Below are positions 1 to 64,000 of a DNA stretch of 64,000 nt, piece after piece. The notes under the pieces were generated by a model. It was not told where the DNA came from. It ran no database searches and saw only the letters and a program-made list of their open reading frames with translations. Made by a program: the position numbers and the translations under genes. The first letter of the stretch is position 1; every line of letters starts with the position of its first letter. This DNA is from Lingula anatina (taxonomy: Eukaryota > Animalia > Brachiopoda), in NCBI GenBank assembly GCA_051362555.1, contig CM120648.1, positions 16,550,587-16,614,586 of the forward strand, written 5' to 3'.

Positions 1-294
1 ACAGTGACGCCACAGCTTGACAAGACATATTGGATCCTTGTGATAACTTATAGAACTGATAATTCAAGCGCAGGAGCAGCATCTTTAAATTTGCAAAAAT
101 CTATGAAACAATTCTTTAGTAAGCTGGTTGCATACCATACTGTGGAATATGTACATTTAAAATTTTTTATATATTGAATAAAGAATGTAAACATGATACT
201 CTCTTTTGTTTTGAGGGACCAGTGCCTATAACCAATTTTGCCAAAGTTCCAACAATATATAAAAAGCTGTGAAAATATTCAAAGCAGTTAATAT

Positions 295-673
295 AAATTT
301 CTATAGGTTCCTGTAAGATTTCCTATAGGATCCTATAAGATTTCCTATAGGATTTCCTATAGGATTTCCTATAGGATCCTATAAGATTTCCTATAAGATT
401 TCCTATAGGATCCTATAAGATTTCCTATAGGATTTCCTATAAGATTTCCTATAGGATCCTATAAGATTTCCTATAGGATTTCCTATAGGAAATCTTATAG
501 GATCCTATAGGAAATCCTATAGGATCCTATAGGAAAAAGGGACAATTTCCTATAGGATCCTATAGGAATTCCTATAGGATCCTATAGGAATTCCTATAGG
601 AAATCTTATAGGATCCTATAGGATTTCCTATAGGATATCCTATAGGAAATCCTATAGGAAATTTTCGTAAGGG
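295..673. repeat. Palindromic minisatellite built from CCTATAGG/CCTATAAG units, ending in ...ATTTTCGTAAGGG (probable end of a non-autonomous DNA transposon)
   Basis: Many copies of 11-12 bp units (tttcctatagga, tcctataaga); unit orientation flips near 485 so the array is self-complementary. No matching left terminus seen. Confidence 0.8.
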
Positions 674-759
674 CTCTGTAAAGTTATATTTCTAAAACCA
701 TTGTTTATGTGTAAAAAGTTTAAATATGTACTTGATGTAAATATATTTACTCAAAGATG

Positions 760-762
<3 letters not shown>

Positions 763-804
<42 letters not shown>
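763..804. repeat. (AT)n microsatellite
   Basis: Direct reading. Confidence 0.95.
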
Positions 805-807
<3 letters not shown>

Positions 808-924
808 TACATAGAAATTATCAAGCAAAATTCCATTCAAACTGCATTCAGCATAAAGTAATCGACTACTGACCAACTGACACAGCACTATCTACACCCC
901 AGAGTCAAGCTTTCTGTAGACCTG

Positions 925-1070
925 GGCTCCGTATCTCGAAAGGTTCGCTATGTTGCGCACGTGAGCAAGTGTTTCGATTCCATGGCCCCGTATCTCGAAA
1001 TAGAATCGGTTATGGAATTGAGACACTTGCGCACGCGCGCAACATAGCGAACGTTTCGAGATACGGAGCC
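925..1070. mobile_element. MITE (PIF/Harbinger-like), almost fully palindromic
   Basis: Long TIR GGCTCCGTATCTCGAAA-GTTCGCTATGTTGCGC... / ...GCGCAACATAGCGAAC-TTTCGAGATACGGAGCC, flanked by CTG on both sides (CWG-type 3-bp TSD). Confidence 0.8.
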
Positions 1071-1245
1071 CTGATCCACATTAAGGCTTCGTTCACATGC
1101 AATGTCTATTTTCTAAATTCTATTTTCTATTTGCGGCATGTCTTATGATCACGGTCTGTGCACTGAATATCCCGCCGCGTAATTACTGGCAGCGCGAGCC
1201 AGTTACTATAAGTTACTATAAGTATACTATTAGTTACAGCTGTTA

Positions 1246-1558
1246 GGAGCCATTCAGAATGGAAGATCCAAGTATCAACTGGTCCAAGCTCAAATATGTC
1301 GGGCCCTACATGAAAGGAAGACCGCATAATCCTGTAATGATCTCTCCGCCTTTTTCACGCCTCCCTACGCGCTTTCCCTGCAGGGACACAGTAATTAAAT
1401 CTCTGCTCAATTCGATCAGTCGAGGGTCGGTGCGTGGGGAGGCGGGTGAGGGGTGGAGAGACCATTACAGGATGAAGTGGCCTTCTTTTTATGTAGGTCC
1501 GCCATATTTAGCCCATGGACCAGCTAGCAATCGGCTCTTCTCATTCTGAATGGCCCCC
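1246..1558. mobile_element. MITE, fold-back family A (copy 1)
   Basis: TIR GGAGCCATTCAGAATG.../...CATTCTGAATGGCCCC with extended imperfect internal inverted symmetry; diverged homolog at 39424-39734. Confidence 0.75.
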
Positions 1559-2199
1559 TAGAAATCTCAACCTAACTGGTGAATTGTATGTCCTACGGTA
1601 CAATTTATTATGCCAACGAATAAAAGGGCATATATGCATAAGGTGAATGTTACGTTGTCTTGTACGTGCAATATGCACGGATACAGGTCTTAACTGGGGA
1701 TGCAAGAATATTTTCTCATCCAGACAAAAATAAAATTTAAAAAAACGTTAGCTCTTTCCCAGTAATGCTTAGGGCACAATGGTGGTAAAAATCTTCGGTT
1801 TGCCTTGTTTTTGTGAGACTTAAAAGTCTAGTCTAGTGCGGAGTAGATGTTCAACTATTATGTCCAATTAAGTCACCAGGGCTTAAAAAGATACACAGTA
1901 TTCCAGGCCCCAATTAACAACGTGCCAGAACATGCTGTCTTACAGGCAGGGCTTTATTACATGAATTCCCAGAAACCAATTTCTTGGGAAATATGTCTGC
2001 GGATATATCACTTATCATACATTACCACCATGTTAGTAAATTGAACCCTTAATTACGCCTTCTAACTCTGAAAAAAAAAAACAGTTCGCATGTCCATTTA
2101 TTTCTCTTTTTTTTCGTATTTGATGATAGCACAGGCGCAATACAGTACCGCGTACAGCGCCAGCCTCAGACGCTATTTTACTTTTCATGTTGTGTATGC

Positions 2200-2230
<31 letters not shown>

Positions 2231-2549
2231 CCTGATCCTTCCCGAAATGCGGCATTGCATGTCCTCAAGGGTATTGTAAACCTTTATTATCATCCAGATG
2301 CCAAAAATGAGTTGTTGTTTTTTTCCTGTGCCTAATAACTCAATAATGCATTTATTTTTGTGCTGATTTAAAACAATAAAAATACCCTCGAAAATATAAA
2401 ATATCGGCGTTTATATTTTTCGTTGCGATGTATAAGGTTGGGTGCTAAGCTAACGTAGAAATTTGAAAAACAGATTTTTTAAAAATTTTACTCCAAAATC
2501 GCAATTATGTCTTCCCCCGTAAGATGGCTTGTGCGTCAATGATACTTAC

Positions 2550-2882
2550 GGGATAATAACTCTTCGTATGAGGTCCATATTTCACAATAAAAACATTGTG
2601 AACAACTCAGAAATATAATATATTCTGTATTCGACAAAAACAGCAGTTATAGCTATTATTCTGATATCTGAGCTTGTCTTCAGAATACGTGACCTCCATT
2701 AATGGCTATACTCTGTTATAATCTCTTAAGAGATTTTAACAAAAAACCAAACTTTTTAGAAAAAAACCAGGGACTAACTCTGAATGTAAAAATGGATTCA
2801 TTAACCATTGGTAAGTATGGGAAAATTGTTGTTTACAGCAGGAAAATTCATTTTTTGGCCAAAACGAAGAGTTATTATCCCT
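2550..2882. mobile_element. Non-autonomous TTAA-type (Kolobok-like) DNA element
   Basis: TIR GGGATAATAACTCTTCGT / ACGAAGAGTTATTATCCC followed by TTAA; homologous to 7331-7682 and 35524-37133. Confidence 0.7.
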
Positions 2883-3096
2883 TTAATTAAGTCACTGAAC
2901 GCTAAAGATTTATCTGCATTACAAAAGAATGTATGTAGGTCAATAAATAAAGGTTAACAATATCCTTCATCATTGGTTCGTAGACGTCATTTGTTTTGAG
3001 GGTCCTTCACTGTTATGAACGCCAGCTGTGCTGTTTGCGTTTAATATGAAGCACAAGTAATAGCCTCAACGCGAAATCTGAAAAGGGAAACTATTT

Positions 3097-4016
3097 CAGG
3101 GGCGTAACCAGACCTTTAAAAATTGTACGCACAGATTTTTAAAATTCCCAGCAAAATGTAGACAGCATATGTACCACACATCGCAGCTTAATTTCCATTA
3201 ATAATAAAATCATCATTTAGTCAGAAATATTCTCGCAATTAATATTCTTACTACCCAGAACGGTATATTTATTTAAAAGGAGGCTAGCTTCGCATATGTG
3301 GAACCCCTTCGAATAATCCTGGATCCACCTCTGAGTTGAACTAACATACGGTTTCATTCACCTTACATGCGGATGCATGGCTTCCAAAAACAACCAATTG
3401 TACGACACGACAGAGCTCTGATATATCTAAGTTTATTATTTGTTTGTAAAAATTGCCCATGTCACCCTGTTACTTTTGGAGAGGTAAGCTGGGTCAAGTC
3501 CGTGTCAAAATTCTTTGAAGCTTTGCAGGAAAAATTCTTCCTTTGTTTCTCTAGCTCCTTCTTAAACCTGGTGTCCAGATTTTATCTAGTGCCCCAAGGG
3601 TTGCGGGAGCTGCTCTTTGAAAATAACACTCAGGCAGATTTTTACCTGAGATAAATATCGCCAGCGAGAATGCGTACGATATTCTCAAGAAAGAGGGTAC
3701 AGAAGAGTTGAGGGCCACTGAACCCTCCAATTAAGAGGTAAAGGAAGTTCCAGTTAGATGGACGATTAAGATAGGACTTGTTAAGGTTACAGGCATTGTT
3801 TACTTCAGTTTGCAAGACCGGGGGGGGGGGGGGGGTCAGAACAATTGTGCCTATACAATTGATACAGAGGATTTGTACATACAGGTGACTTTCATAAGCA
3901 GAGGATTTTCTTTTATATTCCGTGAAAAATACACTAAATTTATATAAAGTAATATCATGGTTGGCCAAAAAATTGTACGCACAGTGCATCCGTGCGTATT
4001 CCTAGTTACGCCCATG
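3097..4016. mobile_element. Non-autonomous TIR element with CAG-type termini (hAT-like)
   Basis: CAGGGGCGTAACCAG ... CTAGTTACGCCCATG termini; TATTT on both flanks; subterminal AAAAATTGTACGCACAG repeated near both ends. Confidence 0.6.
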
Positions 4017-5402
4017 TATTTTGTACAAAAACCAGCAAAGGTATTTTTTCCGGTTGAATGCGGTTAACAGAAACTAGTTTTGACGGCTTTGTTTGGCATT
4101 TTGCTTTACATATTTATTGTTATAATGAATATCTTTTTATTCAGGCGAGTAGAAAGAAAATAGGTTGGAGGTTAATCATTCAGGAAATATATAAGACGGG
4201 GTGGGGGAAGTCCATGTAGTCACCCGCTCACTGTGCTTATTATATGACTGGCGTGACTGAATAAAAGCAAGGGGGTACTCCCCTCTCCCCCCACCCCTTC
4301 GGGCTTCAGCTCATGAGAATAATAAGCAATCTTTTCATCCCCGTTGTCTACGTATTACAGCAACATTGTCTTCGTCTGCTGCTGTCACTTATGACCCCCT
4401 CACAAGCTGCGCTACATATGTACTTATATAAAGCAGAAACGTTTTATTTTTGTGACTAATAAGGAATAGCATTGCCTCGTGAACATGTTTGTCACCAAAA
4501 GATTCACTGATTGTAAACACCTTTAAGACATGAATAATAAAAGATAAGTATTAATCAAACTAAATTAGACAAAATACATGTAAAATACATAAAATTACAC
4601 AGAGTATAGAAGAAACATAATTTGTAAGGCTTTTAAAATATAAGACACTATGCCTTGGAAAGCTGAGACGCTGAAAAATTGGATGTGGAGGTAATTATCG
4701 CCGTGCATGCATCACACCATTGGTTGTTCAGATTACAAGTGCGACTTATCACCACTTAGTAACAATGTATTGTGCTGTATAAAATTGACATCTTCTTTGT
4801 ATACACTGTATGGTACAGACGTGGTGGACTATTGGATGATGTACATGTACCTGTCGGTTTCTACGTATACGGGAAAGTGTGAAATGAGAAATTTAGTTGA
4901 ACAGAGGAGACTGAGTGATATTTAACAAAGTCCCGATGCTAGAATCTGGCATGGCGTAAAACGGGAGCATTTTAGCAACAAAGGGGTTACAGAGGCCGTC
5001 TTTTTCCAAAATAATGGAGATGTAGGATAAAAATAATACTAAGCATGGAGTAAAATGAAAGTTGTTTAACAACAGAGGGGTTTATACAGGCAAACTTTAT
5101 CAAACTCCCAAAGCTGCGTTAAGGAATATGCCTAAAAATGGATTAGGTTGAATAGGACGGGCTGGCTGTGAACACAGTAACCGTATGAGGATGTCTATCT
5201 CAGGCAAGTAGCCACACAAATCGAAATATTGCTTAAAATGAAGTAAAATTCCACAATTTTGTGGCGCCAATTGATGCCCATCTGTGAAAATGCAAGTAAC
5301 TTGTAACCGAATCATAATCATGACGTAGAAAAATAAATGATTCCTTCATATGTAATGCATTCAATGGAATTTCTCGCTCAGTCCAAGTGATAAAACGCTA
5401 TC

Positions 5403-7096
5403 ATGGCTAGTAACACATCCAGTCTAGAGGACTTATCTGTGTACATAAACAATCTCGTTAATGTACAGAACTCTTCTTTGAGAAATTCTACCAACTTTCC
5501 ATTAGAGCTGCGTGTGGTCAACTGTAGTATTATGTTACTATCCATCATGGTGGGAATACCTGGAAGCATGTGCGTAATTCTAACAATAGCAAAGAAACGC
5601 CTATTCTGGACGCATGTTAACATACTGGTAGCCTGCACCTCATTAATGGACATTCTTCAATGTATCTTCGGGACACCACTTCACGTACATAGAAACCTCT
5701 GGAACCACAGAGCTCTGGACCCGAGAGACTGCCACGTGCTGTCGTTAGTTACCGTTTTCACGAATGTGACCAATGTCTGCCTGTTCGGTGCCATTTCTGT
5801 ACTGCGTTTGATGCAGTTCGTTACAGAGCATCCCATACAGCGGAGGCAACTATTCAAATGGCTTACATTCAGCAGCATTGCCGTCAGCGCGGCTGTAGGG
5901 CTGGCATTGGCCATAGCTGCCACTTTCTATTCAAAAGCTCTTATTTATATATGTACCGACGACGACAGGCAGTATTTTCCCAACACGGAAGAGGTCGTTA
6001 CCTACAAGTTATTCCTCCCCGTATTTGGCCTAAGCGCCCTCTTAATCCTAGGGTCTTACCTCGGTATATACTGCCACGTTAGGAAGTATTCGCGAGTGAC
6101 ACACTCTGCAGTGGAGACGCACGAAGGCCATGGGCAAGATCCCAATGAAATCATCTACCTGCAGGCGATTCTGCCAAGTGATGCTCAGGGCCAGAGTGGT
6201 GGAGGGCATCAGAGTAATGACCTCGAACAGCTGGGGGCACAGCCAACAGGATTTCAAGCTGTTCACCAGGGGGCGGACAAAACTATGCCGCTGGAGGAGC
6301 CGGTGTCTCAGAGAAGATTGCCCGATGCCCAGCAGGTGCCCGATGTCCAGCAGGTGCCCGATGTCCAACAGGTGCCCGTTGTCCAGCAGGTGCCCGATGT
6401 CCAGCAGGTGCCCGATGACCATCAGTTGCCCAGTGTCCAGCAAGTGCCCGATGTCCATCAGGTGCCGCAGCAGAGAAATGACATCTTGGTGGCTAAAACG
6501 TTCGCCTGGGTGTTGTTTGTCTGGTTAATCCTCTATCTCCCTCCAATCGTCATTGGCGCCTGGAAGTTCAAGCGCGGAGTCACTGCCCAGCTCATATACA
6601 TCAGGTTAGTTCATGGCGCATCAATTATGTTAATCAAAATGGGCAAAATCCATCTGAAAAAAAAAGGTTTCACCTGTACGTTTTCATCTTATGAAATTGA
6701 CAGATATGTTTTATGCCAGGGTTTCTTTATATTTTGTTATCGAATTTTTTTCTTTTTAAATCTTGCAGCTGAAAAAGATCATAAATTGAAAAAAAGATTT
6801 GAGAACCATAGCAGAAAAGATATGTACATTAACCTAGATGTGGTTCCAGTTTAGAAATGATAAAAAGCTAAACATAAGATCTCTTAAGTAACCACACGTC
6901 TAAACCGTGTACTAGCAATGTTTTCATGGGGAAAATTGAGTTATCATCTTTCAGAAATCAATACCTTTATTTTTCTAGATCTTTCTTCCTCTCCCTCAAC
7001 TGCATAGGTGCAGTATTGAACCCGTGGATTTACTGGTACAGCTCAAAAAAGTTTAGGAGGGCAACCAAACGCGCATGCGCCTGCAGCTTTGTATGA
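5403..7096 (+). CDS. Orphan rhodopsin-family (class A) GPCR, ~439 aa, 2 coding exons
   Basis: Exons 5403-6604 and 6979-7096 (GT at 6605, ttttctAG at 6978, phase 2). Several N-terminal N-glycosylation sequons and seven hydrophobic segments; TM6 WLILYLP; exon 2 encodes SFFLSLNCIGAVLNPWIYWYSSKKFRRATKRACACSFV* (NPxxY, helix 8, C-terminal Cys). The track ORF to 6854 reads into the intron. Confidence 0.85.
6320..6470 (+). repeat. Coding 18-bp tandem repeat (QQVPDV)n in GPCR ICL3
   Basis: About 8 copies of cagcaggtgcccgatgtc with variants. Confidence 0.9.
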
Positions 7097-7330
7097 TGGG
7101 TATTCTGGACATTTTGAGTAACGACCCAGTGCTGCCTTTAAATTGAAAAACTGTAGTATTGAGATCGCACATGTTTATAATATACATCTGCTATAGACAT
7201 GTATATGGTCGCGCTTATCACTTGCAGATTTGTTTAATTGTCTATCATCACTAATAAACTCCTCTTAATTTACACTACTCGATCATTCCCGCAAGCGAGG
7301 AGTGCAACGTTTTACTTAATTACATGTTAA

Positions 7331-7682
7331 AGTGGTAACAATTCATCGTGTGAATTCCATATTTCACAATTATTACATTGTAACACAATTATTACATTGT
7401 AACAACTCTTAGAAATATCATTAGTTCTACTTTACCACTCAAATGGCGGTTATTGAAACCCTTGAAATTGTTCTGGAATTTGTTCTTGCCATCGGTCCAT
7501 GTGACCTCCACAGGTGGCTATCCTCTGTAAAAATCTATAACAAAAAAAAAAAACTATTAAAAAAAGTCAGGAACTATCTTTCATGTCGGAATGAAATCAT
7601 TTAACATTGGTAAGTATGGGAAATTGGTCGTTTAGCCCATGAAAATCCCTTTTCTTTTTCTTTGTGAACAGTTGCTATCCCT
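7331..7682. mobile_element. Kolobok-like TTAA element, diverged copy
   Basis: TTAA at 7327-7330 and 7683-7686; internal blocks (ccatatttcacaat, gtgacctcca, cattggtaagtatgggaaa) shared with 2550-2882. Confidence 0.65.
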
Positions 7683-8385
7683 TTAAAAAGGTGACCAATC
7701 AAGAATCAATCATTGTGAATATGGGGAAGGAAATTCGTCAAAAGGAAGAGCTTTATATAATAGTATTATTATTTCTATTAATCCATTATTGATGCTAGCA
7801 CATTTGGTACAATGGCTATGATTTAACAATGTAAAATACATGATATATTGATGAATGCACAGTAGTGAGATGGACAGAATATATCATTTCTATACACACA
7901 GATGTGTATGATCAGCGGCGCTCTTTCTTGTATGATATATGTGCACCTTTTGCTACACGTACATGTATTAAATAATACAGATGCCAAAAGATAACGCACA
8001 GTCACGTTACCTTAAAAGGAAAAGGGGGACCGCGGAAGCTTACAGTAGGAAGGGACCCTCCCCCCCCCCCTCCCCCCCCCCCCCCCCCCCCCCACACACA
8101 CACACATTCATATATACACATTAGGATCTGTCATAGATGATAATAATAATTACACATTATAACAAGTAATCCTGATGGAAATAAATCTGTGTAGTCGTAG
8201 GATTTGATCGAAAGCTCTGTCAGGTAAAGGTCTATTTTTTAGTGTAGAAATTGAAAAGTTTAATACTTGAATCATTATAACAAGTAAGACTTTCTACGTG
8301 ATATTATGGATTAGTTTATACCTTTACGTTGTTATCATAATTATAACATTCGGGAAACATGTATATGGGTATAGGGTGGGTATAC

Positions 8386-8552
8386 CAGGCCCGTAGCCAG
8401 GGGGGTTCGGGGGGTTCGAAAGAACCACCCTTTTTGCTGGGAAAAGGTCCACTCTGGGTAATATTTGACCTAGGTACATGAAGTTTTTATGGAAAAAGGT
8501 CCACTTTTTCAGAAAAAGAACCCCCCTTTTGAAATTGCTGGCTATGGGCCTG
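8386..8552. mobile_element. MITE with CAG..CTG termini and 6-bp TSD
   Basis: TIR CAGGCCCGTAGCCAG / CTGGCTATGGGCCTG; GTATAC duplicated on both flanks; diverged relative at ~37481-37672. Confidence 0.8.
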
Positions 8553-9699
8553 GTATACCGTGACTTAAGATTCACGGTTACCAGATAAATATGTAATGAA
8601 ACATGACCGTGTATTGTTCATAGCATTAATCCATCTAAAATATCTGCTCTGTGATCTTCCAGATAATGTAAGGTGGTTTGGAGGTAAAAATATCAAATGT
8701 TATTTGAATGTTTTCTCGATAATCGGAGCAAACATCAAGACAATGTGTAATGGTTTATGGTGGTGAAAAGCGCTGAAAACTATTGCTAGCCCTGTGACAC
8801 AAAATGGGGTGATCTCCACGCCAGTTAGTCGTTGAATATTTAACGAGGAAGTTCCAGAATTTGGTTTTTATATATTCGTGATTTTAGTTCTCCTACATGG
8901 CTAAAAAAACCACACATCACTTTCCAACCTCAATAAATTAAAAGCTCATCGCGATTTCCCGGTCATTTAACTACAGCAGTCCCTTCGATGCCTTGACGTC
9001 TAACAAGTTGATCACGAACTTATTATTAGGTAGGTGAGATCGAATAGCAGCTACTTGAAGCACACAAGTAGTGTTTACCCATGTTAGCTATTCCATGGCC
9101 ATCATTATAGGTCTGATAGTAGGCACTGAGGAATTAACAAGGAGAAAATTACATATAAATATATATACCTTGCTAAATAAGCCATTAATCTTGGATAAAC
9201 AGCAGCATGGCGAGCATAAGCAAGACGGCGATGTCGTGTATTATTTTTGGGGGATAACAGTCAATTGTTTGTTATACACAGAAAAAAAATCGATAATGAT
9301 GAATAAACGTTTAAGCAAATGTCAACAGAAAACCATTTACGATATTCCTTGCAATAGAAAAATTAAAGCCACAAATACTCTGTTTAACGATAATTTGTAA
9401 ACAGTGTAGGGTGGTAGCGGCAGCAGCTGTATCCATTATAGAAAAGACTGAAGATTCAATTAACAAATTATGCGAGCAGAGCAAATTCTTCCAATTTTGC
9501 TACAAAGATGCTTCAATTAACACAGGGCAACTGAATATAAACCTAAAAAAACTGAAATTGCATATATGTAAGTGCCTTCTTCTAGACAAGATTATAATTT
9601 TTCACTAAGATCAACAAGTGTAAGTCTGTCTGTGTGAGATCTCTCTCTCTCTCTCTTTCTCTCATTTGCACACACTCTTGTAGGCGTACCTAGTCTATC

Positions 9700-9925
9700 A
9701 TCCCATTTCCATAGATTTTTAGATCGATCTATCCCTGTGGGGAGTCTCACTAGATTACTGTCAGATTGGCCGGCTTAAGCGTCTGTCCCGCCTACTAAAA
9801 GCTGTAAGGGGGTAATTAACTATGGTGCCCGCTCGGCTGACTGCAATTTAGCGTGAACCCCCAGGGAGTTAGGTCGATCTAAAACTTAATCTTTAGATCG
9901 ATCTAAACCTCTAGGAAAGCACCCT
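9700..9925. mobile_element. Tourist/Harbinger-like MITE family B (degenerate ends)
   Basis: Core ggggagtctcactagattactgtcag...aagctgtaagggggtaattaac...tttagcgtgaacccccaggg shared with the copies at 14345, 21926 and 22965. Confidence 0.75.
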
Positions 9926-10138
9926 TTAGTTGGTCTACAGTGTAGTGCCTACTTCTTGAGTAAATTCACTTTTCATTTTTGCACTTATTTCCAATTTAAG
10001 TCAGGTTAACAATATATTCTCATCATCGTTAGTGTTGTAGATTACTGTCATATTTTTTATAAATCTATATGTAATGTATATGTACAATTTCGTAAATACA
10101 TGCTGTCACATGAGATACAATAGATATCCCTTTTTTTC

Positions 10139-10198
<60 letters not shown>

Positions 10199-10722
10199 AT
10201 AGACCTATCCGTATTTCGAAATTAATTTGACTATTTCACGTTGTATATGGACATGTCTCTTTAACACTGGTAAATCTTGCACTTATCTAATCTAATTTTC
10301 TTTTGTGTCATGGTTTGAGATAGTGTGTGCATTGTTAGAGAGTCACATGTATAGCTAGGGTCAGCAAGGGATCGGTTTTCCGGGAAAGTTGACAAATTTC
10401 CTGACTATCTATCGTACGTAACAATTGTTCAATTTATTCGATCCTAGCATTCACTAATATATAGGTTTTTTAAGGCCTGCAAGCAAATCCAAAGCCTTCA
10501 AATGCTATGAAATTGAGTCGCAGTGGAGAAATTAGACCTTAATCCTATCGACTGAAAATCATGAAAGCGTAAAGAAAAAAAAAAGATTTAAAAAATAGCT
10601 ATAAAATAACCATATTTATTCACTCTGTATATGGCGCAGTTGTTATTCATGATTATAACTAATTCAAATTAGTAGAAGCACGTCAAATGATCCATTTTCC
10701 AGAAAAATAATGACAGGCTTCT

Positions 10723-10761
<39 letters not shown>

Positions 10762-11878
10762 GGAACCGCCCCTGTAGGGTTTAACGGCCACTGTATGCAT
10801 TCACATCTCTGTGATTGATTTTATCGGCCTAGCTAGCTACTGCGCACAAACTCCACGGGGACTCTCTTAGGACGCAATCAGATTAACAGACTAGTCTCCT
10901 TTTGTTATCAACGTACTCACAGCTTTTCTGTATTAATAAATTCCGCTCAACGCCAGAGAATAAACAGTTAAGACTGATTGTAAGTTCACTATATGATGAA
11001 AAACTTTATCTATATAAATCTTACTTGCTGAATTGGTCTTTTTCAAATTTGGGGAGTTCACGATTAGTGTCAATCGTAATGAGCTGTGTGCCTCTTAAAA
11101 ATACTCCGGCTCTTCGCATGGACCTTTTGCCTCCTTTATGTTTGTTTATCGGCTACACCATATCGGTGGAAATAAGACTGTAATAGCAAGAGCACGTTGT
11201 AGCAGTTGTTGGAAGTTTTGAATTCCTCGGTGATTGTTGAAGAACAGGCGAAATTTGGTGTGACCTTGCTTCTACAGTTATAGGCCTATAACGCACTTAT
11301 TACGTTAGCTGGAGTTTCAGACAAACGTATTTTATGTATAATATAAAATTATATTTCGTTTCTTTATTTGTATTTGATAACAGAAGCTCAGTGCTTACTT
11401 AGGGATAACATGTGTTCGTCACGCACATTTTAATCCCACAGCTATTGTACGCATGCATCTTGAAACAAACAAGCACACAATCTTCTTATAACCATAGGAA
11501 GCGGCATATTTCGTCATTTCTTTGTTGCTCGTTCCAGTGATCAGGAATTACTTGACGTAGTAATACCACGTAGCGTTAATTTTAAGCCAAGTTATATAAT
11601 AAAAACCTACATATATTTGCCATGAAACAGAAGGAAAATATTTTTCTAACCAATTGGCCATTGAAAGCGACTTCAGAAACATAAATTGAGGGAATGCTTG
11701 GTCTAGCGTTGTCAATTCACACATAATAGGAGGGCCTGATAATGAAAAATCTTGAAAATCACGAATCACAGGACATGTAATGACTTTCACGAAAGACGGG
11801 GAAACAGCGACATCCACGAATCACGGGAATGGCGTGCTTCACAAATCACACTTTCGCGGATAACAATAATACCCTATG

Positions 11879-11995
11879 CAGTGGCGGATTTATGGGGGTG
11901 TCATTGTGGCTCTTCAGCGCCCCCTAACCACACGCCAAGGGCATCCGCAGACCTCCCCCCCCCCCTTGAATTAAATAATCCTGTATTTGCCCCTG
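11879..11995. mobile_element. MITE with CAG..CTG termini and 6-bp TSD
   Basis: CAGTGGCGGATTTA ... TGTATTTGCCCCTG; CCTATG at 11873-11878 and 11996-12001. Confidence 0.7.
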
Positions 11996-12574
11996 CCTAT
12001 GGGCCTCTCTACCAAGCCAAGGGTCATTTTCCACCCATCTACACCGTACTTCACAGGAAAACTAGCTAACTTACATGTATTTCTGTTCATTCTAGATGTT
12101 CCGGTATAGTAGGCCTAATTTGCTTTGGTAGAGGAATGGCGTACGCATTTATAAGTCCTATCATTCCTATATCTTGATTTCAAGTGTAATGTTGGTTCCT
12201 CGCTTCTTTTATGTATATTTATTGGCTACACCATATTGGTAGAAATAAATAGAAACGGTAAGAGTATGTCATAGTATATAGCGGTCTGTTTTAAGTTTTC
12301 TCTGCAGCTCAGGAGATAGTAAGACCATAGAAGTAGAGAAAATAATATATTGCGCTTAGACAAGTGTTGTGCACACCCGGCGAAATCTCACCTGTAGCAT
12401 TCAAGATGTCTCCGTCCTTCCCGAGGTGATGTGATGTCTTCGCTGTTATCTTTGAGCTGTTTAAACGTGTCTCGAGATAAGACCCGTCCTCTGAAGGTGA
12501 CCCGAAATGCAGCAGACATTTAAGAGGGGCTACATGGTTTTTAACTTAATCATTAAGGCTTAAAGGACTCGGCA

Positions 12575-15500
12575 ATGAAGCGAGTGTGCACTCGGCAATT
12601 TCGTAACTTGACGAGGTTGAGGTCGTTTGGGGAGGTGAGAGAGAAAATATCTCGATCTATCAACCATGTTTGTCTGTCAAGACGGTCACTTCACGGCTCA
12701 GCTTGTCGTCTGGGGGAGCTGGAGCTGACGTCTGTGAGATACCCCCACGTACAGAGGGGGAAATACGCCACGCTGACAGAGAAGGATGTGGACTTCTTCC
12801 AGAAGCTGCTGCCCCAGAGAGTGTTGCAAGACCCCAGTGAGCTGGACGGGTATAATATCGACTGGATGAGGACTGTTAGAGGTGAGAGATTGAGCTTTTT
12901 TACCACAACTGCTCCCCTGCATCCCCCACCCCTTCATTACAACCCATCAATACCCCCTCCTTATACATGTACACACACACACATACACACACACACATGC
13001 ACATACACACATGCACACACACAGACACGCACATGCACACATACATGTACACACACACACCCGCAGGGGCAAGACTCAAGCTTGGGTTCTTACATTATAT
13101 CTGATAAATGAAAGTTGATTTATTATAAAATACTTTTTAAAAATATTTTTTCATTTTCACAATCAAAGCAACATACATGCATACATCAGAATACACACTT
13201 CAGCAAGTAATATAAACTGGATTAGCAGAGAAAATACATTACCTTAATATAAAGGCATAAAAAATACAAATAACCGCACAAAAGCAATGGACTTAATTGT
13301 TGACATTAGCACATATAACAAAAACTGTCTCTGTTTAGTTTGCTATTGTGTATGTTTTACAGTTTTGTTCGCCATATAAAAACATCACATAATAAGGTTT
13401 TATACATGTTTATGGCCGATGCTTATTAAGTATTCACTTTGAAAAACCCAGAGGAAATACAAAAACTTTCACCCTAATATAAGGGAGTAAATAAATAAGT
13501 AAATAACCACACAAAAGCAGTAGACCAGACTGTTGACATTAGCACATATAACAAAAACTGTTAGGTTTGCTTTTGTGAATGTTTTATGATTTTGTTCGCC
13601 ATATAAAAAGCATCACATAATAATCTTTTTATTTACGTTTATTGCCAATACATATTAGTACCACAAGCATGTACCCCATAGTACTCATTTTTTTCAGTCC
13701 ACGCCTGTCTTGTAACACTTTTTAAATGTTACTTCGTTGTAACCAGTCTTTTTAAAATTTTTGTAGGTAACAGTCAGATGGTTCTAAGACCCAAAACAAC
13801 CTCAGAAGTAGCGGAGATATTGAAGTACTGCAATGAGCGCCATCTAGCGGTTGTTCCACAGGGAGGAAATACAGGACTCGTAGGCGGCAGTGTCCCGGTC
13901 TTTGACGAGATTGTTATTTCTACACAGCTTATGAACCAGATTATTAGTCTAGATGAAGTCTCTGGTGAGAAATGATAGTTTGCCTAACCAGTAACTGCTG
14001 TTGTACATTCATTCATTCACTTCATTCATTGACAATATTTAACTTTGTGTATTAAACTTTATGTTGTAAGGAAGAGATACTATGATAGTTGAAATATTGT
14101 AAATAAAAGGCAGTTTATATTATACTAATGACATGTTACACAATAGCACTTGCTCTTTTACCATTTTTATATATAGCAGTATGCTATTTAGGAGTAACTT
14201 TGTTCAAATAGTGACTATTTTTTATAGAAAAAAAGCACTTTCCCAAAACCTATGTCTGCATACATTGTTTTTTTTTTTTTAGATCTAGATTAAGCACAGT
14301 TTGCTTGCATTGTCTGCCAAGTGTGTTTAAAGTTTACAGTCTAAGACTGGGTTCCCATAATCCTATTATGCTAGCAGGATCGATCTAACTCTGAGGGGAT
14401 TCTCACTAGATTGCATTCAGTTTAAGCAGCTTAAATGTCTGCCATGCCTTATGAAGCTGCTAAGGGGTAATTATCTGTTGTGCACGCTTTAACTGACTTC
14501 AATTTAGCGAGAATCCCCTCAGAGATAGATTGTTCCTGCTAGTACGATAGGGTTATGGGAATGGTACCTAAAATTCTTCTGTCATACTTCATATGCCTTG
14601 TTCCTGTAATTGTGTATTGTATCCTATAGGCATCGTCGTCTGCCAGTCTGGCTGCATCCTGGAGACCTTAGACAACTATCTGGCCGAGCGTGAACTCATG
14701 ATGCCGTTAGACCTGGGTGCCAAAGGAAGCTGCCATATTGGAGGCAACGTGTCCACCAATGCGGGTGGTTTACGGTTGCTAAGATACGGCTCTCTTCATG
14801 GGAGTGTACTGGGAGTGGAAGCAGTAAGCATGGCAATGTGTTAACCGATGAGAATGAAAATAAAAGAATAAGTTCATGAAGATATCTTAACATTGAAAAT
14901 GTAAAAATAGAATTAACATGATAGGTACCTCTGAAAGTTGAGTGTGTGTGTGTGCATGTGTGTGTGTGTGTGTGCATGTGTATGTGTGTGTGTGTGAAAT
15001 GTAATATGTAGGTCACGGAGATGAAAAAAAATGTTTTTGACTTATTTAACAAGTACATGGCTACAGATAAATGTATATGTGACAGTATGAATGTCAGCCC
15101 ACCACTGAGTCTGTTTCTTCACATTGCAGGCTTCACATTGCATGCTTCACATTTCAGACTTCACATTGCATGCTTCACATTTCAGACTTCACATTGCATG
15201 CTTCACATTGCAGACTTCACATTGCATGCTTCACATTGCAGACTTCACATTGCATGCTTCACATTTCAGACTTTACATTGCAGACTTCACTTTCCAAGCT
15301 TGACATTGCAGACTTACTAATGCATGCTTCACATTGCAGACTTCACATTGCATGCTTCACCTTGCAGGCTTCACACTGCAGGCTCACATTGCAGGCTTCA
15401 CATTGCATGCTTTCCCATTGGAGGCTTCACATTTCAGACTTCACATTGCATGCTTCATATTCCAGACTTCACATGGCAGACTATTGGTCACCATCTCCAG

Positions 15501-17658
15501 TATGAAGCTACAGCCGTAGAGGCTGGACCCACTTTCATCCCATCAAATTTGTTTCCACTTTTAGTTTTCATCGACAGGTCTTAGCCAGTGGGGAAATAGT
15601 GGATTGTCTCTCATCGCTGCGAAAAGACAACACTGGTTACGATTTGAAGCAGCTTTTTATTGGTTCTGAGGGAACGCTGGGAATGGTGACCTCAGTATCA
15701 ATTCTCTGTCCGCGGAGACCAAAGGCTGTTAACGTGGCTTTTCTAGGTAATTTTTTTTGTAACTTTTAGGTGGATGTTTCACTGACTAAGTGGACTTGTC
15801 CATATTTTATGTGTCATTTCATTTATTGAAGGGTTCATACTTTATTACTGTGACATACATTTTCATATTGGCAGGTAGTGACATTGTAATTGATATGTAA
15901 AAAATGTTGTTTTTAAAGTGCAGGGTATGAAGCAAATATCCCTGCACTTTTTTGTAAGATTTAAAAATTCATTTATGAACTACAATTCATTTTTATGATT
16001 ATTTAGACATAAAACACTAGATCATCAACACTAATTTTAACATTGTTAAAAGAAGTCCCTTTCACCCCTTCAGGTGTTGAAAATTTTGAGGCTGCCCTGC
16101 AGACGTTTCAGTTGTGCAAAGGGATGCTGGCGGAGATCCTGTCTGCCTGTGAGTTTATGGACCAGGAATCTATGCAGTGTATCCAGGAAAATCTGAAACT
16201 GACCAATCCAATCAAGTCTTACCCACTGTACATCCTGATCGAGACCTCGGGTTCCCATGGCAGCCATGACGAGGAGAAATTGAATGCGTTCTTGGAGGCT
16301 GCTATGGGGAAGGGGATTGTGCAAGACGGAACGATAGCTATGGATGTAACACAGAGACAGGTGACTCCTTGATTGAGGCTTTTTTTCAAACCAGCTGCAT
16401 TCTGGGATTGTTTTTTGTTAAATTGTGGTCAGCTTTGAAATGTCAGACATCATCTTTTTCATTGAAAGAAACAACTTATTTAATATATGTCAGCTTTTAG
16501 TCTTGTTTTTTTTTTTTTTTTTTTATTATTTTTTTTTTTTTTAACTGTCAGTGGATCACACCTCACTTTGAATATTAAAATTAAAAATAAATATCCTACA
16601 GCTATCATAACTCAGTAACTATGATATTTTCTTCAAACAAAAACTAATTTAAGACTTAATGTGAAAGATTTTATTGTATATATTCTCACTCTTTTTAGGA
16701 AAAGCTCCCCCCCCCTTCCCCTACACACACACAAACTAATGAGAAAAAAAAAGGTTAAGCTTGGATTGAGTGACTTTTAATGGAGGCCCATTAACAGTAC
16801 ACTAAAATGCTTCATCTACATTCCTTAACCATTAGCTTCTTAAAAGCATGCAAATGCAGCTCCAAAAATCACCTAAATGCCATTAACTCATAGTAATTAA
16901 GGCTTGAACGTCCCATTTTCAGAATATCTGGGGTTTACGAGAGCGTATCGCAGAAGGTCTGCTGCATGATGGGTACAACTACAAATATGACATCTCTCTT
17001 CCCCTGCCCAAGCTCTACGAGATTGTGGAAGACATGAGACAGAGGCTGGGGTCAAAGGTCACACGGGTAGTTTCATACGGTCATTTAGGAGATGGTAAGC
17101 GATCTTCATGTTTGACACACTTGTTTTTAATTTTGAAAAATAAATAGTTGTCCTTGACTTTGAGAGTAAATAGCAAGAATTGTTCACTACATTTAGGTCT
17201 ACCATATGTGGACATACTGTACATAAATGGTGATTTTACAACTGGATAATGAAGTAAACATTGTCTTCCAAATAATAAATAAATTGATTCTATTTCAAGA
17301 AACCTGTCAATCTCAGAGAATTTATCATCCAGTGACAAATGTTTTATTTTTTTAATTTAAAGGTCCAAATTCCTGAAAACTAAAATTTATTTAAATCAAT
17401 ATTCTTCCAGGCAACCTTCATTTTAACGTCACAACTCCAGAATACAACAAAGAGGTTCTTGGGCTCATAGAGCCCTACATATACGAGTGGACATCCCAGG
17501 TTCGCGGCAGCGTGAGCGCAGAACACGGACTTGGCTTCAAGAAGAGGGACTGCATACGTTACAGCAAAGAGCCCAATGCTGTCAAAATGATGGTGAAAAT
17601 GAAGAAATTATTTGATCCCAATGGTATTCTGAATCCTTATAAAACCATACCTTTGTAA
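12575..17658 (+). CDS. D2HGDH: D-2-hydroxyglutarate dehydrogenase, mitochondrial (FAD-linked oxidase), 7 coding exons
   Basis: Exons 12575-12881, 13767-13964, 14630-14823, 15578-15746, 16074-16360, 16923-17094, 17411-17658, all GT-AG and frame-consistent. Arg-rich N-terminal presequence; motifs [93 protein letters not shown]. Confidence 0.95.
13240..13660. repeat. Diverged ~230-bp tandem duplication in D2HGDH intron 1
   Basis: Blocks such as tgttgacattagcacatataacaaaaactg and ttttgttcgccatataaaaa-catcacataataa occur twice about 230 bp apart. Confidence 0.8.
14345..14568. mobile_element. Tourist/Harbinger-like MITE family B in D2HGDH intron 2
   Basis: TAA-GACTGGGTTCCCATAA ... TTATGGGAATGGTACC-TAA; TAA TSD. 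Confidence 0.75.
15115..15482. repeat. 14-bp minisatellite (CTTCACATTGCA-TG/GA)n in D2HGDH intron 3
   Basis: About 25 degenerate tandem units; explains the repetitive ORFs 15021-15584. Confidence 0.9.
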
Positions 17659-19095
17659 AATGCTTGTGAAGGTAATTTGATTTACAGGAAGGCTAATATA
17701 TATAAATACATATAATATATATTTATTTTCATACGTCTTCTGAACAAGGGTCTGTCAAGAGGTGATAACTGCGTGACATTACAGTCATCTGCAGACAGAC
17801 ATTGCCAAATATTATCAACAGTATGTGGGGAAAACTTTGAGCCGACTGGCTCTTGCTGCCACCTGTGGCCAATATTTTTAAAAATAACGCACATCCTTTC
17901 CCTAACTCAGAGACAGTTTTGAAGAATGGTCTCCTGCCAAAAATTAAGTCTTAGTTTATTTTTTAAGTATTATAATAATTGCAATGAAAACAAAAGCTGT
18001 TTATCAGTTATACTGATATGCCGTATGCAAATCTTACTGCAGATGACACTTTGTTATGACTGTGTTCAAATTGTTTTCATTGTTCTCATTCAGAGTATTC
18101 TTATTTTGCACTTTAATTGGTGAATTTGAAAGAAACATGCGTTTGTGCTGAGGTATATACAGTATTACAACTTACTAATATATATGTTCAGGATTTACAA
18201 AGCTTGGTGTTTTTATCCTGTTGTACAATCAACTTGAGCTGTGATTTAAAAAAACGAAATAATAAAGCTAGTCAGCAACTGTATTTGGATGTCAATTTAT
18301 TTCTCCTAATGCACCCCCCTCTCTCTTTCACAAAATCCATGTACATGTTTTCATTTTAATAAGATGTCACATGACAAAAATGCTTTAAGAGTAAGTTGTT
18401 AAAATAACCGTCTTGAATTGAAAAGCAAATTTAGGTTTTATAGTGTACAAAATCTGTTTATATTGTACATGAGATTAACATCACTAATGTAATATTTAAA
18501 TCTTACATTATTTGTTCTAAAAAAAGGCCCAATTTTTTCTCCTGACCAGTAAATCATTTGATTTTTGTTGAATTATCCTCTGTTCAGTAGCAGCTGTCAC
18601 AGTATAATGAGATCAATGAAGTTCACATGACCTCTTATTATCTCCTCTCTTTCAATATCACAATTAAGCTGAGACCACTTGCACAGTTCAAACCTCCACC
18701 GGGGCAAAATATTTTGCTAAAATAAGATTTAAAAAATATTAAAAGATGTGTAATTTGTTACGGTGGAAATCACTTCGTTTCCTCTTGAATAACTGCCCCT
18801 GCTGAAATCTATATCATCATTGTGAAGAACTCTTGAGTAATCTTGTCTTTGCACATAACATACAGTAAAAACTTGAAAATTTCATCACTTAAAAATTCAT
18901 ATTTTAAAATGGATGAATCCGACACTACCATATTGTTTGACAAACTTTTCAAATTTATCAAGAAGCCCATTTTCAAGTTTGACAAAATTTTCAAAGTTAA
19001 AAAAATACATATCGGAACAGAATCCTCTTCCAACAAATTTTCAAGATCGTCAAAATTTTTAAGTTTTTATCATAACCCTCTTCACTGACAGGGTT

Positions 19096-20823
19096 TTATC
19101 TCTTTGGTCCAGTTTGTACTGCTACAGCCTTTCTGTCCCATTCTGAAGTGTCTAACAGTGACAACATAAACCGCGCGACATCTGCCCTGTTCATCCTACC
19201 TCCAGGTGCACCAGGGACATGCATTCCTTCATGGGTCAAAATGGGGGAATCTGAAAATGGAAAAAATGCAGTCTTAAGTTACTGGTGTTATTTTCTCTTG
19301 TTAATTCAAAAACTGAGAATGAGTGAAGTCAAAAAGCTACATGACCTGTGTACTTTGTGTAGAAATTCTATAGTCACAGAGCACATTCAGAACAGCCGAC
19401 TAACAGACCCCCGGATCAAATATGGCCGACCCACTTGAATGCTTGTTGCATAATCCCCGCAGGGAATCTATTCAGTGTCTAATCAGGACTTAAGCAACAA
19501 GCTTTGTAAATTGTAGTAGGTTGCCATATTTGATCACTTAGTCTGCAGTTCTCAATGGGCTCATAGCTGCTTACAGAAAAACAAACCAATGGAACAGAAA
19601 TCATAACATCCACAGCAGAGGTAAAAATGTAAAGTTCATGACAACGCAATATATCCAGGGTTTCACTGGGGGGGAGGGGGGGGGGGGGCAAAAGGATAAA
19701 AAATTAGAAATTAGTTGAGTTGAGGAAAACCATTCAGTTACAGTACATTATATAGGGAACAAGTGGTGGATATAAATTTTAAGGCAGATTGGGTTCTACT
19801 GATGTTAAAATGGCCAAGCAAGTGACACCCTCTATCCCTGGTTCCTGCCCGCCAAGACCTCATCAAGACTTCCTCCCTACCTGAGACTGGTCCAGTACCG
19901 AGACCAGGCGGCCTCACTATGGTAAAGTTGATGTCCTGGCAGGTATCGAATAAGTAATGTTCCATTTCAGCCATATTGGCCACAGTTTTTCCAATAAAGA
20001 GAGGTTTTATTACCCACTCTATCAGCCATGGGTTGCCAGGTCGTGCTGGAAAAACACAAATATCCATAAATATCCATAAATTAACGCATTACTGAAGGAA
20101 CACAGTGACCGTATACACTTTTATATAGATATTTAAGTAGGAAAATAATAATGACTTTGCTCATTCTGGGAATCTTAAACAAAATTCATTTAATCATCAA
20201 TGCAAACCCTTTCCAAAGCCATTGAGAAAAAAAAAACTATTTTATGAATCCCCTTTTTAGCTGGTAATTTCATTATTAACCAGTATGAGATAAATTTGTC
20301 AATGAGTCAAAAATAAGAAAGCTGGATGCAAAGGAAGACTTTTACAGAAGTAATTCAAGTGCCACACTGAATAAATCTTTGTTTAATGAATCATAAGTTT
20401 ATAAGTTTATCATATAATTCACGTGGGTCTATCCGAAACAAAGAAGTTTAATGGAAGTGTGTTAGTTGTGAAAGCAAACACAATCTACTGACATTGCGTT
20501 AGGTGTGACACGTTCTCTTCGCAACAATTGCTTTAGGTGTGACTCACATTCTGTGCACCATGACGTTATACAGATCAGTCTGGTGAGGCCTGTCTCTCTC
20601 ATCGCAGCAACTATAGCTTTCATGGACTCCGTATACAGAGTGACGGGCGCACGGTCTCTATTTCCCAAACACGACAACACCACCTCCTGCCCCCGAAAAT
20701 GCTCCGAGAGGTCTTTTGCTGAGAATACGTCTGCTTTAATAACCTAGGGGTGAAAATAAACGCTTTTATGAACATCTCAGAACATTTTTCTTCAAGTAGG
20801 CCTAAGGTCCTGGAGAGAGAGAG

Positions 20824-20869
<46 letters not shown>

Positions 20870-21165
20870 GTTTGAATATTTTAATAATAATTAAAATTAT
20901 TGAACTCACGTGTTTTTTCTTTGCCATAAGTTTCATACAAGAAACTTATATTATATTATATTATATTATATTATATTATATTATATTATATTATATTATA
21001 TCATATCATATTATATTATATTACCTTTAGATTCTCATTTTGGACACTGGCCAGTTTGTCAGGGTTTCTGACCACTGCTGTCACGTGATGTCCAGCGCTG
21101 AGGGCCTGCTTGACCACTTCCTGTCCCGAGGGTCCTGTCGCTCCCAGAACTACCAGACGCTTCAT
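19096..21165 (-). CDS. BLVRB: Flavin reductase (NADPH)/biliverdin reductase B-like NAD(P)H-binding protein, paralog A, 218 aa
   Basis: Exons 21165-21025, 20743-20548, 20045-19881, 19250-19096 (657 nt, GT-AG, frame-consistent). MKRLVVLGATGPSGQEVVKQALSAGHHVTAVVRNPDKL (Rossmann motif), VVLSCLG, FTIVRPPGL, MNRADVARFML. Confidence 0.85.
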
Positions 21166-21739
21166 CGTCAACGTTCTGAGAACAGTTTTTAAAAAGTGTT
21201 TTTTATAGATGAGATAACCTTGAACAGCCGCTCACAAAAAAGCCAAAAAATATATTACAGTAACATTGTCAATCATGATTTGATAATAATAAGAACAACA
21301 ACTTTATCATGAATTTTTCATTGACACTATGTGTTCACTATTGCAGAGCCGGATCCAGGATTATTTGAAGCCAACCCCCCCCCCCCCCCCCCCCCCCCCC
21401 TTGGCGTGGGGTTCGGGGGCCGCTGAGGGGCCCGCTTAAGGGCCCCGACAAAAATTGGTAGAGGGCGAACGGTGCTATTTGGTACGGTTTAGAACTATGA
21501 TTCAGTTGGTGAAAATTCAAATTTCAAGATGGGACCATTGGTGTAATTTTTTTTTTTTTAGAAAACGAAGGGAGGGGTCAGTACAAGTGCTATCGGATAC
21601 TAAAATATCTAACTGATAGACCGGATTAACATATACACGTTCAGAAGCATTGCCACAGTTGGGAGTTATCACAAAGACTATGACCGTTAACATTCATGAC
21701 ATTTTGATTGAAGAAAGGGAGATGTAACATTATCTACTC

Positions 21740-21784
<45 letters not shown>

Positions 21785-21925
21785 CATTATTATTATTATT
21801 ATTATTATAAATACTCTGAATATATATGTCAGTGTAATATTAAATAAGGACGCCGTTTAATCGTCTCAAAGCACATAACACGTGACTTTATCACTGGGTG
21901 GAAAAATACAGTCGTATTACACTAA

Positions 21926-22140
21926 GACTGGGTTCCCACAGATTAAGATCGATCCATCTGGATCGACCTAACTCCCTGGGGATTCACGCTAAATTGCTGT
22001 CTGCCGAGCGCGCACCAAAGTTAATTACCCCCTTACAGCTTTTAGTAGGCTGGACAGACATTTAAGTCGGCTAAGCTGACAGTAATCTAGTGAGACTCCC
22101 CACGGGGATAGATCGATTTCAAATATGTGGGAATACAGTC
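21926..22140. mobile_element. Tourist/Harbinger-like MITE family B
   Basis: TAA-GACTGGGTTCCCACA ... TGTGGGAATACAGTC-TAA. Confidence 0.8.
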
Positions 22141-22630
22141 TAAAACTCGGGAAAGAAAGAACCATAAAGGAACTTGCCTGACCTTGCTTGATCTTGACAG
22201 GAAACAGGCAGGGGTTGCTCGGGGGGGGGGGAGGCGGCTTATGAAGTCTTGATTGCCTTCAAAGGGGCGTATATAAGACCTACACGTGCTAGTCTTCTGG
22301 GGCGGCGACCAATCGCCTGTTCGTTGAGCAGGCTAACTTTAATTTAAATTAGCTAATCGACCAGGCTCATTAGCTTTACTTAGGATATAGGACATATAGG
22401 ATGAAAACTTGAAAATCGTATCCGAGCTGAGGTCTTTGAAAGCTGGGGTAATGTGTCTGTGGTATGCCACTTACCTTATAGTGTGCTCTGGAATTAGGAT
22501 CAGCCGAGATAAATTAACCCTAGCTCTCGATAAACTAAACACTGAATGTGTGTCACGAGGTACAAATAAGATAACGTCTAGGCCACCAGATAAAATAATC
22601 TAGTTGTGCATTTCGACCGCAAATTGAGCT

Positions 22631-22671
<41 letters not shown>

Positions 22672-22964
22672 ACACGCGCACGCGCTTCATAAATTGTCTT
22701 ACCTGTAGACTCGAGTTTTCCACACCGAACTTTGTTCTGCTGAAAGCTTGTGTAATTGACCCCATGCAATTATGACAACGTACACCACAGATTACATTTC
22801 ACCGAGTGAAAAGACACGTGTACCTTGTTTGTTTTTAGTCGACACATTAGAATGGAGGTCAAAGTATAGATTTAACGCGTAAATGCGGCTGTTGAAAAGC
22901 AATTTATAACAACCACATGGAAAGCAAATTTTATGGGGTTAGTTGGAAGGGGGCCTGTGACTAA

Positions 22965-23179
22965 GGCTGTATTCCCAGAGCTTTTAGATCGATCTATCCC
23001 CGCGGGGAGTCTCACTAGATTACTGTCAGATAATCCGGCTTAAATGTCCGTCCCGCCTACTATAAGCTGTAAGGGGGTAATTAACTTTCGTGCCCGCCCG
23101 GCTGACAGCTATTTAGCGTGAACCCCCAGGGAGTTAGGTCGATCTAAAGTAGATCGATCCAATCTCTGGAAATGGGGTC
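22965..23179. mobile_element. Tourist/Harbinger-like MITE family B (opposite orientation to the 21926 copy)
   Basis: TAA-GGCTGTATTCCCAGAG ... CTCTGGAAATGGGGTC-TAA; core is the reverse complement of 21926-22140. Confidence 0.8.
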
Positions 23180-23656
23180 TAAGGTTGTTGAAGATGCTGT
23201 AAACTGAGCGGTGTGGTGGGGGGGGGGGGGGTAATGTAGGACTACCCCCTACCCCCCGCCCCCCGAACCTTCCAGCTCCTGCACCTGAGTGTGTATATCG
23301 TGATATTTATTACGGTGTTCTAGGGATAAGCTTACTGATATACCAACCGCTACCCATTCAACTTAATGAATATGTACGAGCAACTTCTCTCAAAACTACA
23401 AGCTGACAGGCACTACCATCTAGTATAACTATTTCTCTGGCTTGTGTGAAGATAAAAGACACAGACAACGTGACAATGTCGTTTAGGTTACAGACAAGGT
23501 GACACAAAAACTCCTAAATTACTGCATTCACGTACATGTTTTGGATAATTATTTAAAGGTAAATCTTCAGTGCTCACTGACTTAATCCTTTGGCAATTAA
23601 ACAAATGGCAATTCAGCGAAGACGTCATAATTGCTCTTTGGGGTGGGGTGAAAATT

Positions 23657-23689
<33 letters not shown>

Positions 23690-24023
23690 TTTCTCGAATC
23701 TTTCCTTTAACTGAGCATACCTGAACACCGTATCAACGACAATAAATTGGCATCATTGAGTAACTCAACACTTTCCCACTCACAAGGGGGTATCAAAAGT
23801 TTACTATTCAATGAAGCAATATTTATTGGTTCAGGCACATTTATCAAAGACCTAGCAATAATATATAACAATAACGTCATATCTATAAAGTACATAAATT
23901 CATTTTTAAATTAACTGGTTATTAAGTGTCGTAAGTGAGTAAATAATAAAAATAATTCTAAATTCATGCTTATGAAACTGAGAACTTCATCCCGTTGAAA
24001 AGGTCAACTCCTTCCCGTAGGGT

Positions 24024-27000
24024 TTATCTCCTTGATGTTCGCTGTATGGCCACAGCCTTTCTGTCCCATTCTGTAGTGTCTAACAATGACAACATAAAAT
24101 GCACGACATCTGCTCTGTTCATGAGTCCCCAGCGTGCACCGGGGACGTGCATCCCCTCGTGGGTCAGAATTGGCAAATCTGAAAAGAATAAAATAAAATA
24201 AAAATAAAAAGGTCATTACATATCTGACAATGTGCCCTGGCTATGTTTTTGGTTCCGTTAGTCTGTTTGTCAGTTTGCAGCATTATCCAAAATCATGGAC
24301 AGGTTTTGATAAAATTTTCAGGATAGGCATCAAACGGCTCAGAAAAGAAATGATAAGATTTTTTATGGGGGGGGGGAGGTTTAGATTTCCAATGAAACGT
24401 GCTCTGTGTCGAAGCTACACGAGCAGTAGTAATTACGTATTATCTATTTTAATGGTGCACGTGACAGACCACAGACGATATTGGCAGGATGCCATATGCC
24501 ACCTGGCCTCAAATGTGGTCTGCGCTCTGTGAGTGTTTTCCTAATTGGTGTATTTTTTATTATTTTATTTAAATGTTTTTCTTGTCATATTAAATTTAAA
24601 ATTCAGTAGAAATAATGCTGACACCTTTCAACAGCTGTTTATTATCAATAGAATTGCTGAAGTTCATTTATCAATAGACAACAGTCCCTTCCCGACAATA
24701 TAGGCCTTTAAGGCTATATCGACTATTGCAAACCCCAAGCCAAGACAGAGCTCCTTGAAGTTCGATCCCTACCCGAAAACGGCCCAGTGCCTAGCGAAGG
24801 CGGTCGGACAATGGTGAAGTTGATATCCTGGCAGTCGTCGAATAAGAAATGTTCCATTTCAGCCATGTTTACTAGAGTCCTCTTAAGAACGAGGGGTTTC
24901 AAAATCCACTCTATAAACCACGGGTTACCCGGCAGTGCTGGAAAGGGGAAGTGATATTATATAAGGAATCGGGCTAATATTGAGATGTTTGCCATCAAGT
25001 AACAATTTTAATTTAACTTTAACATCTCAATATTAAAAAGCTTGTAGAAAGTACCTGTACATGAAGCTGTTTATAAATACACATATACACAGCAACACAA
25101 GATAGCTCTAGATTTACCGTCTTTCAATTTCGTAAACATTATCAGTGTTAATATTGTCTGATATGATTGAGTGTGTTAGTTGTTAGAGCAGACACACTCT
25201 GCTGACATTGCGTTAGGTGTGACACCTTCTCTACGCAACAATTGCTTTAGGTGTGACTCACATTCTGTGCACCATGACGTCATACAGATCAGTCTGGTGA
25301 GGCCCGTCTCTCTCATCGCGGCAACTATTGCTTTCATGGTCTCCGTATACAGAGTGACGGGCGCACAGAACGAGGATCTAGATCCCAAACACGACAGCAC
25401 CACCTCCTGCCCCCGGAAATGCTCTGAGAGTTCTTCTGCTGAAAATATGTCTGCTTTCACGACCTAGGGGTGCAAAGTATCGCTGTCACGATTATATCAG
25501 AGCATATTTCTGCCAAGGAGAGAGAGGGAGAGATGAAGAGAGAGGGGGGGAGGGAAGGAGAGAGAGGGAGAGATGAAGAGAGAGGGGGGAGAGGGAAGGA
25601 GAGAGAGGGAGAGATGAAGAGAGAGGGGGGGAGGGAAGGAGAGAGAGGGAAAGATGAAGAGAGAGGGGGGGAGAGAAGGAGAGAGAGGGAAAGATGAAGA
25701 GAGAGGGGGGAGGGAAGGAGAGAGAGGGAGAGATGAAGAGAGAGGGGGGAGAGGGAAGGAGAGAGAGGGAGAGATGAAGAGAGAGGGGGAGGGAGGGAAG
25801 GAGAGAGATGAAGAGATGAAGAGAGGGGGGGGAGGGAAGGAGAGAGAGGGAGAGATGAAGAGAGGGGGGGAGGGAAGGAGAGAGATGAAGAGATGAAGAG
25901 AGAGGGGGGAGGGAAGGAGAGAGATGAAGAGATGAAGAGAGAGGGGGGGAGGGAAGGAGAGAGATGAAGAGATGAAGAGAGAGGGGGGGAGGGAAGGAGA
26001 GAGATGAAGAGAGAGGGGGGGAGGGAAGGAGAGAGAGGGTGAGATGAAGAGAGGGGGGGAGGGAAAGAGAGAGATGAAGAGATGAAGAGAGAGGGGGGGA
26101 GGGAAAGAGAGAGAGGGAGGAGGGAAGGAGAGAGAGGGAGAGATGAAGAGAGAGGGGGGAGGGAAGGAGAGAGAGGGAGAGATGAAGAGAGAGGGGGGAG
26201 GGAAGGAGAGAGAGGGAGGAGGGAAGGAGAGAGAGGGAGAGATGAAGAGAGAGGGGGGAGGGAAGGAGAGAGAGGGAGAGATGAAGAGAGAGGGGGGAGG
26301 GAAGGAGAGAGATGAAGAGAGAGGGGGGAGAGGGAAGGAGAGAGAGGGAGAGATGAAGAGAGAGGGGGGGAGGGAAGGAGAGAGAGGGAAAGATGAAGAG
26401 AGAGGGGGGGAGAGAAGGAGAGAGAGGGAAAGATGAAGAGAGAGGGGGGAGGGAAGGAGAGAGAGGGAGAGATGAAGAGAGAGGGGGGAGAGGGAAGGAG
26501 AGAGAGGGAGAGATGAAGAGAGAGGGGGAGGGAGGGAAGGAGAGAGATGAAGAGATGAAGAGAGGGGGGGGAGGGAAGGAGAGAGAGGGAGAGATGAAGA
26601 GAGGGGGGGAGGGAAGGAGAGAGATGAAGAGATGAAGAGAGAGGGGGGAGGGAAGGAGAGAGATGAAGAGATGAAGAGAGAGGGGGGGAGGGAAGGAGAG
26701 AGATGAAGAGATGAAGAGAGAGGGGGGGAGGGAAGGAGAGAGATGAAGAGAGAGGGGGGGAGGGAAGGAGAGAGAGGGTGAGATGAAGAGAGGGGGGGGA
26801 GGGAAAGAGAGAGATGAAGAGATGAAGAGAGAGGGGGGGAGGGAAAGAGAGAGAGGGAGGAGGGAAGGAGAGAGAGGGAGAGATGAAGAGAGAGGGGGGA
26901 GGGAAGGAGAGAGAGGGAGAGATGAAGAGAGAGGGGGGAGGGAAGGAGAGAGAGGGAGGAGGGAAGGAGAGAGAGGGAGAGATGAAGAGAGAGGGGGGAG

Positions 27001-30000
27001 GGAAGGAGAGAGAGGGAGAGATGAAGAGAGAGGGGGGAGGGAAGGAGAGAGAGGGAGAGATGAAGAGAGAGGGGGGAGGGAAGGAGAGAGAGGGAGAGAT
27101 GAAGAGAGGGGGGAGGGAAGGAGAGAGAGGGAGAGATGAAGAGAGGGGGGAGGGAAGGAGAGAGAGGGAGAGATGAAGAGAGAGGGGGGAGGGAAGGAGA
27201 GAGAGGGAGAGATGAAGAGAGGGGGGAGGGAAGGAGAGAGAGGGAGAGATGAAGAGAGAGGGGGGAGGGAAGGAGAGAGAGGGAGAGATGAAGAGAGGGG
27301 GGAGGGAAGGAGAGAGAGGGAAAGATGTAGAGAGAGGGGGGAGGGAAGGAGAGAGAGGGAGAGATGAAGAGAGAGGGGGGGAGGGAAGGAGAGATGAAGA
27401 GATGAAGAGAGAGGGGGAGGGAGGGAAGGAGAGAGATGAAGAGATGAAGAGAGGGGGGGGAGGGAAGGAGAGAGAGGGAGAGATGAAGAGAGGGGGGGAG
27501 GGAAGGAGAGAGATGAAGAGATGAAGAGAGAGGGGGGAGGGAAGGAGAGAGATGAAGAGATGAAGAGAGAGGGGGGGAGGGAAGGAGAGAGATGAAGAGA
27601 TGAAGAGAGAGGGGGGGAGGGAAGGAGAGAGATGAAGAGAGAGGGGGGGAGGGAAGGAGAGAGAGGGTGAGATGAAGAGAGGGGGGGGAGGGAAGGAGAG
27701 AGATGAAGAGATGAAGAGAGAGGGGGGGAGGGAAGGAGAGAGAGGGAGGAGGGAAGGAGAGAGAGGGAGAGATGAAGAGAGAGGGGGGAGGGAAGGAGAG
27801 AGAGGGAGAGATGAAGAGAGAGGGGGGAGGGAAGGAGAGAGAGGGAGGAGGGAAGGAGAGAGAGGGAGAGATGAAGAGAGAGGGGGGAGGGAAGGAGAGA
27901 GAGGGAGAGATGAAGAGAGAGGGGGGAGGGAAGGAGAGAGAGGGAGAGATGAAGAGAGAGGGGGGAGAGGGAAGGAGAGAGAGGGAGAGATGAAGAGAGA
28001 GGGGGGGAGGGAAGGAGAGAGAGGGAAAGATGAAGAGAGAGGGGGGGAGAGAAGGAGAGAGAGGGAAAGATGAAGAGAGAGGGGGGAGGGAAGGAGAGAG
28101 AGGGAGAGATGAAGAGAGAGGGGGGGAGGGAAGGAGAGATGAAGAGATGAAGAGAGAGGGGGAGGGAGGGAAGGAGAGAGATGAAGAGATGAAGAGAGGG
28201 GGGGAGGGAAGGAGAGAGAGGGAGAGATGAAGAGAGGGGGGGAGGGAAGGAGAGAGATGAAGAGATGAAGAGAGAGGGGGGAGGGAAGGAGAGAGATGAA
28301 GAGATGAAGAGAGAGGGGGGGAGGGAAGGAGAGAGATGAAGAGATGAAGAGAGAGGGGGGGAGGGAAGGAGAGAGATGAAGAGAGAGGGGGGGAGGGAAG
28401 GAGAGAGAGGGTGAGATGAAGAGAGGGGGGGGAGGGAAGGAGAGAGATGAAGAGATGAAGAGAGAGGGGGGGAGGGAAGGAGAGAGAGGGAGGAGGGAAG
28501 GAGAGAGAGGGAGAGATGAAGAGAGAGGGGGGAGGGAAGGAGAGAGAGGGAGAGATGAAGAGAGAGGGGGGAGGGAAGGAGAGAGAGGGAGGAGGGAAGG
28601 AGAGAGAGGGAGAGATGAAGAGAGAGGGGGGAGGGAAGGAGAGAGAGGGAGAGATGAAGAGAGAGGGGGGAGGGAAGGAGAGAGATGAAGAGATGAAGAG
28701 AGAGGGGGGAGGGAAGGAGAGAGAGGGAGAGATGAAGAGAGAGGGGGGAGGGAAGGAGAGAGAGGGAGAGATGAAGAGAGGGGGGAGGGAAGGAGAGAGA
28801 GGGAGAGATGAAGAGAGGGGGGAGGGAAGGAGAGAGAGGGAGAGATGAAGAGAGAGGGGGGAGGGAAGGAGAGAGAGGGAGAGATGAAGAGAGGGGGGAG
28901 GGAAGGAGAGAGAGGGAGAGATGAAGAGAGAGGGGGGAGGGAAGGAGAGAGAGGGAGAGATGAAGAGAGGGGGGAGGGAAGGAGAGAGAGGGAGAGATGA
29001 AGAGAGAGGGGGAGATGAAGAGAGAGGGGGGAGGGAAGGAGAGAGAGGGAGAGATGAAGAGAGAGGGAGAGATGAAGAGAGGGGGGAGAGGGAAGGAGAG
29101 AGAGATGAAGAGATGAAGAGAGAGGGGGGGAGGGAAGGAGAGAGAGGGAGAGATGAAGAGAGAGGGGGAGGGAGGGAAGGAGAGAGATGAAGAGATGAAG
29201 AGAGAGGGGGGAGGGAAGGAGAGAGAGGGAGAGATGAAGAGAGGGGGGGAGGGAAGGAGAGAGATGAAGAGATGAAGAGAGAGGGGGGAGGGAAGGAGAG
29301 AGATGAAGAGATGAAGAGAGAGGGGGGGAGGGAAGGAGAGAGATGAAGAGATGAAGAGAGAGGGGGGGAGGGAAGGAGAGAGATGAAGAGAGAGGGGGGG
29401 AGGGAAGGAGAGAGAGGGTGAGATGAAGAGAGGGGGGGGAGGGAAGGAGAGAGATGAAGAGATGAAGAGAGAGGGGGGGAGGGAAGGAGAGAGAGGGAGG
29501 AGGGAAGGAGAGAGAGGGAGAGATGAAGAGAGAGGGGGGAGGGAAGGAGAGAGAGGGAGAGATGAAGAGAGAGGGGGGAGGGAAGGAGAGAGAGGGAGGA
29601 GGGAAGGAGAGAGAGGGAGAGATGAAGAGAGAGGGGGGAGGGAAGGAGAGAGAGGGAGAGATGAAGAGAGAGGGGGGAGGGAAGGAGAGAGATGAAGAGA
29701 TGAAGAGAGAGGGGGGAGGGAAGGAGAGAGAGGGAGAGATGAAGAGAGAGGGGGGAGGGAAGGAGAGAGAGGGAGAGATGAAGAGAGGGGGGAGGGAAGG
29801 AGAGAGAGGGAGAGATGAAGAGAGGGGGGAGGGAAGGAGAGAGAGGGAGAGATGAAGAGAGAGGGGGGAGGGAAGGAGAGAGAGGGAGAGATGAAGAGAG
29901 GGGGGAGGGAAGGAGAGAGAGGGAGAGATGAAGAGAGAGGGGGGAGGGAAGGAGAGAGAGGGAGAGATGAAGAGAGGGGGGAGGGAAGGAGAGAGAGGGA

Positions 30001-33000
30001 GAGATGAAGAGAGAGGGGGAGATGAAGAGAGAGGGGGGAGGGAAGGAGAGAGAGGGAGAGATGAAGAGAGAGGGAGAGATGAAGAGAGAGGGGGGAGAGG
30101 GAAGGAGAGAGAGATGAAGAGATGAAGAGAGAGGGGGGGAGGGAAGGAGAGAGAGGGAGAGATGAAGAGAGAGGGGGGGGGAGGGAAGGAAAGAGAGGGA
30201 GAGAGTGGGAGCCCAGATAGCATGCATACGTTGGGCCAACGTTGGCCCAACGTTGCCTTGGTTGACCATGCAACGTTGGCCCAACGTTGGGTTTCCATCT
30301 AAGTGCTCACTTTGGCCAACGGTTGGCTGAACGTCTTTTTAATGCCAACGCATTGCCAACGTATTCCCAACTAAACTGCGTTGGCCCTACATTGGGCCAA
30401 CTAATAACCAACATTGGTCCAACAATTACCCAACCTGTAACCAACAGTGTATTTACGTTGGTCCTACTAATGACCAACATCAGTCCAACGATTACCCAAC
30501 CAAACTGCGTTGGCCCTACATTGGGCCAACTAATAACCAACATTGGTCCAACAATTACCCAACCTGTAACCAACAGTGCAATTACGTTGGTTCTACTAAT
30601 AACCAACATCAGTCCAACAATTACCCAACCTCAAACCAACAATGCATCCGCATTGGCCCAACGATAGGCCAACTGGTCACCAAGTTATCTGCAATTTGCA
30701 CAACAAATTATGATCCAACCTAAAACCAGGGGCACAGTGATTTACAGTAACCCAACATTGAGCTAAAGGCAAAATCTTTATTTTTTTGGAATCACATAGG
30801 TAGTAGGGCACTGTAATTACACATCTGATGCACAGGCAGATCAATGTCCTGATGAAATATCTTGAGCATCTGAAATCTGCAAACTGCAAGATATGGCTGA
30901 AAAATTGGCAAGGTTTCTAAGGGATGAATCCTTCAGAGGACTTGATCTGCCTTTGATCATTTACACTACACCTGGAAAATTGTCAATTAATAATTGTAGT
31001 TGAAACAAAAAGATTAGCGATATATTTTGAACTGTTTAATTAATTCATAACATTACATAAAACAAATACATTACACCAACTAAATAATGATATGTGAATT
31101 GAAATATAATACAAAAAGACAACAAAGAAAATTTTTATAAGATATTATAATATTAAATTTAAACATTAATAAGTGTGTCTTATATCAATTGTCACATGAT
31201 TCACATCAAAAAAAATTTTAACAGCCCTATGACTTTTCACCTTATTCCTGGAGTCAAGGCATTTTTCTACTAGTAAAGTCTTTTTTGCCCCCATTTCAAT
31301 TTTTAAAAATATTTTCATTAAATTAAATTTTAAACATGAAACCCTTGTTAATGTCAGGTAAGATGCTTTTCATAGGAACTTTCATAAGTTATATGTCAAG
31401 TCTATAAAATCACAGTCTCCTCCGTCAGGCAAAATCTCAGACATTCTCTTTAAAAATCAAATCAGTGGTCATATGAGTTCAATATTTGTGTTTTTTCTCT
31501 CTTTCCTGTCCTGCACCTGCATGATCTTTGGCAAAGCACGATTAGTTAGGTGTATCTTCAACATCTTTTTCTGAACAATCACAGAAGAGTGTGCTGCACC
31601 TACAAATTTAAATATTAAAAACACTTGAAATATAATGCTAGAATTGGTATGGTACATAACATGACTGTACCTCTTCCCCCATATTTCATACACAAACTAG
31701 TACTAGTAGGTGTGTATTATATGATAATCTCCCCACCTTTTCTAAGTTAGGCAAAATCCAATATCTTAACTTTAAAAGTGTGTGTCTTGTGTGCAGTAAT
31801 TTATAGTGATTTATTTAAATTAGTTCTTACGTGTACACTTGACCATGAATTCAGTTTTTAGACAACTGTAATGTACCACTAAATTCTACATCATTTAATC
31901 ATTCCAACAACTCTATCACAGAATTTACTGGCCAGGATTCATACAGACACATAAGAACAATTGGCTTCCAAGGACTTTTAAGGCTCTAATTCAAATCATT
32001 TTCAATGATTTTAACTAATGAGGGCAAGTTATACATTAATACAGTTAAATTAAAGTGTACATACCAAAGGAAAAAGGACTCATTTCATTTAAACTTTGTC
32101 TTTGTAACACATTGATGATGAAAAGTTGAAAATAAAAGTACAAGTAATGATGTATTAAAAGGTATTACCCCCATCTGTGAATTATTGTGTGTATTCATCT
32201 CATTAAACTACAAAGTTTTAAATAATATTTTTACAAAGACAAAATGCTGAAATGCAAACCTTTTTCAAGCCTAATAGCATTTTCAAGTACTTTTCAAAGT
32301 TACATTTAAACTAGAGCCATTTAAACTAGTTACATTTAAACTAGTCCAAAGTGCTGGACTAAATTTGAACACTTTTCAAGACTGTATGGATCCTGGTGCA
32401 TCAGTAAATAACGGGAAAATACACAATTAAAAAGTCACTTACCAGTACATGCTCTCTTCTTATCCTGTCTCTTTATCTCTTCATTTTCTAATTTCCAAAA
32501 AGATGTCTTCTTTTTATATCCAGAAATCAATGCTTTCAGCTGTAATTCTTGCCTCTTCCTTAGAACATTTCTGACCTTCTGGCTTAGATTTTTGAATTGG
32601 CTCAACGGTCAGCGCGCTTAGACTGTGCTATGTATAGTTATTTGACCTGTTTGAGCAGGCAGTATGCAAACTGTTTATATCAAACTGACAGTTAAGATAA
32701 ACACCTGGCTTGTAATGAATCTGGTCCAGTGAAAGTTACCAGTGTACTTAAATCAAAAGTCAATTGATGCTAACTATAAAGTTTAAAATTTATATATTGT
32801 GCAATTGTACATTATAATAAGATTTCAATCATTTGTCTGATTTCAATAACAATAATAATAATAGCAATAATAAAAAATATGTTTCACAGCATTATTTAAA
32901 AATATAAATCTGTTCACTCAGTAATTTTTTATAGGTGAAGTCTATGTACTATATACTATATCCATGCAGAAAAAAAGACAAAATGAAAAATATATATACA

Positions 33001-33653
33001 TGTATATATGAGAGTATATAGCTTGGAAGACAAATAAAAGTAGAACACTGTTTTTTAGCCCAAGGAATTTGACAAACTCTTAATAAAAAAAAATATTTAA
33101 TCCAAAAACTATATTTTACTGATCAATAGATAAGCACATGTGATTCTCAGTTGTGAACAGAAACATTTTTATTATAACAGAAACATTATTCATTTCTATT
33201 GAGTTGTTAATTGGATACGTTGGCCCAACGTTAGGCCAACGTATGCAACAAATATGCACACGTTGGCCCAACGTTGGCCCAACGTGAGCATATTGCAGTT
33301 ATGTTGTGCATATTATGATGTGGTTGGGCCAACGTTGGGCCAACGTATTACTACCAACGCCAACTATGTGCCAACAAACCAACGATTCCCCTACGTTGGC
33401 CCAACGTATGCTTGCTATCTGGGAGAGATAGGACAGGGAGGGAGCGAGAATTTCGTCTTCCATTATTAAACGAACAACAAATATTATATCATATCATATC
33501 ATATTATATCACCTTCAGATATTCACTTTGGACACTGGCCAGTTTGTCAGGGTTTCTGACCACTGCTGTCACGTGATGTCCAGCGCTGAGGGCCTGCTTG
33601 ACCACTTCCTGTCCCGAGGGTCCTGTCGCTCCCAGAACTACCAGACGCTTCAT
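24024..33653 (-). CDS. BLVRB: Flavin reductase (NADPH)/BLVRB-like paralog B, 220 aa
   Basis: Exons 33653-33513, 25463-25262, 24937-24773, 24178-24024; same exon phases as paralog A, open frame; intron 1 expanded to ~8 kb by a satellite and a transposon. Confidence 0.85.
24215..24546. mobile_element. Possible Helentron-associated (HINE/DINE-1-like) non-autonomous element
   Basis: gctatgtttttggttccgttagtctgtttgtcagtttg near one end and ggtctgcgctctgtgagtgttttcctaatt at the other resemble the usual layout of such elements; no copy within the window. Confidence 0.35.
25516..30211. repeat. 4.7-kb polypurine satellite (GAGAGAGAGGGAGAGATGAAGAGAGAGGGGGGAGGGAAG-type units) with higher-order repeats
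   Basis: + strand essentially lacks C; T almost only in GATGAAGA; recurring blocks offset by ~740 and ~1007 bp. Confidence 0.95.
30212..33423. mobile_element. Non-autonomous CMC/EnSpm-like DNA transposon (3.2 kb) in BLVRB-B intron 1
   Basis: TIR CCCAGATAGCATGCATACGTTGGGCCAACG / CGTTGGCCCAACGTATGCTTGCTATCTGGG; AG on both flanks (2-bp TSD); subterminal arrays of GTTGGCCCAAC and a duplicated ~130-bp block at 30370-30630. Confidence 0.8.
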
Positions 33654-33739
33654 CGTCAATTAACGTTCTGACGGAATTGAGAACATGTTTTTTTCTTTTT
33701 CAGGTTATTCTTCAATATTTAGGGTATTTTCAACGTCCG

Positions 33740-33785
<46 letters not shown>

Positions 33786-35986
33786 CACACACACACACAC
33801 GGTTGAAAGGAAAAGCGACATTACTGCATTTAGACGTGCTGCGGGGAGGAGCGGGGGGGGGGGGGGGGTAGGTAATCCGAGGCAGATTGATCTAGTGAAG
33901 TATTCACTGCCTTCTCGGGCGTATATAGGACAAACAGGTGCTATATATTTGGACAGTGATCAATTGTCCCGTTCATTAAGCAGGTCAATTTTCATTAATA
34001 TTGACTAACCAGACCCATTACTTAGTATAAAGGTTGAATAGTTGAAAATCGTCTCAGAGCAGTGGTGTATAAAAGCTGGGGTAGAGTGTCTGTTATACGT
34101 CACTTACCTTGTGGTCGGCTCGTGAAGGTTTAATCTAAATTAATAAGCTTGGTGAACTGAACAATGAATGTGCGTCAAGACGCTGTACGTGTATAAATAA
34201 GATAACGTTTTGGGTATCATACAACATGATCTACTTGTACACCTTGTTCCCTCTCTTTGTCTCTTCCCTGTACCTCGTCACCCCGATGAGGTCAAGTCGT
34301 AGCATAGATAGCATTAAGCCGAGTGAAAAGGCACGTGCTCCTTTACTTTGAAGACATTGAATATATCGCGTAAAGACCGCTGTTTAAAAAGCAGTTAGTT
34401 ATTCCATTTTGTTGAAGACACATCGGAAGCAAGTTTTAAGGGGTGAGTGAAGGCAGGGATTTTCCTAACCCCGTTCTTCGTTCGCTTAAGACTATCGTGG
34501 TTGAATAATTGCCGGTGTAACGTGACAGAGAGTACCCCTTAAAAGAGAGTTCGCTTCCCATTCATTTTTACAGGTAAACCTCGCCCTAGATTTTGACCCA
34601 CTTAGGTCGGGCTAACCCTAACCACTATCACTATATGAAGGGAGGATTTTCTGTTTCACGGACCCTCGGTTTCGTTACACCGGAAAATGTGGATTGGTTT
34701 ACATATCGTCCAATTTTAACAGTCGTCATAAAAACAGTGCACATACTGAAAACCTGTGTATCCCCCCTTTTTTCGCCATTGCCAGTTAAATTTTCAAAAC
34801 AATTGTTATATTTCTTAAAGGTACCTACGAACCGAGCATCGGTGGAGCGTGGATTCCCAGTAACACATGTAAACCACTTCTACTAGATTCTTGTATAAAT
34901 TCGACATGCCAAGGGATAAACTGAATAGATCACTCGATCAGCCATAAAAGACCTTTAGACTGCTCCTTTCTTTAAATTTTTGGTTGTAAATTTAACCTAC
35001 TTTCGTGACCGGATTTCCTGCCCCATTGACATACAGTTTAGAATGCCAGCAGAAAAATCCGTTCGAACATCATTTTCGGGTAAAATTAAACAATGCCTTT
35101 TGGTAATTATCTTAGTTATACTACTTTAAACTATATGCTGGCATTTGGTTGGTTTTTGTGACAAAAAATTGACTTTGTATACATCTTTAAGTTACGAAGC
35201 GCCCTTATTTACGATGTACCAGAGGTATCAATTAAACATTTCTAAAGGCATCTATGGGTCACCGTATTATTTATATGGCTTGTGTAAGGAAAGGGGGGGG
35301 GCACAGACAACGTGCAGTTGATACCCATGCACGTGCATATCCAACATTTTGAATAAAAATGCCTAAACAAAGAGATAAATCTGGGCTTCAACAAAAGTTA
35401 TTATTCAATTAATAGATCTTTATTGGATCTGGCAATTTTTTTACAAAGGCTTTACCTTTAAAATATAAATAAGATATTTTTAAATAAAGCACTGTGTACA
35501 TTTATTATTGCATAATTGCTTAAAGCAATAATAACTCTTCCTTTGAGATTCAAAAATCCGCATGAAATACATTGTAAACAACGCATGGAAATATATTCTA
35601 TTGTATTTCACCACTAAAACGGCCGTTATTGTAGGAAAACTAAAATCTGTGCTTGTCAATAGGGCTTTCGATCCCTTTTTTCCGGTCGACAAGTGCATTC
35701 GTTGCTAATGACGTAATGGTGTCACGCGGATTCTCGCGTTCATTCGAGACCAAAATAACATGGCGGGAAACCCTCAGACGTAAGTTGCGAGTTTTTGTAC
35801 AATGCGTCGGATAACGAAAAGCCCAGAATGGCACACATTGTGGATATAAATGCATTTTAACAAAAAGACGAATATATCTCATGAATCTTATATAGTGTTG
35901 TTGTTGTCTGCTTTTCCCGCGGTTGTAAGTAGGTCACCAGTGACTTTGCAATGTCAGAGAGACCTCCGTCAGTTAAAATCTCTTAA

Positions 35987-36977
35987 AGACAGTCTCAGTG
36001 GGTTAGATTAATGTATAGAAGCAGGTTCTATGTAAAGCTTTGATCAGATTTGTGTTTTGTGAGATTGTTTATTATTATATTAATAAGTCTGGGTCACAAA
36101 AGTCCTGTTAAGACAACTAGAATAAAGAATTAGAAAACGAAAACTATTTATCATGATTTCGGAGCACAGCCAGAAGTACTTCCGGCTCAAGGTCACGACC
36201 TCGATTTTCCCACGCTTACGACCAATCACAGCAGGCTTCAGTCAGAATGAGATAGACGTCACGACTACACAGCGAAACTTGTCAGACATGTAAGTGCCGC
36301 CTGTCCATCTTTTCGGTACATGTTCCGATCAAAAATAGACAACGTAAAGCCCAAAACGCTCTTATACACGTAACCAACTTTGTATGAGCACAAATATTGT
36401 CATTTATTGTGAACAGGATAATATGATAATCAGACACACTTGAGACCTGTGAAGCGCATACTCACGTGTCGAGGAGTAGTTTCGCCATTGCCTCGTATGT
36501 GAGTCCTAACTCAGCTTTAAGTGTCCTCCACCGCCCCACCTCCCTCCCAACATACACAGTCTGAGTGCTTCTTCGTCTGTCTCTAATTTTCTTTCGTATC
36601 TTTCGAACTGGAGTGGCTATTTTCTTTCGTCCCTTTTTGTCGCTCTCCTCTTCAGACTTGACGCGCGTCTGAGCCATGTTTGCTGTTTTGGCGCCAAATA
36701 GTAACATCCGGGTCTCAGCCGTAGTACTTCATTCATAATAAACCGCGAGACTTAGCGAGAAATTGCGCGTTCTGAAGCCGTACTGTGAGGTGGTAGCTGA
36801 GTATTTAAGACGAGTCGTCTTTTATTATTTAATGGAACTTAAAAACGGTATTAGGTAGGTTCATTTTCTCAACGGTTTTGGATAGGATATACCTTGGTCA
36901 TTATGGGGAAATTGGTGAGATTTCCAGGAAAATTCATTTTCGTGCTATTTTAAGGGTTTAACGCGCTGAGACTGTCT
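35987..36977. mobile_element. Nested Kolobok-like TTAA element carrying a short coding exon
   Basis: TIR AGACAGTCTCAG / CTGAGACTGTCT with TTAA duplicated at 35983-86 and 36978-81; the empty site is seen in the homolog at ~2720 (aatctcTTAAgagatttt). Confidence 0.8.
36466..36677 (-). pseudogene. Transposon-borne first exon encoding a basic NLS-like region plus a 'VYVG-E-RW-LK-LG-MA-LLLD' domain
   Basis: ORF MAQTRVKSEEE...RRRSTQTVYVGREVGRWRTLKAELGLTYEAMAKLLLDT ends at a GTGAGT donor; no downstream exon identified inside the element. Confidence 0.5.
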
Positions 36978-37248
36978 TTAAGAGATTTTAACAAAAAACC
37001 GTACGTTTAGGAAAAAACCCTGGATTAACTTCGAATGCAGGAATGGGGTCGTTGGCCATTGGTAAGTACGGGAAAATTGCCGTTTTTTCCAGGAAAATCC
37101 AATTTTTGGCCAAAACGAAGAGTTATTATGACTTTAATTACTGCCGTAAAGTGAGTAAAAATTACTTTTTAAGCGCACTACGTACAGTACATCATGTTTT
37201 TATAAAATGGCAGTGTTTTGGATTTTTCCCCTTATTCATGAATCGTGA

Positions 37249-38780
37249 CTAAACACGCTCAGCCAGCAAGTCTTTGGGTCCAAAACTCATAGGAAGTAGG
37301 GCGTCCACTCTAAGTTTCTTGACCGTCATGTCCGCTGACTTGACCAAGTATAGGTGCCAGTCTGCGCCAAACTGAAACAGTCAAAACTATCTGTGGAAAT
37401 ATATACTCAAGACTCAAGACAGGAAGGATAGGATGGTGTGGTACTCATCCGCAACTGATTAATGAATTTGACATTGAATCCAGGCGTATAGTCGGGATGC
37501 GGGTGGGGGAGGTGGATATGGAGGACCCCCCTTATTTGCCAGGAAAAGTTCCGCTGTGGGTAAAATTTGATCTAGATATACGAAGCTTTCATGGTAATAA
37601 ATAAATATATAAATAAATAAAAACTTATTATAGAAAAAGAGCCCCCATTTTAAAAATTACTGGCAATGGACCTTAAATGGTAAAACTGTGATAAATGCTA
37701 CTTGCTGGTATAAGAAACGCCTCACCTCTTCATAAACTTGTCTGCAAGCTCCACATGGCCCTTTAAAAGTATCCTTTATGTCACTAAAAGAGAAAAAAAA
37801 TGAGTTTCAAAGGCTTGCTTCTGCATTTTATAATATCTGTGCCTGCGCCATCTGAACCTCGGTGCGCAGCGTGTACTTGAAGTTTACCGCGCCTATAACA
37901 ACTGTCAGACGGGTCTTTTAACTACGCCACGTGTCTTTTTATGGAACCACGAATTCCGGATGCGGCAAACTTCAACCAAAATTTTCGTTGAAGTGTCATA
38001 AATGTTTGCTTACTTTGTTGACACCTCATTCGTGAACATATAATTTCAACTCACCATATAACTGCCATTGCTTTAAATTTTCTCTTTCCTGCTGTGAGGG
38101 CATTCCAAATGGCGACTCTTTCCGCACACACCGACAGCCCATACGAGGCGTTTTCAACGTTGCACCCTTGTTAACAAATAATACACAAATTCTATGGCAA
38201 AGCGGAATGGATGCAGGTAATCTATGCCAGCTTGTAGGTAAAAATTGCATTAAAAAAGGACTGTCTTAACGTCCATTTGTAGTGATGTCAAAGACAAGTA
38301 TTTCTGTCTTAATATTCGTCATTATAAGCACAGTGCAAAGGTGAACGCCCAAGATATACTTCGTTGCCACGGGCGACTCTCCTTCTTACTTACTTCCTTG
38401 CGCTCAGTCTCAACAATCCCGACACGTTCTCCATAAATTCCTTTAATTCCCTCTCCTTTCCCCTTCCCTCCCCCCCCCCCCCCTCCACCCCGCTTTCAAT
38501 TTCGTACCTCTCTCTCTCCTCTCTCACTTTTTCCTCGCTCTTAGATCCCATTCCCGCCATGTAGGGAACAGTTTTTCTCTCCCCCCCCCCCCCCCACACA
38601 CACACAAACATTACCTGCAACCAAGCTCCCGTCGTCGCATAAGATGGCGGCACCAACATGGAAACCACTGTACGGACAGTGAGCACGAGTCCTCGCCTCC
38701 ATGGCCGCCGTCACCATCCCCTGCAAATCTGCTGAAAGCGATGTTACTTTGCAGACATCTAATTCCTGGTCCCTTTCCAT
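37249..38780 (-). CDS. CDA: Cytidine deaminase (tetrameric CDA type), 152 aa
   Basis: Exons 38780-38615, 38166-38055, 37783-37726, 37371-37249 (459 nt). Motifs AHCPYSGFHVGAA, GCNVENASYGLSVCAER, PCGACRQ, LLPMSFGP. Confidence 0.93.
37481..37672. mobile_element. Degenerate copy of the 8386-8552 MITE in CDA intron 3
   Basis: Shared blocks ggaaaag-tcc-ct-tgggtaa-atttga-ctag-ta and cccc-tttt-aaatt-ctggc-atgg-cct. Confidence 0.55.
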
Positions 38781-39287
38781 GTTTCAATTTCAAAACTAAA
38801 TTTTGGTTGGCTTCGTTAGTTAATTGGTTATGAGGAACTCGTTCTTGGTGCTAGGTAAATATGGCGCATCTGCTGATATAGTGAACTGCAGGACGAACAA
38901 TGACCCTAACACCAGGTTATGACTTGGATCGATGGCCTATCACTGATGACCTCTTCCAAGTACAACCAAGAGCAGTTTTATCATTAGAAGCACACAGTGC
39001 GTGTTCACTCTTTAAACAAATCGGTTATGGACCCTACCAAGACAAATTGTCGAAGGGGCTGAGGACATTTGACAAGAATATCGAAAGACTGTAACGTAAT
39101 TCAAAAAACTTTTTGAATCTTGTTTATTCATAATTGTTTTGCCCTTCTACAACTGTACCTGGCGGGGAATGACCTCATTACTCGGGGTATTTATGTATTC
39201 TGTATTGTGTCAATCGCACTGGGTAACTAATATCTCGGTTGCTGTTGAGCGCGAATCTTTGGCAAATGTTATTGCGCGCACAGTACT

Positions 39288-39375
39288 GCCCAAGCCGGTC
39301 GCACAGGACTGCCCAGGCCAGTCGCACAGGACAGCCCAAGCCAGTCGCACAGGACAGCCCAAGCCAGCCGCGCAG
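39288..39375. repeat. Short 22-23 bp tandem repeat (cccaagccagtcgcacaggacag)
   Basis: About 4 copies. Confidence 0.8.
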
Positions 39376-39423
39376 CACTTGATTGGTCAACAGAGTCTGG
39401 AGTAGGCATTTCAAGTCGCCATT

Positions 39424-39734
39424 GGGAGCATTCACATCGACAAGAGCCGAGGTCTTGTAAGGCTGCGACCTAAATATGGCAGACATACATGAAAGGAAGA
39501 TCGCTTAATCCATTAACGGTCCCCCTCCTCTTTCACACCTCCCCACGCGTCGTCCCTGCGGGGGCACACTAATTAAATCTCGGCTCAATTCAATCGGTCG
39601 AGGGACGGCTTGGGGAGCCGTGTGAGAAGCGGAGCGACTATTACAGGATTGAGCGGTTTCCCTTTCATGTTGGTCCCGCCATATTTAGGTTGCGGCCTTA
39701 TTAGATCTCGGCTCTTCTCGATGTGAATGCTCCC
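39424..39734. mobile_element. MITE, fold-back family A (copy 2)
   Basis: TIR GGGAGCATTCACATCGA / TCGATGTGAATGCTCCC with ATT on both flanks (3-bp TSD); internal homology to 1246-1558. Confidence 0.8.
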
Positions 39735-40411
39735 ATTGTCTTCATTCGAACCTGGCTTCGCTTGCTTCACATGCTTCAGGGTAGACGAGTTTGTGAAAGA
39801 AACTCTTTCCTCATTCATTTTGAAGATGTGATCATCATCATTCACCTGTATAGGATGGCCTAGTGGTTAGAATGACTATCCAGTAACCCGTTTTGGAGTT
39901 TTGGAAGACCCCCCCCCCCTTTAAACCTTACCCTACGTACATGTAGCAAATGGTATGATGAATACGTATGCCATTGGCAATTCTGTGTAAATACCGCCCC
40001 CCCCCCCCTTGGGTTTTCGCACTTCCAAACACGGTCACTTCATAACAAACAAAACAAGCCAGAATCCCAACACCCTACAAACCGCAGGAATTTGTTTTCT
40101 GTATTCTGTGGTGGATTTACCTCGCTTGGCTGGCTGAAAGGAACCTTGTACTCCCCCCTCCCTCCCCTTTGCAAAAATCTGGATCTTTCAATGACTGTAT
40201 TAAGTAAGATAAAACAAATCATTGCATTTGTGCTCATTTATTTTCCATAAAATCAGTTGTTTGTTATAAACATTTCAAGTTGTGCGGTCAACAATCAAAT
40301 TTCAAAAAAGTCAGCACCAGATAGACCCGTTCAAGTAATTCTTTGGTAGCATGAATGGAAAGGTATTCCACGGTCTGCTTACTTTGAATCAAACAAATTG
40401 CAACACCGAGT

Positions 40412-41107
40412 TCATGTATTTGCCAGGATATGGGCGTATTTCATCATGTCGGCCAATATGGCCTTATTCGGGAAAGGCTCGGGCGGTGACGTCACGGCGT
40501 GCGTCACTCCTTCCCGCCACACCGCAACAGGCTGGAGAAGCTTTTCCACCTTACGGACCTCCCCAATGGTGTCCTCTAACTCTAAATCAACCTTTTTCTC
40601 CTGGAGGACGGTGATGTCTGCACAGGATCCAACGGAAAGAGAGCCGATCTGGTCACTGGCACCAACGGCTGCAGCAGGGGTTGCCGTCACGGCTTTGACC
40701 ACTTCAAATATCGGCATCCCGATGTGGTGGAACTTGCTCATTACAGTAGGCAGGTCGTACGCGGGCCCCATGATGTTCCCAGAATGCAAATCGGTACTGA
40801 TCACATCCGGCCAAAAGTTTTGCTCAGCGCAACTTTCAGCGACCCACCACGCAAATGACCCCTGTCCGTGACCTACGTCAAAAATGACACCCCTTTTCTT
40901 GGCCAGCCACACCCCAGGGTCGATTTTCTTCGTAGCTTGGTCAACAATTGAGCTTGAAAAGCCGTGGAAAGAGTGCGTATAGATGTCACCCTTTTTCAGA
41001 CTTCCTGGACAAGAAAGTTCTTTGGCATCTAGAATGGAAATTTAGTTCTATTCACATGATGGTGTAAATTGTTAAAAAACAACAACTTCTTAAGCAGGAT
41101 TTGCATT

Positions 41108-41160
<53 letters not shown>

Positions 41161-41993
41161 AAAGTTCACAGAATTTTGCTTAAACGGGAGGGTGGGGGGG
41201 GGGGGTGCGATAGGATTTAAAAGCCGGTTAGCTGCGCCCCTCTCCTTCCCACATTGCACCATAACTGTTATTCGCAGCTCGTTCTAAGAACTATGAATAA
41301 TTATATAATTCACTGTCACACACATACCCTCCGAGTGCAGTGGTACGGTAGATATGGTGTGGTGGGTCATCAGCGGTAGTCCTGTCTTCTCTGATACCTC
41401 CAAAGCTCTTCTGGAGTGTAAACAAAAATATGAACATGGAACTGATAAATAATTAATACAATGAATAACTGAATGCGTTTTTTTTCCTGCAAGAGTTCAT
41501 AAAAATAATACAAAACTCTTCTGTAATGTAATGTAAAATAAAAAATAAAAATAAGATAAAAATAAAATTCAAAATAAAAAACGAATATAAATATGAATAC
41601 TGTCAACAAGTATGCAACTGTAGCTTCTGTTTTGCGTAATTTTCTACATAAGCTCACCGACAAACAGTCCAAGTAAACATATATAATTTTCATTTTAATA
41701 TTTTGGGCAGCGTGAGCCATATATTTCACCCCACCTGTACGCTTCGTGCTCATTTCTGCCCTGGTCCGCCACATTGGCAGTCAGCCTAATCTTTATCCCC
41801 ACAATCAGGTCTCTGTTTTGTTCCACGGTGTCTAGACATCCCTGGACGTCCAGGTGTTGAATGGCGTCACACTCGCCTCCAGTACCTGGAATACAAGGAA
41901 TGTGTTTGGTGAGATTGACAACAGATTCCTTCAAATTACTTCAATTGTGTTTGTTGAGACTGTCACAATCACGGAATACGAGCTGAAGTGAGT

Positions 41994-42051
<58 letters not shown>

Positions 42052-43021
42052 ACATGGACGGGAGGAAGGGAGGATCTACTTTTTCCTGCAGCACAGCCAA
42101 ATGCAGCCAGACCATGGGCACTTATATGAAGAAAGGCTAGGACTCTCGTCTTGGACTTCTCTGCTATATACTTCCTCAACCCGGGAAATGTTCCACATCC
42201 TTAGTTGAAAAAAGAGAAACGGAAGAGCTATATAGACCACATATCCTTAGTAAGAAAACATCAAGCTGAAATTACATATAAATCAAATTAAAGAGCATGT
42301 CATTGTTTTTCATATCACGTGAGGATTTGAAATTTTACTTCCTACACATATGCCAATGCAGTAATTATAATATTGAATTTAATTTACTTGACCTTACTAT
42401 ACAGTTTTGTAAAAGACCTGACTAAATGACACAATTTAGAATATCTTTAATTTGAAATTTTATTAAGGAGGAAATTAAATAAAAATCAACGAATACTTTT
42501 AATGAAATTGTTTATTTAGCAGCACTTTAATAAAAATCAAGGAATGACTGCGATCACTGATGACTACAACTAAAGAAATTATTTCACAAGTCTCTCTATT
42601 CAGCTGACAATTAAGTGTTAATCAACGGATATTATATTTAAATTATCTCATAAGTCCTGTAATTTATTCAATAGACAATTACGTAATAATCAACGAAAAT
42701 TAACATTCTCCCAGAGACTTTACGTTAACTTCTACCCGCGCTTCCTGCGTCCACGACTGTAGTGACCCCCCTGGCGAGACAGGAGGTGTCAGGATTCACT
42801 CCAAGAGGGGTGGAGTATTCATAAACATGCACGTGCAAATCAATTAGGCCAGGAGTCACGAGAAGACCGGAGGCGTCATACTCCGAGGTTGTAGGTTTCA
42901 CCTGAAGATTGGCCCCAACTGCAGCTATTTTCCCGTCTTTAACAGCGACGTCTAAAATGTCATCGATGTTATTTGCGGGGTCTATAACCCTCCCGCCTCG
43001 AATGATCAAATCCACCTCCAT
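40412..43021 (-). CDS. Metal-dependent amidohydrolase, Atu3266/EF_0837 deacetylase (dihydroorotase-like) family, ~418 aa
   Basis: Exons 43021-42736, 42199-42080 (weak donor GTAGAT), 41885-41735, 41410-41328, 41028-40412. Motifs GGRVIDP, PGLIDLHVH, GVTTVVDAGSAG, VGIKIRL, PLMTHH, GDIYTHSFHG, FDVGHGQGSF, ISTDLH, VTATPA, GSLSVGSCADIT. Confidence 0.88.
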
Positions 43022-43281
43022 TAAATTACGTGCAATCGTCTTGTTAATTAATATGTATCCTATTGCGTAAAACTATATTATATTACGCCCCTTGTCTCTG
43101 CACTCAAAAAGTAGGTCAGGCACCTGTATGCGTGGTGACCTTTTAAATTGGTTCATATTGCGCAGGTGACGTCATCAAATAGCTCAAGCGAAAGTAGGCC
43201 ATCGTAACAGCCGAGAGATTTTAACGCAAGAAAAATGACTTGAAAAGTCACTGATATGTGGATTTTAAGCGATCCACCAAC
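43022..43281. promoter_or_regulatory. Putative bidirectional promoter between the amidohydrolase gene and spen
   Basis: Divergent ATGs only 260 bp apart; contains a palindromic CRE site TGACGTCA at ~43167. Confidence 0.55.
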
Positions 43282-45536
43282 ATGGTGCGAGAGACAAGAT
43301 ACCTCTGGATTGGAAATTTACCAGAGAAAGCAAGCGAGGAGCGTATAACTGAACATTTTAAACGGTAGGTTTTTGGAGCATTACGAAATGTGCACAGGCT
43401 CACTTCGTGCAAACGTACGGCGGCCATTATTAGCCAAACAAGAAGCGGAGCGGGTCTTATTTGACCCTCGTGGATTATTACACGATCCCAGGTTCTTTAA
43501 CGATCAGAAACGGAGTAGTTTTACCCACTGAGATCTATCTAACGCCCGGTGGAAATCTACACACATATTTAAAGGTGTATACATTCCCATGGATGTATTA
43601 ATTTTAGTAACGCGGTTTGAGAGAGCAACATGAGATTGATTTTTTCATTCTCGCTCTCCGTATAGCTTTTCGTCCAGCCAGGACCGCCAGCAGATGCTTG
43701 AAAACGATCGCTGATGTATGAATTCAGCGGCATTGATCTGCCATCAGTTATGCATTTTGGATGAGTAATTATATGTTTGAATAGGCGTTTGCGAACGACG
43801 TTTTATATGAGCTCGTTTTAAACCTTGCGGATGACGGGGAAATCGGACGGTTTTCCCTCCCATTTTGAACAACACTGAAACTTCATACAACATGAATATT
43901 CTTCGACGGTTTTTGTCTCTGTATACGGATTGAATTGTCCCATATGTTTGATGTAGCTACTTCCTAGTTAACTTAAGTTAATGACGCACTAAGGCCATAT
44001 AACAAAATAATTAAATGCAAAATTAATCGATTTTAAACAGACTTGACGTATGAAGGGGGTGGGAGCGTTGATGGACATTATGCAAAAGATAAGGTTTAGA
44101 ATATGTTTTAATTTAAACAAGTCCAAAGGGGATGTGTCTTTGGAGTTATCAGCTATAAAATGCAAATGTGATCAGATTTATCCAAGTCATTACGGTGAGG
44201 GGAGTGATTAATTTGAATTTGAGAATGAGTCTGTGTCTAAGATATAAAAAGGAGACTATGAAGTAAGGTTGGCATAGCCATTACATGGCTGACACATAAA
44301 TTCACCTGTAGAAAACCCATGGCTCTTTACTCTAACTCCTGCACAATCCTTGACACCAAACTTTTTGGCAAGGAACCCAAAACCAAAGTTTATTAAATGT
44401 CAGGCTGCAAAAATCTTCCGCAGGTGTAACAACATGTCTGAAATGTTTCAGCTGCTCAGTTATTCTCAGTTATAACATGAGAAACTTCGGGTCAAAAGTG
44501 TCGAGAAATTGAACACGGAAACAAGACTTGGCTTTAAATTTTTGGTAATAACAAACTGTAACATATGGGATGTTATTGTATGTATGCTAACCATTTATCT
44601 GGCTTTCCTGGCACCATATACTCAAATCAGAATGAAAGTCAACTGTTTATAACAATGGTAATATATACCACTATACTTGGAATTCTAAAAGTTCAATTTA
44701 TGTCAGAGGCATGTCTCACTGCAGAGGAATTTGATCACAATATTCTATATTCCAAGGTTTTAATGTTTAAAAACATTTCAGGTTGAATACCAGCATCATA
44801 TTAATTCTTAATGCCAACTTAACATTGCTCTGCAAGTTAAATCATTTAAAAGATGTTTGGAGGAAACGAATGCTCCTGATTGCCTCATAAAGAACTAGTC
44901 AAATAGAAACAGAACAAATCTTTTGACTAGTTGGCCTCCAAAACCAGCATAAAGTCACTAGATCCTTATACGGGTCTTTGACTAGATCTGCAGTCTGTCA
45001 CTAATCGGTCCTCCTGCCATGTTAAAAGTTTTAAATTCTGTGTTCTAAATATATCCACAGTTTATGAGGTAGCATTTGTAAGCCAAAACTGTAAACAAAG
45101 CAGGAATACAATCATTTTAATCGTCTGTCCAAGCGAGGGGGAATTCAATGTGTTTGCCAAATATGGCAGGAGAACTCGTTTCTTTGTGCCCAGAATGTAC
45201 TGCACCTTTGCTTTGTGTTCATGTCTTGACCTCAGGCAGACTAGCTCATAATTATCCACAGTACCGGGCACTCATGCTCATATTAAATGTAACTTAAAGC
45301 AGTATGCTTAAAGGGATTTTTTGTAGGATTTTTCAAACACAAATCACATTTTTGTTCGTTAAACAAAGTGAAACTTTTGATACTATTATCATATTTAATA
45401 TCTGAATTTAGATTTATTAGCTTGATTTTGATACTCTGAGGCCTTAGCTTTTGGTGGCTGCTAATTTTCTGAACTAATCTTATTTTTCACTTATTGTTTC
45501 AGTTTACAACAGAAATCCTGTTAAACTGGAAATGTG

Positions 45537-45581
<45 letters not shown>

Positions 45582-48482
45582 TGGAGAAATGATATGTCTG
45601 TTGTGGAGAAGGCAATATTATCCTATTGGTCATCCATGGCCAGGGCATTCATATTGAGCAATGAAAACTGGTTATATAGTAAGTGGTTAACTTCAGGGGT
45701 CATTTATAAAGGTGATGAAAGGGTTGTGTCACTGGTGCTGGGTAATGGTTTCAGTAGCCCGCTGTGTGTGTCTGATATTGGAGTGAAAAGGTGACATGAT
45801 GGTCGTGGAAATAGAGAGATTACACTTTACAGGCACTGTGAATTGTTAGGGTTCTGTGTTGGTTTGGTCATTTCATGTAAGATTTTGATGTGGTTTTACC
45901 AAACATTGGAAAATGTAAAATATGTTCCTTTTATTGTAACACACACAGAGAAAGAGAGATGGCATAATCAAATTTTTTATGTTGGACATTTGATAAAAGA
46001 ATTGAAATTACTCCCATTTGCAACCTCTTTTCCTCTCACCTCTTTCAAAAAAGAACATGTGAAAAATGAAGTTAAAGAAACAATTTTAAAAGCCATTTGA
46101 GGAATAACAAAAGCTATAAACATACTTCCTGGCAGGACCTGGCTTGAGGGAGAGTTATTATTTCAACCACAAGTTGGTTCTTTGTCCCTCTAGATGCTAG
46201 CAGATCAGCCCTTTCAGGTGTGCTGTGACTGCCACCATCACTGGAGCAGTAGTGGTATTGTGTATGGCTATTTGAACAGGGCCATATTTATACAAGTCCC
46301 AAGACTTTGTTCAGATGGAAGTGTACGGGAACGGTTTAACAACCAGTAGTTTGATTTCACTGTGCTGTTTTTAAAAAGAGGTCCCTCGCTGGAACTTGGA
46401 AGGGATGGAAAGAATTTGGGATGAAGATTTTGTGTCCATATTTTTAAGTTGATGATGCATCTGACAGAGGTTAAAAACTGGTTAAGACATGGTCTCCATA
46501 TGTCCTTCTAAACAAAAATAAATAAATAAAAAAAAGAGAGAGAGAGAGAAAGAAAGACCATACAGGGGACAGTGACATATTTAGCCATGTTCTGTTGGTG
46601 ACCTTTTAGAATATCACTTGTGTCAGTTGAATGTTGATTGTCATTTTATTTAAATGTCACAAAGCACACAGCTGCTGCTTTGAACTTCACCAGAACATCC
46701 TGCACTCAAGATCTGAGAGTCACTTTGAATTCAAACATGACATTAGTAATTTACATTCAAAAGAAGTGATGGTGATTGATGGAAATGCTAATTACATTAG
46801 AAAATCACCATGATAATTGGATACTAGTATTTTGCTATTTGAGTGACTCCAGATTGGTGAAAAGAGTGAAAAGCTATTTTGTCAATGGCAAGATCTATAG
46901 AAAACATACATGCTTTGATTTAAGTCTACACTCTAGTATAATTCTTTAGCAGTGGATATCTTGAAATCCATAAATTTTTGTTTCATGACGGAAAGGTTTT
47001 AAATCTATGTCTGCAAAAATGTAACCAAAAAAGATAATATTGGCCTGTCATTGCTTGTTTTGAAAGAGAAAGAGGAAAAAGAAAAAGGAAATTAATAATA
47101 TAACTCTATCTTTTTCTGTCTGAGGTTGGTTTTGATTGCTAAAAGTAGGATAACGGATGCTGATTTATTCTCTATTTTTATTATTTCCACATTGTGTAAA
47201 CCACAGCTTTGACTGAAGGAAGTCGTCCACAATATATAAAACCTGGCCAGCTATCCATAGATCAGAAAGAGATAAACGGGGAAACCGCAAACTCCAGGAC
47301 CTATCCTTTAGTTTGCTCTTAGCATACATATTAACATAATCATATATAGAACACGTGAATCAGTGAACCAGACATACAGCTTTAATGTGTAGTGCAGAGT
47401 TATTGTATAAAAGATGGGGTAGCAGTAACACTCATCATTTTAGTCGAATGCTAAAACAGACATAATTCGGTTGAACCAAAAAGGGTTAATTTGACTTGTT
47501 TTAGTCAAATTTAAACCATTTGGAGAAAAAATTGATAAAGGACTCCTGGGGTAGTTATTTGGCTAATGAAAAAAAAAAAAGCGAAGCTACCTTCAAAAAT
47601 AACAGATTATTTTGGCACTGCTGCCTTTAACATTGACTGCAATTATTGACGAGATGTATAAATAATTTATATTTGTCATTGCCAAGTTTGGCTTATAGAG
47701 GTAGTTACAAATTGGTTCTGAAGGAATGAATAGGGTTGTATACTGGCAGGTGAAGATGTGTGCCAGATGAAACCAGCTCCAGAGTAGAAACGTATACAAA
47801 TGCTGACTCTGCACTGCATCTCTTGTATAAACTGTTGACAGACTTCACCTAGAACCTGCAAAGATGTTGAAAGGACTGAATTGAAATTAAGTAAATGTTG
47901 TTTGGTAAACAAGTCTGCTGAAAAAGAAAAAAAAGAAGGAAAAAAGAACCTATTCCCCTATTTATGGTTTATGAGAACTTCAGGAGTGTCCAAAAACCCA
48001 ACCATGTCAATTTAAGATTCTAAAATACCAACAGGGGCTCATGATAAACAGACTGTGAAAAATCCCCAAATGGGCCCGTGTTGTTTGCCATTTGGGTCAG
48101 TGTAGGCTGAATAACGATGAGTCATCCCCTTCTGATATGCCACTTAGCTCACCCAGATAATAACATTGATAGCGCCACATGAAACTTGGCTCTCTGCCAG
48201 CAGATTTTGCTGCACTAGATATTTTGCGGCTGCAGTGCTGCATTCGTGCCCTCGCATGATAAATGTCAGCAATGAAGGTTAAAACGGCCACGTGTATTTG
48301 GCTGATCTGGGGATCCCGGTTGCATGTGAACTGTTGCCAAGGCCTGAAGTTAATATGTTGGAATGGATGAAAATGAAAAACATGGCTTTCCTTTTATAGA
48401 TTTTGTGGAGTTTATATCCAATTTTGTGTTTTTGATTAGATAATGAAAGAAATGAAAGATCTTTGAGTAATTTGGATATTGT

Positions 48483-48517
<35 letters not shown>

Positions 48518-51500
48518 GTTAGTAAATGATAGTGTATGTGTGGAGAGAGAGATATGCAGACACACACACATACATAGGAGAGAGCATACACAGAGAGAGA
48601 GAGGGAGAGGGAAAGAGAGAGAGAGAGAAGGAACGAGGGAGAGGAGGTGTGCCAATAAGGACACTGTACATGGCACCAAGTGGCAAATTCCTATCTCCTG
48701 ATCTGAGACAAGGCTACCATTGAATTAATTATTCATTATCTCCAGCTATGTCTGTAAATCATCCACTTTTGCTATGATGAAGTTAGTGATAAGAATAGCA
48801 CTTTAGGGAGAGAGGGAGAGAGGGGGGTTGACTGAACTATGATGGTTATAGTGTAAAGCTGCCTTTATATGCCAGGAGATAAACGGGGGGGGGGGGGGGG
48901 GGGGGGAAGGGGTGGGAGAGGGGGGATTTAGTGGTGGGATGCAGGGGTGGTCTTCCCTGGAGAGGGGAGAGGAATAGCACTGATTTCATTTTAAGACTTA
49001 GAACCTGGGCTGACATTACCAGAGTATTCCATCAGCGTTGCTATATTTCGACATCTCTAGGGAGGCCCTGTGTGATAAACACATCCATCTTCTTCTGACA
49101 TATTTATACACTTAATGCACCTACGGGCACTTTGCCAGAGAGTTTTCTCTGTCAGGAACCAAGCATCGGTTTCAACCGGTAGCCGTTATGAATGCATATC
49201 AGGAGAGTGCGTTTTCATCAATAAAAATTGCTTTTTGCGAGTAGTCTACTGCAGATTTTGTCTGGTCTGGTGTGCCTGATGTCTGATGTTGAATAGAAAG
49301 AAAAAAATCTTAGCTTTCAGATTTTCAGAATTTGAAGCTAGAAGTCCCATCATGTAAAATTTTTCACAATTGCTTAAATGTGTCTTGAGGTCAAAATGAT
49401 CGCATTAACTGGGCTCTGTATCTGTGCCTACAGACGTAATGGCTTGCTTATAAAGCAAATCCTTTCATAACTTCACTGCTGGCGTCTTCCTGGTCCGATT
49501 TGCTTTTCCTGCACTATTGATCTGGCTTTGCTGGTAATACGTGTGCTCATTATCGATTTGGTTTTGCCGGTAATATGTGTGCTTATTATCGATCTGGGTT
49601 TACCAGTAATATGCAAGCGTGGGTTTCCTGTATGCAGTGGTTGAATTACAGTTATTGATCTGATGCGGAAACCAAAATGTCAGACGGTGCTTGGAAATGT
49701 GTGCTGCACTTGTGAATTACTGAGATGAAATTTCAGCTTTAAGAAAACCTGGTTGTCTAATGAGTGAAGTTGAAACAGCAACAAAAACAACAACAACTAT
49801 AATAGTATTAATAAATACAACCGTTTTCCCGTTGATTTACTGTCATAGTCAGAAAAGAGGTGTTTTTTAGTTGCAGAGATTTGTATCTTTTCTTAGTTAC
49901 AGTTTAAGAATGCTCTGCATGACTATTCAATGAAAAAATAATAACCTACTTTAAATAAGGGTTATATTGGCAATGTTGTCACATTCCTCAGATCTTGTGG
50001 GGCAGTTGTCTGCATTCATATAAAAAACCTCATACATTCAAATAATCTTGGCTTTAGTTTGGATCACATTGAATAATTTATCAAAACTTCTCAGTGAAAG
50101 AAAAATCGTTTTTATTCCGAGGACAATTAATTTCCATTGAAAATAAGGCCAGTAAATGCCATTTCAAGAAATGTACCTGGCTCATAAGCCAGAGTAATAG
50201 ACAGACTGACGTCATTCTGGTTTTATCTCCTTTGTGGCAGAGTGTGTCTTAGAAAGTTCACAAGCCATTGATTGCTGAAACATTCTGAGTGGGCAGAGGA
50301 GCACTTAGACTAGGTAGAACTTCGACGTTCTTTACATCATCGGAGAGATTTGTTCTGTTTGTGCTGTCCACTGAGATTTGAATTCTTAATTTTCTTTTTA
50401 GTGTACTCAGTGGGAAGTCCTCCATGCCAGTGACAGAGTTCAGTTCATCACATACGCACAAACCACTATTCAGAGAATGCATTTCATATAATGCTGGCTA
50501 ATGAATATTAATGAGACGAATACATAAAATAAAATAAATAAATTGAAGTCAGCCCAATACTTGCCACTTTTCCTAAAACCAATGCTATGACTGAAATATT
50601 TTGGTCATTTTTCTCTGCCAGATGAATACAATATATTTATTTGATGTTGGACCGGAGTTGGTCCTGAAATCAGCCAGTGTGAACACGGCCGGGGATAAAA
50701 ATTATTGATCCCTTATGCCGGTAATGATTGCCAAGGTTATTAAGAGTGGAAATTAATGCCCAAGTTTGCATCTAGGTTTACAATGGAAAGAGGTTACGAG
50801 AACTTTAAATTTTGCCCACAGAAACTGAAAACACTACAGTGATCGGAAATGTTTTGATAGATGCCGGAGTTCTTGCGGTAGAAATTCAAAGAAAGATCTC
50901 AATGAATGGTTTTGTGTATATTTTGCATGTTAAATAACCTGAATTTGAGGAAAAAATATAGGAGGTAATTAAAAAAAAAAAAAAAAGCAAATTAACTTTG
51001 TATATATTGCCCTTTGCCAATCATTTGGCCACATAACATGAAACAGTTCATATAGCAGAGCAATTGAATATTATCTTTGTTCAACGTATACATTATTTAA
51101 CATGAGGGTTCACTAGTAGTTGTTGCTCAAGGGGGAAAAAGATACTGGTAGTAAGAGAAAATATTCACCTTGAAGTCTGATTCTCAAAAAATGAAAACTA
51201 AATAAATGAAAATAAAAGTAGATAAAAATTTTGATTGGGAAAAGGAAAGTGTTATTGTGTGGTTATATATTTCTTGCTATTTCAGATAAAAGTTTAAGGT
51301 CAAGCTTTCAGACTTTTTGTTGTGCCAGTGCCACCAGGTGTGAAGTGAAGATAATGATTTAAGAGGCGTCGTCATTCTTCCTTAATGACTACAGCCTTTG
51401 TGCATACGTAGTGTTCTGGCACTTTAACAAGCAAGGACTGATATTCAAATGTACAGATATTATCATTTATTGAAATAAAGAATGGTCTGTCAGAGTCAGT

Positions 51501-53195
51501 GATCAGATCTTGGACCTCCTTAATGCTGACATGATTGCTCTCTGGTGATATGAGTTTACCATGGAGTAGAGAGATGTGAGGATTTACCTTGAATTTGTCA
51601 TAACTCCAGAGAGACAACATGACATCTGGTTCAGCAGTGTGGCATGCTTTTTGCATGATTGAAAAAAAAAATTCCCCAGAAAGTACGAGGTTGACTGCTG
51701 TCCCAAGACAGTTAGGACACTACAGAGAGAAATAGTTAGGTTTTTAAAAGAGATATCTTTACATACACCCAGTTAAAATGTTAAATTACAAGTCAGTGTA
51801 TGCCATGAGGATTATTTTTCGAATTTATAAGTTAGATTATCAAGAGAAAAGCAGCTTTGGTACACTTTGGGGTTGTCAGTAAAATGAAATTTGTATAAAC
51901 TCTGCCTTTACACTTGCACTTCCATTGCATTTTGGAGTTATCATTTAGGCACAAGCCAAGAAATTTAACAAGTCATTCTTCATATATACACAGAACACTT
52001 GAGTGAATTTCCTTTTTATTCTGTATTGGGTGGTATTCTCCATTCTCCAAACCTACATTAAGACAGGAAAAGGGAACAAAGAACATGTGGCCCATTGGAT
52101 ATTGCAAGTCAAAATCCATAGTTGTTACAAAAGCAACACAAAAGGGTAGATTTTTCCACCCGCTTCGGGTCATATTCCTTTCACAATCAGATGAAAAACA
52201 AGCTGAGAAAACATTCACAGCCGTTTGATATGCTCATTGCACTGAGCGACTTCTAAAATGTATGCTTCGTCGCTCCATTGAATATTAGGGCCCTGCGTCC
52301 CTTTCCTTAATTATTGTCCAACAAAGACAAATTACTTGCGGCATGGCAGAAATCTGATCCCAATCTAATGCAAAATTCCACCTCCTTTCAGCATCAGTGA
52401 AATTTTCACATATGTTGCATGGCAGTAGCAATAGTGTAGCATTTTATTCCCTTGCTAAGCCATCTGATGTTAAACTTCTAAGTCTTGAAGTAAAGAAATA
52501 TATATGTAAAGATGGGGTCAACTTTCAAACTCACCCTTGCTTTATACATTTTCAAAGAAAGGATTCTTTTATATTTTGTCAGTTTTTCATGAATTGGAAT
52601 AATAAAGATTGCTTATTTCTGTGATGTTGATTCTTTTCTTCTTGGAGCTATCCATGCTGCATCTCTGTGCTTTTGCATCTCTCTGTGCTTTTACAAGGTG
52701 CTAAGTTCCAATGCACTGAAATTAAGAACTGATCAAGTGAAGACTTGAATAATTAAAACTTGGTCCTGTGATATCTGAATAAAACTGACTTGTGTCATTT
52801 TGTCTTTAATGACGACATTTTTAACTTATTCAAATTGTTTACCTTTCTAGGTATGGGAAGATACAGAGTGTTAAACTTCATCCCAAAAAGGAAGGAGACA
52901 GCGATTTATCAGCAACTGTTGCTTTTATGGACATAAGGTCGGCTTCCAAAGCCCACAATTCAAAAAATGAACTAGATGATAAAACTTTGTGCACAAACTT
53001 TGCAGAGCCCACTGCTTCGGGCAGCATTGTCACCCGTACATGTGAGGTAACATCGCAGCTGCAACGAGAGGCCCCTGCAGCTTCATCAGCACCTGCAGCG
53101 CGCAGTGCAACTACGACAAATACTGCGGCCCCAGAAAGGGGTCGGTTTGAGCCCGCTCACGCTGGCCGCGGCACTCCAACTGCCAAAAGAGACGG
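43282..53195 (+). CDS. spen: Split ends / SPEN (Msx2-interacting protein) - first two coding exons (RRM1); gene continues beyond the window
   Basis: Exon 1 43282-43364 MVRETRYLWIGNLPEKASEERITEHFKR and exon 2 52851-53195 YGKIQSVKLHPKK...ATVAFMDIRSASKAHNSKNELDDKTLCTNFAEP match the diagnostic SPEN N-terminus (MVRETRHLWVGNLP...); phase-consistent GT-AG junctions. Confidence 0.9.
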
Positions 53196-56085
53196 GTAAG
53201 TCACATAGTCAATACTGTGCTGGATTAGATTACTATGGAGATGGTTACCATGACTACCAGGGATTACTTTTTTAGCCTGGGTAACCATGGTTACGAGGTA
53301 AACAACGCCACTGAGTTTGACACGAGCAAGGATTATTACTGTATCTAACAAAAATAGCACCTTTACCGCCAGTTTTGGTGTCTATGTAACTAGCGGATTA
53401 TTTTAGTGGATTATTATTAGAGCCTCAATATGGATTTACGTATTATTGTAGCCTTTCTTTCGTCTGGGGTCTTCCTGTCACTACTGTTTGGAATATTATC
53501 ACTACATCTATTTCCAAAGTCAGACAGAGTCAGACAATAACATTTAAAAAAAAATTAACTTCTGTTCTGCTAAACTCTCAGCACTACCACTGCAACTAAA
53601 TTCATTTTCAGACTTAACTTTTTCTAGAAACAGCACCACTGGGATTAACATTAACTTAAAACCACCATTTCTGGAATATACTTTGTTTTTATTTTATTTT
53701 CACTGCCAAATTGACAGGATTTAGATAAAAAACAATGATGAGAACTTTGGGATTTATGTTGTGTGACTCTAAAGAGCTTGGAAACTTAGAATTTAACTGT
53801 ATCTCCAACCACGTTAGCTCTGCGCAGTTTCAGCACGCATTTTGTATCCCACATGCACCACGAGACTGCACGGAGCTATACCTACCAGATCGTACATACG
53901 TATGTGCGTGCAAACCACCCTTTGTCGTGTAGTGAATGTGTTGTCGTTTATTTAAAGTTCACATGTGGATTAAGCACCCAGCTGGCTTTATAGAGCCCCA
54001 CAGTAAAATAAACCAGTCGTCCCGTTTGGATTTACGCGGTATATTTGAGAGACGCAACTTCCCTGACGTTGCACAAACGGTGATCCAGCAAAGCCAAGAC
54101 ATACACACCACCACCACACTAAACACTACTGTGCTTTGCAAACCAGCTCAGCACTACCTTTTGGATTTATGCATTGCTTCTAGGTAGAACCCTTGTTGCT
54201 ATGGATACATGTAACTGTGGATACGTGTTACTATAGTAACAGGTTAGCAGCCTTTTAAGTTGGATGTTTGATTGACTTGATGTGGATATTTTAGTGTGTA
54301 AAGCGGTCGTTTGGATTATGTCTGTTTTCTCGTGTATTACTGATCACTTCTCAGTGAGAAGTTGGATTTTTACCCCGTTGAGATTGGATTATTATAGCAG
54401 CCTAGTTGCCCCGGGGATTACCATGGCAACTGCTCAGAAGATGGATGTATATTACCAGAGTAGGAAGAGATGGCGAAGTGCCCTGGTTTATGTATAACAT
54501 TGTATGCATAACTCAGTTCCTGCCTTCAAGACCCTTGCTGAAGGAAAATTAGAAGAAGACCCGAGTGGATTATATATATGGATAAACACACAGAGCAGAA
54601 ATGATTCACTGTGCCCAGATGCAAAGATGTAGATAATTCTGCATCGTGTATATGGTGATTTTAGCTGCCCATATTTCCCCCCCAAGCCACAGCCAAATTT
54701 GACAGTTCTTGGATGTACTAATTACCAAACTGGATTACCTTAAGAATAACTGGACGAGTACCTCGCGTGGAATAGATATCTATGCCATTGATCAACCAGG
54801 GTGTGATTTGTAGCAGTTTATTATTAATACATCTTGAGGAGGATATTAGCAGAGAAACTGGGTACCTTGTGGAGTAGCAGAGAGACGGATTCCTGGTAAA
54901 AAATATGGGATTAGAACTTGCTTCTGAGTGTATGGTTTACCTAAAGAGGTGACCTATTCTGACTAGCTTAACTGGAATATATACCAACCACAACTAAGCC
55001 AGGCAAGGGAAGGCAACGGGAGAAGAAACGCTGAACACACTGTTGGATATTATTTTAGCTTTATATCTCATGGATTATTTACACCAGGAAATTAGCAGAG
55101 AAGAAGTGGCTGAAATGGATTTATTACCATGCATTAAAAGGAGTTAAAATAGATATTAGTATTTATTGTGTAAATAAAGTTAAGAAAGAATAATATAAGG
55201 TATTTTGCTGTAATGGATTTATTGCCTGCTTAAGAAGTAAGGTTGCTGGATTATTAATGTAAAGATACTAGTACAGTGGTAATAGCAAAGAACAAGGCAG
55301 AGATATGGAGGGAAAGGGTTAGGGAGGAGGGGAGGGGAGGGAGCAAACACATTGCTTTATTAGTTTTTACAGCTAGAACGTAGTCAGCTGTAGTTGCCTG
55401 TGGCAACATTGTTAAAGCCTACTGGAACCATTGGGCCATTGGGGTGCTTAGAATCAAATGTCTCAAATAACAGAAAAAGAGCCTTGCAAGGGACCAAAAA
55501 TACAACTTTTTCCAAACATGGCTTTAGTTTGTCAGCATTTGGCTTGAGCCCAACCCTACTACCAGTACAGACGTTTGCCGACCCAAACCTTGACCTAACC
55601 CCACTTTCAGACATGGATTACTTAAAGCTGAGACGGATTATGAAGGATTACAAATTAATATTACTAGGCACTGGATTACTGACATGTAACCATGGTAACG
55701 GAGCCAGGATTATTATTTTACCTAACGAACCCTGGACCTGTAGACTCTCTCAGGACTACAGGACTATAACCGGCAGCAGAGACGAAGCCACCGAGTAAAG
55801 TATGGCGTCCCTGGGGCAAAATATGGATTATAATGACAAAGCCAATAGCCTCGTCATGGATATATGGTCCGTTATTGGATTGGATTGTTATAAGGTCCGT
55901 GTAGCGGAACACTGTGGATTATATACTATATAAAACTGGTATTTTAGCTCTGTTGCGTATCCACTGATTGATGCTTTGAGACTGATAATGGGATTTATGG
56001 AGGTTTCTTCATATCAGAAAATGGAGATTTTAATAGATATTTGGTGAACATTGTGTAACTGGTACCATGAGTAATGGATTTTAAG
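53196..56085 (+). promoter_or_regulatory. GGATT(A)-dense, strand-biased segment at the 5' end of spen intron 2 (putative RNA regulatory region)
   Basis: About 35 GGATT counted by eye on the sense strand, with almost no AATCC; not a tandem repeat. Confidence 0.55.
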
Positions 56086-58899
56086 ATTTCCCTAGAGAAA
56101 GCTAAGGTTGTAGGCAAATGCATCCCTGAAGTGGCAATTAAGTGCATTTATCAAAATCTACACTACATGTTGTGTACATGTTTATTTATGCTAAATATAT
56201 CTGCTTTCTCTTTCAAACTTTTTTAGTGTGCATATAAATTCTCTCAAGTCTGGTTCATTTCCTGTATATGTGTGAGAGGTGCAGAAGTTGGGGTTTCTAT
56301 TCATATTTTAGACAGAGACATTCATATCAGTATATCTCATGGAGGATTCTCCATTAATAGTCTGATGTTAAGAAGAGGCAATTGTTCTTATGGTTGAGTG
56401 AAACTTTCGCTTCAAGTATTCCCATATACCTTAAAGCAAAACACAAGAGCAGGTTTCATTTTGTCTGAGGTCAGCTTAAGGAAGGGGTGGGCTTATTAGA
56501 AATTAAAATTTTCACTCAAGAATTCGAAAGAGGTAGTATATTCAGCTGTGGGGATCATGTACCAATTATCTTTATTATTTGAAAATTTTCTTGTTTTGTG
56601 ATTAAGGAGGGTGGGGGGGGGGGGGGTTAAGAGGTTTAGATGCAGTCCAGGTGTTCTCAACGTAAAGACATAGCCATTTGCCTGTGTACAGAGAGATATA
56701 TGCCATTTACTTGATTCTGAAGAGGATAACTACAACCTATTATTAGCACAAATGTAAATATTACTCCCCTTAGCGATAATCCCCAAAGCGTGCAGTGCCT
56801 AGCTTTCAGATCTCGAGCGTAGGTTGATAGCTGTAATGAATAGATTAAAAGTTGCTGCGCATTGTAACAGGCATTTTCATTGGCTCTTTGCAGTAGACTG
56901 ATCCTAGGCAGCCAATTGAATTTATTGTGTCATCACTTTAGGCTATTTTGGTGATATACCTTGACCTTACAAATTTTAGACTTTGGTCTCTAAATTAAAA
57001 TGTGTCTCAAAATATTTCACATTGTATCAGTTTTAAGGTCATGGGATTTTTGTAGTTATAAGATATTTTTGTTATGTGTATCATATGGAAATTATTGTCA
57101 GTTGCAGGATAGGTCTGTGTTAAAATGATAGGGAAGTCTGGTATGTAATAATATATCAGAACATTTGCCCAGTAACAGTCCAGTCATTTGTAGCACTTCA
57201 CCGTTTCAATTTTGGAAGGCCATCTTTTAGTTTTTTTTTTATCTTTTCAACATATGGTATGGTACCAAGTCTCTCAGTGAGAAGATGAATTTGGACTCTC
57301 TATTTCAAAATCCTGGCTAAACACATGTTATATTTGGAAAAAAAAGTATTTTGTTAATATGGACCAAAAGATGTGGTAGAGAGATTAAATTATTTTAATT
57401 ATATTATATTTATACCAAGGATGTCATACCACAAGTGAAAAACGCTTTGCTATGTCTCTTATAAACTGGGATGGTAGCTTCCTGAAATGAGTTCAAGATG
57501 TCGAGGGATAATTTACCAGAGTCATACTGTTATTTTAATTTATTTATTTATTTATCGGTTTTCTACAACATTAACCATTAGTGAAAGTTCTTATGAATAT
57601 AAGGCTTTTATTTTTTGGAGACCAAGTCTTTTGTGATACCTAAATCACATTGAGATTATCTGTGGGAAGATTCTCCAAATATGAAACAAGCACCATATTA
57701 TACAACAGCCATATTAAACAGGAACAGTATGGGACTTATTGTTATGATAATTGAGTGACCACATCAGTCCAGGAAAATAATACTAAATTTGTGAGTTAAA
57801 TGTAGAATATTTGGAAAGGAGAGCATAATTATGAAATTATATTAAAGAAACAAATCAGCACCAGAACTTGAGGAAGTTATTTGGAAACCCCGAGAAAGTG
57901 GGCTTTTAATATGTAAACAATATATAGGCAGATTCAAAGGAAAAACCAAAGGCACCGAGTTGATGAATCAGTCTGCAATCATGTGAAGTTGGTATTTGGT
58001 TTTTGCTCCCAGTATAAAATTGATTGGTATTCAAGTAAGTTAGTGCTGAGAGAAGTAGTACAAAGAGTCAAGGCCCTTATTTGGCAGTTTTGTGGTAAAG
58101 GGAAGAGGAGAGTGTTATTAAGCACATTGTAGGATTATGATGAAAATTAAATGAATTCTCCAGACGTTGTGGTCGTTTGAAGGTTGGGGAATGGCTGGTG
58201 TAATGTAATGATTCTGCGAATTTTTATCCTGAGTGGTTACATCTAGGGAAAAAGAAGATGTTGAGGCCACAAACAAGAGAAAATTATCCATTTTTCCTGT
58301 TGATAAATTTGACAAAAAAAGTTTTAGTTACTGGTTTTCGGTTGCGTCACAGTAACCAATAATTTTTAACAGGTAATTTCTGTGTCATATATGTTGGTTC
58401 GAATCCACTTTTTATTTAAGAGTTGGGAGGGGTAGAGATGAGACACCATGCAAAATGTTGCCACATTCTAATTGCTGATTTCTGTGCTTTGCTTCTGCAC
58501 TTCTAAAAACACAAAAATATTGCAGTGTGCTTATATTTATTTTTCTCTTCTTAGGTTACTAGAATTGGAAAAAAGTATTGATGAAAATATTGAATTATTT
58601 GCTCAAACAGGTGCTATTTATGGCAAAACATTGAATTCAGATATCATGGTGGTCATGTTTATATTTATGAACAGGCAGCAGCTATTTGAACTGAACTGAT
58701 CAGAAGGTGAGAAAGTCAACATATGGGTCCATCTTTAGTGCCATTTTTATTTTTTGATATTAATTTTACTACTTCAATGATGTTTTGTTGATTTGTAACC
58801 ATTTATAGATGTACACACTTTGATGATATTATTGTATTTTACAAGATGTTTATATAGAGGAAAATGTATATTTTTGAGAAAGATATTTTTATAGATTTC

Positions 58900-59580
58900 A
58901 TATACAAGTGTATGGGATTGTTTGATATAAAATATACTGTTGTTTACTACATCTGCAGTCTGCTGTTTATTTTTTGGAATTCATCCACTGGGAATCTTCC
59001 CAAATTCCCTGAGTGCCATGGAGACCATCTCAAAAAGTATTATGTTAACGCCATATTTGACAGATCAGCATATAGAACGGTAAAGTGCATACAGTATCAT
59101 ACAATTGAAATATTGAGACCAATTACACTAATACACTTGGAAAAATTATTTTAGAAATTTGAGTAGAGTCACAGCACAAGCACTAATACTAATACTAAAA
59201 TTGCTTGAAAACTTTTGAAAATCATTTTAGAAAAATGCAAAGATGTTTACAGCACAAAAAAGACGATAATCTGGTGGAGGTGGGTGGTCAGTAAGCCTCA
59301 TTCTGGGGTTGACTAGCAATTTTTTTGCTAAGACAAAGTCAATACTTTATCATCACTTATTTTCCAAATGATTAAATTTGACTAAAACAAGTCAGATCCA
59401 CCCTATTGTGTTGAACAAATTTAACTCAATTTTAGCATTTCAAATACAAATGTATGGGATCCTTCAGTCTAAAATATACCTGTCTTTTACAACATCTGCA
59501 GTTTATATTTTGAAATTCCTCTGCTGGGAATCTTTTGGGATTTCCTGAGCGCAATAGAGGTCATCTCAAAAAGTATGAGA
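58900..59580. repeat. Diverged local duplication (~100-140 bp block repeated ~540 bp apart)
   Basis: acatctgcagt...ctgggaatctt...cctgag-gc-at-gag--catctcaaaaagtat at ~58950-59040 and ~59490-59576. Confidence 0.65.
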
Positions 59581-62477
59581 ATAGTGATTGACCCAACTTC
59601 ACTGTCAAGATACCAGAGTTGCTAAAGGAGTTGGGTGGTGCTATCTGGTGATGACAGCTTGGGAATTCGTACCAGCTGTGAGAGAGCATAACCCACCTTA
59701 TGCTGTAGTGATTATCAGTTTATTTTCAGCTTCTCTTGATGTACGAACAAAACAAGTATTCAGGCACGGTCAGCTCCAGTCATCTCCTCCAATTCAGTAG
59801 CAGCTAGCTAACATAAACTGATTTCTTGTATAACTGAGCTATTTTAAACAACAATTTTTTTGCCAATAACCATTGTTTATTCACTACTATATTGGTGCAC
59901 CTTGTGATAAATGATCATTCCTGTGTTTATTTATTTGAAGAATTCCACCAAGAATGGTAGTATTTCAAGCTCTTTACAGTTTTCAGTGTACATATTGGGT
60001 CACAAAAGCTTTCTCTTATGTACACAACCCAAAGCTTTGTATTTCTCTTTTTAGATATTTTCAAAGGCTGACAAATTACCAGAACCCATTACATTTTTAT
60101 GTTAAAAAATATCCTGGAAATGTGCAAAAAAACATGCATGCTTCGTAGGGAGAGCAAAAATAAAGGAAAGCTTGATCTTCAAACAATAACTTTCAAGTAA
60201 AACCTGTTTCTACATCTCTGTTTTCTCTGCGTCAAAGAACTCCCCCTTTCTCCAGTTTCGCCTTTCTCCATTTTTCTCTCCATGCAGTGTGTCTAAAAGC
60301 AGTCTTCACCCAGCAAAACAGAGCAGGCAATATGGCTACACAGCCACTGTATTGAAGGTGATGAGGCCTCATTTGAATAAAACCCAGACATGGCTCCCAG
60401 ACATGAACACCTTATCTCTACCCAGTGCCTGCATGATAATAACACTGATACTAGTATACAGGCTGGGTGTATGGAGAGACCAGTTGGAGTTAGGAAGTTG
60501 GACTAATATGCCTTGGGGATTTTAGTTGTGGCTGAGGATGCATGTGTGTCATTGCCGAGGACAAGGCGGAAGCAGAATTTATTTGGTTGTTGTTTTTGTT
60601 TGTGAGGTTTTAATAAATAAAAGTTGTAAGTTGTGAGGAAAGGATCTGTTTAGGTTGGTTGGGTGTATAATGAATGAGTTTCTGAATATTCTTCAGTATT
60701 TTTCTGTGTTTGTGTGTCTGTGTGTATTAACCAATATTTCTGTATTCAACCCCAAAGGTCTCCTCATATTATTTGAAAAAGACGTACAAGTTTCGTGACT
60801 GGCTCTCACAAAATTATCTGCAATATAAAATAAAGGTACTTGATGAAGCACACATAACAATTACGTGTCATTGAACACTTTGATACAGGTGGTGTATTTG
60901 ATTTGGTTTGGTTTATGTTTGAATTCTGGCTCAGAAAATGAAACAATGCTATTCTGTCATCAAGTGTTTTGATCTTTTTGGCAATTGCTGTTATATTTTT
61001 CTTCCGAGACATGCTTTTGAAATAAAAGTCTGATGTATTAGGAACAGCCGATTTACTAGACATTGTCTGGTCACAGATGTGTCATCTGTAGAGAGAACAG
61101 GACTTTCTTTCTTTCTAACTACTTGTTGAAAATATCATGCAATACAGGTATTACGAGATAATCATGCAATACAAGTATTATGAATAATTAAGAAACATTC
61201 CATCAGCATTATGTAATCATGGCATTTGTAAGAGCAGTTTTCATTGGTTGACAGCCAGTTGGCCAGACATCTTGAACAAAGGTGTGTTATCAATATAGAC
61301 CTTTTTATATAGGGCATCGCAAAACTCTAATTGTCATGCGATATGAATTTGAATAGAATAAAAATCATGCGTGTAAAATTATATGTATGAAAGAGAGGTC
61401 TTTTTTACAGTATGACCCTCAACTCTTGTAAAGATGACGCCCACAGCACTAAAGAGGAGTAAGTAACCGTAGTGAATGTTGGATAAAATGATATCGATGG
61501 TGTAACTCTGTTAATAAATATTCTACATATTAAATGGGATCATGCAGTTTATGTCTGCCATACCAGGAATATTTAATCAGTGACGGGTTGTTTGCTTGTG
61601 GACTTGATGGCAGACGTATTGCGATTTGTTCCTGGGGTTGATTATCGATTTTGTGAACATATTGCGTTACAGTTTGGCTGTTGTACTTTGTTACTCTTGC
61701 TCAGGGGAAAATCTCCTTATTCAGCTTGGTTTCTGGGACCTCAAAAGAAAAATGAGACATTCTTGCGGTGGTTTTGATTTTCCAAGGCTTTTCTTTTTGA
61801 CTTCTGAGAAGATTTTGCGACGTGAACGTATAGAATTTAATTCTAAGGTTAGCTAATTATTTCCAAGGTCAGAAAATTTATTCAAAGGTCATATTATTTA
61901 TTCAAAAGCCACATACTGATATTTGCAAGAAGGGAAAGCAGACAACCTCTTCTTCTCCTTTTTAACTGAGAATGATATAATCCATGATTTTTCTCCTTCT
62001 TTCTCTTTTTCTCTCTCTCTCTCTCTCTCAAAAAAAAAGTCTACAAAAGACACAAGAGGCACCTACAAAAATAAACCTTACATGGTATTGGCATTTGAGA
62101 AGCCTTGCTATGCTATTTTGAGATTAAAAATGGGTCTCTTTGTCTCAAAGCACCACTTGTCTGGATGTGATGTGTGTTCTTTATGAGGGAGAGAAGAAAG
62201 AGGACCCAGGTTTAAAATCTGGATCAGCAACGTGTGTGCACCTCATGACTGTACTTGTGGTTAAAAACAGGGTGCTTCGGTCTGCTCGCTTTCCTCTTGT
62301 GTGGTGGCTGTTTTTGGAAGGAGCCGCAGCGACAGTAGGTTTGGGGCAGGTTGTTATCCCACGAGGTTTGTGGGGTGCTTTGGGGTTGTGGCCTTGGGTG
62401 CAAGAAATAGGAGGGAGAAAACAAGGTTTTCATAAAAATCCTTAAAAACTGTTACAAAGTCAATTAAAAACAAGTAT

Positions 62478-62700
62478 TTTTATATACAGACACAGATGTG
62501 TCTGTACATATTGCCATCACCTGCGTCTGTCGTCGCTGATGCCGTCGCCGATGCCGGCGCCGTGCACTTTCATTGTAAACACGATAAGTGGAAGGCAGTT
62601 TTACTTTTTGGCTTTATTTATAATACACAGCTTCATCTGCATTTGAAAATTGATAAAGTAAAATTTTAAACATGAAGTAATTTACTAGTATGTGAAAATT
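62478..62700. mobile_element. Possible Helentron/HINE-like element end
   Basis: T-run followed by hairpin TACAGACACA-G-ATGTGTCTGTA and a (gtc/gcc)n microsatellite-like tract. Confidence 0.3.
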
Positions 62701-62899
62701 ACGAGATTAAAGGAAGATTTTTAAAAAACTATTTCTTCCTCCCCTTTGTTTGTTAGTCTGTTTCTTTCTTTCTTTCTTTCTTTCTTTCTTAATGTTGTGC
62801 AAATACCCTTCAAATACCTTGACATTTTTCACTCTCAGTGGCGTAAATGACCCATTCACATAACCCAGATATATTTATTGTGGGTCAAACGTTCCTTAA

Positions 62900-63237
62900 A
62901 TTTTGAAGACTAATATTTCAAAATAATCTGTCAGATATCAGCAGACTCACATTTCAAAATAAATTATTCAATATTAGCAGACTAAAAATTCTAAATTATT
63001 TATCCGATATTAGCAGACTAATATTTTATAATAATATATCCGATATTAGGAGACTAAAACTTCAAAATAATATATCCAATATCAGCAGACTAATATTTCA
63101 AAATGATCTGTCGGATATTAGCAGACTAATATTTCATAATAATATATCCGATATTAGGAGACTAAAACTTCAAAATAATATATCTAATATCAGCAGACTA
63201 ATATTTCAAAATGATCTGTCGGATATTAGCAGACTAA
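62900..63237. repeat. ~35-bp minisatellite (ccgatattagcagactaatatttcaaaataatatat)
   Basis: About 10 degenerate tandem units with a three-unit higher-order pattern. Confidence 0.85.
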
Positions 63238-64000
63238 GGTTTACACAGAAGAACTAAGAGTCTTTGTATAGGGACACAGGTGTTGCAAATATTTATGAGC
63301 ACCATCAGCTGCTCCATATGGCGCTAATAAAGGAAAGCAAGCCCGTCTCTAGCACTCCCCTGGTGGAAGATGATGAATATATCTTAGGGCAATGATTTAT
63401 GGAAGTTTTGGCAAAAATGGCATCCTTTTTTTTTCTGAAGGGTATTTTGGTATGTCTATTCAGTACTAAAACAACGCTCCTTGATTAAATACAAATCTCT
63501 AAATATAATAAATAATGGAGCTGAATGCAAATATATTAAGGTATTCTAAGTTCAGAAGATCACATTGAGAAACATTTATTAGGGGAATATAAAAAAAAAC
63601 CCTGGACAGTTTGATTAAAATTAAAGATAAATAGATAAAAAATATAAGAAATACTAAAAGAGAAAAAAAGATGGTGATGGTTATTTAGGGCGGAATTTAT
63701 GATAAGGGTCGAATAAAATAACTGTTATTCTGTTAACTGCATTCAGTTCAGTTGGTGAAGTCTCTATTTTCAGAATGAAAATATAACTAGTGTGTGGTTG
63801 GAGAAACGATAAGTTAAATGAAAATACCTGTGCAACTTCTACAAAAATATTGGTTGGGCTTTTATTTAGTTGATGTGCATTGGAATTTTAGATGGTTCCA
63901 TTATGCTAAACATTTGCGTGTTGAAATCAGTAATATGGTTTCTGCCTAACACATGTGATTCTGCTCCTTGAAATGCTATGTCATCGCAGACCTGGCCCTA

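Follow-up and report, generated by a model that had tools for sequence, protein, structure and literature searches.

The window analysed here, a stretch of 64,000 nt, carries exons 1 and 2 of spen on its + strand, with exon 3 lying outside it. The coding part of exon 1 (43282..43364, +) holds the start codon and the first part of RRM1, and was identified from a scallop match, the RRM_1 profile and an RNA joint; its translation aligns with the first 27 residues of 'split end', a scallop protein, with 19/27 identical. Exon 2 (52851..53195, +) encodes the remainder of RRM1 followed by a low-complexity tail, and was delimited by the RRM_1 profile, by matches to the same scallop protein and further homologs, and by loose read ends at both borders. 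The RRM_1 profile is split between the exons (positions 1-20 in exon 1 and 22-61 in exon 2), each part being below the Pfam cut-off alone, and a PDB sequence search with exon 2 gave 0 matches. Intron 1 (9486 nt, GT..AG) was supported by an RNA joint in three of four runs. RNA joints also supported the intron-2 donor (53196..53201, +), from which 20 reads in run X2 and 5 in X3 depart at 53196 to exon 3 beyond the window, and the same phase and position were found in orthologs. On read-through, a stop codon is reached at intron-2 bases 2-4; therefore, any extended RNA would encode RRM1 alone, as a predicted protein of ~142 residues. This immediate stop is a consequence of the donor phase and nothing special in itself.

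Other features were noted around these exons. An amidohydrolase gene (dihydroorotase or Atu3266-like deacetylase; 40412-43072, - strand) lies head to head with spen, with the start-codon regions of both ~230 nt apart, and many of its close matches are labelled bacterial-type dihydroorotase. Within intron 1, sequence at ~45649-45680 was joined to exon 2 in four X2 reads, which marks it as a cassette exon or an alternative first exon of spen. A 4.7-kb purine-only array, made of ~120 copies of a 39-nt unit with almost no C or T, occupies 25515-30205.

The beginning of intron 2 is taken up by a motif field (53221..56081, +) of 45 GGAT words, including 42 GGAT(T/A) and 31 TGGAT, irregularly spaced and followed by A/U-rich bases. 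An earlier note on this DNA had claimed some 35 GGATT with AATCC nearly absent, and the recount of positions 53196-56085 gave 35 and 0, together with 22 TGGATT, 22 GGATTA and 6 TGGATA. Dinucleotide shuffles, the remaining window and fetched loci served as background for word counts. The earlier estimate of about 3 expected GGATT was fair, as 2000 dinucleotide shuffles gave 4.6 +/- 2.1 (largest 13; z 14) and the remaining window gave 2.7. A start ~25 nt past the donor, irregular spacing and a drop after ~56.1 kb had also been described and were all found again: the first GGATT is at 53222, 26 nt inside intron 2, gaps between words range from 5 to 367 nt, and the field ends at ~56.1 kb, with 0 TGGAT in the next 3 kb. 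In intron 1, TGGAT was at or below expectation. The depletion of AATCC was not significant (0 vs 1.7 expected, with 354 of the 2000 shuffles also giving 0); therefore, the strand asymmetry is a sense-strand excess, seen for GGATTA as an orientation of 22 to 0 (p 5e-7).

The word is strict, (U)GGAU(U/A), and m6A-like variants including GGACU were not enriched. Counts of one-base variants over their Markov expectation were 3/6.1 for AGATT, 5/6.7 for TGATT, 1/5.2 for GAATT and 2/3.3 for GGACT, and GGAC was below expectation in the field (5 vs 10.7). The fifth base of the word was U in 35 cases and A in 7. The bases downstream of GGAT were 71% A/T, compared to 60% for the whole field, and U was present at A+5 in 24 of the 45 GGAT, the field being U-rich downstream; beyond positions -1 to about +6, the flanks were close to background. 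YGGATW occurred 31 times in 2.9 kb; the other Repeat A elements AWCG (9 vs 8.0) and CCUGC (2 vs 1.8) were not enriched in the field. Three more TGGATT near the start codon (43259..43480, +), in the 5' leader, the exon 1 codons and the start of intron 1, form a weak group that was second-ranked among 488 background tiles. Separately, the near-palindrome GTAACCATGGTTAC, whole or in part, forms a second recurrent word of the field at 53241-53294, 54418-54425 and 55686-55699, and GGATTAC was counted there 6 times vs 0.3 expected.

No tandem array was detected within the field by TRF, no copy of it was present in the other 61 kb of the window and no repeat-like read pile-up was seen over it, while a search for direct and inverted repeats of the field returned only a few short, loose look-alikes of 14-42 nt. 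Rfam gave 0 matches at gathering score in 40000-64000, and local folds in 200-nt windows across the field (z -1.7 to +1.3) were in no case better than shuffles. The predicted unpaired probability was 0.68 for the A of GGAU compared to 0.60 for other A, and the same for its GG as for other GG. None of the 19 listed best-supported read substitutions fell inside the GGAT core, vs 1.2 expected, numbers too few to show constraint.

RNA was followed in eight of nine listed runs, picked by species label, of which ~6-26% each was placed on the window; depths were low (1-7), with many reads only 90-95% alike. Read coverage revealed an exon-2 extension (53196..58720, +, with its 3' end placed only to ~58.5-58.9 kb), in which part of intron 2 is kept in RNA without intron 1. 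The coverage proposed by the earlier note, some 3 kb into intron 2, was borne out in that reads continue past exon 2, but not in its length, as the extension reaches ~5.5 kb into the intron and runs ~2.6 kb beyond the field. In X4, X5 and X7, coverage was found in 0, 0 and 1 of 12 intron-1 bins (a count that omits one bin with two-strand, repeat-like signal), in 7, 7 and 8 of the 8 bins of 53662-58917, and in 0/5 beyond. X1 deviates, with sense-strand coverage across intron 1 (43365-52850, mean 3.9) and signal past 58.9 kb; its intron-1 signal could be sample-specific intron 1 retention or nascent RNA. The ratio of mean depth over the field to that over exon 2 was 0.11 in X2, 0.20 in X3, 0.76 in X6 and 0.23 in X8, values that overstate the extended form because the 5' end of a long mRNA is under-represented in poly(A) libraries. 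In X6, depth reaches 0 at 58725. Stranded runs had sense reads only over the field, and an antisense reader of it was dropped as a candidate because antisense reads were lacking there.

Three strong donor-like sites at 58035, 58373 and 58707 (58035..58712, +) are, by consensus, candidate alternative 5' splice sites; they are the only 8-of-9 donor matches from the exon-2 donor to 60.5 kb and are sited where coverage ends. Among the listed junctions and loose ends (depth 1-6), there was no junction at any of the three and no poly(A) loose end. AATAAA is absent from 55.2 to 60.1 kb, ATTAAA is present at 58146, and an A-rich run at 58503, near the end of coverage, could prime oligo-dT. A strong acceptor (58554) and the donor at 58707 also frame a possible 152-nt cassette exon (58555-58706) where the extended RNA ends, with no junction seen. 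Two-strand read pile-ups were present in the spen introns at 59372-59412, 62476-62617 (both with loose ends on either side) and ~47490, and these stretches are dispersed transcribed repeats. In 52700-59900, A>G was the top listed change in three of four runs (13, 5, 18 and 10 places, compared to 5, 4, 10 and 10 for G>A), which could be editing or alleles.

Orthologous introns were collected in a metagenome scan, in which 31 loci with exon 2 yielded 16 intron-2 starts (five under 350 nt) after leaving out 5 spliced mRNA-like contigs, 4 loci without identifiable donor and 6 near-duplicates; the viral_contigs and genome_contigs collections gave no orthologous DNA. The position of the exon-2 donor was kept in most orthologs. 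TGGAT had been fixed from the window before the ortholog tests, and was widened to TGGAT(A/T) after L009 had been seen. A clear field was detected in one of the 16 intron-2 starts, that of L009, with 10 TGGAT vs 1.2 expected in 688 nt, rank 1 among 1024 five-mers and 0 antisense, mostly as TGGATA. L023 (TGGAT 3 vs 0.4 in 333 nt, with 2 antisense), L006 (GGATW 7 vs 1.6) and intron 2 of L007 (2 vs 0.2) were suggestive. The other 12 were not enriched, including L001, L004, L008 and L025 with 2-3 kb each, and several insect-like loci with an intron of 2-3 kb had no field. The complete intron 1 of L007 contained 6 TGGAT vs 0.8 expected (among 19 upstream segments); in positions 1-940 of this locus the words are spread over the leader and a short intron 1 and not over the beginning of intron 2. 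Therefore, the field can move between early introns. None of the 488 background tiles was above 3 copies of TGGAT(A/T), whereas L009 holds 9 and L007 6. The word bias that the earlier note sought in orthologs is thus present in intron 2 of L009 and intron 1 of L007 and missing from most others. The field did not align with any of the 16 orthologous introns, apart from one 20-nt chance match.

Exon-2 peptides were placed in a tree of 33 rows, from which 3 proteins and 8 near-duplicate loci were omitted. A supported group of 12 contained the scallop protein, L009, L012 and the window, and L006, L007 and L017 were placed next to it. We infer that these groups are spiralian-like and chelicerate-like; the named matches of the neighbouring gene were from molluscs and an annelid. 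The word content thus comes back in two distinct groups, and its distribution is patchy.

Control of spen by its own protein has been described in mammals. In the available text of Carter 2020 (PMC7282817), SPEN RRM2-4 binds Spen mRNA and loss of SPEN raises Spen RNA; binding of SPEN to its own mRNA also appears in the accessible part of the SPIDR preprint (bioRxiv 10.1101/2023.06.05.543769), and repression of its own transcription in that of the Trotman preprint (10.1101/2025.05.21.655143). The gene studied here is the same one whose protein in mouse and human binds its own RNA, with higher expression upon its loss, although the accessible portions of PMC7282817 and 10.1101/2023.06.05.543769 name no word, intron or invertebrate case, and no passage on a Spen intron site was found in the available text of the Guttman-lab preprints. 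In the full-text literature, which covers few subscription papers, no published description of a GGAU field in a spen intron was found.

An RNA target of the SPEN pathway to which the word can be compared is the A-repeat of Xist. In the accessible text of Button 2024 (PMC10870365), YGGAUA is present in each full printed unit of the XIST A-repeat, SPEN protects GAUAC, CLIP crosslinks are said to peak there, and binding of the A-repeat in vitro needs four or more units. According to the available portion of 10.1101/2025.05.21.655143, deletion of GG16,17 phenocopies loss of Repeat A, with SPEN association among the lowest, and U19C severely impairs silencing. By our own numbering on the human unit, GG16,17 and U19 would be the GG and the U of GGAU, which fits the U23 and CCUGC labels; on this numbering, U19C would make GGAC. 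The match to the GGAUA core of the A-repeat, which is the strongest pointer to the SPEN pathway, was missed in the earlier note. Like the Xist/XIST A-repeat, the field lies close to the 5' end of its nascent RNA and has many YGGAU(A/U) with U-rich bases after them. Unlike it, the field is not tandem, lacks the 25-nt GC-rich core, an excess of AWCG or CCUGC and a stable fold, and is located in an intron of a protein-coding gene, where it would act on its own gene only; the fifth base is mostly U in the field and A in Xist. The field is a real feature but, having no tandem GC core, is not a member of the A-repeat family.

Two other kinds of self-control offer comparisons. The Arabidopsis protein FPA, of the spen family, regulates its own expression. 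In the passages available on it, FPA promotes premature transcript ends; the resemblance lies in the spen-family gene, whereas FPA acts by proximal polyadenylation and the field has no known motif link. The field also resembles the clusters of Nova1, FOX1, nPTB and hnRNP C (PMC1877881), in which a dense short word lies in an RNA-binding protein's own intron; such clusters have been used to predict the binding site of the protein. Those clusters border short alternative exons and can be aligned across vertebrates, whereas the field spans 2.9 kb and is kept as word content only.

As the best explanation, we propose a dispersed Repeat-A-like module that would recruit SPEN, directly or via an adaptor, for negative feedback on spen, a reading whose chances of being right or wrong we judge about equal. 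The (U)GGAU(U/A) cluster on nascent spen RNA would likely recruit SPEN directly or through an SR-type adaptor, with many weak sites together giving high avidity, in the manner of the Xist A-repeat. The bound SPEN complexes may then repress transcription and/or disfavour the exon-2 donor, RNA would be diverted into the non-productive extended form, and spen output would be dampened when SPEN is abundant; the m6A machinery may afterwards be recruited as well, as happens on Repeat A. The strict four-base core, the transcription of the field and the ~5.5-kb extension with its immediate stop support this reading, as does the presence of the same word, in unalignable flanks, in intron 2 of L009 and intron 1 of L007. 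Further support comes from the YGGAUA of the XIST A units with the effects of GG16,17 deletion and U19C, and from the binding and repression by mammalian SPEN of its own RNA. Against it count the match of GGAU to Xist, which is only 5-6 bases long and was noticed after the fact, the patchy orthologs, with a clear field in 1/16, and the lack of other Repeat A elements. Direct reading of GGAU by SPEN is a further difficulty. In the accessible text of 10.1101/2025.05.21.655143, SPEN arrives mostly via SR proteins, its RIP peaks carry CUG- and GA-rich motifs, and RRM2-4 binds U-rich spacers in vitro and not the GC cores, which argues against such direct reading. Mouse SPEN RRM2-4 CLIP gave AU richness and no longer motif in the available part of PMC7282817, and the accessible accounts of mammalian SPEN CLIP and RIP motif searches do not report the GGAU word. 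In the available text of the hmSEEKR preprint, nascent human SPEN RNA was XIST-similar only at a lax threshold, and a 2023 review describes the sequence specificity of SPEN as debated and RRM1 as largely unstudied.

The main rival, which we hold to be somewhat improbable, takes the words as weak METTL3/14 sites, so that methylated GGAU would recruit YTHDC1/RBM15 and promote the extension, and spen would sense the activity of the m6A writer; such a reading can coexist with recruitment of SPEN. It has the best mammalian precedent, and the m6A-linked intronic isoform that the earlier note mentioned for mammals does exist: in the available text of Wei 2021 (PMC8327914), intron 2 of mouse Spen is m6A-marked and RBM15-bound, and use of an alternative 5' splice site in it depends on m6A. 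The site lies 1213 nt into the 4754-nt intron, with donor use falling from 0.34 to 0.17 on METTL3 loss (p 0.002, adjusted 0.16). The intron has the same number in both cases and exon 2 is extended, to a form read in the accessible part of that paper as non-productive feedback. The mouse extension is 1.2 kb compared to ~5.5 kb here, and the distal donor and m6A are reported in mouse, whereas the extension here is seen as read coverage. Concerning the word itself, the earlier note had set GGAUU apart from m6A as not being DRACH, and it is indeed outside that consensus, yet it is among the commonest non-DRACH METTL3 sites. Where the sources were accessible, GGAUU accounts for ~17.5% of the m6A calls outside DRACH in human cells and is STM2457-sensitive; as an in vitro methylation substrate it is 3.7-fold weaker than GGAC, and YTH domains read it. 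Therefore, the non-DRACH argument does not dispose of m6A. Planarians, in the accessible description, methylate GAU before U-rich bases, and almost every strong site there has U at +4; the field is likewise U-rich downstream. However, such U at +4 was found in just 19/45 field sites (p 0.05), and selection should favour the best sites, whereas GGAC (5 vs 10.7) and GGACT (2 vs 3.3) are few, DRACH is only 1.25-fold over expectation (71 vs 57), and the DRAUH variants, GGAU excluded, fall below background (50 vs 77). The general peak motif in the available text of PMC8327914 is DRACH, whereas the field has GGAU without an excess of GGAC. The Xist mutation U19C, which by our numbering makes GGAC and yet worsens silencing, points against the m6A reading likewise.

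Two further explanations were weighed. In the first, which seems to us clearly unlikely, UGGAUW is recognised by another sequence-specific RNA-binding protein whose action does not depend on how much SPEN is present, and this protein would decide by tissue whether the exon-2 donor is skipped or a 3' end forms inside the intron. A strict word suits a single reader, the field begins 26 nt behind the donor and the field/exon-2 depth ratio ranges from 0.11 to 0.76 among four runs, although these differences may stem from library type and 3' bias. Still unidentified proteins are reported on downstream Repeat A motifs in the accessible part of 10.1101/2025.05.21.655143, but a reader of this kind leaves the match to the Repeat A core and the self-repression of Spen unexplained. 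Least credible, and in our view very unlikely, is a DNA-level or neutral origin, with the words as K50-homeodomain sites or a decayed local repeat and the RNA as unspliced pre-mRNA captured via internal priming. GGATTA is the reverse of TAATCC, and 22 perfect copies are present; DNA-binding sites typically occur in either orientation, whereas here it is 22 to 0, and the words of L009 are mostly TGGATA, not the K50 site. The earlier preference for an RNA element over homeodomain sites has held up, as the words are on the sense strand, transcribed and kept on processed RNA. The look-alikes of 14-42 nt in the field would suit a decayed repeat, but the flanks of the words are near background, TRF detected no array, and the rest of the window contains no copy. 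Similarly, internal priming could draw on the A-rich run at 58503, where coverage ends with no AATAAA near, and on X1, in which intron 1 is unspliced and signal runs past 58.9 kb, whereas in the stranded runs reads over the field are one-stranded, unlike the pile-ups at 59372-59412 and 62476-62617. The ortholog sequences have already weakened this explanation.

Overall, the interpretation of the earlier note is partly supported, and the field likely works like both the A-repeat and the mouse m6A type. A wider proposal, which we regard as tentative and rather doubtful, is that the SPEN pathway has used YGGAUW for recruitment since ancient times, with the word kept dispersed in the early introns of spen in distantly related animals as dosage feedback, and that the Xist A-repeat later reused it in tandem.

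A strict word in spen's own intron is a candidate sequence code for how SPEN picks its RNAs. A change of GGAU to GGAC would separate the readers, as a protein reader predicts loss and m6A predicts gain. If m6A reads the field, the mouse feedback loop would extend to an invertebrate, with selection for sub-optimal methylation sites. If the ancient word is true, its reader would be a still unidentified protein, or RRM1 of SPEN, that needs GG16,17 and U19, and the spen intron would offer a model of Repeat A that is natural and predates mammals. The control of SPEN dosage, relevant to SPEN haploinsufficiency, would then be connected with how the Xist silencing repeat arose.
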